Positions 1-64,000 of a stretch of 64,000 nucleotides of DNA are shown here, one piece after another. Positions within the stretch are counted from its first letter, which is position 1. The number at the start of each line of letters is the position of its first letter. The notes below the pieces were generated by a model, which ran no database searches, was not told the origin of the DNA, and saw only the letters and a program-made list of their open reading frames with translations. A program made the position numbers and the translations under genes. This stretch comes from a virus. The stretch covers positions 4,108 to 68,107 of IMG/VR virus record IMGVR_UViG_3300028393_000060. One strand, 5' to 3'.

Positions 1-79
1 CAGCATATGATTATGTGCACGAGCACCATGCCGGCAAAGATAACGGCGATGGGTATATTCCTGAAATAATTGGAGGCTA

Positions 80-238
80 ATGATGAAACCATGGAAAAAT
101 CAAAAAGCAGAGCAACCTCTTGACGCATTCATTGAAGATGAATACAGCGATGATGAAATGCAATATATGGCCTATATGGACGACATGAAAGAAAATCGAA
201 TTGATGATGACGACTATAGAGTGGAGAAGATGAAATGA
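80..238 (+). CDS. small acidic early protein (52 aa), not in ORF track
   Basis: GGAGG SD before ATG; translates MMKPWKNQKAEQPLDAFIEDEYSDDEMQYMAYMDDMKENRIDDDDYRVEKMK; ATGA overlap with next small ORF. Confidence 0.55.
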   Translation: MMKPWKNQKAEQPLDAFIEDEYSDDEMQYMAYMDDMKENRIDDDDYRVEKMK

Positions 239-350
239 TTAAAGACCACGCAATTGAATTTAAAAATGTATATACCATGCTGCTATGGCTGCAGGAAAAC
301 AATATAGAGCAATTACCAGTAACATTAGTACTACACCTAGGAGAAAAGAA

Positions 351-524
351 ATGTATACATTAGACATAGAAGATTTATTGATTGTATTGCGCGCATTATA
401 TTGGTATGACGACAAATTGAGTAATACGGAGCGGGATATAGGTCGGGACATCTATGAACGCGACAAAGTAATGAATTTGCGCACTCAATTAGGCAATTTA
501 CTTAAAGCAGAGGCAAAAATTTAA
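351..524 (+). CDS. hypothetical protein
   Basis: AGGAG SD before the ATG at 351 (MYTLDIEDLL...) inside ORF 285..524. Confidence 0.5.
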   Translation: MYTLDIEDLLIVLRALYWYDDKLSNTERDIGRDIYERDKVMNLRTQLGNLLKAEAKI

Positions 525-810
525 TGCAAATTAAATACGATGATTTTGGCCAGGTAGTATGGCAAGAACCGGCCAAGATAAAACGAAAGCCGCAAAAAAT
601 ACAATTTATGGAAACATACAAACTACTTGGAAAGGCTTTATTTTAATGAATTTAATAGGTGGATTTTTATTTTTACCCGTTTTGCTAGTAGTAAATGTAG
701 TTAAATGCTTATGGTGGATTGTATCTAATGCTTGGTGGGCTGTGTTAATTTTATGTATATATGCATTATACAAACATTATGCACCAAAATAGGGCATAAA
801 TTTCGCCATG

Positions 811-819
811 TGGTATAAT
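811..819 (+). promoter_or_regulatory. host sigma-70-type extended -10 promoter (TGgTATAAT)
   Basis: consensus TGnTATAAT about 30 nt upstream of the sigma factor start. Confidence 0.6.
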
Positions 820-847
820 AGGGGTTCATGCACAAAAATGAACCCCT

Positions 848-1414
848 ATGAACGAAAACGACATTCTTAGTAACTACCTACAATCCTTGTATGGTATAGA
901 ACCCTTATCTATTGACGAAGAGCATGATCTCGCTAAGCGCATACAAGCAGGCGATGACGATGCCCTAGACAAGTTAATAATCCACAACCTTAGATTTGTA
1001 GTGTATATAGTGCGGCAGATGACCGCCTGGAACCATGGTAAGGTGCCAGTCGAGGACATGATTGGTATGGGTAATGAAGCCCTATTGATGGCGGGCAGAC
1101 GATGGAAACCAAAGAACAGGGCTAAATTTGCGACCTATGCTAAATCCTTTATAGAAAAGGGAGTGCGTAGGGAGCTAGACAATACCGCCAATATCATTCG
1201 ACTACCCGTCAATATTATGGAGCTAGTTAAACGAATGAACTACAACCATAGGGCATTATCCCAAATACTAGGGCGCAACCCTAAACCACAAGAGCTGGCC
1301 AAGATCATGGGTATATCGGTATCTAAGCTAAGCCAAATACAGGGTTATGTATTAAGAGAACCCGTATCAATAGACAATTTAAATCAAGAAAAGTTGGAGG
1401 AGAACGATGATTAA
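848..1414 (+). CDS. sigma-70 family sigma factor, regions 1.2-3 only (no region 4)
   Basis: YLQSL..IEPLSIDEEHDLAKRIQAGD (1.2); LIIHNLRFVVYIV, EDMIGMGNEALL, KFATYAKSFI (2); IIRLPVN..LGRNPKPQELAKIMG..EPVSID (3), then stops. Confidence 0.9.
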   Translation: MNENDILSNYLQSLYGIEPLSIDEEHDLAKRIQAGDDDALDKLIIHNLRFVVYIVRQMTAWNHGKVPVEDMIGMGNEALLMAGRRWKPKNRAKFATYAKSFIEKGVRRELDNTANIIRLPVNIMELVKRMNYNHRALSQILGRNPKPQELAKIMGISVSKLSQIQGYVLREPVSIDNLNQEKLEENDD

Positions 1415-1712
1415 ATTAAATTACGAGCAGCAAAAGGCGTATGACCGGTTTATTAGAGCCAGGAACAGGGTGTATGGTCGAAAAGGTAAATGGGTGCGAG
1501 CAGCAGACTATACCTCCACAGTAGATATAGTTGGTTTAAACCATCCCCTTTTTGAATTGAATGAAGAATACCAAGAGTATAAAGACGCGTTTAAACAATG
1601 GCTGGCAGTTGAACCCACTTTCAGGCACGAAGAAAGGATGCGCGCTAGTCGTGGGGATTACGGCACGATGGATAGTTGGGATGATAAACCAAGCAAAATC
1701 AAGGAGTTATGA
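1407..1712 (+). CDS. hypothetical protein
   Basis: GGAGG SD, translationally coupled ORF. Confidence 0.7.
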   Translation: MIKLNYEQQKAYDRFIRARNRVYGRKGKWVRAADYTSTVDIVGLNHPLFELNEEYQEYKDAFKQWLAVEPTFRHEERMRASRGDYGTMDSWDDKPSKIKEL

Positions 1713-1903
1713 TGAAAGTAGTATTAACTGACATATTCGATAAGGATGGAAACCTATTAAAAATTGATGTCCACGACTTAGAAGGGCAATTCGTCATCCA
1801 AATTGTATGGGATGAGAACGATGAGCAAACCAGTGAAAACCGCAAAGAATTTCGCAAGTGGGCAAATCGCCAGCTAAAACAGCGTGATTACGATCCTCAA
1901 TAA
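1709..1903 (+). CDS. hypothetical protein
   Basis: AGGAG SD, ATGA overlap. Confidence 0.65.
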   Translation: MMKVVLTDIFDKDGNLLKIDVHDLEGQFVIQIVWDENDEQTSENRKEFRKWANRQLKQRDYDPQ

Positions 1904-1950
1904 TCCTCTTAATAGGCTTAATTTTTTTGAAAATCAAAATTTTAGAAATT

Positions 1951-2071
1951 TTTGTACTAGTAGTACTAGTAGTACCCCTTACTTCACTTCTTTTTATATT
2001 TTTTAATTAATAAAAATAAAAATAAAGAAAGAAGTAGATAAGGGGGTACAAGTGGTACTACTGGTACAAAT
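1951..2071. repeat. imperfect inverted repeat with GTACTAGTA units around an AT-rich core; putative replication origin
   Basis: TTTGTACTAGTAGTACTAGTAGTACCCCTT (1951-1980) versus AGGGGGTACAAGTGGTACTACTGGTACAAAT (2041-2071), with an A/T-rich spacer, just upstream of the primase-helicase. Confidence 0.65.
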
Positions 2072-2125
2072 GATAACTTTTGGTTATAAAACGTCAATTC
2101 TATATAACTAAAGTGTATAAAACAC

Positions 2126-2137
2126 TTTGCATTAGTA
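2126..2137 (+). promoter_or_regulatory. phage promoter motif, -10 half only
   Basis: TTTGCATTAGTA without the upstream GGGCG element. Confidence 0.55.
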
Positions 2138-2166
2138 TGTGGTAAGATGTCGGAAAAGGAGAGAAT

Positions 2167-4485
2167 ATGAAACCGACCAGTTTGCCAGTCAATTTCAATG
2201 CAATACCGATGGAACTCAAAAGAATACCACGTTGGGTTCTTTGGCGCTATGTAGAGGTGGGTGAAGAGGGCAATAAGAGATGGTCTAAACTACCAACTCA
2301 GGCTAATGGTTTATCAGCTTCTTCAACCAATTCAGAGACTTGGGCGGACTTTCTCGCTGTCCAACATGCCTACGAAGACAATCCAGACCGTTTTGCCGGC
2401 GTGGGATTCGTCTTTTCCGATGAAGATAGCCTCATTGGTATCGATCTAGACGACTGTTTTGATTCCGCCACACAGAGTTTCACAAATGCTGCAATGCAGC
2501 AATTAGCAGAATCCATTCAAGGTTATATGGAAATCAGTCCTAGTGGCACAGGGGTGAAGATATTTACCCGCGCTCACTTAAATGCAGCCCACGTTGACCA
2601 TTCCATCGGGCTGGAGATTTACCCACAGGGGCGGTACTTTACCGTCACAGGGCAGCATCTCTCCGGTGCACTGCCCACTGAGGAGCAGGATATTTCCCTG
2701 ATTGTGCCACAAAGGGCGGCGCACATTTCAGGTGATGCGTTTGAGGATTACGCCCCACCCGTCCAAGATTATGACTTAGCCAGGGTGGAGACTGAGCTAC
2801 TGTCTAAGCTTGACCCGGACACAGGTTACTCAGACTGGATGGCAGTAGGGTTTGCGTTGCACCATCAGTTCAGAGGCGATCCGGAGGCATGCGATCTGTG
2901 GGATCGGTGGTCTTACAACGACGGTAACTCGACAGGCTACCAGTCTAGCGGTCAGAACTCATGCTATTCCAAGTGGGCGACGTTTAGGAAAGAGTCGGGG
3001 TGCACACTGCGCTCCCTTATCTTTAAGGTAAACCAAAAGGAAAAGCAGCAAGCCTTGGCTAAAGGCGAGATTATTTTAGACCAAGGCTCGATGAACCATG
3101 CTCGCACATTTTTAGACAGTCATTACGCTAGTGAAGAAGGTTACACGCTGGTGCATTACGCAGAAGACTTTTACATTCATGTCAGGACGCACTATGAAGT
3201 TATTGAAGAAGCCACAATACGATCTAAGCTATACACTTTTCTTGATAAATGCAAAAAGACGGGCAGAAAGGGTGCGCTCGAAATGTTTAACCCTTCTCCA
3301 GCATCCGTCTCTGCCGCACTTGACGCTGTCAAATCAATTACGCATTTGCAAAATCATGCAAACACAAAACCACCTATATGGTTGGATCTTTACGCAGCCA
3401 ACAAACCGGATGCGGCTGATCTTATTTCTTTAAAGAACGGTATTTTCCATCTTAAAGATTATGTGATGCTGCCGCACAGCTTAGGGTTCTTCACACAGAA
3501 CTCTTTGCCGTTTGTATATGACCAAGAGGCTAAGTGCCCACAGTGGTTAGCATTTATGCAATCGATTTGGGGTGATGATCAGCAGTCAATCGATACGCTG
3601 CAAGAGATGTTTGGTTACATTTTGTCGGGTGATACTCGCCAGCAAAAGTTCTTTAACATTATTGGACCCCGCCGTAGTGGCAAGGGAACGATTAACAAGA
3701 TACTAGTATCGCTGCTAGGTCAGCACAATACGGTCGCACCACAATTGGAGGAACTCTGTGATACTTTTGGCTTACAGCCTTGGCTGGGTAAACTATTGGC
3801 TTCTTTTACAGACGCACGAGCTCCTGAACGCAATCGGGGCGCTGTTGTGTCTCAGCTTCTTCGTATTGTGGGTGGGGATACCGTCACAGTCAACAGAAAG
3901 AATAAAGAGAGCTGGAATGGTTATCTGCCTACTCGTATCGTTATTTATTCTAATGAAGTTCTTCAATTAACTGAGAACTCTAATGCGTTAACAGGACGCA
4001 TGATTGTGTTAAAAATGACTAAATCATTCTTTGACCATGAAGATACAGAGCTATCATTTAAATTGGAGAAAGAGTTAGCTGGTATTTTTAACTGGGCAAT
4101 GGAAGGATTAAAGCGCAGACTGGCACGTGGCGGTCACTTTGTACAGCCGGAGACCGGTAGAAGTTTGTTGGAGTTGATGGCTGAACTGGGCAACCCAATT
4201 GGCTCATTCGTAGAAGATGCTTTGGAGTTTGATGCGCTGGGCACAGTATCTAAAGACGATGTGTTTACTTGTTACAAACGCTGGGCGCTGGCTAAGTCAT
4301 TACCGCCAGGTACAGAGTTAGCATTTAAACGTCGCTTCTTAGCTGCCACCCAAGAGCATCGAATAGATGTTGATGTTGATAGAACTAACGGCAATAGGAT
4401 ACATATTTATCGTGGCATTAAGTTAAATCCTAAAGCACAGAAGTACGTAGATAGTGTAGAATCATTTAATGAGGAGGTGTTTTAA
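2167..4485 (+). CDS. primase-polymerase (AEP) / PriCT / D5-like SF3 helicase
   Basis: IGIDLDDC and EISPSGTG AEP motifs; YSDWMAVGFALH PriCT-like; Walker A GPRRSGKGT. Confidence 0.9.
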   Translation: MKPTSLPVNFNAIPMELKRIPRWVLWRYVEVGEEGNKRWSKLPTQANGLSASSTNSETWADFLAVQHAYEDNPDRFAGVGFVFSDEDSLIGIDLDDCFDSATQSFTNAAMQQLAESIQGYMEISPSGTGVKIFTRAHLNAAHVDHSIGLEIYPQGRYFTVTGQHLSGALPTEEQDISLIVPQRAAHISGDAFEDYAPPVQDYDLARVETELLSKLDPDTGYSDWMAVGFALHHQFRGDPEACDLWDRWSYNDGNSTGYQSSGQNSCYSKWATFRKESGCTLRSLIFKVNQKEKQQALAKGEIILDQGSMNHARTFLDSHYASEEGYTLVHYAEDFYIHVRTHYEVIEEATIRSKLYTFLDKCKKTGRKGALEMFNPSPASVSAALDAVKSITHLQNHANTKPPIWLDLYAANKPDAADLISLKNGIFHLKDYVMLPHSLGFFTQNSLPFVYDQEAKCPQWLAFMQSIWGDDQQSIDTLQEMFGYILSGDTRQQKFFNIIGPRRSGKGTINKILVSLLGQHNTVAPQLEELCDTFGLQPWLGKLLASFTDARAPERNRGAVVSQLLRIVGGDTVTVNRKNKESWNGYLPTRIVIYSNEVLQLTENSNALTGRMIVLKMTKSFFDHEDTELSFKLEKELAGIFNWAMEGLKRRLARGGHFVQPETGRSLLELMAELGNPIGSFVEDALEFDALGTVSKDDVFTCYKRWALAKSLPPGTELAFKRRFLAATQEHRIDVDVDRTNGNRIHIYRGIKLNPKAQKYVDSVESFNEEVF

Positions 4486-4638
4486 TATGAATGTAATCAC
4501 CGTAAAGCAGTATTTAGAAATTTTTAAGTTCTCAAACGTTGAGAATTTAAAACACATGAAGCGAGTGTTGTTTATGTCACATGGAACCGAAGATTTAAAA
4601 AACCGTTATGAAGCAATAAAAATTGCATTGGGGGAAGA

Positions 4639-4857
4639 ATGAACGATAGAGACTATTTTGCAGCCACCATTATGAGCGGTATCTGCGCTGGTGACTGGAA
4701 GCTAAACATTGAAGAGGGCAGCACTTGGGACGAGATAGCAGCCAAGCGTTGCTACGAGATTGCCGATGCGATGATCAAACACCGTGACATTACCGAAGTC
4801 ACCGAGGCCGACTTTGTACGCAACGCCAAGCTAAGAGACATTGCAGGTGAAGAATGA
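4639..4857 (+). CDS. hypothetical phage protein
   Basis: RDYFAA...CYEIADAMIK.R pattern typical of a common small phage family. Confidence 0.7.
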   Translation: MNDRDYFAATIMSGICAGDWKLNIEEGSTWDEIAAKRCYEIADAMIKHRDITEVTEADFVRNAKLRDIAGEE

Positions 4858-5036
4858 ACGCAAATGAACTAGCTAACTTATTAGAAGTAGATAGTTGGTA
4901 CAAGCTGGTAACTAGGGAAGAAATAGCCACCATGCTACGCCAGCAACAAGCTGAAATAGAGGCGTTGAAACGTCATCGTGATAGATTGGAAACGCTGGCG
5001 GAAAAGATGTTACAAGGAAGCGGAGAAATAGAATGA
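4854..5036 (+). CDS. hypothetical coiled-coil protein
   Basis: ATGA overlap; ATMLRQQQAEIEALK. Confidence 0.6.
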   Translation: MNANELANLLEVDSWYKLVTREEIATMLRQQQAEIEALKRHRDRLETLAEKMLQGSGEIE

Positions 5037-5620
5037 CCACCTTCACCACACAAGACCGGCAAGATGCTCAACGCACCCCGTTGACCGACGAGCAAATACA
5101 CGATATTTGGAAAAGTTTATGGGAAGGCGGCAATATTGGACACATAGCTTACACATACGCCCGCGCCATCGAACGCGCCCACGGAATAGGAGAATAGGAT
5201 GATTTACTTTTTAACTTATTTTTTATTAGACCACTTTGACGCACCATCAATTTACTTTACTTTGTTTTGGTGCATCATTGTCGGTGAAGCGTTGTTTGCA
5301 ATTGCTGCCGGATTTTTACAGGCAATCAACAAATGAGCTTCACCATCTACCAACACGACGGGCTCAAAGTTATCCAGTGGTTCGCCACAGTTGACAGCCT
5401 GATTGCCAGCATGCTGGCCAACCCTAACGACGCATACCACCGCAATGACTGAGATCGCTTTATCATTCTTCATCGGCTTTTTGGTTGGCTTGGTCATGCG
5501 CCCAAAAGATAAAGACATGTTAGACGATGTGCTAGAGCGCAACGAGAAATACCGCAAGTACGAAGAAGAGATTAAATATTACAAAGACTTGTGCAAATGG
5601 CACGTAGAAAGGAAACAAAA

Positions 5621-6649
5621 ATGAAACGAGTATTAGTTACTGGAGGTGCTGGCTTTATTGCCCACCATGTTATTCAAACCATCCTAAACCAAACAGACTG
5701 GAACATTGTTTGTCTTGATCGTTTAGATTTTTCAGGCAACCTAAACCGCCTAGCAGATATGATGGCGGACTTCTCACCTGATACCAAGAAACGAGTAGAG
5801 ATTGTTTACCATGACCTACGTGCTGAACTCAATCCTATGATTATGGAAATGGTTGGCGATGTGCAATACATCCTCCATCTAGCCGCTGGCTCGCATGTTG
5901 ATCGCTCGATTGAATACCCGATGGAGTTTGTGCAAGACAACGTTATTGGCACAGTGCATCTTTTACAATTTGCTAGAACGTTGAAAAACCTTGAGCGCTT
6001 TGTTTACTTCTCAACCGATGAAGTATTTGGGCCAGCCCCCGTTGGTGTCAACTACAAAGAGCGTGACCGTTACAACTCTACTAATCCTTACTCAGCCTCC
6101 AAGGCGGCTGCTGAAGAGCTGTGTGTGGCGTTTGAGAATACTTACAAGCTACCAATTTATATCACGCACACAATGAATGTGTTTGGCGAACGTCAGCATC
6201 CTGAGAAGTACATACCAATGGTAATCAAAAAAGCACGTGATGGTGAAGTTGTGCACATCCATTCAGACAGCACCAAAACCATTCCAGGTTCACGCCACTA
6301 CATCCACGCTAAAGATGTGGCTGATGGCTTGATGTTTATCCTTAGCCTTGATCCTGCTAGAGTTAGTGAAAAAGATTACGGTGGCGCTAAATGTCCTAAG
6401 TTTAATTTGGTAGGACCAGAGGAGATTGATAACTTAGAGCTGGCTCGCTTAATTGCAAAAGCCCAAGACAAAGAACTGGTATACAAACTGATTGATTTTC
6501 ACTCATCTCGTCCAGGACATGACTTGCGTTATGCCTTATCAGGCGAATACCTTAAATCACTTGGATGGGAACCTAAGATCAATTTGACAGATCGCATTAA
6601 AGAAGTGGTGCAGTGGACATTACAAAACGACAGATGGTTAATCAAATGA
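5621..6649 (+). CDS. rfbB: dTDP-glucose 4,6-dehydratase (extended SDR)
   Basis: VTGGAGFI Rossmann motif, HLAAGSHVDRSI, STDEVFG, YSASK, RPGHDLRYA; start moved to MKRVLV. Confidence 0.92.
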   Translation: MKRVLVTGGAGFIAHHVIQTILNQTDWNIVCLDRLDFSGNLNRLADMMADFSPDTKKRVEIVYHDLRAELNPMIMEMVGDVQYILHLAAGSHVDRSIEYPMEFVQDNVIGTVHLLQFARTLKNLERFVYFSTDEVFGPAPVGVNYKERDRYNSTNPYSASKAAAEELCVAFENTYKLPIYITHTMNVFGERQHPEKYIPMVIKKARDGEVVHIHSDSTKTIPGSRHYIHAKDVADGLMFILSLDPARVSEKDYGGAKCPKFNLVGPEEIDNLELARLIAKAQDKELVYKLIDFHSSRPGHDLRYALSGEYLKSLGWEPKINLTDRIKEVVQWTLQNDRWLIK

Positions 6650-6806
6650 CAAAGAAAAAGACTGTAGAGTTTGAAGAAGGCTGGGCGGATGAATTATTGG
6701 CAGATGGTACAATCACACAAGAAGAAGTTGATGCTCTGGAAAGAATTATTACTGAGTTTGTGGAAGACGGCACCATCCTTGAAGATCACAAAGAGACAAA
6801 ACACTA

Positions 6807-7400
6807 ATGGAAAATAAACTACCGTATTACATTGCCGACACCGGACACTTTGGTATCAAGATCAAAGTGTGCTTTTCAGAATCGGCGTTTCATCAGGCTG
6901 TTAAAGATTCTAAAATAACAACCAAGCATCATGCTTTGGACATGGGTATTGCAGAGTCACACTACATCCAACAAGAGGGCACACCGTTTGCCATGTTGGG
7001 CATCGTGTTTAACTACGAAGAGATGGATAAGTTAGATTCATTAGAGCGTATGGGAATTATTTACCATGAAGTATCACATACCACCACTCATGTATTTGAG
7101 TATATCGGTGAAGATGATGCTAAGATTGGTGATGAGTCTCGTTCTTATTTAGGCGAACATATTTTTAAACAAGTGTTTAGCATCTACGCAACGGAGGAAG
7201 ACAAGCGTGAACGTGCTGGAAAAAGAGATAGAAAAACATCTGACGAAGAAAGTGAAGCAGTCATCGGGGCTTTGTTTCAAATGGCTCAGCAGCGTGACGG
7301 GAGTGCCGGATCGGATAGTATTCCTAAACCAAAAGGTACACCTCGTAGAACTAAAGACAGCAACGGGAAAGCTAAGCCCAAGACAGACGCTAGTGTTTGA
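6807..7400 (+). CDS. hypothetical protein with HExxH motif (possible metallopeptidase)
   Basis: YHEVSHTTTH; C-terminal tail overlaps the next gene. Confidence 0.6.
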   Translation: MENKLPYYIADTGHFGIKIKVCFSESAFHQAVKDSKITTKHHALDMGIAESHYIQQEGTPFAMLGIVFNYEEMDKLDSLERMGIIYHEVSHTTTHVFEYIGEDDAKIGDESRSYLGEHIFKQVFSIYATEEDKRERAGKRDRKTSDEESEAVIGALFQMAQQRDGSAGSDSIPKPKGTPRRTKDSNGKAKPKTDASV

Positions 7401-7485
7401 CGAACTGGGCGAAGCTGGTTTTCCTGTACATATATTAAGATCAAAAGAAGACATTGAGGATTTTGTAAATGGCGCTATCAAATAA
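7207..7485 (+). CDS. VRR-NUC nuclease
   Basis: EKEIEK..GVPDRIV..VELKTATGKLSPRQ. Confidence 0.88.
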   Translation: MNVLEKEIEKHLTKKVKQSSGLCFKWLSSVTGVPDRIVFLNQKVHLVELKTATGKLSPRQTLVFDELGEAGFPVHILRSKEDIEDFVNGAIK

Positions 7486-8137
7486 AATTCTTGTTAGGCA
7501 GCAAAATTATAGGAAAACTAAAAAAGGACATTTAGTAAATTTTTTAGGACATGCAAAATCAAGAGCTAAAATTCAAAATCTTCCCTGTGATTTGACATTA
7601 GAATACCTGGAATCGATTGCTAATGATGAATGTCCAGTTTTTAACACGCCATTTGTTTGGGGACAAAGTAATGGCAAACACCCGTACAGGCCTTCTTTAG
7701 ATAGAGTTGTACCAGATTTAGGTTATGTAAAAGGCAACGTTGTTTTTATTTCTTTAAAAGCCAATACAATTAAACAAGACATTACCGAAAAAGAGTTGTA
7801 TGCAGTAGCAGATTGGCTGCATGATAAACGGAAAGAAGTTTTAGAAAATGTTAAACCGAAACCAGTTGCACCCTTACCAGATGAAGATAATTGGGAAGGC
7901 GAAATGCATCCCCAACATCGGACTATTTCTACCACCGGGACTGGGAAAGACAGCAACAACGCTGACCATCATAGCGGAGCAATTTACAGGCAAAACGTTA
8001 ATCATAGCCCCGAAACGAGTAGCGGAGACAGTATGGGATACGGAAATACAGAAGTGGGAACATCTGAAACACTTGAAAGTGTCCAAGATAATTGGGAACT
8101 CCACCCAACGTATGGCTGGATTGAACGCAAAGGCTGA
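7469..8137 (+). CDS. HNH-like (beta-beta-alpha-Me) endonuclease
   Basis: CPVF..PSLDRVVPDLGYVKGNVVFISLKANTIK; last ~95 aa overlap the helicase in another frame. Confidence 0.7.
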   Translation: MALSNKILVRQQNYRKTKKGHLVNFLGHAKSRAKIQNLPCDLTLEYLESIANDECPVFNTPFVWGQSNGKHPYRPSLDRVVPDLGYVKGNVVFISLKANTIKQDITEKELYAVADWLHDKRKEVLENVKPKPVAPLPDEDNWEGEMHPQHRTISTTGTGKDSNNADHHSGAIYRQNVNHSPETSSGDSMGYGNTEVGTSETLESVQDNWELHPTYGWIERKG

Positions 8138-9182
8138 TGTTTATTTGGTTAACTTGGAAAATGTATCGTGGTTATTTGAAGTCCAACCCAAACCAATGTT
8201 TACCAACCTGGTTATAGATGAGTCTAGCCGTTTTAAGGATCCAAGCACCAAACGTTTTAAGGCCCTTAAAAAGCATTTAAAAGGCTTCCAGAGGCGTTTA
8301 ATTCTTACAGGCACACCCACCCCTCAAGGCATGGCCGATCTCTGGTCACAGGTCGGTATATTGGATTTAGGAGAGCGTTTAGAGACAAGCCTTACCCGGT
8401 TCAGGGATAAGTATATGTCTCCGGACCAAATGAACCGACACACAAAGGTTATTTACAGTTGGAAATTAAAAGAAAATGCAGATCAGATTATTAAAGATAA
8501 GATTGAAGATATTTGTTTTAGTCTTAAAGCTGAGGATTATTTACAGCTTCCACCGCTTACAACGCTTTATCACCAGGTTGAGATAGACAAAAATGCAAGG
8601 AGTCAGTATGAGCAACTTAGAAAAGACATGGTCGTTGACATCAAAAAAGAAAAAATCACAGCTCCAACAGCAGCAGCATTGGCGAACAAGCTGCTCCAGT
8701 TCACATCGGGAGCGGTCTATAACGAAGAAGGAGAGTCTCAAGAAATACACCGCGCTAAATTGGAACGGCTTGAGTCGATCATGGAAGAATCTTCAAGTCC
8801 CACGCTTGTCTTCTATCATTTCAAGCATTCACTCCAACGAATACGTCTTCAGTTCCCAGAGGCGGTGGTGCTGGACGATGACAACATTGAGGCGTGGCGT
8901 CGTGGCGAGATTCGTATGCTCCTTGCCCACCCGCAGAGTGGTGGTATCGGGCTTAATCTGCAGTGCAACGTTGGAGAGACAGCACAAACGGTCTGGTTCG
9001 ATTTACCATGGAGCTCAGAGAACTACATCCAGGCAAATGCTCGGATCTACCGCCAAGGGCAAGAAAAACCGGTTATTATACACCATCTAACAGTGACTAA
9101 TAGTATCGACGAGCACGTAGTAAAAGTATTAGAAGGCAAAATTAATTTACAAGAAGCACTTTTAGATTCATTGGTTCTATGA
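7848..9182 (+). CDS. SNF2-family (SF2) helicase
   Basis: LHPYQ, PGLGKT, VIDESS, LTGTP, GLNLQ, QANARIYRQGQ. Confidence 0.92.
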   Translation: MLNRNQLHPYQMKIIGKAKCIPNIGLFLPPGLGKTATTLTIIAEQFTGKTLIIAPKRVAETVWDTEIQKWEHLKHLKVSKIIGNSTQRMAGLNAKADVYLVNLENVSWLFEVQPKPMFTNLVIDESSRFKDPSTKRFKALKKHLKGFQRRLILTGTPTPQGMADLWSQVGILDLGERLETSLTRFRDKYMSPDQMNRHTKVIYSWKLKENADQIIKDKIEDICFSLKAEDYLQLPPLTTLYHQVEIDKNARSQYEQLRKDMVVDIKKEKITAPTAAALANKLLQFTSGAVYNEEGESQEIHRAKLERLESIMEESSSPTLVFYHFKHSLQRIRLQFPEAVVLDDDNIEAWRRGEIRMLLAHPQSGGIGLNLQCNVGETAQTVWFDLPWSSENYIQANARIYRQGQEKPVIIHHLTVTNSIDEHVVKVLEGKINLQEALLDSLVL

Positions 9183-9484
9183 CAACACACAAAGTAAAAG
9201 CAGTAGCCCCGCGTCTTTCAGATGAAGACCTTGACCCAATTGAGCAAGACGAGCAAGAAAGTATTGCGTCTTCGCTAATCAACGAAGGCTGGCTGCCGTG
9301 GGATGCAGAAGACGTTAAAGATATTAAACGTTTGATAGCGGAAAAAATGCCAGCAAAACAGCGCTATGTTTTAGAAGCTTTTTTGCAAGGTTTGAGTTAT
9401 AATGATATAGGTGTGAGCGAAAAACATTGGCGCTACCATTTTAACAATGGGCTTGAATTTATTAAACAGGAACTTAAGGTATGA
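9179..9484 (+). CDS. stand-alone sigma-70 region-4-like HTH protein
   Basis: MPAKQRYVLEAFLQGLSYNDIGVSEKHWRYHFNNGLEFIKQEL resembles the region-4 pattern LPxxQRxV..GLSYxEI..GxS. Confidence 0.6.
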   Translation: MTTHKVKAVAPRLSDEDLDPIEQDEQESIASSLINEGWLPWDAEDVKDIKRLIAEKMPAKQRYVLEAFLQGLSYNDIGVSEKHWRYHFNNGLEFIKQELKV

Positions 9485-9663
9485 CAACATTTATTGTAGA
9501 GCATTTACATAACGGCCACCCAATGTTTGACAGCGTTACCGGTGTAGAAGATATTGATTTAACAATGTTTAAAGACATACAAACATTGTGGGTGTGCGAC
9601 ACGAAAGAAGAAATTGAAGCAGTAGAAAGCGAATTAAGGAAAAAACATGCACGACGTAGTTAA
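9481..9663 (+). CDS. hypothetical protein
   Basis: coupled ORF. Confidence 0.55.
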   Translation: MTTFIVEHLHNGHPMFDSVTGVEDIDLTMFKDIQTLWVCDTKEEIEAVESELRKKHARRS

Positions 9664-9886
9664 TAATCCTAAACATTATACGAGCCATCCCTCCGGCATT
9701 GATTGCATTCAGATTACTGAGCACATGGGCTTTAATCTTGGCAACGCTATTAAGTATGTGTGGCGTTCTGATTTAAAGAACGATGCCATTGAAGATTTAA
9801 ATAAAGCCATTTGGTACATCCAAAGAGAAATTGAACGCCGTAAAAAACAGGAACTTGATTCTTACTTAGAGGAGTGCGGAAAATGA
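9647..9886 (+). CDS. DUF3310 / SaV-like protein
   Basis: VNNPKHY..IDCI..FNLGNAIKYVWR..EDLNKAIWY. Confidence 0.85.
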   Translation: MHDVVNNPKHYTSHPSGIDCIQITEHMGFNLGNAIKYVWRSDLKNDAIEDLNKAIWYIQREIERRKKQELDSYLEECGK

Positions 9887-10116
9887 TGATTAAAATTGAT
9901 TATGAGTGCGCGGATAGAATTGTCAGCGCAACAATTATTCAAAGTTATATTTCTTTACAGGCCGATTTAAAAAAAGCAAAGAAGAACCCTGGCTCTTTTC
10001 ACGAAGACGACGTTGCGGTTTGGGAAAGATTAATACCTGCTTTGGAAGAGGTTGGTAGATGGTTTACTTATGATTTTGATGGTGAAGTTAAGAAAGCGAA
10101 AAAAGGTAAAAAATGA
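9883..10116 (+). CDS. hypothetical protein
   Basis: coupled ORF with GAGGAG SD; start at the ATGA overlap. Confidence 0.55.
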   Translation: MMIKIDYECADRIVSATIIQSYISLQADLKKAKKNPGSFHEDDVAVWERLIPALEEVGRWFTYDFDGEVKKAKKGKK

Positions 10117-10406
10117 ATACAAGAATTGATTTAGAACAAGCCATTATGGTGGCATGGCAAACTGCTGATGATATTGAGTTGTTGTACAAGCATCATGGCG
10201 ACCACCCAAAACCAATGACAGAAGATGAAGTTGGTAACGCATTATGGGGCATCAAAATGCTTCATGATATGCGAATGGAGGCTTTGATGGATACGTATTC
10301 CCGTAAATTTGAACTGGATCAGTATTGCACAGACCCGGACAAACTAGCGGCAAGAGAAGCATTTTTTGGTATTTCAAAAACAACTAAAAAGAAAGAAAAG
10401 AAATGA
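10113..10406 (+). CDS. hypothetical protein
   Basis: ATGA-coupled ORF. Confidence 0.65.
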   Translation: MNTRIDLEQAIMVAWQTADDIELLYKHHGDHPKPMTEDEVGNALWGIKMLHDMRMEALMDTYSRKFELDQYCTDPDKLAAREAFFGISKTTKKKEKK

Positions 10407-10615
10407 ACGTAGGAGATTTTGTAGTTACAGTTGAACTGACGGTAGAGCAAGTCGATGAGTTAATTAATATGCTCAACCAACCGCTTGGTGTACCAACAGT
10501 AGTGTGGGCAAAATACATTGACATTTTTCAACGTCAAGTACGTCCCCAAGTTGATCACGTAAAGACTAACATTGAAACAGTCAAATCCGCCACGGAGAAA
10601 ATGAATGAGCGATAA
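10403..10615 (+). CDS. hypothetical protein
   Basis: ATGA-coupled ORF. Confidence 0.6.
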   Translation: MNVGDFVVTVELTVEQVDELINMLNQPLGVPTVVWAKYIDIFQRQVRPQVDHVKTNIETVKSATEKMNER

Positions 10616-10850
10616 TTTTTTAAAAAACCTATTGAAATACAAAGGCTTTAGCAACGACGTTAACAAGGCTATTGAAGAAAACGTACGGCGCGATACCCAG
10701 GAAAAGGAAATGTTAGACCGAGAAAAAGCCCTTGGCTTGACCCTTCAAATGGTCAATGAAATGCTACCATCCCTCAAAAAAGCCATCCAAGCTGAGGAAA
10801 GACGTGCCCAAAAGCCCACAAAAACAATTATCGTTCCGGACGATAAATAA
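10605..10850 (+). CDS. hypothetical protein
   Basis: GGAG SD, coupled ORF. Confidence 0.6.
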   Translation: MSDNFLKNLLKYKGFSNDVNKAIEENVRRDTQEKEMLDREKALGLTLQMVNEMLPSLKKAIQAEERRAQKPTKTIIVPDDK

Positions 10851-10881
10851 GGGCGGATTTCTCTTGTTTTTTGCATTAGTA
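10851..10881 (+). promoter_or_regulatory. phage bipartite promoter
   Basis: GGGCGG-ATTTCTCTTGTTT-TTTGCATTAGTA. Confidence 0.8.
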
Positions 10882-10954
10882 GTAATAGGGAGTACAACTC
10901 GTCGTGAGACGCTTGGAAACCGACTTTACACACACTACACACAGGAGAATTAAT

Positions 10955-11215
10955 ATGGTATCCCCATTTGAACTACGCTTTTCTATTTTTAACACTGCCA
11001 AAGATCTGATGATCAAGCAACACGAAGCCAACTTGGCAGCGTGGGAAGTGGTAAACAAGACAACCAAAGAGGCTGCTGAATTAGCACCGGCCTTTCCAAC
11101 AACTGAAGAAATCATTGACAAAGCTATTGAAATCAATACCTTTATCAGCGGCACTTACACAAAAGAACTAACAAACGTGGCTAAGAAATTGGCTGGCGTT
11201 TCAGTAATATTCTAA
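10955..11215 (+). CDS. conserved small phage protein
   Basis: AGGAG SD; SPFELRFSIF..AKDLM..FPTTEEIIDKAIEINTFIS pattern recalled from aquatic phages. Confidence 0.75.
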   Translation: MVSPFELRFSIFNTAKDLMIKQHEANLAAWEVVNKTTKEAAELAPAFPTTEEIIDKAIEINTFISGTYTKELTNVAKKLAGVSVIF

Positions 11216-11224
11216 GGAAACATT

Positions 11225-11377
11225 ATGGCAACTAAACCCGGTTTGTACGCAAACATTCACGCTAAACAGGAACGCATCAAAGCCGGCTCTGGTGAGAAGA
11301 TGCGCAAGCCGGGCGCCAAAGGTGCTCCTACAGCCAAATCATTTAAAGAGTCCGCCAAAACAGCAAAAACAAAATGA
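11225..11377 (+). CDS. small basic protein (50 aa), not in ORF track
   Basis: AAGGA SD; MATKPGLYANIHAKQERIKAGSGEKMRKPGAKGAPTAKSFKESAKTAKTK. Confidence 0.75.
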   Translation: MATKPGLYANIHAKQERIKAGSGEKMRKPGAKGAPTAKSFKESAKTAKTK

Positions 11378-11769
11378 AAGATTTTAAAACCCTTCCTAAA
11401 ATGAAAACTGGTGGCAGGGTAAAGAAAATGTCTAATGGTGGCAGTTTGTCTTCCATAAGTGGATTTTCTAATTTAGTTGGAAGACCTACAGGTCAATTTT
11501 CAGAAGCAGGAAAACCTTTATTTAGAACTGCAAATGATGAACTTGTATCAGAAAAATCTGTCACACTTCCTTACAAAGGAAAATATGTAAATACACCCAG
11601 CATTATTAAAGGGGTGCAACGAAGTGATGATGAAATTATGAGCGGTTTAGAAAAAGGTAGAATTAAGCCTACAAGCACACATGATACAATTGAAGATGCG
11701 GTAGAAGCTGCAAAAGCAAGAAGTTCAGGATTAATAAAAAAGAAACGCGGCGGGAAAGTTAAAAAATAA
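11374..11769 (+). CDS. basic protein with terminal xxxGG motifs
   Basis: MKTGGRVKKMSNGG ... KKRGGKVKK. Confidence 0.7.
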   Translation: MKDFKTLPKMKTGGRVKKMSNGGSLSSISGFSNLVGRPTGQFSEAGKPLFRTANDELVSEKSVTLPYKGKYVNTPSIIKGVQRSDDEIMSGLEKGRIKPTSTHDTIEDAVEAAKARSSGLIKKKRGGKVKK

Positions 11770-12032
11770 TGGCAACCAAAAAGAACCCATCCCTATCTAT
11801 TGGTCGTGGCGAGAAGCTACCAGCCTCTCAGGGCGCCGGCTTAACCGCCAAGGGTCGTGCTAAATATAATGCGGCCACTGGCTCGCATTTAAAAGCACCA
11901 CAACCCGAAGGCGGTGCTCGTAAAAACTCATTTTGCGCTCGTATGTCTGGTGTAAAAGGCCCCATGAAAGATGAAAATGGTAAACCAACACGCAAGGCAG
12001 CAGCACTAAAAAGGTGGAAGTGTGGCAGCTAA
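11769..12032 (+). CDS. small basic protein (DUF6321-like)
   Basis: GLTAKGRAKYN..LKAPQ..RKNSFCARMSG..ALKRWKC. Confidence 0.75.
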   Translation: MATKKNPSLSIGRGEKLPASQGAGLTAKGRAKYNAATGSHLKAPQPEGGARKNSFCARMSGVKGPMKDENGKPTRKAAALKRWKCGS

Positions 12033-12405
12033 ACAAAAGAAAACCTTTACCCCGGAAATGGCTGAAACCATTTTGAACCTGGGTAGGCAAGGTGCGTCCC
12101 AAAAATCCATGTATTCTGCCATCAACATCAGCAAGGCTACAGCGGCTAAGTGGAAGCAAGAAGACCCTTTCTTTGCCGAAACCATGGATATGGCTACAAC
12201 CTATGGCCAGTCCTATTGGGAAATGATGATGCTTGCCAACGTAGAAAACAAAGCATTTAACTCCCGTATTGCTGAAATAGCCCTCCGAGGCCAGTATCCC
12301 GATGACTACAAAGACAGCCGGGAAATTAAAGCAAACATCAAACAAGAAGTAACAGTAGATTTCAATAAAGAAGTAGCAGAACTGATTTCCGCCCTTAAAG
12401 CGTAA
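12022..12405 (+). CDS. putative terminase small subunit (HTH)
   Basis: FTPEMAETIL..G.S..INISKATAAKWKQEDPFF..YWE pattern similar to P22/Sf6-type TerS. Confidence 0.55.
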   Translation: MAAKQKKTFTPEMAETILNLGRQGASQKSMYSAINISKATAAKWKQEDPFFAETMDMATTYGQSYWEMMMLANVENKAFNSRIAEIALRGQYPDDYKDSREIKANIKQEVTVDFNKEVAELISALKA

Positions 12406-12419
12406 ATTTATATTTTACT

Positions 12420-12449
12420 AAAAAAGGGGCTTGACTTAGCCCCTTTTTT
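12420..12449. terminator. intrinsic terminator, potentially bidirectional
   Basis: AAAAAAGGGGCT-TGACTT-AGCCCCTTTTTT. Confidence 0.8.
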
Positions 12450-12458
12450 GCATTAGTA
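12427..12458 (+). promoter_or_regulatory. phage promoter motif overlapping the terminator
   Basis: GGGCTT-N14-TTTGCATTAGTA-TGTAT-AG. Confidence 0.65.
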
Positions 12459-12491
12459 TGTATAGATCTAAAACGTTGAAAAAGGCTAAAA

Positions 12492-13625
12492 ATGACTGCA
12501 CACGCACTTCTAAGCGCTTCAGGCTCTAAACGGTGGCTTACCTGCACACCCAGCGCCAGACTAGAAGCAACACTCCCCGAGCAAAAAAGACAACCCGGAG
12601 CCTTTGATTTTTCACAAGAAGGCACGACAGCTCATTCATTGGCGGAGATTAAATTACGGCAGTATTTTGGTCAGATTGAAAGCGAAGACTATGAAAAAGA
12701 ATATACAGAGATTAAATCAACACCCTATTACAATGACGACTTCGAGGCTAACGTCGATAATTACGTTCTATATGTTCGCAGCCAAATCGGCGAAGGCAAT
12801 ACCCCGTTATTTGAACAGCGCGTGGACTTCTCTGATTGGGTACCTGACGGCTTTGGTACAGCCGATGTGGTTATACTTTCTAAGCACTCCATTCGTGTCA
12901 TCGACCTCAAGTTCGGAAGAGGCGTTCCGGTCAATGCGCAAGACAACACGCAACTACGACTTTACGCACTTGGAGCCTACGCCAAGTTCAAAGAAGAGTG
13001 GCCGGACATCAAAGAAGTCAGTTACACGATCCACCAGCCTCGCCTTGATAGCATCTCTACCGACGGCACAACGATCATCAAACTCGTCGACTGGGCAAAC
13101 TACTTCGTCAAACCCAAAGCCAAAAAAGCGTGGGCCGGCGCAGGCGAGTTCCTTCCAGGCGAACACTGCCAGTTCTGCAAAGCCAAAGCGCAGTGCAGGG
13201 CGCGGTCGGACTTCAACACAGAGCTAACTCGCTTAGAGTTTAGAGACCCACCGTTACTAGATGAAGATGAAATTAGTCTAGTACTTTCCAAAGCTCAAGA
13301 CTTACGCACTTGGGTTAACGATGTGGAAGAACACGCAGTAAATCGTGCAGTAGATTCCAACATTATTCCGCCAGGATTTAAGCTAACAACTTCGATAACA
13401 CACCGTAGGTATGTAGATCAAGCTTTAGCAGCAACAGTCTTGGAAGATAAAGGTTTGGACAAAGAAGTTATTTGGGAGAAACCTAAACTAAAAACCATAG
13501 CAGCAATTAAAAAATTAGTTCCTAAATCACCTATAGAAGCATGGTTGGGCGATCTTATAGCGCGCCCAGAAGGCCAGCCAAAATTAGTTCGCGTTAAGGA
13601 TGATTTAAAGGAGGATTTTAAATGA
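12492..13625 (+). CDS. Cas4-like PD-(D/E)xK nuclease (DUF2800)
   Basis: HALLSASGSKRWLTC, EGTTAH, GFGTADVV, VIDLKFG, QLRLYALG, HCQFC..C. Confidence 0.9.
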   Translation: MTAHALLSASGSKRWLTCTPSARLEATLPEQKRQPGAFDFSQEGTTAHSLAEIKLRQYFGQIESEDYEKEYTEIKSTPYYNDDFEANVDNYVLYVRSQIGEGNTPLFEQRVDFSDWVPDGFGTADVVILSKHSIRVIDLKFGRGVPVNAQDNTQLRLYALGAYAKFKEEWPDIKEVSYTIHQPRLDSISTDGTTIIKLVDWANYFVKPKAKKAWAGAGEFLPGEHCQFCKAKAQCRARSDFNTELTRLEFRDPPLLDEDEISLVLSKAQDLRTWVNDVEEHAVNRAVDSNIIPPGFKLTTSITHRRYVDQALAATVLEDKGLDKEVIWEKPKLKTIAAIKKLVPKSPIEAWLGDLIARPEGQPKLVRVKDDLKEDFK

Positions 13626-13765
13626 GCACATGGTTAATTGCAGCAATGGGCGTAGTATATTTTATAGTAGCTATTGATCAATTTTTTAAAGGGGGAACGG
13701 GTACAGGAATTATGTTCCTTGGCTATGCTCTCGGTAACGTAGGACTCGTACTTGTAGCTAAATGA
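13622..13765 (+). CDS. small two-TM membrane protein (47 aa), not in ORF track
   Basis: GGAGG SD; MSTWLIAAMGVVYFIVAIDQFFKGGTGTGIMFLGYALGNVGLVLVAK; ATGA overlaps on both sides. Confidence 0.7.
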   Translation: MSTWLIAAMGVVYFIVAIDQFFKGGTGTGIMFLGYALGNVGLVLVAK

Positions 13766-14019
13766 AGGTACAATACTGGGATTCAGATTTTGAAGTGCCC
13801 GATATATTAATTGACAAATTTGTAAAAGATTTTGATGGACTTCCTGGTAGTGGGCAACGTTCATCTGTGTTAGACTTAAGAGAATCAATTGAAGAAGTTT
13901 TAGATTTCATTTCAGAAGAACCAGAAATGTTACATGAAACAGTTTATTTAAATGATTTTATAAAAGCACTTGCAATACGACAAGCTTTGCAGTATCATGG
14001 AGTCTTGTATGATGCGTAG
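13762..14019 (+). CDS. hypothetical protein
   Basis: coupled ORF. Confidence 0.6.
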   Translation: MKVQYWDSDFEVPDILIDKFVKDFDGLPGSGQRSSVLDLRESIEEVLDFISEEPEMLHETVYLNDFIKALAIRQALQYHGVLYDA

Positions 14020-14083
14020 TAAGGGTTGCCGAGCTGGCCCCTATTGAAGTCCAGTTCAATAAAACGTTAAAAAGGTAAAAATC

Positions 14084-14614
14084 ATGGCAGCAAGTTCAAC
14101 AAAAGTTAAATTCGTAACAAATAAAGTTCGCTTTTCATTTGTCCACGTATTTGAGCCAGCTTTAAATCTTAGTGGCAAATTGAAATACTCAGTATCTATT
14201 TTGATTCCTAAGACAGATAAAGCCGGTATCGCAGCATTCAATAAAGCTTTAGAAGATTGCAAGAAAGCTAACATGGGCTATTTCGGTGGCGCTATTCCTA
14301 AGAATCTAAAGGGTGGCTTACGTGATGGCGACGTAGAAAAAGATGATCCAGTATATGCTGGCAACTATTTCTTCAATGCTAGTTCTGATTTGAAGCCAGG
14401 TATTTTTGACGAGAACTCACAAGAGATCATTGATCCTAGCGAGTTCTACAGCGGTTGCTATGGTCGTGCTTCTGTCACAATGTATCCATACGACGTAAGC
14501 GGTTCTAAAGGCATCGGCTATGGTTTAAGTGCAGTAAAGAAAACCGAAGAAGGTGAGAAACTTGGCGGCGCAACAGCTTCCGCAGCAGACTTTGCAGCAG
14601 ATTTCGCAGTATAA
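14084..14614 (+). CDS. ssDNA-binding protein (DUF2815, T7 gp2.5-like)
   Basis: VRFSFVHVFEP, KYSVSILIPK, LRDGD, FYSGCYGRAS, acidic-aromatic C-terminus ADF. Confidence 0.88.
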   Translation: MAASSTKVKFVTNKVRFSFVHVFEPALNLSGKLKYSVSILIPKTDKAGIAAFNKALEDCKKANMGYFGGAIPKNLKGGLRDGDVEKDDPVYAGNYFFNASSDLKPGIFDENSQEIIDPSEFYSGCYGRASVTMYPYDVSGSKGIGYGLSAVKKTEEGEKLGGATASAADFAADFAV

Positions 14615-14637
14615 GTAGTTTAGTAGTGCAGTAGTAC

Positions 14638-14673
14638 AAGGGAGTGTCCATAGAAACTATGGCCTCCCTTTTT
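14638..14673 (+). terminator. intrinsic terminator
   Basis: GGGAGTGTCCATAG-AAA-CTATGGCCTCCC-TTTTT. Confidence 0.7.
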
Positions 14674-14702
14674 CATCAACCCAATAATATAGAGAATAAT
14701 AA

Positions 14703-16577
14703 ATGGATCAGTACCAAGAATACATTGCCGCCAGTAGATATGCCCGATTTGTAGATGAGAAACAACGCAGAGAGACCTGGGCAGAAACAGTAAGCCGTTA
14801 TGTTGAATATGTTTTTAGTCGTACCCCTGCAATACAAAGCAACACCGAATTAAAAAATGAAATTTTTGATGCTATCCATAACCTAGATTTGATGCCGTCT
14901 ATGCGCGCCATGATGACGGCAGGAAAGAGTGCTGATCGTGATAACACCTGTGTCTATAATTGCTCGTATCTTCCGATTGATGACCCCAAGAGCTTTGATG
15001 AAGCGATGTTCATCTTGTTATGTGGAACTGGTGTTGGGTTCTCCGTTGAGTCAAAATACATTAACCATCTGCCGGAAGTGCCAGAAAACTTATTCGAGTC
15101 GGACCACACCATCTCCGTCCACGATTCAAAAGAAGGCTGGGCAAAGTCCCTCCGACTATTACTCGCGCACCTATGGGCCGGCGAGATTCCAAAGTGGGAC
15201 GTCAGCAACATCCGCCCCGCCGGAGCACGACTCAAAACTTTTGGTGGAAGAGCTTCCGGGCCAGAACCATTAATTGATTTGTTTAACTTTACCGTAGCAA
15301 TGTTCAAACACGCAAAGGGTCGTAGATTGCATTCATTAGAATGCCACGATCTGATGTGTAAAATTGGTGAAGTGGTGGTAGTGGGTGGCGTTCGTCGCTC
15401 AGCTATGATATCATTATCAGATCTAGACGATGAAAGGATTCGACATGCAAAAGCTGGACCATGGTGGGAAACAGCCCCACACAGAGCCCTTGCCAATAAC
15501 TCAGCAGTCTATAGCACAACTCCTACAGTCGGAAAGTTTATGGAAGAGTGGCTTAGTCTTTATAATTCTCATTCCGGTGAGCGCGGTATTTTTAATCGTG
15601 AAGCTGCTCAAAACACAGTGGCTAAATATGGTCATCGTGATCCTAATTTTGAGTTTGGTACCAATCCTTGCTCCGAAATTATTTTGCGCCCCTATCAGTT
15701 TTGTAACCTTTCCGAAGTGGTGGTAAGACACAATGACACCAAAGAAACCTTACTGCGTAAAGTGCGGCTTGCCTCCATCCTCGGCACCATCCAAAGTACA
15801 TTCACCAAATTTCCTTATCTGCGTAAAGTGTGGCAACGTAATACCGAGGAAGAACGATTACTCGGAGTCTCTCTTACCGGAATATACGATAACCCATTAC
15901 TTACCACACAAGGAGAAAAGTTAAATGACTTACTTACCGAGCTTCGAGAGGAGTCTAGAAGAGCCAACGAGGAGTTTGCAGAGCTGCTTGGAATACCTAA
16001 GAGTGCTGCAATTACTTGCGTTAAGCCCAGTGGAACCGTCTCACAACTCGTTGATAGTGCTTCTGGAATCCACCCTAGACACTCTAAGTTCTACATACGA
16101 AGAGTTAGAGGAGATAAGAAAGACCCTCTCACCCAATTCTTAATTTCACAAGGAATCCCAAATGAAGCATGTGTTTACAAACCTGATCAAACGGTTGTGT
16201 TCAGTTTTCCAATCAAAGCCCCAGACGGCATCACCAGGTCAGACGTTACACCAATATCTCACCTTTCTTTATGGCTCACATACCAACGACACTGGTGTGA
16301 ACACAAGCCGTCGGTCACCATCTCCGTCGAAGAAAAAGACTGGCCAAGTGTCGGTGCGTGGACGTGGGAAAACTTCAGCGAAATCAGCGGCGTCAGCTAC
16401 CTCCCGTACGACGGCGGCACATACCGCCAAGCCCCGTACGAAGAGTGCAACCAAGAAGTCTACGAACAGCTCAAAGCCAGCCTCCCCAAAATCAACTGGG
16501 AAGACTTTAAAGAAAACACCGACAACGTCGAGGGCGCGCAGCAACTAGCCTGTTCAGCAGGAACGTGCGAGATTTAA
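14703..16577 (+). CDS. nrdJ: class II (B12-dependent) ribonucleotide reductase, monomeric RTPR type
   Basis: YNCSY, GGVRRSA, TNPCSEI, FCNLSEV, TCVKPSGTVS, C-terminal CSAGTCEI; no nrdB present. Confidence 0.92.
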   Translation: MDQYQEYIAASRYARFVDEKQRRETWAETVSRYVEYVFSRTPAIQSNTELKNEIFDAIHNLDLMPSMRAMMTAGKSADRDNTCVYNCSYLPIDDPKSFDEAMFILLCGTGVGFSVESKYINHLPEVPENLFESDHTISVHDSKEGWAKSLRLLLAHLWAGEIPKWDVSNIRPAGARLKTFGGRASGPEPLIDLFNFTVAMFKHAKGRRLHSLECHDLMCKIGEVVVVGGVRRSAMISLSDLDDERIRHAKAGPWWETAPHRALANNSAVYSTTPTVGKFMEEWLSLYNSHSGERGIFNREAAQNTVAKYGHRDPNFEFGTNPCSEIILRPYQFCNLSEVVVRHNDTKETLLRKVRLASILGTIQSTFTKFPYLRKVWQRNTEEERLLGVSLTGIYDNPLLTTQGEKLNDLLTELREESRRANEEFAELLGIPKSAAITCVKPSGTVSQLVDSASGIHPRHSKFYIRRVRGDKKDPLTQFLISQGIPNEACVYKPDQTVVFSFPIKAPDGITRSDVTPISHLSLWLTYQRHWCEHKPSVTISVEEKDWPSVGAWTWENFSEISGVSYLPYDGGTYRQAPYEECNQEVYEQLKASLPKINWEDFKENTDNVEGAQQLACSAGTCEI

Positions 16578-16600
16578 ATTATTTTTATGGTGGTGGGTTT

Positions 16601-16627
16601 GGGGGACTTGTATAGTCCCCCTTTTTT
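16601..16627 (+). terminator. intrinsic terminator
   Basis: GGGGGACT-TGTAT-AGTCCCCC-TTTTTT. Confidence 0.85.
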
Positions 16628-16628
16628 A

Positions 16629-16637
16629 TGCTACAAT
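16629..16637 (+). promoter_or_regulatory. sigma-70-type extended -10 (TGcTACAAT)
   Basis: lies just after the terminator, upstream of polA. Confidence 0.5.
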
Positions 16638-16675
16638 AGACTCATATAGATTCGTCTGGACGCCATTGGAGCATT

Positions 16676-18601
16676 ATGATTTATTCTATCGACTTTGAAA
16701 CCCGTAGCTTTGCTGATCTGCCAGAAGTAGGCTTAGATAAATACGCAAACTGCCTCTCCACCGAAGTGCTATGTATTGCGTTTGGCACCCAACCTGACAA
16801 TGTATTAGTAACCTCCCCAAAACCCACAGCCAATTTAGATCTAAATAATCTATTAGCCCATGTGCGTGGTGGTGGCAAGATCCAAGCGTGGAACGCCATG
16901 TTTGAGTACGCCATCTGGAACTGTGTCTGTGTGCCTAAGTACGGCTGGCCACCACTAAAGCTAGAGCAGTGTATTGACACCATGGCGATAGCGGCAGCCA
17001 ATAACGTACCGCAAGCCTTGGGCGATGCTGCCATATTCATGGACGCAAACCAGCAAAAAGACACACGAGGCCGGTACCTAATCCAAAAGCTCTGTAAGCC
17101 AAATCGCAAAGGTGTGTTTGAAGACAACTTTGAGCTCATGGCGGAACTGTTTGCCTATTGCGCCCAGGACGTACGCACAGAAATGGCCATAGGAGCCGTT
17201 TTAAGGCCCCTATCAGCCTTTGAACAGGAAGTTTGGGAGCTTACTCAGCGCATCAATTTAAGAGGCGTACCAGTCGATTATAACGAGCTCCACAGCGCCG
17301 TTTTGGCTGTGGTAAGGGCCCAGGATGCCATAGACAACGAATGCCTTGCCTTGACCGGTTGTAAGCCGTCTGAGAGGGCTAAATTACTGGAGTGGATTAA
17401 TAAGAAAATCCCCCATGCACCCATGGCGGATTTAACAGCAGAAACCGTGTCAAAAATGCTGCAGTGCAGCATTCACGCGCGCGTAAAAAAAGTGTTGGAG
17501 CTAAGACAAGAAGGCAGCCAAACTAGCGTGGCTAAGTACGCTAAGATGATGGAGATTCAAAGAGATGGGAAAATTAGGAATACATTGGTATATCATGGCG
17601 CTAGTACTGGCCGTTGGGCGAGTCGTGGTGGGCTCAATTTACAGAATATTGCCCGACCAACCCTTAGCGATGAAGAGATTGAATTGGCGATACCAATGGT
17701 CTTTACAGAAGGAGTGGGCACGATGCAACAACTCTCCTCTTTGGTGCGATCCGCCATACGAGCTCCAAGTGGCAAAACCTTCGTTGACGTGGATTTTAGC
17801 TCAATTGAAAACCGAGTTGGGGTTTGGCTCGCAGGACAAGCCGACAAGGTGGAGCTCTTTCGGAAAGGCTTGGATGAATACAAAGTCTTCGCTTCAGAAA
17901 GCCTCTATCGAGTCCCTTATGATGAAGTCACGAAGGATCAACGCCAGGTCAGCAAATCAGCTGTCCTCGGTGCGATGTTTGGTCAGGGTTCTAAAGGGCT
18001 GGTTAAATACGCTGAAGGGATGGGTGTCACGTTAAGTGAGGGAGAAGCCAAAGCTGCAGTAGAAAATTACCGCAATTCGTATGCAAAGGTGAAGTGGCTG
18101 TGGGGAGCTTGTGAGACTGCAGCGATTGATGCAGTTCAGAATCCTGGCACTGCGTTTTTTGCAGGCAAGAAGATTCGATTAAAAGTAGCTAGGGGAGCAT
18201 TGTGGATGCAACTTCCATCAAGCCGTTTGATCTGTTGGCAAAGGCCAGAGCTTGAGCTGCTCACCACACCATGGGGTCAAGAGAAACTTGGCATTACTAT
18301 CCACTCCCAGAACACGTTCACTCGGCAGTGGAGTAGGAACCAGTTGATCGGTAGTAGTATCTTCCAATCTGCCGTTCAAGGCACGGCTCGCGATTTCTTG
18401 GCGTTTGCTATGATAGAGCTCGAGCGAGCTGGCTATGAGGTTATTAACTCCATCCATGACGAGGTGTTACTCCTTGTGGAAGAACAAAGCGCGGAGTCCG
18501 CATTGGATGCTGTGATTAAGATCATGACCACACCACCAACGTGGGCTCCCGACTTTCCTCTTGCAGCAGAAGGCTGGGTGGGTAAGCGTTACAGGAAGTG
18601 A
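16676..18601 (+). CDS. polA: family A DNA polymerase with 3'-5' exonuclease
   Basis: IDFET exo I; TGRWAS, NLQN; motif A DFSSIE; motif B RQVSKSAVLG; motif C IHDE. Confidence 0.95.
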   Translation: MIYSIDFETRSFADLPEVGLDKYANCLSTEVLCIAFGTQPDNVLVTSPKPTANLDLNNLLAHVRGGGKIQAWNAMFEYAIWNCVCVPKYGWPPLKLEQCIDTMAIAAANNVPQALGDAAIFMDANQQKDTRGRYLIQKLCKPNRKGVFEDNFELMAELFAYCAQDVRTEMAIGAVLRPLSAFEQEVWELTQRINLRGVPVDYNELHSAVLAVVRAQDAIDNECLALTGCKPSERAKLLEWINKKIPHAPMADLTAETVSKMLQCSIHARVKKVLELRQEGSQTSVAKYAKMMEIQRDGKIRNTLVYHGASTGRWASRGGLNLQNIARPTLSDEEIELAIPMVFTEGVGTMQQLSSLVRSAIRAPSGKTFVDVDFSSIENRVGVWLAGQADKVELFRKGLDEYKVFASESLYRVPYDEVTKDQRQVSKSAVLGAMFGQGSKGLVKYAEGMGVTLSEGEAKAAVENYRNSYAKVKWLWGACETAAIDAVQNPGTAFFAGKKIRLKVARGALWMQLPSSRLICWQRPELELLTTPWGQEKLGITIHSQNTFTRQWSRNQLIGSSIFQSAVQGTARDFLAFAMIELERAGYEVINSIHDEVLLLVEEQSAESALDAVIKIMTTPPTWAPDFPLAAEGWVGKRYRK

Positions 18602-20863
18602 TTACTTAGGAACAGGAAGTCCGCCACCGTATTGTGGATACTCTTCTTGTTCTTTATTTGCACTCTGTCGAACTTGAGCAGCAGTTAAGCCAGCTAAAGG
18701 AGCATTAGCTTTTAATGCTTCACCAGCTTGTTTAAACGGAATTGTAACTGTTCCGCTTGGTTTTTTACCAAAAATTGTTTCTAAACTCTTATCAACTATT
18801 TCTGGAACTTTAAAATTTGGATTACGAGAAGCAATTGCTTTTTCTTTAAGAAAATTTTGAACCGCTGGGTTGTATAAAAGTCTTGTTCCAGCAATTGTTG
18901 CAGCGCTTGGAATTGCAGCTATAGCAGGATCTATACCCATATAAGCCAAACCACCAGGACCGCCCAATAGTGGAGCTAATCCGTATGTATAACCTAAACG
19001 TCTAGCGGCGTAATCTTCCGGATTTTTTGCGCCTACAATTTTTTCAAAAGCTTTTTCTTGTTTTCCAACATTAGCTTCAGCTTGTTTTTGCAACGCAGCT
19101 TTTTGAGAAGCTAGACTTTGACCCATACCGGTAAACTTATCTTCAAGGGTTTCTTTTTCTTTACCACTAAGCCCTTTAAATGCTCGTGTTTCAGCTTCAT
19201 GTTTTGCTTCAATTGCTGCTTTATCAGCTAAATACTTTTTATTGGCTTCTACAGCCATTCGTTGTATTTCGTTTTCTCCGCCAGCCAAACGTTTAGTAGA
19301 TAATTCAGACTTTGCCGCGTTTATTAATTCGCTAGGTTCAATTTGACCTTCTGCTTTAATGCTTTTAACATAAGAAGCAGCTTTTTCCGGAATTTTACTT
19401 CTTGAAAATGCAGTGTTAGCAGCTTTAAATAGTTCGCTACCAACTTGATTTTCAATTAAATCCATCCATTTATCTTTTAATTCATAAAGTGCTTTACCGT
19501 AACGATGATCTTTTTTCATCAAAGTGTTATAAGCGTCTTCACTTAAATTACTAAGATTACGTTGCCAATTATCTGGGGTCAACCATTTACCTTTAGAAGT
19601 ATCTGCAATTAAACGTTCAATATCATTTGAAAATTGTTCTGCGTATTCTTTTCCAAGTAATTTTTCATCGTAAGTATTTTTAAGCGAACGTAAATCTTCT
19701 TGAATTGGTTTGCTTAATCTTAAAGTTGACATCCCACCCAAAGATTCTTTATAAGCATCTTTAATAAAACCGGTCATCGCATTTGTTGCTGCATGTCCTT
19801 TTAACGCCGGGTCAATTGTTTTACCTAAAGGTTCTAAAGCATAATTTATAACAGGAGCTTGAATATCTACTCCAGTGCCTTTATGAGCTTCTAATTCTGC
19901 TTTATGGCGAGCAGCCATTTCAAGATCTGCTTTTTCTGTTGCTTTATTTAAAGCCCGTTGCTCAAGAGTTTGTGCTTGTTTTTGTGAAACGTCTAAAACG
20001 TTTTGCGCTGTTTTAGCTTGCTCTTTCATTGGTGCTGTTTTACCAGCAACAAGTTCTTCAAATGATTTTATTTTAGATTGAACCTCTGGCTTGACTCCAC
20101 CAAAAGGAATAACAGTTGCTAAATTTTCTGCAGTTTGAGCTTTGCCACCAAGTAATTGTCCAAAAGAAAGATTCTTTAATATTTCTGCGTCTGTGTACCC
20201 TAAATTTTTAAGTTCTTTATAATTTTTTAACACTGGAGCAGCTACGTGTCCTAAACCAGTTGCAACTGCTTGACCACCAAAACCAAGTAAACCACCCAAT
20301 CCTGCTTGTTCTAAAACGTCATATGTAGAACCTGAAGATCCCGCAGCACCTAAACCCATACCACCTAAAATGGCTTGAGATGCAGGGCTTTCCGCAATAC
20401 CTTTAGTTACAGCGGCGCCACCCGGAATTGTTTCAACAATCGGAGCTAATTTAGATGCACCTTTTAAAGCAGCGCCACCTAGCAACATTTCCCCACCAAT
20501 ATTACTTAAACCCGGACGCATACCAGTGTAACCAGCAGATTCAGTAAGATTTTTAGCCCCTGCTTCAGCAGCGCTAACAGCTTGCGCCGGTTCTTCTATA
20601 CCAGCCATACGCATTAGATTGGCGGGTATACGAGCTACGCCAGTAGCAAAACGTATGGGAGCGGCCATTCTTGCAGCAGCAGCTGGAGGAATTTCTTTTC
20701 CGTATTCTGTTATGGCTTCAGGACTAAATGCTTGTTTAGCACCCTGTTTCATTGCTTCAAAAACAGATGGCTTGTCCCAAGTAACACCGGGGGGTTCTTT
20801 CTCTACAGTATCTTTAACTGGAGTTTCATCCCAAGTAATGCCTTTAAATTGATTATCTGCCAT
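18602..20863 (-). CDS. putative internal virion / DNA ejection protein
   Basis: Ala/Gly-rich helical protein with hydrophobic segments at the end of the tail module. Confidence 0.6.
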   Translation of the reverse strand: MADNQFKGITWDETPVKDTVEKEPPGVTWDKPSVFEAMKQGAKQAFSPEAITEYGKEIPPAAAARMAAPIRFATGVARIPANLMRMAGIEEPAQAVSAAEAGAKNLTESAGYTGMRPGLSNIGGEMLLGGAALKGASKLAPIVETIPGGAAVTKGIAESPASQAILGGMGLGAAGSSGSTYDVLEQAGLGGLLGFGGQAVATGLGHVAAPVLKNYKELKNLGYTDAEILKNLSFGQLLGGKAQTAENLATVIPFGGVKPEVQSKIKSFEELVAGKTAPMKEQAKTAQNVLDVSQKQAQTLEQRALNKATEKADLEMAARHKAELEAHKGTGVDIQAPVINYALEPLGKTIDPALKGHAATNAMTGFIKDAYKESLGGMSTLRLSKPIQEDLRSLKNTYDEKLLGKEYAEQFSNDIERLIADTSKGKWLTPDNWQRNLSNLSEDAYNTLMKKDHRYGKALYELKDKWMDLIENQVGSELFKAANTAFSRSKIPEKAASYVKSIKAEGQIEPSELINAAKSELSTKRLAGGENEIQRMAVEANKKYLADKAAIEAKHEAETRAFKGLSGKEKETLEDKFTGMGQSLASQKAALQKQAEANVGKQEKAFEKIVGAKNPEDYAARRLGYTYGLAPLLGGPGGLAYMGIDPAIAAIPSAATIAGTRLLYNPAVQNFLKEKAIASRNPNFKVPEIVDKSLETIFGKKPSGTVTIPFKQAGEALKANAPLAGLTAAQVRQSANKEQEEYPQYGGGLPVPK

Positions 20864-22782
20864 TATTCGTAAACCAAAGTTCCGTCATTGTAAAGAATAG
20901 CTTTTTTACCATAATTAGGATTATTTTTATCTGTTACCATGCCAGTTTTTTGGATAGTTTTTTTCGCGGATGGTTTAGCACCAGACACTTCAACTTTTCC
21001 AAGTTTTCCGTTTTTAAATGAATCTACGTTTTCTTGCATGATTTTATCTTTTACACCACTATTTTGCCATTCAACAAGGGCTTCGTCTTCCCTGCCTTTA
21101 TTTCGTGATAAATAGTTTTTGAGGTCTTGATCAACTAAAGCACCTGCTCGCCGTACTTGATAAAAATTCTTTATGTAATCTTTATGATTATCAATACCAG
21201 CAAAGTTTCTTAACCAATCGCTAGACTCTTGTGCTGTAAATTGAGAACCCATTGCTTGCCGTGCTTCTGAAGCAGACATAAATTTTCTTGCGGTTTCAAT
21301 GCCCATGTTATCAACAAATTTTTGCAATTCTTTAGGATTTAATTTAACCCCAGCAATTTGAGCATACTCCATAAAACTTTGACCTAATTTTGTACCTGGA
21401 CCAAAGTTATTACTTTCAATATTTGCAAGAACTTGGTCAGACATTTTTTCAATATCTTTAGCTACTTTAGCTCGTTCTGTAATATCTTTATAATCAACAT
21501 CCATAAATGTTTCATACGATTTTTGTAATGCTTTTTGTTTTAATTGAACATCTTCTTGACTTACAGGAGCACTAGGAGCAGCAGCTGCAGTTTTAACACC
21601 GGACTTAAAGTTTGGATCAACATACGGTAAAAACTTAGCAGCATTTTGCTGACCAGATTCACCAATAATTTTAGCGCGGCTAAGTGCTGCATTAGCTTGC
21701 GGTGTATTTGGAATAGTACCATCTGGGTTTAATTTAATGTCAGCGTTTTTTAATTCGGAATTAAGTAAGTCAAGGTGCATTTTAAATTCAGGTTTTGCAC
21801 CATCAGCAGGGTTACCAGTTATCCAACGACCCATAATATTAGCTGGTGTTGGACTAATACCTTGCATTGGTCCTGTACCTGAAAGGTATTTACCTGCTAA
21901 ATCTTGAGTATCTGCCACACCAGCTTGTGGGGTGTCATACGGTTTGTAAGTGTTACCTTGTTTAATCCCCGTTGGATTATTTACATTTGCTGCAACGTTA
22001 ACTCCGGTTGTGGTAGTTGTTGTGCTGGGCGTTGTGCCTTGAATTGGCATAGCACCCGGAGCAGTAAATTGAATAGTTTTACCATCTTTAATATAACTTT
22101 GTGTGCCATAAGCATCTTTAAGCAATTGCCGTTTAACAAGATCTTTTTGATCTGCCGGTAAAGTTTCAGCAAATGCAAGACTTTTTTGCAATTCAGATTT
22201 TTTAAATTCGTTTTCTTTAACTAGTTTACCAAATTCACCTATTTGCCCTGAACTTAAAAGCGTCATACCCCAATCTTGCAAATTTGATGGAAGGGATTCA
22301 AGCATTTCAATATAAGGAGGTTTTTTACCACCAGCAGTTGGCTGACCACCAGCGGCAGGTTGTGCTCCTGTTGTAGAAATACCAAGAGAATTTGCAAGCG
22401 CAGTGGCTTGATTCTGACTGGACTTAAGCGCTTCCATAGACTGCATTATGTTATAACGCTGAGCTTCTTTTTGTTGGCGTTGTTCTTCCAATTGACGGAA
22501 CATAGGTTCTTTGTCATGCTTAGTCCAAGCATACATTTTTTGTAAATCATTTTGAAAATTTTCAAAAGGCTTTTCTTCTAAAAGCTTTTGCATATTTGCC
22601 AAAATGCTTTTACTAGAATTTTCGTCCATTAAAACACCAGTGGGCGAAGTCATAGTTGCAATCTGACCTTTACCGCCAGGAGTAAATTTAATGTTAGAAA
22701 CAATAGGCAAACCACCAGTGGGAGTTGCAGCCTCTGACGTTGACGAACTACTAGTTTCTTGATCTGGATATAATGAACCCAT
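20863..22782 (-). CDS. putative ejection protein with lysozyme-like segment
   Basis: NNPTGI..YDTPQAGVAD..Y..IMGRW resembles lysozyme-fold motifs; position. Confidence 0.55.
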   Translation of the reverse strand: MGSLYPDQETSSSSTSEAATPTGGLPIVSNIKFTPGGKGQIATMTSPTGVLMDENSSKSILANMQKLLEEKPFENFQNDLQKMYAWTKHDKEPMFRQLEEQRQQKEAQRYNIMQSMEALKSSQNQATALANSLGISTTGAQPAAGGQPTAGGKKPPYIEMLESLPSNLQDWGMTLLSSGQIGEFGKLVKENEFKKSELQKSLAFAETLPADQKDLVKRQLLKDAYGTQSYIKDGKTIQFTAPGAMPIQGTTPSTTTTTTGVNVAANVNNPTGIKQGNTYKPYDTPQAGVADTQDLAGKYLSGTGPMQGISPTPANIMGRWITGNPADGAKPEFKMHLDLLNSELKNADIKLNPDGTIPNTPQANAALSRAKIIGESGQQNAAKFLPYVDPNFKSGVKTAAAAPSAPVSQEDVQLKQKALQKSYETFMDVDYKDITERAKVAKDIEKMSDQVLANIESNNFGPGTKLGQSFMEYAQIAGVKLNPKELQKFVDNMGIETARKFMSASEARQAMGSQFTAQESSDWLRNFAGIDNHKDYIKNFYQVRRAGALVDQDLKNYLSRNKGREDEALVEWQNSGVKDKIMQENVDSFKNGKLGKVEVSGAKPSAKKTIQKTGMVTDKNNPNYGKKAILYNDGTLVYE

Positions 22783-22791
22783 GTTTATTCC

Positions 22792-23745
22792 TTAACCGTT
22801 CGGTAATGTGTAACCGTAGTCATCAACTATTTGACCAGGTAAAGCGCCGCCAGATGTTGTAGCATTACCCGTTGGACTTAAAATGCCCATGTTAACATTA
22901 GACATGGTTTGATTAGCTGCTGCTTGATTGGCTGCTGAATTTCCCAACCCAAAAGCATTTGCAATATTATTGCCTAAACCATCAAAAGAAGCGCCAGTAA
23001 TTCCAAGGCTACTTAATAAATTTCTAGCTGCAGAAGGGGCATTACTTAACGCACCTATCATAGACAAAGGAGACATTTGGTTTTGTTGAGAAACAGTTCC
23101 TGGAACGTTTACAGAATTAACTAAATTAGCATAATTACCTAACGGCGTAAACGGCGCGTTCATTTGAGCTGAACCTGTATTTAAAGCGGATGTTATTCCT
23201 TGAGAACCTAAGCTGCCTAATCCAGTGCCAGCAGCAACGCCTGCGTTTTGGTTTTGTAAAGCAGCAGTCATTTGTTGCGCAAACAGTTGAGATTGCGCAT
23301 CAGCCTTTGCTTTGTTTACAGCAGTTACGTTACGCAAGCTACCAAATTGACCTGAGCCAATTCCGAATGCGTTGGCCCCTGCAGTATAATTAGGCAACAA
23401 CTGATTTAACTGTTGGTTTTCAGCAGCAAATAAACCACCTAATGGCGTTGCTGTATTAGGAGTAACTTGGCCTGTTGAACTTGTAATCCAAGGATTAGCA
23501 GCACCAGTTGCAATAGTATTTAAAGCTGTTTGACCTTGCGTAAAAGGATTGTTATTTCCCTGCAATGTATTAACTGCATTTTGCCCAACAGTATTTTGAA
23601 AAGATGGTGCAGCATTAAGTGCTGTACCAGCTCTGTTAACAATATTTTGTTGTGCTTGATCATACCAACTTGGCAGAGTAGTTTGTACTTGCTGGGTATC
23701 CGTAAGTAAATTATTTAACCCTGAAGATCCTGTTGTTCCAGCCAT
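22792..23745 (-). CDS. putative ejection/pilot protein
   Basis: Q/N/G/A-rich; TTLPSWY, GQFGSLR. Confidence 0.55.
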   Translation of the reverse strand: MAGTTGSSGLNNLLTDTQQVQTTLPSWYDQAQQNIVNRAGTALNAAPSFQNTVGQNAVNTLQGNNNPFTQGQTALNTIATGAANPWITSSTGQVTPNTATPLGGLFAAENQQLNQLLPNYTAGANAFGIGSGQFGSLRNVTAVNKAKADAQSQLFAQQMTAALQNQNAGVAAGTGLGSLGSQGITSALNTGSAQMNAPFTPLGNYANLVNSVNVPGTVSQQNQMSPLSMIGALSNAPSAARNLLSSLGITGASFDGLGNNIANAFGLGNSAANQAAANQTMSNVNMGILSPTGNATTSGGALPGQIVDDYGYTLPNG

Positions 23746-25499
23746 TATGCGCTCGCTTTTTTCTTTGCATCTAATAAATATGCCAAAGGACCCTTACTAT
23801 CTGGAGGCAATTCCTTTGGGTCATGTTTTTGGGCATGTTCTCTAATTGTTACTAAAAAATTATCTAATACTTTAGCACCAGCATCATTACTACCGTTTCC
23901 AAGTTTTGATACTACATCTGCGGGTACAACAAATTCACCGTCTGCTAACATAGCAGCTACGCTATCACTTGTACCATTACCATCGCCTTTTACATAAGTA
24001 TTTTCCATAGAGGCTAATCCCCCAGGTGAAAAGAATGTTGGCTCATGCCCTTCAGGAACAGAACCACCTGGCGCAAAACGAGGTACAAGATTTAAACCAG
24101 AGTGCGGCTGATGCATTGTAAAATGTCTACCGCGCATACGAACTTCTTGCATAGGTAAATCACCACCACCGGCTTTATGAATTATACCACCGTTCTTAGC
24201 TTGTTGAATCTCTTGTAATGTTTGAGGATTGAAATATGGTTGCTGATTAGCAACTTGGGCAGGTTCACCATAAGGAGTCATACCTGGAATAGCAACTTGC
24301 TGTCCGTGAACAAAAGTTCCTTTTGGCGATCCGTAATTATTAATTGCCGAACCGTAACCGCCAGATGTTGTACCAGTTAATGCACTCGCTGGTCTTGTGT
24401 TGCCACTTAAACCACCTAATAAAGAAGAAGCTGCTCCCGACCCGCCTGTTAATCTAGAAGCTAAATTACCTAGTGGGATACCATACTTTAAAAGATCCGC
24501 GCCAGTTAATCCAGAAAGTCCTGCTTCAGCAAGTATTGCATCTAATCCAGTTGCTCCGTATACATTTCCAGACAGTCCCGCACCAGTGGGGACACTACCA
24601 GCTGGGTAGGCAGCACCAGCTGCGGCATCCTCTGCAGCTTGTGTAGCGGCTAATTGTTCTAAAAAAGAAGATCCAGCACCAGCGCCAACTGCAGCACCTT
24701 CTGCTCCAGCACCAATAATGTTGCCAGCGGCATCAACCATACCAACTTCAGAACCAAGTAAACCAGGTAAAAACTCAGCCGCTGCAGCACCGCCAGCCAT
24801 CGCTAACGGAAGCATCCAGCCGTTTTCAACTAAAAAGTCACCAAGACCACCACCGCTAGGCTGACGATATACAGGTATAGGATTACCGCTTTTATCTAAT
24901 ACATATTTATTAGTAGTAGGATCAACAATGTATTCACCCTGATCTACTTGCTCGGGAGTTAATTGAGTACCTTGAAAATTGTAAGATTTAGCGCCAGCCA
25001 TAGTAGGACCAGCATAATTTTGGTTACGATAACCTTGTCGAATACCGCTAGGGTCAACAGTTAAGTTGGCATAATTAGGCGTGTAATTGCTAATGTCACC
25101 CGTTGTCGGATCATAAGTTACCTTAGAACCATCAGGCATTGTGTATTGATTTGCTCGTGCATCATAAGTTGCACCAGTAAAATCGTACTTAGATGGATTC
25201 CAAGTTTGTCCAATTGCGTTGCCTTCAGAATCAGTTTGTGTGTTGAAATAACCTACATGGCTAGGATCAGTAGATACATTAGAATAACTAACTTGACCAG
25301 TTTCAGGATCAACAATGGCATCACCATGTGTTGGAGCACTACCCCCACCACCACCGCCTCTGTTTTGGTATTCTTGACTACCTGTTATACCAGCGATAAC
25401 CGCTTCCGGAGACTGATTTGACCACGTGGCAATACCACTTGGATCGGGAGCTCGACCTAAGTACTGTTGGTACAGTTGCGCTAGTTGATTTTCATCCAT
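23745..25499 (-). CDS. virion protein with DUF4214-like N-terminus
   Basis: LYQQYLGRAPDPSG..W; C-terminal GDGNGTSDSVAAMLADGEFVVPADVVS. Confidence 0.65.
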   Translation of the reverse strand: MDENQLAQLYQQYLGRAPDPSGIATWSNQSPEAVIAGITGSQEYQNRGGGGGGSAPTHGDAIVDPETGQVSYSNVSTDPSHVGYFNTQTDSEGNAIGQTWNPSKYDFTGATYDARANQYTMPDGSKVTYDPTTGDISNYTPNYANLTVDPSGIRQGYRNQNYAGPTMAGAKSYNFQGTQLTPEQVDQGEYIVDPTTNKYVLDKSGNPIPVYRQPSGGGLGDFLVENGWMLPLAMAGGAAAAEFLPGLLGSEVGMVDAAGNIIGAGAEGAAVGAGAGSSFLEQLAATQAAEDAAAGAAYPAGSVPTGAGLSGNVYGATGLDAILAEAGLSGLTGADLLKYGIPLGNLASRLTGGSGAASSLLGGLSGNTRPASALTGTTSGGYGSAINNYGSPKGTFVHGQQVAIPGMTPYGEPAQVANQQPYFNPQTLQEIQQAKNGGIIHKAGGGDLPMQEVRMRGRHFTMHQPHSGLNLVPRFAPGGSVPEGHEPTFFSPGGLASMENTYVKGDGNGTSDSVAAMLADGEFVVPADVVSKLGNGSNDAGAKVLDNFLVTIREHAQKHDPKELPPDSKGPLAYLLDAKKKASA

Positions 25500-25522
25500 T
25501 AAATTATCTCGTTATCTACATA

Positions 25523-25553
25523 TACTAATGCAAAAATTAGCATTTTTTCGCCC
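25523..25553 (-). promoter_or_regulatory. phage bipartite promoter
   Basis: GGGCGA-N13-TTTGCATTAGTA-TATGT-AG. Confidence 0.8.
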
Positions 25554-25557
25554 TAAA

Positions 25558-25824
25558 TCAACGACTTGGGCCATTAATTATTGTGGTAAATTCCATAGCC
25601 CAATCCTGCCAGGTTTCATAAACATCTGGGTTTGGAACCGGATAGCGGTTAAAAGATTGTGATTGCACAATGTTCATAGCCGCATCTCGCCAAGTTTCTT
25701 CAGGTGAAATTACAATATTCTTTTGACCGTAATAAATAACTAGTTCTTCGTTCCAATTTTCCCAAGTCATATAGTCAGGCAATACAGGAAAGAACGGTTG
25801 GAAATTAGGGTCGCTCGTCGCCAT
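25558..25824 (-). CDS. hypothetical tail-region protein
   Basis: Trp-rich ORF in the operon. Confidence 0.65.
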   Translation of the reverse strand: MATSDPNFQPFFPVLPDYMTWENWNEELVIYYGQKNIVISPEETWRDAAMNIVQSQSFNRYPVPNPDVYETWQDWAMEFTTIINGPSR

Positions 25825-27952
25825 ATTCTGCAGTAATCAAATTACGACCCATTTGGTAGTTACCATTGACTTCATTAGATTCAAACTTTAAACGCACCAA
25901 ACGATGCTCAACCCGTAAGTCTATTTTGCCAGTGTCTTTGGTAAAATAGTATGGCCCAGAAGATTCTTCATACGGACCAGAAGCAAATTTACGACCCAAA
26001 ATAGTCATAGCCATAGTGCCGTCTTGTAAAAAGTTTGGTTCAACTCGGCGTAAGTGCATCCTACGATTAATTCCTTGCAGTGCATTTTGGCTAGGGTTTC
26101 CAGTTAACCAACTAATATCGCTGGTAGTAATACTAGAGTATACAGCAATTTCACCTAACAAGTTAATTTCATTAACACCGTACTCGTGTTGCCAAATATT
26201 AAATCCGCCAGTAATATAAAACACTGATGTTCCAACGGGAGGAGCTGTTGGAAAATTGGTAGAACAAGTAATTAATGTTACTCCGTCAGGAGCAGTGTTA
26301 TCATTAAAAATAAATTCGCTAGTTGTTACCAAATAAGTATTGTTAAGACTATTAACTGTATCAAAACATAACGAATCACCAGGACTAAACAATTGTGTTT
26401 GATTACCTGACAAATACAATTGGTTCTGGTTTGGTGCCGCTTCTCCAGATGGTGTTTCTATTACAAAATGCGGTGTACTAAACACTGGATCATAGTTCCA
26501 GTCACACCAAATTGGCGTTGGGAACAACTCTGTAGTATAACCACAAGAGCGTTGTGATCCTTTTGCTTGACCAGCGTCATACCACAACTGGTCTTTTACG
26601 TTATAGATAATAGCATCAGTACATTCTGTAGCGGTGCCACGTGGGTAAAAGAACCAAATCTCATTGTAACGTGGCACTTTAGTTGCCCAGACTTTTTGAC
26701 GCTGTGAATAGTTTAAATTGTCAAAAAGGTAGTTTACGTTTTTATCATTAGGCAATACTTTTACAGTGCCACCATACAAATAGAATCTGTCAACACCCAT
26801 CCAGAAATAAATACCATCCATTTCTACAACAGCGTTAGACGACATAATTGAAATCTGACTGGAAATAATATCATACGTCCAGTAAATACTGGTTGCTTGA
26901 GGATTAAAAGATACCCGAATTAAACTATCAGTAGCCCAAAACAAACCTGATGGTGAGTTAGTACCACCACGCATTGTCATACCTTTAACAATCTTAGATG
27001 GCGCTACGTTAGTTTGATTGGCAAATGTTCCATTCCAATCATAAAAATTGCGTTCAAGATAAGTAGCACTAACGTTGTTGTTAGCAATAAAACCATTTGA
27101 TCCATACACAAAAATAAATGGATACAATACACAAACACCACCGTCAACACTAATTGGTTTATAGGTAGGGTTTTGACCTTCACTATCGGACAAGCCAGTA
27201 AATGACCATTGATAGTTACTATCTGGTGTAATAGCACCCACCAAAACTTGAGATGTTACGCCGCTATCAATGTTTACTAAGTTTTTACCGGGGTGGGCAA
27301 AGATAGATAAGTTGCCACCTTGTGGGCTAAACTGTGCATCGAACTGCCATAGGTTTCTAAACGGACCGTTTTCTGGATCAGGTTCAAACACAGGATCATC
27401 ATTTAGATAAACCTTTGTGGGTGACCCAGCAATCGTGCCACCAGTAACATCTACTGTGGTATTGGGCGAGCTATATGTTGCAGTGCTTACTGTGTAATTT
27501 GTTGCAGTATCTGTTTGCTCGAATATAACTTGTGTGCCAGCGGGGAACGTAGTAGTTAAATTACCAGCAACTGTAAATGATGTTGTAGTGTTAGATACTA
27601 AACCAACAAACGCTGTGCCAGGTAATATTTGTGCCGTAAACGGACCACTACCAGTGCCATAACTTGTACTGGTGGTATATACATCTAACTCTTTATAGTT
27701 ACCAGAGAATAAATAGTTAACACCATTATAGGGCTGGGAAATTAATCCTCTAGCAATACCTACTAAGCCATTAAACAGTGTACGATAGCCACCAATTTTC
27801 TTTGGTTCGCCACGTTGAAAACGACACCATACACCATCGGTGTATTGATCGTTTTGGAATACAGTACCATCTCGCCTAATTCCAGCCGGAATTGCTAGGC
27901 TGTAAATTGAAGTATATTGCGAGGTATCTTGTTGCTGATTATCAGCTGGCAT
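25805..27952 (-). CDS. tail nozzle / P22 gp10-like stabilisation protein
   Basis: beta-rich; GIRRDGT, WCRFQRG.PKKIGG, FWMGVDRFYLYGG, NEIWFFYP. Confidence 0.7.
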   Translation of the reverse strand: MPADNQQQDTSQYTSIYSLAIPAGIRRDGTVFQNDQYTDGVWCRFQRGEPKKIGGYRTLFNGLVGIARGLISQPYNGVNYLFSGNYKELDVYTTSTSYGTGSGPFTAQILPGTAFVGLVSNTTTSFTVAGNLTTTFPAGTQVIFEQTDTATNYTVSTATYSSPNTTVDVTGGTIAGSPTKVYLNDDPVFEPDPENGPFRNLWQFDAQFSPQGGNLSIFAHPGKNLVNIDSGVTSQVLVGAITPDSNYQWSFTGLSDSEGQNPTYKPISVDGGVCVLYPFIFVYGSNGFIANNNVSATYLERNFYDWNGTFANQTNVAPSKIVKGMTMRGGTNSPSGLFWATDSLIRVSFNPQATSIYWTYDIISSQISIMSSNAVVEMDGIYFWMGVDRFYLYGGTVKVLPNDKNVNYLFDNLNYSQRQKVWATKVPRYNEIWFFYPRGTATECTDAIIYNVKDQLWYDAGQAKGSQRSCGYTTELFPTPIWCDWNYDPVFSTPHFVIETPSGEAAPNQNQLYLSGNQTQLFSPGDSLCFDTVNSLNNTYLVTTSEFIFNDNTAPDGVTLITCSTNFPTAPPVGTSVFYITGGFNIWQHEYGVNEINLLGEIAVYSSITTSDISWLTGNPSQNALQGINRRMHLRRVEPNFLQDGTMAMTILGRKFASGPYEESSGPYYFTKDTGKIDLRVEHRLVRLKFESNEVNGNYQMGRNLITAEYGDERP

Positions 27953-29371
27953 TTAGAATGATCCACCTGTTATTAACCCAGCGGTTAATGTTCCAGTAAT
28001 GTTTGCTGAATCAGCAGTTAAATTATTAGTAATAGTAGCTGAATCAGCACTTAGGTTATTAGTAATAGTGGCAGAGTCAGCAGTTATTGCACCAGTAATT
28101 GAGGCAGAGTTAGCAGTAAGTATTTGGGCATCTAATGTTGCAGCAACGGTAACCAATGGTGTAGATAAATTAGAATTATCTATATTAATAATGTTGGTTG
28201 AATTTGCCGATAAACCCAGTATTCCAGTACTGACCAAGTACACACCGCTATGAGTATCGTTGTTAAACGAATACGCTGGTAGTGCTGCAGTGCCGTCAGA
28301 TGCATAGAACGCACCTGTAGTAGCAGATGTTAATGGGTATAAATATTCGCCATCACTTAAAACGGTAACAATTTGTCCAGCAGATAACACTAACGGTATC
28401 TGGGTACTGTTTTCGTTTTGGAAAGTAATGTTATACCCAGACTGATCAGTGTTGTTAGCCAACACATAAATTTGGGTAATGGCAGGCAGTGTTACAGCTA
28501 AAGTTTGTGTTCTAGTACCAGACTGGGCAATGTAGGTTTGAATGATTGGGGCAAAGTTTACTAAACTAAATGTATTGCCAGGGATAGAATCCACATCATA
28601 CGTTGCCGCAGTAAATGTTAAAGCGTTTGGGTTAGCTAAGCCAACGGTAATAAAACCTGTTTGAGCAGCATTTAAAAATATAAAGCCCGAGTCGCCAGGG
28701 TTTGTATTAATGGAAGTTTGACCATTAATAGTATTAGGCGATGTTGGGTTAATGGCTAGTGTGCCAGTACCATTGTTTCTAAAACCAATGTACCAACCAG
28801 TTGATAATGATTGGATAGAAGGTAATGTAAAACTGCCAGCACCAGCGTTCCAAACAAAGGTTGCAGCACGGCTGCCATCAGTAATATTAGGTGATACAGT
28901 TACGTTAACTGGGTTTTGTGTAGTAGCTAGTTGACCGTTGACAGTGGTTAGACCGGCACCAGCCAAAGTAGCAGCATCAGCAAACGAAGTGCCAGCACCA
29001 AACGTTACGTTTTGCCAAACACCAGCAGCAGAAGTATTGTCAGTAAGATAGAAGTACTTACTAATACCAACAGGTACAGTAACGCTAGATCCGCCAATAA
29101 AGTTTGTAATAATAAATTCATGCGAACCCAAGTTGCGGAAAAGAATGTCTGCGCCCAGTGTTCCTTGATCAGCTTGCGGTAAAGCAATGGTAAGACCATC
29201 ACTAGCAGCAACGCAATCAATAATACGGGCAGCAGGAGGCTGGCTACCGTTGACAGTAGAAGGCCAGTAGAGAACTTGATCTGTACTAAAAGGGAGTGCA
29301 AGATAAGATACATCCGTTGGGGTAACAACGGTGCCTGTGAAAGGTGATGTATAGACGGGGGTCGTTGGCAT
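27953..29371 (-). CDS. proximal tail fibre
   Basis: repeated TLP..G.. beta modules, FNNDTHSGVY, tandem TADSATITNNL repeats, C-terminal GGSF. Confidence 0.7.
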   Translation of the reverse strand: MPTTPVYTSPFTGTVVTPTDVSYLALPFSTDQVLYWPSTVNGSQPPAARIIDCVAASDGLTIALPQADQGTLGADILFRNLGSHEFIITNFIGGSSVTVPVGISKYFYLTDNTSAAGVWQNVTFGAGTSFADAATLAGAGLTTVNGQLATTQNPVNVTVSPNITDGSRAATFVWNAGAGSFTLPSIQSLSTGWYIGFRNNGTGTLAINPTSPNTINGQTSINTNPGDSGFIFLNAAQTGFITVGLANPNALTFTAATYDVDSIPGNTFSLVNFAPIIQTYIAQSGTRTQTLAVTLPAITQIYVLANNTDQSGYNITFQNENSTQIPLVLSAGQIVTVLSDGEYLYPLTSATTGAFYASDGTAALPAYSFNNDTHSGVYLVSTGILGLSANSTNIINIDNSNLSTPLVTVAATLDAQILTANSASITGAITADSATITNNLSADSATITNNLTADSANITGTLTAGLITGGSF

Positions 29372-29374
29372 ATT

Positions 29375-29989
29375 TTATGGTTCCTGAACCGTAGTATTGC
29401 GATCTATACGACGAGAGTTATCTTCTTTTTTGAGCGCTGCGATTGCGTCGGTATAGTATTGTTTCCAAACAGGCAGCTTGTCTAAGGCTTTTAAATAGCC
29501 TTGAGCTTGTAACAAAGCTCCATATAACATGGCTTGTGGCGCTATTGCCGTCCATAGATTTTGTTGATTGACTTGATCCAAAGGCTGAATCTCAGCGTAA
29601 TAAATAATTTCTACCGGATAGTTTTGATCTGCAGCTGGTGCAAAATTCCAGTTGCTATAATCATATTCAGCATAATAAATTGGTTTACCATTATCCGATT
29701 CAGATAAATACTGAGCCACATAGTCTTGACTGCGAAGTAATACCGGTGAGCCATTTACTTTCATGGATACCGTTTTACGCCAACGTGCTGGTTTGTTAAG
29801 TACTGTTTGGTTTTCTGCTAAGCTGGTTTCTACAACAATCAACTGCATGTAAGTCTTGAGTTCAGCAGCAATAGAAGATTCAGCCAACGCAATTAAGTTG
29901 GGAATCTGCGCAATGAAGTCTGCGTCATTACGCTCCATATATTGCTGGACGTTCAGTACCAGCGAATCATAGGTCATTATTACGCTCAT
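29375..29989 (-). CDS. tail tubular / adaptor protein
   Basis: MTYDSL..YMER..IALAE..APQAMLYGALLQA. Confidence 0.7.
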   Translation of the reverse strand: MSVIMTYDSLVLNVQQYMERNDADFIAQIPNLIALAESSIAAELKTYMQLIVVETSLAENQTVLNKPARWRKTVSMKVNGSPVLLRSQDYVAQYLSESDNGKPIYYAEYDYSNWNFAPAADQNYPVEIIYYAEIQPLDQVNQQNLWTAIAPQAMLYGALLQAQGYLKALDKLPVWKQYYTDAIAALKKEDNSRRIDRNTTVQEP

Positions 29990-31065
29990 CGTGTGTAGTA
30001 ACTTATATTAGGTTGGAAGTAGATTGGTGACTTATCACGATCTTCGTCTTCAAATTGGGTACGAGCATCCAAGGCCAGTTTTTCCAAATAGGCCACTCGG
30101 TTTAAATCAATCTGGGGCAACTGCATTGCTAATTTGTGTGATAGGGCAGCTTGGAAGTAAGGAATGGCACGATCTGGCATGTACAGCTCGTTGGTTAACG
30201 AACCAACATCTTGGGGTTGCAATTCCAAAATCAGTGAGAATACTTGGAAGTTGTTGTTAGGCACAGGCCATAAATACATCTCTGGCACAATCTGGCGATC
30301 AAACCAGTATTGTAGTGTGCGTTGACTTGGGAATTGCTTGTTTGGCAACGAGAAATAATCAGTACGATTAAGACGTGCCATAGGAATGACTTGCTGGCTT
30401 TGAGCAAACTGGATAGAACGCAGTGAAAAAACGTTTGCTGTGTCGCGGTTTTTTAGTCTGTAGTAGTAAAACTGTTGTGTTACGTTGATACCAAAGTAAG
30501 CCCAGTTACGGTCGGACAGTGTGGTCTCAGGTAATGATTCCCATACAGTCCAGTTAATACCATCGTTACTTACTTCAAGGTCCAGATTATAGGTAGCAGT
30601 ACCAGAAGGAGCATAGGCGTTAAAGCCAACATAGAATATACGAGTCTGTGGGCTGTAGGCTGCACCAAAATAGTTTTCAGATAAAGTTGATGTGGCATGG
30701 AGGTTTAAATCACTGTTGTAGTTTTGATCAAACAGCACAGGAGAATCTGGATTGTCTATTGGCAGCGCACTAGAAATAGTTGGGTTAACAATGTATACCC
30801 AGTTTGCTTCTAAGACATCCACACAGTTTTTTGGCATGTAAAGAATTTGCTGGTTGGTCTGTGGACCAAGCACTTCAATCTTTTGTAGCCAGATATTAAT
30901 GCCACGGTTAGCGCTGTTTTGAAGGATGTAGAATAGCGCTTGACGGCCTGCGTTGATATACTCAGGCGTCATCTCTTCCGCTGTTTTACCAGCATCACGA
31001 TAGGCGTACGAGATCAGCTGGTCAACAGTGATCTTAGTCTTGTTGTACGTATCTGAATACGCCAT
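29986..31065 (-). CDS. head-tail adaptor with inserted discoidin-like domain
   Basis: NRGINIW and LWPVP adaptor motifs; internal LEVSNDGINW..YYYRL. Confidence 0.65.
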   Translation of the reverse strand: MAYSDTYNKTKITVDQLISYAYRDAGKTAEEMTPEYINAGRQALFYILQNSANRGINIWLQKIEVLGPQTNQQILYMPKNCVDVLEANWVYIVNPTISSALPIDNPDSPVLFDQNYNSDLNLHATSTLSENYFGAAYSPQTRIFYVGFNAYAPSGTATYNLDLEVSNDGINWTVWESLPETTLSDRNWAYFGINVTQQFYYYRLKNRDTANVFSLRSIQFAQSQQVIPMARLNRTDYFSLPNKQFPSQRTLQYWFDRQIVPEMYLWPVPNNNFQVFSLILELQPQDVGSLTNELYMPDRAIPYFQAALSHKLAMQLPQIDLNRVAYLEKLALDARTQFEDEDRDKSPIYFQPNISYYTR

Positions 31066-31232
31066 TAACGACCCCTGCCAGCGGCTCTCTTAGCTACAGT
31101 TTTAGGTAGATTAGGTTGTGCTTTGCCGGCTTTAATAAACTCTTTGCCAACCTTTTTAGGGATGCCAAGAGTAGACTTACCAGCTGCCGCAGCATACATC
31201 GCTTTTTGCTGTTGTTCGGATTTGATTGGCAT
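31065..31232 (-). CDS. small basic protein (55 aa), not in ORF track
   Basis: [55 protein letters not shown]; TAATG coupling on both sides. Confidence 0.75.
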
Positions 31233-31957
31233 TATGAGCAAGTCCCACCAGTCATCATCTTTTTAGCTTTACCGCCAGTGCGCATGTAACCCATTTTGTT
31301 ACGCACGTTAGTTGGCAACTTAGCTAGACCAGGGTTATCTTCAGAATCAACTGCTTTTAAAGAACCGCCTTCGCTATAACAAGCTTTGCCGCCTTTTTTG
31401 TAAGCATTTCCAAGGGCGTCCATGCGACCTTCTCCCATGCCCTTTTTGGCTGCATCACCATGTGAACCAAAAGCTTCATAGTCAGCAGCGGCTTCTTTTT
31501 TCTTTGCCGCAGCTCTATTTTGATCATAGAATTTTTGTTGAGATACTGTAGCACCTGGCTGTGTTGTTGAGCCGCCAGTTGCGTATTTACTTACAGATTT
31601 GCCACCGCATAACATTGCAGGCTTTTGGCGTTTAGTATTAGCAATGTCGGTAATGTCTTTATCCGTCTTTTTAGCTGCATAAGCATTTTCTACTTTGCCG
31701 CCGGTTTTGTATTTGCGTACAGTGCCGCAATCTTTTTTAGCACGGCCGCCCTTACGCAGTTTAGACAGGTCAGTCTTTTCGCCAGGATGCTCTTGTTTGT
31801 CATGCATGGCAAACGCTTTTTTGACAATCTTCTTGTCCTGGGCCAAATCCTCACTCATTTCGCTTTTTTCAGAATGGCGTGACTTATAAACAGCACCGCC
31901 TTTTTTATAGCAAGGTAAGTTTTTTACCATCTTTAAGTTTGTTTTAAAGCCTTCCAT
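31232..31957 (-). CDS. basic protein with nine phi-x-x-GG motifs
   Basis: YKKGG, LRKGG, YKTGG, MLCGG, YATGG, YKKGG, YSEGG, MRTGG, MMTGG. Confidence 0.75.
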
Positions 31958-31984
31958 GATATTCCTTTAAGGTTGTCCTGTATA

Positions 31985-32015
31985 TACTAATGCAAAAAAA
32001 GGGCGATTTACGCCC
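31985..32015 (-). promoter_or_regulatory. phage bipartite promoter overlapping a terminator-like hairpin
   Basis: GGGCGT-AAATCGCCCTTTT-TTTGCATTAGTA-TATAC-AG; GGGCG/CGCCC stem plus U-tract. Confidence 0.8.
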
Positions 32016-32526
32016 CTAAAAATAGTGCTCTTTCCCGTTTTCTGCGGTTAATCAGCACTTCCGGTTTGTTCCACATTAGGATGGCATCAGCCGCCCCTTT
32101 GAGGTCATTCTCGTTCACCTTACGCAATACGGTAGACTTACGGAAATTAGTTTCGCCAATATTAAAGCACAGGCTGTACAAGGCATCGTATTGGTTCTGG
32201 GTAAGGGGTACCTTCACGTGGTTGTCAACAGCGTCTTGGCACCACTTTAAATCGCTTTGTAGGAGCTCTTCTACCTGCTCGTCTGTTAGGGTGGCAGTCA
32301 GGAGGTGCTTTTCATCTGGTTTAATCAAATGACCCACCCCAATCGTCCATAATCCCTTAGAGTCCCTATACGCCTTATTGCGCAGACCTTCTTCTTTGGT
32401 AATAAACGATAGTGTGGATTTTGCTATTGCCATAACGTTTTCTTCAATTTGGGTGTACTTGTCGGTAAAGTGGATTGCTGCCGCAATGCCCAACAACCAC
32501 ATTGATACTGCTATAAATCTTTTCAT
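32008..32526 (-). CDS. endolysin, GH24 lysozyme with N-terminal hydrophobic (SAR-like) segment
   Basis: EEGLRNKAYRDSKGLWTIGVGH E-D-T triad; QNQYDAL.S..FNIG. Confidence 0.9.
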   Translation of the reverse strand: MKRFIAVSMWLLGIAAAIHFTDKYTQIEENVMAIAKSTLSFITKEEGLRNKAYRDSKGLWTIGVGHLIKPDEKHLLTATLTDEQVEELLQSDLKWCQDAVDNHVKVPLTQNQYDALYSLCFNIGETNFRKSTVLRKVNENDLKGAADAILMWNKPEVLINRRKRERALFLGA

Positions 32527-32568
32527 TTTCGCTCCTTACTCTACGCTATGATAGCGCAAATTGGGGTG

Positions 32569-32955
32569 TTACTTGTTCATTATCTTTTCTAGTGTCCTGC
32601 CACCAAAGTAGAAGGACATAATCAGCATACCCCACTGGCCGAGTAGCTGAACGTATTCTGAATTGACTTCAATCTTGGCAGCCGATAAGCTGGCAAAGAT
32701 AAAATAGCCAGTCAGAATGGCAATCAGCGTCATAGGGCGGATGTTTTTAGCCAGCCAAGAGTCGCTTGTTGTATCAGCTTGTAGCCGTTTGGTAAGCTCT
32801 TGGGCTTCCGTAATGTCAGCTTGGATGTCTGCCAGCTTGCCTTCTTGAGCCAGTTTGGCAAGCTCTAACTGGGCTTGTGCCTTTTGGGCAGGGTCGGGGA
32901 TCACCTTGTCGATGATCTTCAGACCAGCGCTAACGATGTCGTCAATACCAAACAT
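32569..32955 (-). CDS. holin (GTA 3-TM type)
   Basis: IIDKVIPDP..SDSWLAKNIRP..FYFGGR. Confidence 0.8.
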   Translation of the reverse strand: MFGIDDIVSAGLKIIDKVIPDPAQKAQAQLELAKLAQEGKLADIQADITEAQELTKRLQADTTSDSWLAKNIRPMTLIAILTGYFIFASLSAAKIEVNSEYVQLLGQWGMLIMSFYFGGRTLEKIMNK

Positions 32956-33125
32956 TAGTGTATCTTCGTTACAATGGCAATCAGGGTAACCATAATAAAA
33001 CCTGCAGAGCCAATCAGAATTTGCTCTAGACGTTTTAGTCTGGCGCAGATGGCCTCATAGCGTACTTCACAGATTTGTTCGTGGGCAGATAGGGCTGCCT
33101 CGTTCTTATCAATCAGTTCAGACAT
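32955..33125 (-). CDS. small coiled-coil + TM protein (XhlA-like), not in ORF track
   Basis: MSELIDKNEAALSAHEQICEVRYEAICARLKRLEQILIGSAGFIMVTLIAIVTKIH. Confidence 0.7.
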   Translation of the reverse strand: MSELIDKNEAALSAHEQICEVRYEAICARLKRLEQILIGSAGFIMVTLIAIVTKIH

Positions 33126-33493
33126 TAGATTGCGATTTCCGTCCAGTTAAGAGTTGCCTCATCCCACTGATACTGCTTACCGTCTTGTGGGTAAGGAGTA
33201 GGTGCAGTCCATGTCCAATCAGGCGCAGAGATAGTCCAGCTTGGGAATGGCTGTGGTGCGTAGAATACGTCGTTCTGTGCATCGTACGTGTAGCCAATAC
33301 CAGCGTAGTTACCACGCAGGGCGGTGCCGCCGTTAGGCTGACCATCTTGGCCATAGTGTTTGCCACCACGGGTGTTGTATGAGGTCTGGATCCACTGACC
33401 CGGCGAGGAGTCTACGAAGTGGTTGAAAAAATCGGCCTCGGCAACAATCACTTGTTCTACCTTACCGTTGTTAACTTTTGCATAATGGGACAT
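33125..33493 (-). CDS. fibre-associated small protein (possible assembly chaperone)
   Basis: MSHYAKV..WIQTSYN..RGNYAGIGYTYD..PQPFPSW..YQWDE; follows Gly-rich fibre genes. Confidence 0.7.
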   Translation of the reverse strand: MSHYAKVNNGKVEQVIVAEADFFNHFVDSSPGQWIQTSYNTRGGKHYGQDGQPNGGTALRGNYAGIGYTYDAQNDVFYAPQPFPSWTISAPDWTWTAPTPYPQDGKQYQWDEATLNWTEIAI

Positions 33494-33523
33494 AGTTTGT
33501 GTTTCCTGTTTGTTAAATTGGGG

Positions 33524-33532
33524 ATTATAGCA
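33524..33532 (-). promoter_or_regulatory. sigma-70-type extended -10 (TGcTATAAT)
   Basis: upstream of the chaperone and lysis genes. Confidence 0.5.
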
Positions 33533-34564
33533 TTAACGTGCGTTGGCGTATTTGAATGGGTTTTCGGCAAATGCGGCGTAGATGTAGGTTGCTGAAACGT
33601 TCCAATCTCCGATCGCACTTCTTAGTTTAAAACCATTGGATAGAATGTCGCAAACATTATAGCCGGTTGATTCAGCTGCACTGGTATTTGGGTTTAATCT
33701 ATCAACACAAGTGTTGTAAGTGTCTCTTGATGTGTCAATAATTGTCCAATCAGAAAGACCTCCAGATGATAATTTAAATAAAATAAACTTAGGTCTAAAC
33801 CCAGTGTAGATAAACGGTCCATCAGCAGAGTTGTTGCCTGTGTAGCTACCAAACTGCGAGAAGCCAGCGACAGGTGCCCAGCAGTATGCAACCATGTTTT
33901 GAGTTGCTGTCCAAGCAGTACCCATACTAAACACACTAGAAGTTGGAGATGTGTTGTTCCAAATTGTTGAGCTTGATGCAGATGCAGCCGTTGAATTAAG
34001 TTCTAAATAATTTCCAGCACCAATAGATGAATGATAAACAGCCCAGCTCGTATATCCGCTTGATTGCCTTGTTTTTACAACATAAAAACTAGGAGCAATA
34101 CCCAGACCATGACCTATTGTTTGACTTGTTGTAGCTGTTTTTGTAAATGTGACTATGCTAAATCCAGCGGTTTGATTAACGCTTACTGTAGATGTTAAAG
34201 AACCAGCTGTATTAGTAGTGTTTGTGCCTTGTCCCGCTTGCCATTGCCACGCAACTAATGTGACTCCATTTGTAAAATTACCAGTTCCAATGCTAAAACC
34301 GTCGGAATTAAATGAGGTTAAGTATGTCGGTTTATTTACCTCCGCGGCAGTAGTGTTTGATACCAAATAATTTGCTACACCTCTAACTGAATCATTCAAA
34401 ATGTTGTCGTCAGCAACACTTCGTGATTTGACCCACAATAAATCAGGTTTAAATCCAGTTGTGCCGTTATCATTGTTGGTAATAGTTTGAGTTGTTCCCG
34501 TGCTGGTAAACAGCGTTGCATCCATTACCGTCCGACCGTTCGGAATTGCGTATGTTGTTGCCAT
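33533..34564 (-). CDS. tail fibre tip / receptor-binding domain protein
   Basis: GFKPDLLWVKSR, GFSIV, HGLG, FGSYTGN, TGFRPKFIL, YIYAAFAENPF. Confidence 0.75.
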   Translation of the reverse strand: MATTYAIPNGRTVMDATLFTSTGTTQTITNNDNGTTGFKPDLLWVKSRSVADDNILNDSVRGVANYLVSNTTAAEVNKPTYLTSFNSDGFSIGTGNFTNGVTLVAWQWQAGQGTNTTNTAGSLTSTVSVNQTAGFSIVTFTKTATTSQTIGHGLGIAPSFYVVKTRQSSGYTSWAVYHSSIGAGNYLELNSTAASASSSTIWNNTSPTSSVFSMGTAWTATQNMVAYCWAPVAGFSQFGSYTGNNSADGPFIYTGFRPKFILFKLSSGGLSDWTIIDTSRDTYNTCVDRLNPNTSAAESTGYNVCDILSNGFKLRSAIGDWNVSATYIYAAFAENPFKYANAR

Positions 34565-34574
34565 GATGTATTCC

Positions 34575-37103
34575 TTACATGTTGTAGGTGTTAAGGGCTA
34601 GGAAGCCGGATGGTGCGGTATAGGCAAATGGTTGCTGACCGAAGTTTGCATTCCATATTGTTGAAGTGCCACTACAATATGCTTGAGCGACAATATCACC
34701 TAATACTAACGGAGCAGATGAGAAGTTTGCTGTTCCTTGACTTGCGTTGTTTTTATAGAATGTAACAGTTTGACCATCACAGCTTACAGCCATACCAAGC
34801 ACATCACCCGTTGTGTATGATGCGCCAGTTACTACAGTAGAACCACCAGCGGTAATATTTCCATTGTTAACATACTCAATAGTCTTGCTTCTTGATGAAT
34901 TCATTAAACCAATGGTCATTGAACCGCCAGAAGTTACTGTAAATTCACTGTAAAACTTACCTGTCAATGGGTAGTACATTGTTGTTGCTGAAACACCACC
35001 GCTACTTGTTGCTGATGTTGTCAAGTTGCCGTTACTAAACGTCGGAACACCATAGTATGTTGTTGCTAATGGATTCCAAGTAGGATAGTTCGCTGCCGTT
35101 GTGCTGGTCAGCGTTGGGCTGTCGGTCATGGCATCATACGTACTACCAGCGGTTAGGCTGATATTATTACATGTCCAGTTGTTCGAGTTGCCTGATGTGT
35201 CATAGCCCAGTGTGGTTGTAGACGTGGTGTTGCTAAACGGCAAGTAGAAGCCGTTTGTGCCATACGTTCCACCGTAGCTAATTGGCTGCCAGACACCGTA
35301 CAAGTTAAAGCTACCGAAGCTGTTAGGCGTTAGAGCTTGGCCGTCGATGAACTGAACGTTGGCCATTTCGCCGTCGAAGTAATTATTTGATGCGCCGTAC
35401 TGCTCTCTACCTAGCCAAATTGGATTTGTAGAAGCAAATTTCCAAGCACCAGTAACAGATGTGCTACTAGAAAACGCGGTTACTTGAACACCGTTTATAT
35501 ATAACTTTGGAACAGAAGATGCTGTAGAAGAAGCAACAATATGATACCAAGCAGCTGGATCACGGAATACAGCAGTTGTATTGATTCCTTGTTCACCACT
35601 AGTAGTTGTGTTATTTATAACACGAATTATATCATTAGAAAAGTCAATAACGCTGTAATTTGCTGTATCAATATAAGATGTAAACAAAGGATATGTACCA
35701 CTACCTAAAGACCCACGCTTAACCCATGCACTCCATGTCCAGGTTGATGTGTTTCCTGCCGTTGAGTTTGTACGATTCAAATAAGCACTAGCTGAACCAC
35801 GCAGTCTTACTGAGTTGCCAACATAGGTCAGTGGCGTTAAGTATCCGCTCGAGTTGAACGTGTGGATGATGTTGCCACCGCTGCTCGTAACCGAACCGCC
35901 CGCCATCTGCTGGACAGTGTCAGCGTAGGATACGATCACGGTACCAGATCCGCCTGCGCCTGATGGGTAACCACCACCGCCACCACCGCCACCAGTGTTT
36001 GCACTTCCTGCTGTTGCTAATGATGAAGTATTTATACCACCATTACCACCACCGCCTGCACCGCCTAAGCCAGCTGTGCCACCAGGGTTTACACCACCAC
36101 CGCCACCGCCAGCGTAGGTTACGCTAGAGCCAGATATTGATGATACTGTGCCAGCACCGCCATTACCAGCAGTTGTCCCACTAAAATTTCCACCAACAGC
36201 ACTAGAGCCACCTCCGCCACCACAAGCGTATAAGTTTGCTCCACCACCACCTGTAGGGCCATCACCACCTTTGTTTCCCTGACCGCTTGTGCCACTTGCA
36301 CCTGTTGATTGCCCTGTGCCATAACCACCGCCACCGCCTGAACCGCCAGAATATGGCCCAGTAGGGCCACCACCAGCACCTCCACCGCCGCCAACTGCGG
36401 CAGTACCATAGGCACTGAACGATGAGTTTGTTCCGTTGTTACCACCAGTGCTTGATGATGTTGAAGCACCACCAGCACCGACAGTTACAGTGTAGGTGGA
36501 TGTCTTATCAACAGATAAGCCAGAGCCAGATAGTAAACCACCTGCTCCACCACCGCCTTGAACAGAACCTCCCGATCCACCACCAGCAACAATCAGGTAG
36601 TTCACCGAGAAGGCGGAAGGCGGTGTGATTGCCTTATAACTCGAGTAGGACACCCAGCCCTGTGTAGCACCACTATAAACAAACGTAATGCCTTCGTTGT
36701 TCTGGTCAAGCTTAACGCTAGTTGTTGCGCCGTTCAGGTTGTTACCGTTGGGATTAACCACCACGTTGTTGGTAGCGAACGTGCCAGCGTAGTCTAACAA
36801 TCCAATCAGCTGACCAGAGGTTGGGCTCGCGGGCAGCGTTACTGTGATGGCTGCCGAGGTTGTGTCAATAGGGTACGCGTTACCAGCCGTAGCGGTGAAG
36901 TTGGCAGACTGGACAGATTGCCAAGTAATGCCACCAGACGAGCTAGTCAGGGGCACCACAGTGCCGCTAGAGTTTTTGTAGTACAAGATGCCGTCGGTGA
37001 TGTTGATCGCCAACTCGCCGTTTGTCAAGTTGCTAGAACTCGGTGTTGCCGCCGCAGTCGTGCTGTAGTACAACGAAATAGGTGTGTAGCCTGATTGTGC
37101 CAT
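34575..37103 (-). CDS. Gly-rich fibre protein with LamG/ConA and SPRY-like domains (paralog 3)
   Basis: MAQSGYTPISLYY..GELAINITDG; VAGGG..GGGG domain; WTWSAWVKR, RDPAAWYHIV; NFGQQPFAY. Confidence 0.8.
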   Translation of the reverse strand: MAQSGYTPISLYYSTTAAATPSSSNLTNGELAINITDGILYYKNSSGTVVPLTSSSGGITWQSVQSANFTATAGNAYPIDTTSAAITVTLPASPTSGQLIGLLDYAGTFATNNVVVNPNGNNLNGATTSVKLDQNNEGITFVYSGATQGWVSYSSYKAITPPSAFSVNYLIVAGGGSGGSVQGGGGAGGLLSGSGLSVDKTSTYTVTVGAGGASTSSSTGGNNGTNSSFSAYGTAAVGGGGGAGGGPTGPYSGGSGGGGGYGTGQSTGASGTSGQGNKGGDGPTGGGGANLYACGGGGGSSAVGGNFSGTTAGNGGAGTVSSISGSSVTYAGGGGGGVNPGGTAGLGGAGGGGNGGINTSSLATAGSANTGGGGGGGGYPSGAGGSGTVIVSYADTVQQMAGGSVTSSGGNIIHTFNSSGYLTPLTYVGNSVRLRGSASAYLNRTNSTAGNTSTWTWSAWVKRGSLGSGTYPLFTSYIDTANYSVIDFSNDIIRVINNTTTSGEQGINTTAVFRDPAAWYHIVASSTASSVPKLYINGVQVTAFSSSTSVTGAWKFASTNPIWLGREQYGASNNYFDGEMANVQFIDGQALTPNSFGSFNLYGVWQPISYGGTYGTNGFYLPFSNTTSTTTLGYDTSGNSNNWTCNNISLTAGSTYDAMTDSPTLTSTTAANYPTWNPLATTYYGVPTFSNGNLTTSATSSGGVSATTMYYPLTGKFYSEFTVTSGGSMTIGLMNSSRSKTIEYVNNGNITAGGSTVVTGASYTTGDVLGMAVSCDGQTVTFYKNNASQGTANFSSAPLVLGDIVAQAYCSGTSTIWNANFGQQPFAYTAPSGFLALNTYNM

Positions 37104-37121
37104 TGAAATATATTCCGTTAG

Positions 37122-38393
37122 TTAAGCAGTATAAGTGCCTGATGCTGTGAATTTGATAATTGTATTGCTGCCTGATGTTGTGATAGTTGGGCTGCCGGTT
37201 GTAGTATTAGAATAATTAGCAGTTGGTACGGATAGAATGACTACGCCTGAACCGCCTGAACCAGGTGAGGCACCTGTACCTCCGCCGCCACCGCCAGAAC
37301 CTGTATTAGCAGAAGCACTACCACCGCTACCACCAGGACCGCCACCATTACCGCCACCCGCTTGACCGCTACCACCAGAACCATCTCCACCACCACCGCC
37401 ACCGCCAGCGTAAGTTACTGACGAGCCGGTAATTGATGAAGCGCCGCCAGCGCCGCCAGCACCACCATTATTTCCACTACCACCTGAGCCTACAGCACCT
37501 TTACCTCCGCCACCACCACCAGATGGGTAAGATGATGGGCCATTATAACCACCAACACCACCATTGTTGCCTTGGCCGGATGTTCCACTACCACCAGCCA
37601 CTGGACCGTTTCCTCCACCACCACCTGATCCTCCAGCGGAGCCAGGGGTTTGCGCATTTCCATAACCTGCACCGCCTTGACCACCACCAACTGTAGTTAT
37701 TGAAGTTAATCCTGAACCAGTTAAAGATGATGCAGAACCAGCAGAATTTCCACCGCCGCCAGCACCTACTGTGGTTGTGTAAGTAACACCTGGAGTAAAT
37801 GTTGCTGTGCCGGTAAGCATACCGCCAGCTCCACCACCACCACCAATTTCTCCACCACCGCCAGCTCCACCAGCTACAACTAAATAGCTTGCTGAGTAAG
37901 TTGTTGCAGCTGGGATACTAGCGTTAAAGCCGTCATAAATTAACCAGCCTTGAGTAGAATCCACATAGAAAATAGCCACTGCTTCACGGTTAGTAGTCAG
38001 TTTAACACTGGATGTTGATCCTAAAAACTTATTGCTGTTAGGATTAATAATTAAGTTGTTTGTAGCAAACGTGCCAGCATAGTCAACGAGCGCAATGAAT
38101 TGGCCTGCAGTTGGAGATGCAGGCAGCGTTACTGTGATGGCTGCGGAAGTCGTGTTGACATAGTAGCCATTACCAGCAGACGCTGTGAAGTTGGCAGACT
38201 GAACTGCCTGCCAAGAAAGCGAGCCACCCGAGCTAGACAGTGGGGTAACTACGTTGCTAGGGTTCTTGTAAAACAAAATACCATCAGCTGTGTTGATTGC
38301 CAACTCGCCAGCAACCATGTTGCCAGCTGTTGGTGATGTACCAGTGCTAGAACTGTAATACAACGAAATGGGTGTGTAACCGCTTTGTGCCAT
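37122..38393 (-). CDS. Gly-rich fibre protein (paralog 2)
   Basis: same N-terminal modules; YLVVAGG..GGSGVVI. Confidence 0.8.
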   Translation of the reverse strand: MAQSGYTPISLYYSSSTGTSPTAGNMVAGELAINTADGILFYKNPSNVVTPLSSSGGSLSWQAVQSANFTASAGNGYYVNTTSAAITVTLPASPTAGQFIALVDYAGTFATNNLIINPNSNKFLGSTSSVKLTTNREAVAIFYVDSTQGWLIYDGFNASIPAATTYSASYLVVAGGAGGGGEIGGGGGAGGMLTGTATFTPGVTYTTTVGAGGGGNSAGSASSLTGSGLTSITTVGGGQGGAGYGNAQTPGSAGGSGGGGGNGPVAGGSGTSGQGNNGGVGGYNGPSSYPSGGGGGGKGAVGSGGSGNNGGAGGAGGASSITGSSVTYAGGGGGGGDGSGGSGQAGGGNGGGPGGSGGSASANTGSGGGGGGTGASPGSGGSGVVILSVPTANYSNTTTGSPTITTSGSNTIIKFTASGTYTA

Positions 38394-38411
38394 ATAAGTA
38401 TATTCCGTTAA

Positions 38412-39707
38412 TTAAGCAGTATAGGAGCCAGATGCTGTGAATTTGATGATCGTGTTCGATCCGCTTGTGGTCACGGTAGGTGATCCAGTTGTAGTGCCTG
38501 AGTAGTTGGCTGTTGGTACAGATATAATGACTACGCCTGATCCGCCAGCGCCAGTGGTAGAATTATCTGCACCACCGCCACCACCACCTGTGTTAGTAGT
38601 TCCATTTGAACCAGAAGAAGCACCTGCTGCACCACCTGCGCCACCACCACCAGAACCTCCACTACCACCAGGACCGCCTCCACCAGTTCTATTTGGATCA
38701 TAGCCACCAGCACCACCACCGCCACCAGCATATGTTACAGATGATCCAGTGATGGAGGATGCAGTTCCTGCGCCACCATTACCACCTGCACCACTTGTCC
38801 CATCAGAACCAACAGCACTAGCACCACCTCCGCCGCCACCACCAAAAGTAGGACCTGCATTACTAGAACCCGTGCCACCATTATTTCCTTGACCAACTGT
38901 GCCAGTGCCACCAGGATCAATGTTACCAGAACCGCCGCCACCTGATCCACCACTACCACCAGAACTAAATCCACCATATCCGCCACCTAATGCGGTTGTT
39001 TGACCAGTTAAAGATGAATTGTTACCGGGGTTTCCTGTAGTTCCTGCGTTTACAGAAGCTCCGCCTCCACCGACAGTTACAGTATAAACCGACCCTGGGG
39101 TTAAAGATGCTGTTCCGGTTAACAAACCGCCAGCGCCACCGCCACCGCCACCACGATTAACCCTAGATCCACCACTAGCACCACCAGCAACAATTAAGTA
39201 ACTTGCTGTGTAGGTTGCGGGTGCTGGGTTGCTGCCCAAGAAACCAGCGTAAGGCAACCAGCCTTTGGTAGAGTCAACATAGACAAACAACAAAGATTCT
39301 CTATTAGTCGTTACAATCACGTTACCAGTAGCACCCAATATCTTGCTACCATTTGGATTAATTGTTAAATTATATGTAGCAAAAGTACCAGCATAATCCA
39401 CAAACCCAACAGCCTGACCAGCGGTTGGGGAAGCTGGTAGAGTAGCCGTAACGCCAGCAGATGTGGTGTTAACTGGATAGCCCTTACCAGCACTTGCTGC
39501 GAAGTTAGAAGCTTGTACAGACTGCCAAGAGACAGCAGCAGAACCAAAAGACAGAGGCACCACTGTGCCGCCTGTGTTTTTGTAGTAGATCACCCCGTCG
39601 GCGGTATTGATCGCAATTTCGCCGTTTACTAAGTTACCAGCAGTAGGTTGAGCCGCTGCAGTGGTACTGTAGTAAAACGAAATCGGTGTGTATCCGGATT
39701 GTGCCAT
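38412..39707 (-). CDS. Gly-rich fibre protein (paralog 1)
   Basis: same architecture; ends TIIKFTASGSYTA. Confidence 0.8.
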   Translation of the reverse strand: MAQSGYTPISFYYSTTAAAQPTAGNLVNGEIAINTADGVIYYKNTGGTVVPLSFGSAAVSWQSVQASNFAASAGKGYPVNTTSAGVTATLPASPTAGQAVGFVDYAGTFATYNLTINPNGSKILGATGNVIVTTNRESLLFVYVDSTKGWLPYAGFLGSNPAPATYTASYLIVAGGASGGSRVNRGGGGGGAGGLLTGTASLTPGSVYTVTVGGGGASVNAGTTGNPGNNSSLTGQTTALGGGYGGFSSGGSGGSGGGGSGNIDPGGTGTVGQGNNGGTGSSNAGPTFGGGGGGGASAVGSDGTSGAGGNGGAGTASSITGSSVTYAGGGGGAGGYDPNRTGGGGPGGSGGSGGGGAGGAAGASSGSNGTTNTGGGGGGADNSTTGAGGSGVVIISVPTANYSGTTTGSPTVTTSGSNTIIKFTASGSYTA

Positions 39708-39710
39708 GTT

Positions 39711-40151
39711 TTATTTCCGTAAATGTTCTAATACTATTTGTGGTTCAACAAACCGATCGTTGCTGTGGGGTGTTGCTTCCCACCAGATAAATTGGTTTGG
39801 CACCAAGTGTGATCGGTCTTTTAATAAATTAATGTTCTCATGGTGTCCAAAGATCAACGGATCAGATGGCCCCCACAATACTATGCCTTGTTTGCCTTCG
39901 TCCCATGCAAGATGCTGAAAGAAACTATCAACACCAATCCAAGTACGGCATTCTTGCAACATCTCACGCAACCTTGGCAAACTCATGTTCTTCACAAAGT
40001 TATCTACCAGTTGTTCTTCACCTTCAACGCCAACTTGGATAATTGGCTCGTCAATCATTTCAACAAGCTGTTTCCAATACGTTAGCGGATAGTTCTTCGG
40101 GTTTAACGCGCCCGTTCTTAACTTTTGCGCAAATGGGGCTATGATAATCAT
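39711..40151 (-). CDS. GT9-like glycosyltransferase C-terminal lobe
   Basis: IIAPFA..KNYP..W..IQVG..IGVDSFFQHLA..VLWGPSDP. Confidence 0.75.
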   Translation of the reverse strand: MIIIAPFAQKLRTGALNPKNYPLTYWKQLVEMIDEPIIQVGVEGEEQLVDNFVKNMSLPRLREMLQECRTWIGVDSFFQHLAWDEGKQGIVLWGPSDPLIFGHHENINLLKDRSHLVPNQFIWWEATPHSNDRFVEPQIVLEHLRK

Positions 40152-41128
40152 AAGTACATCCCCCGAAACGCATCTTCCAAACTATCAGTCCACTTGCGAT
40201 GCGCCATCCATTTATAGATGCTCCAGTTGTCAATGTCACCAAACAACTGTTTTGCTTCACCAATCGACTTGCCAGGAATAATATCTGGGTAGCAAGTAAA
40301 CACCATCGGGTCTTTTAACTGCGGCAATATGTGGCTAAACACAATGTGATCGCCCATACCGCAATTTAAAACCACTATCGTCTTATCACGACAAGCCAAG
40401 TAGTTTCTAAAAATCTGCTCATCGTGCGTATACAACTCGGCGTTAGTCTCGCTACGAATACCACCTTGCGGGTTCTTCATGTGCCACGTTGTTGCGTTTG
40501 GCACTGCTAAAACCTTATAACCTTTTTGATGCAAGCCGTATGTAAACAGCGTTTCTTCCCGATGTGCTACCCGTGAAAGACCAGTATTAAAGTTGTGCAC
40601 ACCAGCACGGTATAAAAAAGTGCAGTGTAAATGTTCAACTTCCCTAACCATTGGAATAGGGCTCCATTGGATATTGGGCTCACTATCAATGTGATCAATT
40701 TTACCAGTTGAGTTAACATTTTCAAATATATTTGGCGGTGTTAAAACCGCCCCTCCAATTGCTCCAACGTTACTAAGTGCATGTAAGTATAAACTTCTTA
40801 ACACATTAGGCTCGGGGATAGCATCATCATCACAACGCCACACCCACTCGTAACCCTCGTTTACTGCAATGTCATTGGCTTGTTGGTGAATGTGATGTTG
40901 GCCTTTTTTGCCAGCATACCGCCATTCCCACTTAATTGCCTTTAAATCTAACATCTGAAAAAAGTACGAATAAATCATCTCTTTTCGCATGTCTTGCGGT
41001 TCGTCATTATCATCAAATATAATCAGCCGATCCACTGGCTTGGTCTGATTAATAATAGCGTTTAATACCAAGGGCAAGGTTGTATGGTAGCGCCCTCTTG
41101 TTGCTACCGAGCATAGAACCTTACTCAT
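40148..41128 (-). CDS. GT2 glycosyltransferase with GT9-like C-terminal fragment
   Basis: IIFDD, RCDDD, REET; C-terminal GMGDHIV. Confidence 0.8.
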   Translation of the reverse strand: MSKVLCSVATRGRYHTTLPLVLNAIINQTKPVDRLIIFDDNDEPQDMRKEMIYSYFFQMLDLKAIKWEWRYAGKKGQHHIHQQANDIAVNEGYEWVWRCDDDAIPEPNVLRSLYLHALSNVGAIGGAVLTPPNIFENVNSTGKIDHIDSEPNIQWSPIPMVREVEHLHCTFLYRAGVHNFNTGLSRVAHREETLFTYGLHQKGYKVLAVPNATTWHMKNPQGGIRSETNAELYTHDEQIFRNYLACRDKTIVVLNCGMGDHIVFSHILPQLKDPMVFTCYPDIIPGKSIGEAKQLFGDIDNWSIYKWMAHRKWTDSLEDAFRGMYL

Positions 41129-42350
41129 TGTCCCACCTGCAGATCATCAAGTTGCTAATGTTGTCGTTGCTTACTGGCACCATGTCGTGTGAAATGTTGC
41201 CGTTGTGGCTGATGTAAGTAAACTGAAAGCCAGGGAAATGACTCTCGTTTAATCCATGCAACCTATGGTGTTCACCCCAAAAGCCTTTTGGCTCGTTGTG
41301 TGGCACCGTAATCAACAAACGCCTGCAGTGCTTCTTGAGCTTTTCAACAACTTCTAAACCATTGTCAAGGTGCTCAATCACTTCAAACGCCAAAATAGTG
41401 TCGTAATGCTCCAACTCGTAGCTGTTAATATCTGCCCAATCAAACTGACAGTTATCACCCCACTTCTGATCACGCGCCACATCAACAATAATCGGGTCAT
41501 AATCCAAACCTAAATACTGAATGCGTGGTGCAAAAAACTGTGTACCATAACCGGTAGAACAACCAATTTCTAACAGCTTGTTGCCAAAAATATTACGTGC
41601 TGCCCACTCATAGCGCTGTGTTTCTCTTGGAAAAACCTCGTCACCCTTTAGAAAAACGGCTCGCTCGTAGTTGTTTGACAGGCGCCAGTAATACCAATCT
41701 CTGTTGTACTTCTTAGCCAAACGCAACTCGTTTAGCAAAAACTTTTCTTTCCACTTTTGAATTAGGCTTTCATCGTGCATGGTGCCTTCTGCTTCATGCC
41801 AAATCGGAAAGTCACCTTTGTAACCCACATCTACCAATTCAAAACCAGCATCTTGTGCCAACATGCAAAACTCAATATCATCGCATCCGCCAGTGCCGTA
41901 TTCTGTGTTTAGTAATCCAATTTTTTGAAATACTTTAACATCAATCATCACACAGAAAAACACAATAAACTTGCGTTTTGTAATGTCTGAATACTGTGTC
42001 AATACACCAGCAATATCAGCTACATCTAAACGCTCTAGCCATTTATTTTTTGGCTGTTCTAACAGCACCGTATCGTTGTTTAACAATACAATCTTTTCAC
42101 CCTTGCACACCCGAATGCCATTGTTAACGGCTTTTGGGAAGCCTAGCGCCTCGTTGCTCCAAACTACCACCAAATTAGGTATAGCAGTTTGTAAGTAATC
42201 CAAATAGGCTTTGGTGTTGTCAACACATCCGTTTGCCGATACAACCAACTCTACGTTGGTCATATCGGTGTACTTGATAATCGACTCAATACAAGGTTTT
42301 AAATACTTCTCACAATTGTTATATGTTGGTATAACGATGCTATATTTCAT
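41121..42350 (-). CDS. GT2 glycosyltransferase fused to SAM-dependent methyltransferase
   Basis: SIVIPTYN, LLNNDT, DDIEFC; LEIGCSTGYG, FEVIEHL; start at MKYSIV with AAGGA SD. Confidence 0.88.
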   Translation of the reverse strand: MKYSIVIPTYNNCEKYLKPCIESIIKYTDMTNVELVVSANGCVDNTKAYLDYLQTAIPNLVVVWSNEALGFPKAVNNGIRVCKGEKIVLLNNDTVLLEQPKNKWLERLDVADIAGVLTQYSDITKRKFIVFFCVMIDVKVFQKIGLLNTEYGTGGCDDIEFCMLAQDAGFELVDVGYKGDFPIWHEAEGTMHDESLIQKWKEKFLLNELRLAKKYNRDWYYWRLSNNYERAVFLKGDEVFPRETQRYEWAARNIFGNKLLEIGCSTGYGTQFFAPRIQYLGLDYDPIIVDVARDQKWGDNCQFDWADINSYELEHYDTILAFEVIEHLDNGLEVVEKLKKHCRRLLITVPHNEPKGFWGEHHRLHGLNESHFPGFQFTYISHNGNISHDMVPVSNDNISNLMICRWDNE

Positions 42351-42382
42351 GTTTTCCTTTAGAGGTTTATACAAACCTCCTA

Positions 42383-42391
42383 ATTATAGCA
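42383..42391 (-). promoter_or_regulatory. sigma-70-type extended -10 (TGcTATAAT) for the GT cassette
   Basis: in the gap between the giant fibre gene and the GT genes. Confidence 0.55.
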
Positions 42392-42398
42392 CAACTAC

Positions 42399-45300
42399 TT
42401 AGAACGTACCGCCTTTGATACCGCTCGTAATTGCACCGTTGGTTGCGTTAAATACTAATCCAGAGTTGGTGTATACCGACTGACTACCTGTCAATCCTGT
42501 CACCAACGTTGGGTAGGTTGTTGCTGCTGTGGTGTTGCTTACCGATACTGTGGTTGGAGCGACACCGCTGTAACCAGAGATACCTGACGCGCCTGAGAAA
42601 CCAGATACACCAGAACCGCTGTAACCGGAGAAGCCAGACAATCCAGAACCACTGTAACCAGAGAAGCCGCTGTAACCAGAGATACCTGAGCCAGAGTAAC
42701 CACTGTAGCCAGAGAAACCTGAGATACCGCTGCCTGAGTAGCCAGAGAAGCCTGATAAACCAGAGCCGCTGTAACCAGATGTACCACTGTAGCCAGAGAT
42801 ACCTGAGAAGCCAGAGAAGCCGGATGTACCGTTAGTACCGTTGGTTCCAGAGTAACCGCTGGTGCCACTGTAGCCAGAGATTCCAGATGCGCCTGAGAAA
42901 CCGCTGATACCAAATCCGCTGTAACCAGAAATACCTGAGAAGCCGCTGTAACCGCTAATACCAGAACCGCTGTATCCGCTGTAACCTGAGAAGCCTGAGA
43001 TACCAGAGCCACTGTAACCAGAGAAGCCACTGATACCAGAACCACTGTAGCCTGAGAAGCCGCTGATACCAGACGCTCCACTGTATCCAGAGATACCTGA
43101 GAAGCCACTGTAACCAGAGATACCTGAGAAGCCACTGTAGCCTGAGATACCAGACGCGCCAGAAATTCCAGAGAAGCCACTGTAGCCGGAGATACCAGAT
43201 GCGCCAGAGAAACCAGATATACCTGAGAAGCCACTGTAACCTGATACACCAGAGTAACCAGAGATACCAGATGCACCTGAGAAGCCACTGTAACCGCTGA
43301 TACCAGAGCCACTGTAACCAGAGAAACCTGACAAACCAGATCCACTATAGCCAGAGAAGCCACTGTAGCCACTTACACCAGAACCGCTGTAACCAGAAGT
43401 ACCAGAGAAGCCGCTTATACCAGAACCACTGTAGCCAGAGAAACCTGAGACACCAGATCCGCTGTAACCACTGTAGCCTGAGAAGCCTGAGTCACCATCT
43501 TGACCGGAGATACCTGACGCGCCAGAGAAACCGCTGTAACCAGAGATACCAGAGAAGCCAGAGATACCAGATGCACCAGAGAAGCCAGAGCGACCAGAGA
43601 AACCAGAGATACCTGAGAAGCCAGAGTCACCGCTGTAACCAGAGATACCTGAATCACCAGAGAAACCTGAGAAACCTGAGTCGCCTGAGAAACCGCTGTA
43701 TCCAGAGATACCAGACATACCTGAGTAGCCAGAGAAGCCTGATAAACCAGAGCCAGAGTAACCAGAGATACCGCTGTAACCAGAGATACCAGATCCACTG
43801 TAACCGCTGTAACCAGAGAAGCCAGAGATACCAGAACCTGAGTAGCCAGAGAAGCCAGAAATACCTGAGCCAGAGTAACCGGAGAAGCCAGAGTCACCTG
43901 AGAAACCTGAGATACCAGAGTCACCTGAGAATCCAGAGTCACCTGAGAAACCGCTGTAGCCAGAGATACCGGATGCTCCAGAGAAGCCAGAACGACCACT
44001 GTAACCAGAGAAGCCTGAGATACCTGAGAAACCAGAATCACCAGAGAAACCACTGTAACCAGAAATACCGCTGTCACCAGAGAAACCTGAGTCACCAGAG
44101 AAACCGCTGTAACCTGAGATACCAGATTGTCCAGAATAACCAGAGAAACCAGAAATACCAGAACCGCTGTAACCAGATTGACCGCTGTAACCACTGATAC
44201 CAGATCCACTATAGCCACTGTAGCCAGAGAAACCACTTACACCAGAACCAGAGTAGCCTGAGAAACCTGAGATACCAGAGCCGCTGTAACCAGAGAATCC
44301 TGATTCACCAGAGAAACCGCTGATACCAGAGTCGCCAGAGAAACCTGAGAAGCCACTGTAACCAGAAATTCCAGATGCGCCTGAGAAGCCAGATCGACCG
44401 CTGTAGCCAGAGATACCAGATGCACCAGAGAAGCCTGACTCACCAGAGAAGCCACTGTAGCCAGAAATACCAGAGTCACCAGAGAAGCCTGAGAAGCCAG
44501 AGTCACCGCTGTAACCAGAAGTACCTACTTCACCAGAGTAACCTGAGAAGCCAGAGATACCAGAACCACTGTAACCAGATTCACCGCTGTAACCAGAGAT
44601 ACCAGAACCGCTATAACCTGAATATCCAGAGAAACCGCTTACGCCTGATCCAGAATAGCCAGAGAAGCCTGATAGACCAGAGCCAGAGTAACCAGAGAAT
44701 CCAGATGTACCTGAGAAGCCAGAGATACCAGACGCGCCGGAGAAGCCTGAGATACCGCTATAACCAGATTTACCAGAGAAGCCTGATGTGCCTGAGAAAC
44801 CACTGTAACCAGAAATTCCAGAGTCGCCAGAGAAACCTGAGATACCGCTGTAACCAGATGTACCAGTTGCGCCTTGTAAATTAATATCCCATGGATATAC
44901 ACCCGAACCAGCGTAATTGTTTACGTTGAATGAGAACAAACCTGTTGTTGGGTTGTATGCTGTAACAGTTACGTTGGCATAGTTAAAGGCGTCGTGAGCA
45001 ATAACCGCTGTTTGACCAACAGTCCAGCTTAATCCTGTGCCAACAATAATGGCACCAGAAATATCACCTAGAGCAAAGTCGCCGTCTGTACTGGTAGTTG
45101 CATACTTGTCGCTAGCACCAGAAGTACCACTGTAACCAGAGAATCCTGAGATACCAGAGAAGCCTGATGCACCAGAGTAACCAGAGAAGCCGGAGATACC
45201 TGAACCAGAGTAACCAGATTCACCACTGTAACCAGAGATACCAGATCCGCTGTAACCACTGTAACCAGAGAAGCCAGATGTACCGATACCACTGTAACCA

Positions 45301-48300
45301 GAGAAACCAGACAAGCCAGATCCGCTGTAGCCAGAGAAGCCAGACTCACCAGAGAAGCCACTGTAACCAGATTCACCAGAGAAGCCACTATAACCAGATT
45401 CACCAGAGAAGCCAGACGCACCAGATTCACCGCTGTAACCAGAAAAACCAGATTGACCATCTGGGCCTACGATTTGACCAGCGTTAAACCAGTTTGTGCC
45501 ATTCCATACATACAAATCGCCGTCGGCTGTAACAATGTACGCATCATTAACTTGGTTGCCAATTAATGGTAAGTCGCCTACTGTTGCAACAGTGCCTTTG
45601 AGGTTGATTGAAGTACCTTGAGCGCCGCTGTAACCAGAGTAGCCTGAGTAACCTGAAGCACCATCAATACCGCTGTAACCAGAAGCGCCATCAATACCGC
45701 TGTAACCAGAGATACCTGAGAAGCCAGAATCACCGCTGTAACCGCTGATACCGGATCCACTGTAACCACTATAGCCTGAGAATCCAGAGATGCCTGAGCC
45801 ACTGTAGCCAGAGAAACCGCTTACGCCAGAGCCACTATAGCCAGACTCACCACTGTAACCGCTGATACCGGATCCACTGTAACCGCTGTAGCCTGAGAAG
45901 CCAGAAATACCAGAAGCACCGGATGCACCAGAGTAGCCAGAGAAGCCAGATAGACCGTCAATACCACTGTAGCCAGAGAAGCCAGAATCGCCTGACCAAC
46001 CAGAGATACCAGAGTCACCAGAATAACCTGAGATACCAGAGTCACCGCTGTAACCAGAGATGCCTGAAAAGCCAGAGATACCAGACGCGCCTGAGAAGCC
46101 AGAGAAACCGCTGATACCAGAGAAGCCAGATGTACCTGAGAAACCGCTGTAGCCAGAGATACCAGATCCACTGTAACCAGAGTAACCTGAGAAGCCAGAA
46201 ATGCCAGAGCCAGAGTAACCAGAGAAACCACTGATACCAGAACCTGAGTAACCAGACTCACCGCTGTAACCACTTATGCCGCTGCCACTGTAACCACTGT
46301 AACCTGAGAAGCCAGAAATACCGCTGTCGCCAGAGAAACCAGAAATGCCTGAGAATCCGCTGTAACCAGAGATACCAGAATGGCCAGAAAAACCAGAAAT
46401 GCCTGAGAAACCGCTGTAACCAGAGATACCAGAGTCGCCTGAGAAACCGCTGATACCAGAATCACCGCTATAGCCTGAGATACCAGAGTCGCCAGAGAAA
46501 CCTGAGAAGCCTGAAATGCCAGAAGCTCCAGATTCACCTGAGAAACCGCTGTAGCCAGAGATACCTGATCCACTGTAACCAGAGTAACCTGAGAAGCCGC
46601 TAATACCAGATCCGCTGTAGCCAGAGAAACCGCTAATACCAGATCCGCTGTAGCCAGAGAAACCGCTGTAGCCGCTTACGCCAGATCCGCTGTAACCACT
46701 GTATCCAGAGAAACCAGAAATACCGGAGTCACCAGAGAAACCAGAATCGCCTGAGAAGCCACTGTAACCAGAGATACCAGAATGGCCAGAGAAACCTGAA
46801 ATACCTGAGAAACCGCTGTAGCCAGAGATACCAGAGTCGCCAGAGAAACCGCTGATACCAGAATCACCGCTGTAACCAGAAATACCTGAATCACCAGAGA
46901 AACCAGAGAAGCCAGAAATGCCAGAGTGGCCAGAGAAGCCAGATGTACCTGAGAAACCGCTGTAACCAGAGATACCAGATCCGCTGTAGCCAGAATAGCC
47001 AGAGAAGCCTGAAATGCCAGAACCAGAGTAACCAGAGAAACCTGAGATACCACTACCACTGTAGCCAGATTCACCACTGTAGCCACTAATACCAGAGCCA
47101 CTGTAACCAGAATAACCAGAGAAGCCAGAAAGTCCAGAGTCACCAGAGAAACCTGAGATACCAGAATCACCGCTGTAACCAGAAATACCAGAGTCGCCAG
47201 AGAAACCGGAAATACCAGAATCACCACTGTAACCACTAATACCAGAGTCGCCAGAGAAACCTGAAATACCGCTGTCACCAGAGAAGCCTGAAATACCTGA
47301 GAAACCTGATTCACCTGAGAAACCAGAAAAACCGCTTATGCCAGAGTCGCCCGAGAATCCACTGTAACCTGAGATACCTGAGCCACTATAACCAGAATAG
47401 CCAGAGAAACCAGAAATACCAGATCCGCTGTAACCAGAGAAGCCAGATACACCGCTTCCAGAATAGCCTGAGAAGCCACTATAACCGCTGTCACCGCTTC
47501 CGCTGTAACCAGAGTAGCCAGAGAAGCCAGAAAGTCCAGAGTCGCCTGAGAAGCCGCTAATGCCGCTAAAACCGCTGTAGCCAGAAATACCAGAGTCACC
47601 AGAAAAGCCAGAATCGCCTGAGAAGCCACTGTAACCAGAGATACCACTGTCGCCAGAAAAACCTGAAATACCGCTGTCACCAGAGTAGCCAGAAATACCA
47701 GACGCGCCTGAGAAACCAGATTCACCAGAGTAACCAGAAATACCTGAATCACCTGAGATACCAGAATCACCAGAGAAGCCGCTGTATCCAGAAATACCAG
47801 ATCCGCTGTAGCCAGAATAGCCAGAGAAACCTGAAGTTCCTATTTCACCGCTGTAACCAGAGAAGCCTGATAAGCCAGATCCGCTATAACCAGAGTATCC
47901 AGACTCACCACTGTAACCAGAATCACCAGAAAAACCTGAGATACCAGAATCACCACTGTAACCAGAGATACCGCTGTCGCCAGAGAAACCAGAGAAGCCT
48001 GAGATACCAGAATCTCCAGAAATACCGCTGTCACCGCTGTAACCACTGTAACCAGAGTCACCAGAACCGCTGTAACCAGAATAGCCAGAGAAGCCAGATG
48101 TACCTATGCCGCTGTAACCAGAGAATCCTGATAGACCACTACCAGAATAGCCAGAGAAGCCGCTATAACCAGAAATACCGCTACCACTGTAACCAGAGTA
48201 GCCAGAGAAACCAGAAGTTCCTACTTCACCGCTGTAACCAGAAAAACCTGATTCGCCAGAGAAACCTGAAATACCAGAATCACCACTGTAACCAGAAATA

Positions 48301-51300
48301 CCAGAGTCACCACTGTAACCACTAATACCACTGTCACCAGAGTAACCAGAATTGCCACTATAACCAGAGTCACCACTGTAACCACTAATACCACTGTCAC
48401 CAGAGAAACCTGAAATACCAGAGTCACCGCTGTAACCAGAAATACCAGAGTCGCCAGAGAAACCGGAAATACCAGAATCTCCACTGTAGCCACTTATACC
48501 ACTATCACCAGAGAAACCGCTGTAACCAGAGAAACCTGATGTACCAGAGCCACCGCCAGAACCTGGCTGACCGCTGTAGCCAGAGAAACCTGACAAACCG
48601 TTTTGTCCGCTATAACCAGACAAGCCATCTTGTCCGCTGTAACCAGAAGCGCCGTCTTGTCCAGAATAACCAGACTCACCACTTAAACCATCTTGACCGC
48701 TGTAACCAGAGAAACCTGATTCACCGTTTTGGCCAGAGAAACCTGAAATACCAGACGCACCGTTTTGTCCAGAGAAGCCTGAGATACCAGATGCACCATC
48801 TTGACCGCTGTAACCAGAAATACCGGAAGCACCATCTTGACCACTGTAACCGGATTGACCATCTTGACCAGAGTAACCAGAGAAACCTGATTCACCATTT
48901 TGTCCGGAGTAACCAGATTCGCCGGATGCACCGTCAATACCGCTGTAACCAGAGAAACCACTTAAACCATCTTGACCTGAATAACCTGATTCACCAGAAA
49001 GACCATCTTGTCCGCTGTAACCAGAGATACCAGATGCACCATCTTGGCCAGAGAAACCTGAAATACCAGATGCACCATCTTGACCACTGTAACCAGAGAT
49101 ACCAGATGCACCATCTTGACCAGAGAAACCTGAAATACCAGATGCACCATCTTGACCACTGTAACCAGACTGACCATCTTGACCAGAATATCCAGACTCA
49201 CCAGATAAACCGTCTTGTCCACTGTAACCAGATAAACCAGATGCACCATCTTGGCCTGAGAAACCACTTAAGCCATCTTGACCACTGTAACCAGAGAAAC
49301 CTGATTCACCGTTTTGGCCAGAGAAACCTGAGATACCAGACGCGCCATCTTGACCGCTGTAACCAGACTCACCAGACAAACCATTTTGTCCAGAATAGCC
49401 AGAGAAACCAGAAATACCAGAGTGACCAGAAACACCAGATCCGCTGTAACCAGAAATACCTGAGAAACCAGAGATACCACTGTCACCACTGTAGCCAGAA
49501 ATACCAGAGTCGCCAGAAAAACCACTGTAACCAGAAATACCGCTGTCACCAGAGAAACCTGAGAAGCCGCTGTAACCGCTATCACCAGTTGGGCCAACAA
49601 TTGGACCTACGTTGGTCCATGCTGCGCCAGTCCATACATACAAGTCACCATTAGATTGAACAATGTATGCGTCATTTAAATTGCCTGTTGGTGGTAAGTC
49701 CCCTGGAGTTGCAACAGTACCAATAATATTAACTGATGTACCTTGCGCACCACTGATACCAGAGAAACCACTGTAACCAGAAATACCAGAGTCACCTGAG
49801 AAACCGCTGATACCAGAATCACCACTGTAGCCAGAGAAGCCTGAGATACCAGAGTCGCCAGAGAAACCTGAGATACCAGAGTCACCACTGTAACCAGAGA
49901 TACCGCTATCACCAGAAAAACCTGAGAAGCCAGACAAGCCATCTTGGCCACTGTAACCAGATTCACCGGACAAACCATTTTGTCCAGAAAAACCAGAAAT
50001 ACCAGACGCACCATCTTGACCGCTGTAACCAGATTGACCAGACAAGCCATCTTGTCCGCTGTAACCACTTAAACCATCTTGACCAGAAAAACCAGAGAAG
50101 CCAGACAATCCATCTTGTCCACTATAACCAGATTCACCAGATAAACCATTTTGTCCAGAGAAACCAGACTGACCATCTTGACCTGAGAAACCAGAAATAC
50201 CAGATGCGCCATCTTGTCCTGAGAAACCAGAAATACCAGATGCACCATTTTGTCCAGAAAAACCAGAGATACCAGATGCGCCGTTTTGACCGCTGTAACC
50301 AGAGATACCAGATGCGCCGTTTTGACCGCTGTAACCAGATTCGCCAGACAAGCCATCTTGTCCAGAATAACCAGATAATCCAGAAACGCCATCAATACCG
50401 CTGTAACCAGAAAAACCACTTAAACCATCTTGGCCTGAATAACCAGATTCGCCAGACAAACCATTTTGTCCTGAATAACCTGATTGACCATCTTGACCTG
50501 AGAAACCAGAAATACCAGATGCGCCATCTTGTCCAGAAAAACCAGAAATACCAGATACGCCATCTTGTCCAGAGAAACCTGAGATACCAGATGCGCCATC
50601 TTGACCACTGTAACCAGATTGACCGCTTAAACCATCTTGACCGCTGTAACCTGATTCACCAGAAACACCATTTTGTCCAGAATAACCTGATGTGCCATCT
50701 TGACCACTGTAACCAGACAAGCCGTCTTGACCAGAGTAACCAGAGAAACCTGATTCGCCAGTTTGACCGCTATATCCAGAGTAACCAGAAGCAGAAGCTG
50801 CGCCAGGTGCGCCACTATAACCAGAAAAACCTGAGAAACCAGAATCACCAGATACGCCATCTTGACCTGAATAACCAGAGTCACCTGAAACGCCATCTTG
50901 ACCAGAGTAACCAGAAAAACCTGATTGACCGTCTTGACCTGAGTAACCAGAGTCACCAGACAAGCCATCTTGACCGCTGTAACCAGATTCACCACTATAT
51001 CCAGAGTAACCAGATGCAGAAGCTTGACCATCTTGTCCAGAATAACCAGAAAAACCTGAGAAACCAGATGCGCCGTCTTGACCACTGTAACCAGAGTCAC
51101 CAGATGCACCATCTTGACCGCTGTAACCAGAAAAACCTGAGTAACCAGAAACGCCAGACGTGCCACTACCACCGCCAGTGGGTGGTTGTAAAGATAAATT
51201 GCCAGCACCATCGGTGGTCATTACATAACCAGATGTGCCGTCACTTGTTGGGTACGCTAACCCAGTAATTGTAATTTGTGTGCCAGCTGTTAATACGGCA

Positions 51301-51425
51301 TTAACAATATTGTTTGGTGTTGCTTTAGTTGTAACTGTACCGCCGTCTGACACTAAAGGCAATACGTCATTATCCGGTGCAACAGTTGTTACCGGAGGCA
51401 ATTGTGTTATTTTTATATCTGCCAT
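42399..51425 (-). CDS. giant Gly-X-Ser repeat (collagen-like) fibre, 3008 aa
   Basis: uninterrupted 9-kb ORF; GYS/GFS/GIS/GDS/GQD triplets; N-terminal MADIKITQLP, C-terminal GGTF. Confidence 0.88.
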   Translation of the reverse strand: MADIKITQLPPVTTVAPDNDVLPLVSDGGTVTTKATPNNIVNAVLTAGTQITITGLAYPTSDGTSGYVMTTDGAGNLSLQPPTGGGSGTSGVSGYSGFSGYSGQDGASGDSGYSGQDGASGFSGFSGYSGQDGQASASGYSGYSGESGYSGQDGLSGDSGYSGQDGQSGFSGYSGQDGVSGDSGYSGQDGVSGDSGFSGFSGYSGAPGAASASGYSGYSGQTGESGFSGYSGQDGLSGYSGQDGTSGYSGQNGVSGESGYSGQDGLSGQSGYSGQDGASGISGFSGQDGVSGISGFSGQDGASGISGFSGQDGQSGYSGQNGLSGESGYSGQDGLSGFSGYSGIDGVSGLSGYSGQDGLSGESGYSGQNGASGISGYSGQNGASGISGFSGQNGASGISGFSGQDGASGISGFSGQDGQSGFSGQNGLSGESGYSGQDGLSGFSGFSGQDGLSGYSGQDGLSGQSGYSGQDGASGISGFSGQNGLSGESGYSGQDGLSGFSGFSGDSGISGYSGDSGISGFSGDSGISGFSGYSGDSGISGFSGDSGISGYSGFSGISGAQGTSVNIIGTVATPGDLPPTGNLNDAYIVQSNGDLYVWTGAAWTNVGPIVGPTGDSGYSGFSGFSGDSGISGYSGFSGDSGISGYSGDSGISGFSGISGYSGSGVSGHSGISGFSGYSGQNGLSGESGYSGQDGASGISGFSGQNGESGFSGYSGQDGLSGFSGQDGASGLSGYSGQDGLSGESGYSGQDGQSGYSGQDGASGISGFSGQDGASGISGYSGQDGASGISGFSGQDGASGISGYSGQDGLSGESGYSGQDGLSGFSGYSGIDGASGESGYSGQNGESGFSGYSGQDGQSGYSGQDGASGISGYSGQDGASGISGFSGQNGASGISGFSGQNGESGFSGYSGQDGLSGESGYSGQDGASGYSGQDGLSGYSGQNGLSGFSGYSGQPGSGGGSGTSGFSGYSGFSGDSGISGYSGDSGISGFSGDSGISGYSGDSGISGFSGDSGISGYSGDSGYSGNSGYSGDSGISGYSGDSGISGYSGDSGISGFSGESGFSGYSGEVGTSGFSGYSGYSGSGISGYSGFSGYSGSGLSGFSGYSGIGTSGFSGYSGYSGSGDSGYSGYSGDSGISGDSGISGFSGFSGDSGISGYSGDSGISGFSGDSGYSGESGYSGYSGSGLSGFSGYSGEIGTSGFSGYSGYSGSGISGYSGFSGDSGISGDSGISGYSGESGFSGASGISGYSGDSGISGFSGDSGISGYSGFSGDSGFSGDSGISGYSGFSGISGFSGDSGLSGFSGYSGYSGSGDSGYSGFSGYSGSGVSGFSGYSGSGISGFSGYSGYSGSGISGYSGFSGDSGISGFSGFSGESGFSGISGFSGDSGISGFSGDSGISGYSGDSGISGFSGDSGISGYSGDSGISGFSGDSGLSGFSGYSGYSGSGISGYSGESGYSGSGISGFSGYSGSGISGFSGYSGYSGSGISGYSGFSGTSGFSGHSGISGFSGFSGDSGISGYSGDSGISGFSGDSGISGYSGFSGISGFSGHSGISGYSGFSGDSGFSGDSGISGFSGYSGYSGSGVSGYSGFSGYSGSGISGFSGYSGSGISGFSGYSGYSGSGISGYSGFSGESGASGISGFSGFSGDSGISGYSGDSGISGFSGDSGISGYSGFSGISGFSGHSGISGYSGFSGISGFSGDSGISGFSGYSGYSGSGISGYSGESGYSGSGISGFSGYSGSGISGFSGYSGYSGSGISGYSGFSGTSGFSGISGFSGFSGASGISGFSGISGYSGDSGISGYSGDSGISGWSGDSGFSGYSGIDGLSGFSGYSGASGASGISGFSGYSGYSGSGISGYSGESGYSGSGVSGFSGYSGSGISGFSGYSGYSGSGISGYSGDSGFSGISGYSGIDGASGYSGIDGASGYSGYSGYSGAQGTSINLKGTVATVGDLPLIGNQVNDAYIVTADGDLYVWNGTNWFNAGQIVGPDGQSGFSGYSGESGASGFSGESGYSGFSGESGYSGFSGESGFSGYSGSGLSGFSGYSGIGTSGFSGYSGYSGSGISGYSGESGYSGSGISGFSGYSGASGFSGISGFSGYSGTSGASDKYATTSTDGDFALGDISGAIIVGTGLSWTVGQTAVIAHDAFNYANVTVTAYNPTTGLFSFNVNNYAGSGVYPWDINLQGATGTSGYSGISGFSGDSGISGYSGFSGTSGFSGKSGYSGISGFSGASGISGFSGTSGFSGYSGSGLSGFSGYSGSGVSGFSGYSGYSGSGISGYSGESGYSGSGISGFSGYSGEVGTSGYSGDSGFSGFSGDSGISGYSGFSGESGFSGASGISGYSGRSGFSGASGISGYSGFSGFSGDSGISGFSGESGFSGYSGSGISGFSGYSGSGVSGFSGYSGYSGSGISGYSGQSGYSGSGISGFSGYSGQSGISGYSGFSGDSGFSGDSGISGYSGFSGDSGFSGISGFSGYSGRSGFSGASGISGYSGFSGDSGFSGDSGISGFSGDSGFSGYSGSGISGFSGYSGSGISGFSGYSGYSGSGISGYSGISGYSGSGLSGFSGYSGMSGISGYSGFSGDSGFSGFSGDSGISGYSGDSGFSGISGFSGRSGFSGASGISGFSGISGYSGFSGASGISGQDGDSGFSGYSGYSGSGVSGFSGYSGSGISGFSGTSGYSGSGVSGYSGFSGYSGSGLSGFSGYSGSGISGYSGFSGASGISGYSGVSGYSGFSGISGFSGASGISGYSGFSGISGASGISGYSGFSGISGYSGFSGISGYSGASGISGFSGYSGSGISGFSGYSGSGISGFSGYSGYSGSGISGYSGFSGISGYSGFGISGFSGASGISGYSGTSGYSGTNGTNGTSGFSGFSGISGYSGTSGYSGSGLSGFSGYSGSGISGFSGYSGYSGSGISGYSGFSGYSGSGLSGFSGYSGSGVSGFSGASGISGYSGVAPTTVSVSNTTAATTYPTLVTGLTGSQSVYTNSGLVFNATNGAITSGIKGGTF
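42560..51160. repeat. degenerate 9-bp tandem coding repeat
   Basis: recurring ACCAGAGAA / ACCGCTGTA / ACCAGAGAT units. Confidence 0.95.
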
Positions 51426-51426
51426 A

Positions 51427-51627
51427 TTAATTTGTCACCAATAAGTCGTTATTTTGGGTGGCGATAATGTCGCCAAATTGTGTAATGATGTATAAGCCTG
51501 TTTCATACGGGGGCGCATAACTAGTAAAAATTGTGCCACCACCAATACCGTAAAGTGCAATTACTTGAATAGCTTGTCCGCTACTCGTATTTACTCGATC
51601 AACTACTCCTGCAGATCCAATAGCCAT
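51427..51627 (-). CDS. small fibre-linker protein
   Basis: C-terminal YIITQFGDIIATQNNDLLVTN. Confidence 0.65.
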   Translation of the reverse strand: MAIGSAGVVDRVNTSSGQAIQVIALYGIGGGTIFTSYAPPYETGLYIITQFGDIIATQNNDLLVTN

Positions 51628-51629
51628 GG

Positions 51630-52703
51630 TTAGAAACCACCACCAAAAATACCAGATATTGCGGTAATAGTTGTTCCTGTAATTGCTGCAGGTGTTGTGT
51701 TGCCAATTACTGGTGGGCTTGATAAATCAAGTGTACCACCTAATGTTAAATTACCAGTTGAAGTTACAGTGCCAGACAAAGTTATTCCATTAACTGTTCC
51801 TGCGCCACTAACTGATGTTACTGAACCAATACCGCTGTATCCTGAATATCCGCTTGTTCCGCTTCCGCTGTAACCAGATATACCAGAATCACCACTGTAA
51901 CCACTTGTACCAGAAAAGCCACTATAGCCAGATATACCAGAGTCACCACTGTAACCGCTTACGCCGCTTCCACTATAACCAGAGATACCACTATCGCCAC
52001 TGTAACCAGAAATACCAGAAAAGCCACTGTAGCCAGATTCACCTGAGAAGCCACTATAGCCACTAAAGCTTGAGTAGCCACTGTATCCAGAAAAACCGCT
52101 ATAACCAGATGTGCCAGAGTAGCCGCTTACGCCACTTCCGCTGTAACCAGAGATACCAGATCCACTATAGCCCGATATACCAGAAAAACCGCTGTAACCA
52201 GAAGTGCCAGAAAAGCCACTGTAGCCACTAAAGCTTGAGTAACCACTGTAACCAGAAAAACCACTGCGACCAGAATAACCTGAGTAGCCAGAAAAACCTG
52301 AAATACCACTTCCGCTGTAACCAGAGATACCGCTTCCGCTGTATCCTGAATATCCCGAAGCGCCATCACTGCCAACATATCCAGAAGCACCTGAATAACC
52401 AGAGTAACCAGAGATGGTGTACTGAATCCAAGGTGAAGATGGTAACTGTCCTGTTGCAACAGCAATCAATTGATTAGTTATATTGTAAACAATACGACCT
52501 TCAGCTTTACCAACTGTGTTTAACGCAGAAGTTGGATCTGCAATGTCGCTTGATGTTACATTTTGCAACACAGCCAAGTTTGCTAAGTTAGCAATGTCTT
52601 GTATCTGAGTTTGTTTTGTGATACCACGTTGGACGACAACAGCCAGCTCATTACCTGTTAGAGCTGTTGCTACTGGTAGTTGCGATATACTTTGATCGGC
52701 CAT
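51630..52703 (-). CDS. short Gly-X-Ser repeat fibre
   Basis: MADQSISQLP start, ~190 aa of GYS/GFS repeats, C-terminal GGGF. Confidence 0.8.
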   Translation of the reverse strand: MADQSISQLPVATALTGNELAVVVQRGITKQTQIQDIANLANLAVLQNVTSSDIADPTSALNTVGKAEGRIVYNITNQLIAVATGQLPSSPWIQYTISGYSGYSGASGYVGSDGASGYSGYSGSGISGYSGSGISGFSGYSGYSGRSGFSGYSGYSSFSGYSGFSGTSGYSGFSGISGYSGSGISGYSGSGVSGYSGTSGYSGFSGYSGYSSFSGYSGFSGESGYSGFSGISGYSGDSGISGYSGSGVSGYSGDSGISGYSGFSGTSGYSGDSGISGYSGSGTSGYSGYSGIGSVTSVSGAGTVNGITLSGTVTSTGNLTLGGTLDLSSPPVIGNTTPAAITGTTITAISGIFGGGF

Positions 52704-52706
52704 GGT

Positions 52707-53105
52707 TTACGTAATAATATCGCCAGGTTCGCCAGCGGTTGTAGCTTTTTCTTTTGTTTGAGTAATAAATACTGAGTTGCGACCAGGGTTGTTTGGTTGA
52801 CGTACAAGCTGCCCGGGAGGGCTGTCAATCGGACCAGTTGGTGCGTCGCCAGTAACAATCTGCTGACCACCAATTGGGCCTGTAGCAACACTGACGTCTG
52901 GGCGCGGGAAGCGCAACGCAATATTTTCTGTTTGTATGGCGGGTAAACGCCATGGGTCAAAATTATCTTTATCTTCTGCACATACTCGCATCCCTGGAAA
53001 GTTGGGATCGGGCATTAAATCTACATAAGCAAACTTGCGCGAACATCTGTCACATATTGCTACGGACAGTACGCTGTTACCTCGAGTATCAAGGTAGACA
53101 GGCAT
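52707..53105 (-). CDS. small Cys-motif virion-associated protein
   Basis: AICDRC..GMRVC..DP..ALRFPRPD. Confidence 0.7.
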   Translation of the reverse strand: MPVYLDTRGNSVLSVAICDRCSRKFAYVDLMPDPNFPGMRVCAEDKDNFDPWRLPAIQTENIALRFPRPDVSVATGPIGGQQIVTGDAPTGPIDSPPGQLVRQPNNPGRNSVFITQTKEKATTAGEPGDIIT

Positions 53106-53107
53106 GA

Positions 53108-53431
53108 TTAACCTTTAACGCCAGATTGCAGTAATGTTAATGTTGCTGTACCAGTTCCGGCAGTAACATTTAATCGAATGGTAGCAACAGCAAATGCAAA
53201 GTTGCCAGATTGATTAGAGTTTTTTGAAGTTAAATCAGGATGGTTGTACCAAGTTGCGTTGCTGGGGGTGTAGTCTTGAGTAAACGGATTATCAAACGAA
53301 TACTGTACAGAATATGTTACCGAGCCAGACACAACAATTCCAAGACCCACGTTAAATGGGTTTTGGTATTGGTCCATTGGAACTGGAGCGGTTGCCCCAA
53401 CTCCAGTTTGTGATACGGTTATTGCTCTCAT
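53108..53431 (-). CDS. small beta-sandwich structural protein
   Basis: TYSVQYSFD..W..IRLNVTAGTG. Confidence 0.7.
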   Translation of the reverse strand: MRAITVSQTGVGATAPVPMDQYQNPFNVGLGIVVSGSVTYSVQYSFDNPFTQDYTPSNATWYNHPDLTSKNSNQSGNFAFAVATIRLNVTAGTGTATLTLLQSGVKG

Positions 53432-53476
53432 GTTGCTCTCCGAAAGGTCAAACGGCGGGACTTGCCCGCCATTAAA

Positions 53477-53908
53477 TTAGTTATTGGTATAACCAGAACC
53501 GTATGGAGTAATTGTACCGTCAGCGTTACGTGCAGTGTAAACAACAGAGAACACACCAGCAGAATCATCAGAACCAGCAGCAGCGCGCAATGTTGATGTT
53601 GCAGTGCCAGTGTTAGCTGATAATGTTACGTTAGTTAATACGTTGATGGTTGGGGCGTTAGTTGCTACTGTACCAACAGATACACCATCCAAAGTCACAG
53701 CACGTGATGTGCCAGTGTTGGTTGGGTAAAATTGTACGTAGCTGATGCAAGAACCTGCAGGTAAGTATACAACTGCATCGGTTGCAGTAGTAACAGTAAC
53801 TTGTTGGCTTAGTACGGCTGCGCCAGTATTATCTGGGCTTGTTGTACCATCGTTGCTAGTTGTTTGGCGTGTGTTAACACGTAAAGGGGCTGTAAATGTG
53901 CTTGACAT
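53477..53908 (-). CDS. structural (head decoration-like) protein
   Basis: start reassigned to ATG 53908 (MSSTFTAPLRV); LPAGS.I motif. Confidence 0.7.
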   Translation of the reverse strand: MSSTFTAPLRVNTRQTTSNDGTTSPDNTGAAVLSQQVTVTTATDAVVYLPAGSCISYVQFYPTNTGTSRAVTLDGVSVGTVATNAPTINVLTNVTLSANTGTATSTLRAAAGSDDSAGVFSVVYTARNADGTITPYGSGYTNN

Positions 53909-53999
53909 TGTTGTATTCCATTTCTCAGTGGGTATCCCAAACTGTCCCTGAGTTGTGATGCCGGGAAGGGTCGGCAATCAGGATGGGATTAATCTTCCT
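53909..53999 (-). ncRNA. candidate structured 5' leader RNA
   Basis: AUCCCA/UGGGAU and UGCCG/CGGCA stems; loop CUUCC complementary to 5' GGAAG. Confidence 0.45.
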
Positions 54000-54004
54000 A
54001 TACC

Positions 54005-54035
54005 TACTAATGCAAACTTTTCAAAAAATCCGCCC
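54005..54035 (-). promoter_or_regulatory. phage bipartite promoter
   Basis: GGGCGG-N13-TTTGCATTAGTA-GGTAT-AG. Confidence 0.82.
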
Positions 54036-54043
54036 TAAAAAAG

Positions 54044-54074
54044 CAAAAAAGCCACCTTGTGGGTGGCTTTTTTG
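54044..54074. terminator. intrinsic terminator after the major capsid gene
   Basis: CAAAAAAGCCACC-TTGTG-GGTGGCTTTTTTG. Confidence 0.85.
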
Positions 54075-54088
54075 TATTGCGAGGGTTT

Positions 54089-55006
54089 TTAAACGCCTTG
54101 AGTACCGTAAACGTTACGTGCGTCGTGCCAACCAGTAGCATAACGCTCGGTTGCTTTGTAACGCATAGAATCAGTCTCGAAGTCACCTTCCATGGATTTC
54201 TCCATTGGACGACGCATAACGAGCATGAGACCGTTTTCAGCATCAGTCTGAACCCACCAAGCTTTGCTAGAGGTCAAACGTGTTACCACGTGTGTACCTT
54301 TAGGCAACATGCCTGTTGATTTGATTGGGTTCAAATCGTTGTCGGCTGTACCAGAACGGAGAACAGACTTCAGAATAACTTCTGCCTGGAACTCAAGTGC
54401 TGGAGGAACAATTAATTGTTCTGCCTTTAAACGAATACGCTTACCGTTGTTGTCAATTGCGCCACGGATTTGAATCAAAATCTGTTCAACAGACGTTTGG
54501 CTCAAAGCAGCAGGAGTTGTCAACTTATTGCTATAGGTTTGACCGTTAGCAATTGGGTGAGCTGTATTGATCAAAGTTACGCCGTCACCGCCTACGTAGC
54601 CTGCTGTGAACGCAAAGTTCAAGAGGTTAGCGCAAAGGGTTTCTTTGGTTTCAATCATTGACTGAGCAAGATGCTTAGCAAATGTTGAGCCGATACGGAT
54701 GTGATCGCCGTCTTCCATCAAAACTTTGGTCAAAGCGTAAGCCAAGCCATAGATTTGGTAGATGAAACGGGTGATGTACAATGTACCGCCTTGGTCGTAG
54801 CTAACTGGAGTGCCGTCAGGCATTGAGGGAGCTGCGTTCATACCAAACAGCATTACTTCTTCATGGTAGTTACGTGGGATACCTTGGATCTGCTCTACAA
54901 AGCCTTTCCATTCGTCTGCACGTTGCTCATATACACCATCAAAGACTTCGTTGATAATCGGTTCGACTACCGCACGAAAGTCTGTACTACGCATTGGGGT
55001 TGCCAT
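54089..55006 (-). CDS. major capsid protein (Mu gpT-like HK97 fold)
   Basis: GGDGVTL..AHP, LIVPPALEF.AE.ILKS, GDFETDSMRYKATERY..GW; position and terminator. Confidence 0.88.
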   Translation of the reverse strand: MATPMRSTDFRAVVEPIINEVFDGVYEQRADEWKGFVEQIQGIPRNYHEEVMLFGMNAAPSMPDGTPVSYDQGGTLYITRFIYQIYGLAYALTKVLMEDGDHIRIGSTFAKHLAQSMIETKETLCANLLNFAFTAGYVGGDGVTLINTAHPIANGQTYSNKLTTPAALSQTSVEQILIQIRGAIDNNGKRIRLKAEQLIVPPALEFQAEVILKSVLRSGTADNDLNPIKSTGMLPKGTHVVTRLTSSKAWWVQTDAENGLMLVMRRPMEKSMEGDFETDSMRYKATERYATGWHDARNVYGTQGV

Positions 55007-55033
55007 AGCTTATTACCTTTCTTTCGTTGTTAA

Positions 55034-55696
55034 TTAAACCGATACCTTAGGAGCAACAAAACTGTTGTTCGCAATGGTAACCTGAACAATCGTGTAAGTA
55101 TCGCCCCAAGCGTTTAACTCGCCTGCTGGCCATGCTACTTCACGTCCTAAACCTACTACACGAACTTGTCCTTGCGCACCAGAAGCAACAGGACTTGCTG
55201 CTAAAGCGGTTGTGGAGAAACCAGCGCCACCGATACCGATAGTGTAACCATCGGCTGTTGTGAAACCAGCTGCTGCGGAGAAGTTGTACTGTGAACCTAC
55301 TGCTGAAGCAGGAACAGAGCCGTTAGCTTGAGCTTCGTATACGAGAACTGGGTCTTGGAAGATCCAGAAAACGATAGAAGAAGCAGCGTCAAGGCTTGCC
55401 TTAGAAATTGACTTACCTAATGTACGGTTACCTTCGGCGGCTGTGTATTCCACACCGTCAAATACGCCGTAAACAGGGCGGGTTGTATCAGTTGTTGCAA
55501 TTGTTAATTGGCCTGCAGCAGTGATCGATACGGGTTGATACTGGTAGAAAGTCTGACCAGTGCTCAAAGAGTAAGGAGCGCTATAATCCGGTGCGCCAAC
55601 GACAAAGCTGTTTGTTCCAACAAATGGAACAGAGCGGTCGAGGCCACTTGGATGATAGATCGGCTTCATGCCAAAGGGTTTAAATGTTGTGGACAT
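55034..55696 (-). CDS. capsid cement/decoration protein
   Basis: PFGMKP, GVFDGVEY, DP.LVYEAQ; directly upstream of the capsid gene. Confidence 0.7.
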   Translation of the reverse strand: MSTTFKPFGMKPIYHPSGLDRSVPFVGTNSFVVGAPDYSAPYSLSTGQTFYQYQPVSITAAGQLTIATTDTTRPVYGVFDGVEYTAAEGNRTLGKSISKASLDAASSIVFWIFQDPVLVYEAQANGSVPASAVGSQYNFSAAAGFTTADGYTIGIGGAGFSTTALAASPVASGAQGQVRVVGLGREVAWPAGELNAWGDTYTIVQVTIANNSFVAPKVSV

Positions 55697-55728
55697 TTAT
55701 GTTTTTCCTTTGTTATTTTTGAAGTATG

Positions 55729-56283
55729 TTATTCAAAACGAACATTACTATTCGCCTTTGCGGCTTCCTTTTCCATTTCCAAAACTCCACCTTCAAGAAT
55801 TGAGCGTCCGCCTTTACCTTCTTGTGCGGTTGAACGCACTTGATCGGTAATGTTACGTTGAAATGCAAGTGGATCTTCCAAATGCATCATACGCATCACT
55901 TCTTGATAGATTTCTTCTGGTAATTTAAAGAGAACCATTTCATTACAGCTAACACAGCCTTCAAACTTGCCGGAGCTCATTTTACCTAGTCCTTCAAAGC
56001 CCTTACCTAACTCCGAGGCTTTAACTGGTTCATAACCCAACGCTACACGTTTGTCGATACTGTCGTAATTATTTGTAGTGGATAGCCAACACAAATGCAT
56101 ACCCGGAATGGCACCTTCCGGAAGGTCAGGCAGTGCGCTATTTGCCCATTTATCTCTGAACGCTTCTGCACGTTCGCGCTTACTTTTGTTTGAAGGATCT
56201 TCTGCTGCAATCCTTTCTTTTGTTTCTTGTACTCGATCCGCTAAGCGGTCATCTAAGTCACGTTTAATTCTTGTATTTGCCAT
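55729..56283 (-). CDS. conserved head-module protein
   Basis: PGMHLCWL..GYEPV..MVLFKLPEE. Confidence 0.7.
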   Translation of the reverse strand: MANTRIKRDLDDRLADRVQETKERIAAEDPSNKSKRERAEAFRDKWANSALPDLPEGAIPGMHLCWLSTTNNYDSIDKRVALGYEPVKASELGKGFEGLGKMSSGKFEGCVSCNEMVLFKLPEEIYQEVMRMMHLEDPLAFQRNITDQVRSTAQEGKGGRSILEGGVLEMEKEAAKANSNVRFE

Positions 56284-56288
56284 GATAA

Positions 56289-57281
56289 TTAACCTTTATT
56301 TTGACGATCATACGCGGCGTATGCGCGGATCATTTTGTTTCGTTTTTCAATGTCATCCCAAGCACCAGCGTCTTTTATTGCGCTAACACGTTCACGACTT
56401 AGCGTGATCATGCCAGGTTTTGCTGATGTTGTGTTTGCTACTCGGCTTGAGGCTGTTGGGCCTGCATTACGAGCTTTCTTTTCTCCACCTTTACTTGTAT
56501 ATCGGTGTGGCAAACGTGATGACAAACGACTATCTAACTCTTCCCAGTATTCAGGATCAGAAGGATCCCAACCATCTGCGGCAAGTTCTTGGTCAATTAC
56601 TTTGGCAATTCTACTATCTGTATCTCGAGCTTGTGGATCATACCAAGAGTTCTGTTTAAGCCATTTTGTGGCATTTTGTTGAACTTCTAGGTTTAATTCA
56701 TCAGGTACATTTTGTTTAGGCGTTTTAGCCTGCTCAACCTGTTGTTTTTTGTAATGCTGAGCTTGTTGCAAACGTTGTTTAGCGTCTGTCAATTGCTCTA
56801 AATATTCAATTTGTCCAGCAGCATCATTTGATTGAGCTGCTTGCAACATCTTCATTTTTGCATATTCAACTCGAGTGGCTTCGTCTTCGATAGCTTTGTC
56901 AAGTTGGGCAAATTGGTAAGATGCCGCTGTATTTTCAAGTTTAGCCAAACGTTCTGCCATTTCGGCGTTTCGTCGTTCTAGTGCTTGAATTTTGTTTTTA
57001 GCAGAAATTTCGCGTTGTCTTTTTAAATCCTTTTTAAGCCTACGTTCTTCACGACGGGCTTCACGGATTGCTTCACGTTCTTCTGCTGTTTCGCCTTCTT
57101 CTGCAGCTTCATCGTCTTCAATTTCTTCTTGACTACGATTATCTTCCTGTTTTTCTTCTTCAGGAGGCGCTTCTACTTGTACTTCTTGTTCATCCCCAAA
57201 ATCTTCTGGAGCTTCTAGCTTGGCTAAAACCGAGCCATCTTCTTGTTCCTTAATCGGAACGTCTTTTTCGTTATCTGCCAT
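56289..57281 (-). CDS. capsid scaffolding protein
   Basis: acidic N-terminus, long coiled coil, W...NSWY, YWEELD; position. Confidence 0.75.
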   Translation of the reverse strand: MADNEKDVPIKEQEDGSVLAKLEAPEDFGDEQEVQVEAPPEEEKQEDNRSQEEIEDDEAAEEGETAEEREAIREARREERRLKKDLKRQREISAKNKIQALERRNAEMAERLAKLENTAASYQFAQLDKAIEDEATRVEYAKMKMLQAAQSNDAAGQIEYLEQLTDAKQRLQQAQHYKKQQVEQAKTPKQNVPDELNLEVQQNATKWLKQNSWYDPQARDTDSRIAKVIDQELAADGWDPSDPEYWEELDSRLSSRLPHRYTSKGGEKKARNAGPTASSRVANTTSAKPGMITLSRERVSAIKDAGAWDDIEKRNKMIRAYAAYDRQNKG

Positions 57282-57296
57282 AATTTTCTTTCAAAA

Positions 57297-57740
57297 TTAA
57301 TCTACAAAGGCTTTCATTTTTTGCGCATCTTCAAAAGTCTTGACGCGGCAAATGATTTCACGTGCCTGTAATGTAATGAAAATAATTGGAGCACCTTCAT
57401 CGCCAGCGTCAAGAACAAAACGATCTCCGCCGTACTTAATGGTTCTCACAATATCGCCAACTTTACACCAAGGGCCTTCTGGCCATGGCTCCAAAGTATC
57501 TGGAGACTTATACGCTAAAGGTCCAATTTGGACTACTTTTGCAACTGTCTCATTAAACTTTAGTGTTTGCTGGGTTTCATCTGGTAAATACAGGCCACTA
57601 TTTGTCATAGTTTTAACGCGTCTTAATTGCACAAGTACGCGGTCACCTGCAACTTCAACCCCTGGATCTATCACAGGAAAAACTTCTGCTTCCGTGCGTG
57701 GATCTGGTGGGTCATTCTTTTTTATATCATATGCTGCCAT
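57297..57740 (-). CDS. groES: GroES-like co-chaperonin
   Basis: GDRVLV..TNSGLYLP..VVQIGPLAY..WCKVGDIV..KYGG. Confidence 0.85.
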   Translation of the reverse strand: MAAYDIKKNDPPDPRTEAEVFPVIDPGVEVAGDRVLVQLRRVKTMTNSGLYLPDETQQTLKFNETVAKVVQIGPLAYKSPDTLEPWPEGPWCKVGDIVRTIKYGGDRFVLDAGDEGAPIIFITLQAREIICRVKTFEDAQKMKAFVD

Positions 57741-57760
57741 ACGGCTGCGCTCCTTAACCT

Positions 57761-57952
57761 CTACAGGTCTTCTTCATCTTCCGTCAAAATTTCGTTGACA
57801 ATGTCCAAGGTTGTTTCCAACCCTTCAATTTTGCCGATTAAATATTTATAATCTTCAAATGTGTGAACATTTGTCCCAGCGGTGACGGCTTCCGCTAGTT
57901 TTGCTTTTTCATCTTTCGTGCGAGAGATAATTTCTGAAATAAAGTCCTTCAT
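57761..57952 (-). CDS. small head-module protein
   Basis: EDYKYLIGKIEGL; probably leaderless. Confidence 0.7.
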   Translation of the reverse strand: MKDFISEIISRTKDEKAKLAEAVTAGTNVHTFEDYKYLIGKIEGLETTLDIVNEILTEDEEDL

Positions 57953-57957
57953 AAACT

Positions 57958-57988
57958 TACTAATGCAAATTTATCAGAAAATCCGCCC
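57958..57988 (-). promoter_or_regulatory. phage bipartite promoter
   Basis: GGGCGG-N13-TTTGCATTAGTA-AGTTT-ATG. Confidence 0.82.
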
Positions 57989-57994
57989 CAAATA

Positions 57995-58228
57995 TTAATA
58001 AAAATTGCCGCTTGACAAATCTTTAAGGTTTTTATCTGGACCAATTTTGTCAGAATTTGCCATTTTGGCTTGGCTTGCACCAATTTTCCAGTTGTTGTTG
58101 CGACTAGAGCCTGATGGGCCTTTGTCAAGTGTGGTTTCGCCAGGGCCGCCAGCGTAACCAGGGGTGCCTGTCATTTTATAGGCTTTTTTGTAGCCTACTT
58201 CGCCGCCGGGTTGTTTTGTGTTTGCCAT
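57995..58228 (-). CDS. small Gly/Lys-rich protein
   Basis: ORF directly after the portal with AAGGA SD. Confidence 0.6.
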   Translation of the reverse strand: MANTKQPGGEVGYKKAYKMTGTPGYAGGPGETTLDKGPSGSSRNNNWKIGASQAKMANSDKIGPDKNLKDLSSGNFY

Positions 58229-61096
58229 TTATTGTCCTTGTTGTGGAGGTTGTGCTTCTTGTTGTGCTGCTTGTTGTTCCATTTGCTGCTGATGTTGTTG
58301 ATCGTTTTGCATTATTTGCTGTGCATGTTGTTCAGCAGCTTGCTGTTGCTCTTGTTGCGACATTCTAGCTTGATGTTCTGCCTCAATTTGGTTTTGAACT
58401 TCAACTGCTTGTTGCTCAAATGCCTGTTTTTGCACTTCTAAACCATGTTGTCGAATATCATTTTCAGCCGCAATTGTGGCTTCCATGGCAGACAAGTTTT
58501 GTTCGTGCTCAAGTTGGGCTTGTTGTTGGTCCATCTGGGCGCCAGCATTAATTATGGCAACACGCTCTCTTGCCGCGTTGTTAATATTTGCCAATGCAAT
58601 ATCTTTAGCGTTTTGTTGGCTGTCAATATTAGACTGAGTTTGGTATTTAGCAACCAATTCTTGAACTTGTTGTTGGAGTTCCGCAATTTTAATTTGGTAT
58701 TCTTGCTGTGATTTTTGTGTATCCAGCTGCATTTTGGCCTGAGCTTCTTGTGCTTTACGTTGAGTCTCAGCCATTTGCGTTTTAAGAATAACTTGCGCAG
58801 TTGGATCTGATAGCGCGCTAGATTCTTGTTGCTGTTGTTGCGCTTGAGAAACTTTTTGTGCTAATCCTTGGATTTGTTGTACAAATGGCCCTAAACTGCT
58901 TTGAGAATCTTGGTTTACCATTTGTGAAGCAAGTGCCAAAGCTTGTTGGGCATCTAAATCAAGCGGTTTTTCTTGATGTAATTCAAGAGTATCTTGTCCA
59001 TTAGATGCTTGAGCCACATAAGAGCGCATAGATTGCAAATAATGTAAAGTTAAATGCTGTTTAATATGTTCTAGTGCATGCGGCGCAAATGTTGGACCAA
59101 TAACTGGGTTACCGCCGTATGCTGGATTTTGAGCGTATTCCAAATGAATCTTAATGTGTGCAATGTGATCTTGGTCTGGATAAGCAGCGGCTGGACGACC
59201 CATAGTCATAGAAACGTTTTCTAAAGCTGGATTAGATTCATTAGCACCTAATGGGTTTGGTAACACTTCATTTACGCCGGGGACTTTAAGTTGTTCTAAA
59301 ATACGCTGATAAACAGCGCGAAGGTTGAACATTCCTGGAGGCGCAGATGTTGCCATTTGCAACAACGCTTGGTTTTGAGCAAGGCGTTGAGTTTCAGAAA
59401 AAATGTTAGGATCTGAAACTGGGCGTACATCATTGTTTGCTGCAAAGTCACGGACTTTAATTTCTTCGCCGGACTGATTGTCCATTTCATCCAAGTACCA
59501 ATGATTGATACGGGAAACGATTGCCAAAGATTTGGCTTGACTGCGATGCAAACGGGCATGAATGCTGGAAAATACTTTAGCGCCTTGTTCAATAAGCGCT
59601 TGAGTTGTGCCAACGGGCATTTGGTTGTTAGCGTCACCAATTTTTTCTTCTGCAGTAGTAACAACACCTTTTGCTGCGTCTGTTAACCAACCTAATAGCT
59701 GGAATAAAACGTTAGACGGCGCATTAAACGGCATCGGCATCGCAATTTTGCGAACGTCGTCAACACCAGGGGCGCCTTCAATTTCAATTACTTGCGTGGG
59801 CTCAATTCGATCAGACTGTCCACCAATGCGTCCACCTTTAAGCTTAAGCATTGTCTGGCTGTTGTTGATATGAGCAGCATCAAGAAGAGCACGCAAGCTA
59901 CCGGTAAGAGCAGCACTAAGGCCCCCAATAAGCTGAGGTAATCCAATAGCGTAAGCTCCGCGCCAAGGAATGAATTTAAACTCAACGTACCAGTCGAGTT
60001 TTTCGAGTTTCTCATCGCCAGCCTCCCAGTTGCGGTAAAGAGACAATACTTTGGAGCTTGTCTCGTCAATTGTTAAAATGTACGGAGCGCGACGACCTTC
60101 TGTTTCAGCATCGTCATCTAACCGCATAAAGCAAGTTATCTCATAAATACGGCGTAAACCGTCAATGTTTTTAGAGGGCTCTTCTTTGCCTTCAATTTTG
60201 TTGTTTGCTTTTTCAGATCGGGTTTGATCGTTTAACGGAGCGTCAGATGTGTAGTTAAAATTATCTAGATCGCGGTAAACACCCTGTTCAACACGTTGAA
60301 GATACGTATCTTCGGTAATGTCTTGAACTTCAGTAACTCGAGGAGATGTATAAAAGTTTGTTGAAGCCCATGGTAGCAAAATGTTGTCAATTGCAACCCA
60401 TTCGCACGTTGGGCGGCGTTGTTCTGATTCATAACGCCATTTAAGGAACTGAGAACCGCCAAGGGGTAGCTGTGTCAACAGCTGTTCCATTTCGTCGCGG
60501 TACTCTGGAATTTGTTCTGTGAACTGCCAGTTCATAAAGTTTACTTTACGATCGGCAACTCTTTCTTTTATTTTGTTTGCTTCGCCCTTAATACTGGATT
60601 TAACAATACCTTCTGGGGGAAGTAATTCTTTAGCAGCAGAGGCAGCAAAGTCAACACAAGACTCAGCCATGACAGGATGGACAACTTTAGAAGCGCCATC
60701 AAATGTTGCACCGCCAGGTGCATCTTTACCAAGACCGGTTCGTTTTAAACCTTCTTCGTATTGTTTGTCACGTTGCTTCCTAGATTCTTTGTCTACGTCA
60801 ATGTAATCTAAATACTCAATTGCCATTGATTGAAGAACGCCTTCATCAAACACTTCAGCTAAGTTTTCATAAAACTCAGGATTTTTTTGTGGGCCTTGTT
60901 TTTCTTGAAAGTTAACTATGACAGAGCCATCTTCCAATTCAATGACTTCTTGTTCTAAATCTTCTGGGGTTAAACCCAAGGAATCGGCGTACGCTTCCAA
61001 ATCATCATCTTGCTCTTCAGCATTATGAAGCTCATCTTCACGTTCAAGGGCTGCCAAATTAGCACCGGCTTGAATAGGTAGTTCGGGATTTGCCAT
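58229..61096 (-). CDS. portal protein (P22-like, long C-terminal coiled coil)
   Basis: FDGASKVVHP, LPLGGSQFLK, PVGTT.ALIEQG.KVFSSIHARLH; follows TerL. Confidence 0.9.
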   Translation of the reverse strand: MANPELPIQAGANLAALEREDELHNAEEQDDDLEAYADSLGLTPEDLEQEVIELEDGSVIVNFQEKQGPQKNPEFYENLAEVFDEGVLQSMAIEYLDYIDVDKESRKQRDKQYEEGLKRTGLGKDAPGGATFDGASKVVHPVMAESCVDFAASAAKELLPPEGIVKSSIKGEANKIKERVADRKVNFMNWQFTEQIPEYRDEMEQLLTQLPLGGSQFLKWRYESEQRRPTCEWVAIDNILLPWASTNFYTSPRVTEVQDITEDTYLQRVEQGVYRDLDNFNYTSDAPLNDQTRSEKANNKIEGKEEPSKNIDGLRRIYEITCFMRLDDDAETEGRRAPYILTIDETSSKVLSLYRNWEAGDEKLEKLDWYVEFKFIPWRGAYAIGLPQLIGGLSAALTGSLRALLDAAHINNSQTMLKLKGGRIGGQSDRIEPTQVIEIEGAPGVDDVRKIAMPMPFNAPSNVLFQLLGWLTDAAKGVVTTAEEKIGDANNQMPVGTTQALIEQGAKVFSSIHARLHRSQAKSLAIVSRINHWYLDEMDNQSGEEIKVRDFAANNDVRPVSDPNIFSETQRLAQNQALLQMATSAPPGMFNLRAVYQRILEQLKVPGVNEVLPNPLGANESNPALENVSMTMGRPAAAYPDQDHIAHIKIHLEYAQNPAYGGNPVIGPTFAPHALEHIKQHLTLHYLQSMRSYVAQASNGQDTLELHQEKPLDLDAQQALALASQMVNQDSQSSLGPFVQQIQGLAQKVSQAQQQQQESSALSDPTAQVILKTQMAETQRKAQEAQAKMQLDTQKSQQEYQIKIAELQQQVQELVAKYQTQSNIDSQQNAKDIALANINNAARERVAIINAGAQMDQQQAQLEHEQNLSAMEATIAAENDIRQHGLEVQKQAFEQQAVEVQNQIEAEHQARMSQQEQQQAAEQHAQQIMQNDQQHQQQMEQQAAQQEAQPPQQGQ

Positions 61097-61132
61097 AGAG
61101 TGTTCAAAAATGTGTTATTAGATTCCTAATTA

Positions 61133-61163
61133 TACTAATGCAAAGAAACGACTGTTTCCGCCC
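61133..61163 (-). promoter_or_regulatory. phage bipartite promoter
   Basis: GGGCGG-N13-TTTGCATTAGTA-TAATT-AG. Confidence 0.82.
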
Positions 61164-62609
61164 TTATTGCGCATAAGGATTTGTAAACCGCTTTTTGTAG
61201 TCGTCATCAGCGTAGTCATAATCGCGTGGGGGTAGGGGGTCTAGCTGCAACCACCCAGAATCCCGAAGAACCCGTAATGCTTGTGAAAGGGAATCGACAT
61301 AGTCATCGTGACCCCCGGCTTCTGGAAAGGAACAGACTTGGCGAAGGAACCTTTTGGACCAATCTGCAAACTCGCCTTTTTTACCCGGCTCCTCCGGTAT
61401 GTAAACTTTTCCTTTTGCCACCAAGGGTGCCACGATGTTCAAACGCTGCACCTTATCGGCTCGTCCTGGGTTGTAACCCCGCACAGGCACCGAGGCGCCT
61501 TGGAGCTCTTGAATCAGGGAGATACCAGCGGACTTGTCTTCCATCAGGATCAAGTCTGCCTTACGGCCTTTGGCAAATGAGTTGTCTGCTCCGTATACCA
61601 CTTCCTTAAAGTCGTCGATTACCTTACGACGCAGCTCAGGGTAAGACAGATGGTTGTCCCATGAGTCTAGCAAAATGACGCAAGTGCCGGCGTCTTCTCT
61701 ATCAAACACACCCCATACCGTACAAGCCGTGGGGTCGTTCATGGTTTTTTCTGAGGTTGCTGGATCGTATGAGGCAATTACGTATTCCAGTGTTGGCGTT
61801 GGTTTGTCCGCAGGCCATAACTTAAACATCTTGCGTTTAATGATGCCAGATGACTCAGGATCCAAGATCTCGCCATAGATCTCTTGGCGGCCCATGTCAG
61901 TGCCATCGTACGTCTCAAGCTGTTTAAAGAACGTTTCAGATAGGTTTTCGCGGTTGTCATACGACGAGGCGTTAACCACATATACGTCACCACCAACTTT
62001 GCCCTCAAATAAATCAACGATTAGTTCTTTAGGTTTAGGCGTTGTGGTGATGATCTGTTGAACACGGGCGATTCTGGGATCTTTGAGACGTAATGTAAAT
62101 TGCACACCATCGTAGGCTTCGTCAAGGTAATCGAAGGCGCAGAGTTCGTCAAACCAAGCTCCGTGATATTGCTTACCTCGATAGCGTTCTGGTTCCGAAC
62201 CAGGAATACCCTGAATAATTGATCCGTTAATAAGGGTGATTTCAAATAATGATTTGTTGTAGTCCCGGATGATGGCAGGTGGAATAATATTGAGTAGTCC
62301 GCTGTCGCCTTCAAAGCAAGTGGCTCGAATGTCATTACTGGTTGGAGCAGTAACAAGCCAGCGAGTATTGTCATATTTCCAAGCGCGAATCCCAATCCAA
62401 TGCGACGCAGTATGGGTCTTTCCAGAACCGCGTCCAGCCAACATAAGAAACGTGTCATATTCCCCGTCTTCTGGTTCTTTTTGGTGTGCTAACGCTTGAA
62501 GTGCCCATTTGACCTGCCAAATGGCAGAATCAAGCTGTGGTTTAGGCCAGTGCTTATTATTGTCCGCAAACTTCTTGAGCGTCAGTATTTGTTTTTCTGT
62601 TAACGACAT
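61164..62609 (-). CDS. terL: terminase large subunit
   Basis: Walker A AGRGSGKT, Walker B WFDE, TTTP, nuclease SYDPA..D..HDDYVDS. Confidence 0.95.
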   Translation of the reverse strand: MSLTEKQILTLKKFADNNKHWPKPQLDSAIWQVKWALQALAHQKEPEDGEYDTFLMLAGRGSGKTHTASHWIGIRAWKYDNTRWLVTAPTSNDIRATCFEGDSGLLNIIPPAIIRDYNKSLFEITLINGSIIQGIPGSEPERYRGKQYHGAWFDELCAFDYLDEAYDGVQFTLRLKDPRIARVQQIITTTPKPKELIVDLFEGKVGGDVYVVNASSYDNRENLSETFFKQLETYDGTDMGRQEIYGEILDPESSGIIKRKMFKLWPADKPTPTLEYVIASYDPATSEKTMNDPTACTVWGVFDREDAGTCVILLDSWDNHLSYPELRRKVIDDFKEVVYGADNSFAKGRKADLILMEDKSAGISLIQELQGASVPVRGYNPGRADKVQRLNIVAPLVAKGKVYIPEEPGKKGEFADWSKRFLRQVCSFPEAGGHDDYVDSLSQALRVLRDSGWLQLDPLPPRDYDYADDDYKKRFTNPYAQ

Positions 62610-63592
62610 GCTATGAATCCTTCTCCTACGAGAATCGTGTTGTCTTCCCCAGTTGTTTCAATATGAACGCAGGACTGTGGGGCAATAGGCTCAATTAGTT
62701 TAATAAACCGTCTTTTATGATGCACCTTTATCGGCGGCGAGACTTGGTCTTGTATTAATTGTAACCTAGATTTAAAAAATATTGTGAAACTTGGTTTAGA
62801 AGGATCGTGTAACACATTGATTCTATGGCCTAAAGATTCCAACAGACACTGTATCTGCAAAATAATAGGCTGGGTTGTGGCAGAAATTCTAAACCGGTCT
62901 TTACCTTTGGAATACTGGCGCGATTTGGCGTACAAAATTCCACGCAGCAATTCAATTCTTTGTTCTTTAGATGCTAAAAGGTAATTGTTTGGTATCCGTA
63001 TTGGCATATTGCCAGCCAAATGCGATTCTATTGTAGGAAAAACTACAAACTCTCGTTCGCCGTTGGGAATTTTTTGGTATTCAGTAACCTGATACCCAGC
63101 GTCTTGAAATTGTTTATATATCTCCGGGGCAAATCCACGGGGTGAAGCCATGCGTTTGTTTTTTCGGCGGTTAAAAAACCAAAACCCAAATAGGAAAGGC
63201 GGGACCGGAAGGTCTTGGGTGGGGAAATCTAAGGGTTTTGTTGTGGGGACAGAGAACGAAAGCCTGTTTCGTCTATCCCGAAGACTGGTTTCTGTAAGGG
63301 TTGCTATAGTTCTGGGGCGTAGTTTGCGCCGAAACTTTTGAATCCCTTTATACGCAGCTTCCTGAGTGCGGCATTTCTTTGTTTCTACCAGAAATCCAAG
63401 GTGTTGATCCCCTGCCACGGATAGATGATCATCAAATACTACCTCATAGCACTGTTCGGCACGGTATTCTTGTACCAATTTTATTTGGACTATTTTTCCA
63501 TCTTTATCAAAGACATAGTCACCAGGCTGCAAGTTACGGGCAGCTTTCCAATAATCAAGGGTTAGTACTTTTTGGTTCGCTAATATGGCCAT
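62600..63592 (-). CDS. free-standing Hint (intein-like) + degenerate LAGLIDADG protein
   Basis: block A AILANQKVLT..W..LQPGDYVFDKDG; block B YEVVFDD..GDQH; PPFLFGFWFFNR and ELLRGILYAKS; blocks F/G CVHIE..ILVGEGFIACR. Confidence 0.8.
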   Translation of the reverse strand: MAILANQKVLTLDYWKAARNLQPGDYVFDKDGKIVQIKLVQEYRAEQCYEVVFDDHLSVAGDQHLGFLVETKKCRTQEAAYKGIQKFRRKLRPRTIATLTETSLRDRRNRLSFSVPTTKPLDFPTQDLPVPPFLFGFWFFNRRKNKRMASPRGFAPEIYKQFQDAGYQVTEYQKIPNGEREFVVFPTIESHLAGNMPIRIPNNYLLASKEQRIELLRGILYAKSRQYSKGKDRFRISATTQPIILQIQCLLESLGHRINVLHDPSKPSFTIFFKSRLQLIQDQVSPPIKVHHKRRFIKLIEPIAPQSCVHIETTGEDNTILVGEGFIACR

Positions 63593-63863
63593 AGAAGTTT
63601 TGAAGGACCCATTGGTCCAGAAAGTGCCCTAACGGCTCTCTAATATTGCGTTGGACTTTGTAAGGTAGCCTTTGTATGTCCAATGCGTCTTTGGTTAGTT
63701 TGAGACGGTATTCCAAGAAAGCAACTGTTTCTTTGTCAATAATTGACGCTGGAACATCTATCGTTTCAAAATTAATGAAGTTGGATACCAGCACTCGAAA
63801 ACCGTGTAGCTTTCCATTGGCCTTTTCTATTGCCCCGGCAATTTGGTATACATATTCATTCAT
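63555..63863 (-). CDS. hypothetical protein
   Basis: start MNEYV 5 nt after the promoter motif (leaderless). Confidence 0.6.
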   Translation of the reverse strand: MNEYVYQIAGAIEKANGKLHGFRVLVSNFINFETIDVPASIIDKETVAFLEYRLKLTKDALDIQRLPYKVQRNIREPLGHFLDQWVLQNFYGHISEPKSTNP

Positions 63864-63868
63864 ATATC

Positions 63869-63899
63869 CACTAATGCAAATTATAGCCGTTTGCCGCCG
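63869..63899 (-). promoter_or_regulatory. phage bipartite promoter
   Basis: CGGCGG-N13-TTTGCATTAGTG-GATAT-ATG. Confidence 0.75.
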
Positions 63900-63920
63900 T
63901 AAATCCAAAAATAAACCCAA

Positions 63921-63951
63921 ATTTGTACCAGTAGTACTAGTAGTACCCCTT
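63921..63951. repeat. further copy of the GTACTAGTA origin-like arm
   Basis: ATTTGTACCAGTAGTACTAGTAGTACCCCTT, near-identical to 1951-1980, followed by an AT/poly-A tract. Confidence 0.75.
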
Positions 63952-63961
63952 TATTTACTTT

Positions 63962-63997
<36 letters not shown>

Positions 63998-64000
63998 AGA

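Follow-up and report, generated by a model that had tools for sequence, protein, structure and literature searches.

A candidate two-gene sigma factor in an uncultured phage: a sigma without region 4 and a separately encoded region-4-like protein

Genes at the locus

The window analysed here is a stretch of 64,000 nucleotides (positions 4,108 to 68,107 of IMG/VR record IMGVR_UViG_3300028393_000060) from the genome of an uncultured 68 kb phage. Two of its genes, termed here A and B, lie 8 kb apart, both on the + strand; a third, ORF C, overlaps the end of gene A:

848..1414, + strand: gene A, a sigma factor in which regions 1.2, 2 and 3.0-3.1 are followed by a short acidic tail, and in which both the region 3.2 linker and region 4 are absent
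1407..1712, + strand: ORF C, a conserved 101-aa gene that overlaps the gene A stop (ATGA) and is not region-4-like
9179..9484, + strand: gene B, an acidic N-terminal tail and, at residues about 40-101, a sigma-region-4-like helix-turn-helix (HTH) domain whose first HTH helix/turn is shortened

A sequence-only reading of this DNA had put genes A and B forward as the possible two parts of a split sigma factor.

A sigma factor without region 4

Gene A is an open frame of 188 aa that matches the Pfam families Sigma70_r1_2 (E 2.3e-6; 27.9 bits versus a cut-off of 22) and Sigma70_r3 (E 2e-6; 28.3 bits versus 25.3), as well as PHROG 351, 'RNA polymerase sigma factor' (1.5e-28). As a single sequence it matches Sigma70_r2 with an E-value of 1.1e-3 and 19.1 bits, which is under the cut-off of 24, and gene A itself has no region-4 Pfam match. 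A profile built from 18 homologues matches solved SigA/RpoD chains over regions 1.2-3.1, the best being 8x6f_E (E 6.6e-30), with profile positions 4-177 aligned to residues 96-265 of that 368-residue chain; because this alignment ends at ...EPVSLE, gene A stops at the start of region 3.2. Judged by these alignments, gene A is a genuine, RpoD/SigA-like sigma that ends at this point. The sequence-only reading had recognized regions 1.2, 2 and 3 and the lack of region 4, all of which the Pfam, PHROG and SigA-profile searches bear out; it had, however, placed the end of the protein at EPVSID, which is followed by 12 further residues, mostly acidic.

All 18 distinct homologues from viral contigs (independent contigs; 53-93% identity) are 188-193 aa long and share the same end, ...EP(V/I)S(I/L)..acidic tail. 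In the database, the 120 relatives listed are equally short (167-221 aa), and neither PF04545 nor PF08281 (region 4) occurs in any of these 120. Because all 18 homologues share a common stopping place and none of the 120 listed relatives has region 4, the truncation is fixed rather than accidental.

Since metagenome assemblies often hold truncated genes, the possibility was also raised that gene A is decayed or mis-assembled and that the split is an artefact; nothing was found in favour of this. It is refuted by the stop common to the 18 homologues and the 120 listed relatives, and the frame directly 3' of gene A is the conserved ORF C rather than a shifted region 4, so that its probability is close to nil.

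A stand-alone protein resembling region 4: sequence

Gene B is a conserved, stand-alone open frame of 101 aa, as compared with the 103 residues that remain past the aligned part of the 8x6f_E SigA chain; it thus has the length and the composition of the part that gene A lacks. Its sequence points weakly to region 4. The sole Pfam match is to Sigma70_r4_2 (residues 55-77; E 0.038; 14.1 bits, under the cut-off of 25.7), a family that 10 of 28 homologues match at E <= 1 (best 2.1e-4), and 3 of the 120 listed relatives carry the JGI name 'sigma24 family protein'. Across the Sigma70 families, then, the HMM check that the sequence-only reading had suggested places r1_2 and r3 of gene A over the cut-offs, but r2 of gene A and r4_2 of gene B under them. 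Profiles of gene B homologues found no sigma among the sequences of solved structures; with a broader profile the best such matches were GerE (E 0.21) and FixJ (E 0.33), both non-significant, and a search of the phage collection returned no match at E <= 1. When gene B was compared by hhalign with a full-length phage sigma, the alignment was in register over region 4 (E 0.038; probability 1.3%); a 4-residue gap between YNDI and GVSEK is needed to align gene B either with this sigma or with GerE. Its protein-language-model neighbours are a mixture of HTH_50, GerE and Sigma70_r4 clusters (scores 0.90-0.92, which serve as leads only).

The most conserved part of gene B is not the HTH but the motif PRLSDED.DP.E.D within its N-terminal tail, which is invariant among the homologues (P11-E16, D19, E22 and D24) and is retained in distant ones; likewise invariant are the recognition-helix residues E81, K82, W84, R85, H87 and F88. 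The conservation of the tail, which exceeds that of the HTH, lends itself to an explanation in which gene B is mainly a host-takeover factor: the acidic tail would lie in the RNA exit channel or on the flap and displace host sigma region 4, with DNA reading being secondary or absent. T4 AsiA also displaces host sigma region 4, in its own way. A further precedent is phiEco32 gp79, described as a small phage protein whose N-terminal segment invades the RNA channel, displaces sigma-4 and stabilises the phage sigma (PMC12276001); its fold as given there differs, however, from that of gene B (PMC12276001). The invariant recognition-helix residues, moreover, argue for a conserved DNA or protein surface, and host takeover as the main role of gene B is accordingly considered quite improbable.

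A stand-alone protein resembling region 4: predicted structure

In the AF2 model of gene B the first ~40 residues, which are acidic, are predicted to be disordered, while residues 43-99 have pLDDT values above 90 and form helices at 43-56, 59-69 and 81-99. When this model was compared with 48,161 representative chains, each of the best 25 matches was either a sigma region 4 domain or an entire sigma that aligned through its region 4 (Z 8.4-6.3, where the tool itself rates a Z around 8 as middling for a small helical domain; rmsd 1.4-3.6 A; 52-64 residues aligned). These superpositions span model residues about 39-101 and thus include the extra N-terminal helix. Foldseek likewise ranks sigma-4 domains first, with probabilities of up to 0.97 but with E-values of 0.2-1. 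The domain is therefore predicted to have the four-helix fold of regions 4.1-4.2, the recognition helix being C-terminal. Since the first HTH helix is 4 residues shorter and is not predicted as a helix, DNA reading by gene B may differ from that by a canonical region 4. The model and the 4-residue gap noted above agree with the earlier description of gene B as an isolated region-4-like HTH with an acidic N-terminus and a shortened turn, and the fold that had been proposed for it is the one retrieved by all of the best structural matches.

This result is not generic for small helical phage proteins, since ORF C, treated alike, gave nothing above Z 4.8: its AF2 model has a pLDDT of 74, and its best structural match falls among unrelated ones. 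ORF C has no match in Pfam or PHROG.

The main rival explanation draws upon the same fold. Gene B could be an independent activator of the sigma4/LuxR-GerE type that binds the promoter box described below (GGGCG) itself and that aids polymerase carrying either A or host sigma through protein contact; it would then not replace region 4 on the beta-flap, and A would be permanently region-4-less, like T4 gp55. Small GerE-type proteins that stand alone and act as activators together with alternative sigmas are well established; GerE and FixJ are the best, albeit non-significant, broad-profile matches; the language-model neighbours are mixed; and LuxR/FixJ-type domains superpose on the gene B model too, from Z 6.0 down to 4.5. 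These domains rank beneath the 25 sigma-4 matches, however, which cover the extra N-terminal helix as well, and gene B corresponds to the part missing from A both in length and in having an acidic linker-like tail. An independent activator is thus a possibility to be taken seriously, though an unlikely one.

Two classes of promoter-like site

The phage contains 9 exact copies of a promoter-like core, TTGCATTAGT. In 7 of these 9 copies (G/C)GGCG starts exactly 20 nt upstream (GGGCG in 6, CGGCG in 1), while the copies at 2127 and 12448 are box-less. Cores without the box are termed here class I, and cores with (G/C)GGCG at -20 class II:

2127..2138, + strand: class I site TTGCATTAGTAT, without a GGGCG box; the primase-helicase start (2167) follows 29 nt later
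10851..10882, + strand: class II site, with GGGCGG (10851-10856), 14 nt and TTGCATTAGTAG (10871-10882); the first motif copy to follow gene B
12448..12459, + strand: class I site TTGCATTAGTAT, right after a terminator-like hairpin
25522..25553, - strand: class II site with GGGCGA at -20, preceding a structural-gene block
31984..32015, - strand: class II site with GGGCGT at -20, located within a hairpin (family D20) and preceding a structural-gene block
54004..54035, - strand: class II site, GGGCGG at -20; downstream of head genes, ahead of 53977..53477
57957..57988, - strand: class II site, GGGCGG at -20
61132..61163, - strand: class II site with GGGCGG at -20, preceding the portal gene
63868..63899, - strand: class II-like site with CGGCGG at -20, heading the terminase/late block

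Allowing up to 2 mismatches, TTGCATTAGTATA occurs 10 times, as against an expected 2.5 +/- 1.6, and 0 of 100 shuffles reach 10. GGGCGG had been proposed as a fixed-position -35 element; its position is indeed fixed, but the hexamer alone is not enriched (19 occurrences versus 15.6 expected). If TAGTAT is taken as the -10 hexamer, GGGCGG lies 20 nt upstream, which is longer than the usual spacing of 17 unless it is the 3' part of GGGCGGAWW that provides the contacted bases. TAGTAT itself is usual at box-less sites, as opposed to 3 of 26 sites with the box; a weak -10 in box-bearing sites is the pattern expected if these depend upon a -35 reader.

The absence of the box from the copy at 2127 (2126 in the sequence-only reading) was confirmed, and the promoter logic guessed from that one copy is retained in relatives: among contexts having a core copy, the first after gene A is box-less in 13 of 13 and the first after gene B is box-bearing in 30 of 31. 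A core copy occurs within 120 nt upstream of gene B in 9 contexts, always box-less; nine lineages thus appear to give gene B a promoter-like site of its own. The fixed box is, in short, conserved in relatives, with gene B as its putative reader.

These observations bear upon the alternatives in different ways. The promoter classes in relatives fit an independent activator equally well, which would be expected to leave the same genomic picture; against it, the box is not palindromic, occurs singly and keeps one invariant distance from the core, whereas LuxR-type proteins usually bind repeats as dimers. For a host-takeover factor the difficulty is that something has to read the box-bearing promoters, and gene B was the sole candidate found in this phage: six-frame searches across the genome of 68,107 bases turned up no further region 4. 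It is also conceivable, though improbable, that A and B are functionally unrelated, the box being read by another phage or host protein (ORF C, for example, or the product of an unannotated gene) or forming a terminator- or UP-like part, while B regulates something else. Two box-like sequences do lie within terminator-like hairpins (31995 and 12448), many small ORFs are without annotation, and ORF C is both conserved and coupled to gene A, lying directly 3' of it at the relatives' loci. Yet most boxes are outside hairpins and their spacing is exact; the model of ORF C shows no DNA-binding fold; and gene B, at a conserved position between box-less and box-bearing sites, is the only region-4- or HTH-like candidate found.

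Co-occurrence of genes A and B

Gene B is also present in 13 of the 16 contigs with gene A (1 of these 13 being cut by the contig end), and the remaining 3 end short of where gene B is expected. As a split sigma would predict, both genes are present in every contig that reaches across the two positions, and a more divergent lineage (L079-L081) likewise has both; this co-occurrence is seen within only one syntenic phage family, in which most genes co-occur. No fused A-B protein was found, so that there is no Rosetta-stone link between the two: the 33 representative matches to the gene B profile in 1.84 billion proteins include no full-length sigma, and a search for longer proteins found none.

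A proposed two-gene sigma with a timing switch

The reading that best accommodates these findings, with a confidence slightly past even, is that of a two-gene sigma whose late-arriving region-4 piece enables -35-dependent promoters. The phage would encode its promoter-specificity factor as two polypeptides: regions 1.2-3.1 of gene A would bind core RNA polymerase, melt the -10 and read the TTGCATTAGTA(T) element, and gene B would supply the acidic linker-like tail and the region-4-like HTH that A is missing. Gene B would take the position of sigma region 4 on RNA polymerase and from there read the GGGCG box 20 nt upstream of the core.

The arrangement of genes and sites suggests how such a factor might act over time. 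No phage motif precedes gene A, which belongs to the leftmost gene block, so that host RNA polymerase presumably transcribes it before the rest. As long as only A is available, polymerase would use the box-less class I sites, whose -10-like hexamer is nearly always the best one, TAGTAT, and which are ahead of the replication genes and of gene B; the latter lies downstream of the 2127 site on the same strand, with no motif copy between. As gene B accumulates, A and B together would use the box-bearing class II sites, which precede one + strand block and all of the - strand structural, packaging and lysis blocks. Polymerase binding and box reading by gene B, like the timing, are deduced in this proposal, and a 'middle-to-late switch' is what the positions of genes and promoters would imply. 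The order of the two classes is not a simple linear cascade, since the class I site at 12448, which precedes the genes for an exonuclease, an ssDNA-binding protein, ribonucleotide reductase and DNA polymerase, also lies downstream of gene B. The split-sigma interpretation is thus partly supported: every computational prediction that was tested agreed with it, but the sequence similarity of gene B falls under family cut-offs.

Comparison with known systems

Two-part factors of several kinds are known. T4 gp55 and gp33 resemble the proposed pair in that a region-4-less phage sigma and a second small phage protein on the region-4 side of polymerase are both needed for late genes. T4 gp55 keeps little beyond region 2, however, T4 late promoters have no -35 element, and gp33, a co-activator that binds the beta-flap, does not read DNA, activation being due to the sliding clamp. 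Here, by contrast, A keeps regions 1.2-3.1, late sites have a fixed upstream box and B has a predicted fold of the DNA-reading type.

In Bacillus subtilis SigO-RsoA and Tn916 Sig7-Sig8, the -10 and -35 functions are likewise divided over two polypeptides, both of them polymerase-associated. Those systems are ECF-like (group 4), with adjacent genes and a small subunit that gives a region-2-like function; in the phage, a group-1/2-like sigma is cut between 3.1 and 3.2, the putative small subunit is region-4-like, and 8 kb separate the two genes, which stand under different promoter classes. Bacillus phage SPO1 gp33 and gp34 are similar to the extent that two phage proteins jointly direct late transcription by host core polymerase; the phage-collection search detected no sequence relation of gene B to SPO1 proteins at E <= 1. 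In laboratory constructs, sigma70 without region 4.2 initiates at strong or extended -10 promoters and not at -35-dependent ones. This behaviour on extended -10 promoters fits the class I/class II logic proposed here; those proteins are engineered fragments, whereas the present arrangement is natural and conserved.

In phiEco32, a phage sigma, gp36, is paired with a small helper, gp79, whose N-terminal segment acts in or close to the RNA channel and the C-terminal domain of the sigma, in a switch from host to phage promoters (PMC12276001). As described there, gp36 retains a C-terminal domain of its own for reading the -35, and gp79 is a clamp-binding protein that does not read DNA (PMC12276001); in the phage analysed here, on the other hand, it is the C-terminal domain itself that appears to be the separate protein. 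A two-gene sigma of this kind, if true, would be a variant on the known two-subunit sigmas.

A sigma factor that ends before region 4

Gene A (848..1414, + strand) encodes a 188-residue sigma factor in which the Pfam domains for regions 1.2 and 3 score over the cut-off and that for region 2 slightly under it, and which matches the PHROG 351 'sigma factor' family with an E-value of 1.5e-28. A profile based on alignment A2, which comprises 18 homologues from viral contigs, aligns at E ≤ 1e-3 with 72 distinct sigma sequences from solved structures, always across regions 1.2-3.1. The best of these matches is to a SigA chain (6.6e-30), residues 96-265 of 368 being covered; the alignment ends at ...EPVSLE, that is, at the entrance of region 3.2. 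All 18 distinct homologues are 188-193 residues long and end in an identical manner. A word-index search identifies 530 relatives at E ≤ 1e-5; among the 120 of these listed, with lengths of 167-221 residues, none contains a region 4 Pfam domain. This uniform short end, together with the lack of region 4 among the listed relatives, indicates that the truncation is normal for this large family rather than a sign of damage, and it excludes the reading of the short gene as an artefact. The nearest gene A-like genes of named phages are full-length sigma factors that are either host-like or host-derived.

A small protein with a predicted region 4-like fold

Gene B (9179..9484, + strand) encodes a 101-residue protein whose AlphaFold2 model consists of a disordered stretch (the first 40 residues) and a confidently predicted domain with helices at residues 43-56, 59-69 and 81-99. 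When this model is compared with 48,161 representative solved chains, the best 25 matches are all to sigma region 4 (Z 8.4-6.3), and include sigma-H, CnrH, SigL, sigma-E region 4 on -35 DNA, SigD4, BldN and SigR4; LuxR-type domains come after these, at Z 6.0 and below. Foldseek agrees on the ranking (sigma region 4 first) but not on the significance (E-values of 0.2-1). The sequence-only reading, which had pointed to a sigma factor lacking region 4 and to a separate region 4-like gene, is thereby borne out on both counts; the 'shortened turn' that it ascribed to the latter corresponds to a 4-residue gap, between the first helix of the HTH and the recognition helix, in alignments both to GerE and to a full-length phage sigma factor.

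At the level of sequence the resemblance of B to region 4 is weak: Pfam Sigma70_r4_2 matches gene B with an E-value of 0.038 and 10 of 28 homologues at E ≤ 1; hhalign places residues 41-101 onto region 4 of a full-length phage sigma factor (E 0.038, probability 1.3%); and gene B profiles recover no sigma factor among the sequences of solved structures. The main rival explanation, namely that B is an autonomous sigma4/LuxR-like activator that itself binds the promoter box described below, is considered rather unlikely.

Relatives of gene B are encoded in 50 viral loci, and the family profile matches 388 database clusters at E ≤ 1e-3. The 120 relatives listed are 92-113 residues long and mostly annotated as 'hypothetical', with three bearing the JGI name 'sigma24 family protein'. 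Within alignment A1 (homologues of B) two blocks are invariant, and both are kept in far more distant homologues: an N-terminal acidic motif (P11 R12 L13 S14 D15 E16, D19, E22 and D24) and a C-terminal block (E81 K82 W84 R85 H87 F88). The conserved N-terminal block could be read as the mark of a host-takeover factor that works by way of this tail, as phiEco32 gp79 does (PMC12276001); for B this is considered very improbable.

ORF C (1407..1712, + strand; 101 residues), which overlaps the stop codon of the sigma gene (ATGA) and lies directly 3' of that gene in every relative examined, was modelled as a control by the same procedure and yielded no match over Z 4.8. It is rejected as the missing region 4: it has no family match, a model without an HTH fold and no atlas match. 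It may be another polymerase-directed factor.

Genome organization

The IMG/VR record, rated complete by CheckV, spans 68,107 bases, of which the window comprises bases 4108-68107. A near-match search with window positions 1-10000 finds nothing close among isolated phages, and tblastn with gene B returns no matches to them at E ≤ 1. Up to about 18.6 kb the genes lie on the + strand, and beyond that point, as far as the right end, only on the - strand, which carries the terminase, portal, head, tail-fibre, holin and endolysin genes. The + strand features are:

848, + strand: start of the sigma factor gene, gene A (Pfam, PHROG)
2167, + strand: start of the primase-helicase gene
5591..6649, + strand: complete gene for an NAD-dependent nucleotide-sugar epimerase/dehydratase, among the early genes (Pfam GDP_Man_Dehyd, 1e-48)
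+ strand block, upstream of gene B: VRR-NUC nuclease gene
7469..8137, + strand: HNH/endonuclease VII-like ORF (PHROG 3322, 9e-29)
7848, + strand: start of the SNF2 helicase gene
9179, + strand: start of gene B, followed by small genes without an assigned role
12492, + strand: exonuclease gene, then genes for a gp2.5-like ssDNA-binding protein, ribonucleotide reductase and DNA polymerase

The epimerase may function in host-surface or DNA-sugar modification. The ORF at 7469..8137 also has weaker PHROG matches to 'Srd anti-sigma factor' (6e-9) and 'decoy of host sigma70' (0.0055); because its 3' end overlaps the annotated SNF2 start by about 290 nt, one or other of these genes has probably been assigned a wrong start. 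On the - strand, a 3008-residue frame at 42399..51425 consists nearly entirely of Gly-X-Ser triplets (...SGYSGFSGYSGQDG...), with a 9-nt periodicity and higher-order units of about 400 nt, and probably encodes a fibre protein of great length. In three paralogous tail-fibre/spike-like genes arranged in tandem (34575..39707, - strand; 842, 423 and 431 residues, with Gly-rich repeats), repeat units of about 1.3 kb can be seen in the DNA (families D12 and D17).

Two classes of promoter-like site

The core TTGCATTAGT(A) occurs far more often than expected, and it lies 17-40 nt upstream of start codons. Nine exact copies occur in the genome, and in seven of these (class II, as opposed to the box-less class I) the box (G/C)GGCG starts exactly 20 nt upstream:

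2127, + strand: class I core, no box; before the primase-helicase gene, with gene B farther downstream on that strand
12448, + strand: class I core, no box; before replication genes
10871, + strand: class II core, box at -20
25533, 31995, 54015, 57968, 61143 and 63879, - strand: class II cores, before structural, packaging and lysis blocks

The word GGGCGG shows no enrichment by itself; the signal lies in its fixed position. The box-less copy noticed earlier at 2126 is thus real (2127 here), and the fixed-position box holds for seven of the nine copies. The possibility that TTGCAT is a host-type -35 element, with a -10 element farther downstream, is ruled out because the start codons are too near (17-35 nt past the motif).

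The same arrangement recurs in relatives. The first + strand core within 3 kb after gene A is box-less in all 13 distinct contexts having a copy (15 more contexts have no core at one mismatch or fewer). Within 3 kb after gene B, the first core has a box in 30 of 31 contexts, the sole exception being a one-mismatch match; a copy is lacking from 18 contexts, including those of some lineages with a variant core. Gene B has a core of its own within 120 nt upstream in 9 of 46 distinct contexts, and all nine are box-less; among these are TTGCATTAGTAT sites at L027:2633-2660, L031:320-347, L039:2102-2129, L044:265-292 and L049:2552-2579 (numbered viral loci of relatives), and likewise at L013:7217 and L016:7594. 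In seven of the nine the gene B ATG lies merely 5 nt past TAGTAT, implying a leaderless or near-leaderless mRNA in several lineages. The window's own gene B has no such site and overlaps the SNF2 helicase stop codon.

The hexamer TAGTAT is found in 3 of 26 boxed sites versus 30 of 61 box-less sites, the latter including chance intragenic matches. Its rarity with the box and frequency without it are as expected if TAGTAN is a -10 element and the box offsets a weaker -10.

A GC hairpin with a T run, resembling a terminator, adjoins the core back-to-back at 12423..12447 (+ strand) and 31996..32016 (- strand); such terminator-promoter units also occur in relatives L022, L031, L050, L057 and L062.

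Do the two genes form a pair?

The part of SigA remaining past the gene A match is 103 residues long, versus 101 residues for B. Region 3.2 of sigma factors is an acidic, flexible linker, and the N-terminal stretch of B is acidic and predicted to be disordered. Six-frame Pfam searches of the genome find no further region 4; because these searches also missed gene B, this is only moderate evidence. A fused A-B protein was found neither in a search of longer proteins (weak evidence by the tool's own grading) nor among 33 gene B profile matches from 1.84 billion representatives, all of which are short except for one non-sigma protein of 229 residues that matches only the N-terminal half of B.

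The two genes had been expected to co-occur, and no gene A contig that reaches the expected position lacks gene B. Of 16 contigs with gene A, 13 carry gene B 6-12 kb downstream (in one case truncated at the contig end) and the remaining three stop short of that distance. A divergent 67.8 kb lineage (L079-L081) has both genes, correspondingly diverged, together with a variant core, TTGCATAAGT, and an unchanged GGGCGG box. Single-protein scans for distant gene B homologues recover the same broad family and contigs too short to reach the expected place of gene A. The pair is thus stable, but only within one syntenic family, in which most genes travel together. That A and B have no functional link at all is considered improbable. 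A predicted complex of A and B (alignments A2 and A1) scored 0.00 in a run without controls, which is evidence neither way; under a split-sigma model A and B need not make contact off the polymerase.

A proposed mechanism

The phage promoter motif is absent ahead of gene A, which is presumably, therefore, an early product of the host polymerase; upstream of A there are five sigma-70-type consensus promoters versus a chance expectation of 9.5 ± 3.5. The gene A protein would then bind core polymerase and use class I sites without a -35 contact, much as laboratory fragments of sigma70 lacking region 4.2 work on extended -10 promoters. Use of class I sites would yield the replication proteins and B; B, seated on the beta-flap and reading the box, would stand in for region 4 in trans. 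Class II sites, including those of all late blocks, would then be fired by a holoenzyme containing A+B.

The proposal of a split sigma factor thus stands in part: domain content, predicted fold, conservation and promoter classes speak for it, and the weak sequence similarity of B to region 4 speaks against it. A two-gene sigma factor with B as its region 4 piece is the best available explanation, and a somewhat probable one. The model has two weak points: if TAGTAT is the -10 element, GGGCGG is 20 nt upstream of it rather than about 17, unless contacts fall in the 3' half of GGGCGGAWW; and on the + strand sites of the two classes alternate with each other. More tentatively, the split primary-type sigma factor might serve as a developmental clock, in which sigma(1.2-3.1) alone fires box-less promoters with a consensus -10 (for replication genes and gene B, the latter from an essentially leaderless transcript in some lineages) until accumulating B completes a two-piece sigma factor for -35-dependent late promoters. 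This would constitute a feed-forward middle-to-late switch.

Relation to known systems and implications

Two-subunit sigma factors are known from SPO1 (gp33/gp34), T4 (gp55/gp33), B. subtilis (SigO-RsoA) and Tn916 (Sig7-Sig8), as described in bioRxiv 10.64898/2026.10.01.756105. Unlike these, the present candidate system has a primary-type sigma factor, cut after region 3.1; its region 4-like part is the small subunit; and its two genes, separated by 8 kb, follow promoters of different classes. A search of the literature, mostly at the level of abstracts, yielded no description of a natural primary-type sigma factor that is divided at the junction of regions 3.1 and 3.2 and paired with a distant -35-reading gene under a different promoter class.

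If correct, the model would provide a simple natural case of timing through subunit completion, a test bed for the loading, in trans, of region 4 and the region 3.2 linker onto RNA polymerase, and a source of orthogonal components with which to build synthetic circuits. The diverged A, B and core of L079-L081 could be used to look for covariation between sigma factor and promoter. In freshwater-type metagenomes the family has many members, with 530 relatives of A and 388 of B.
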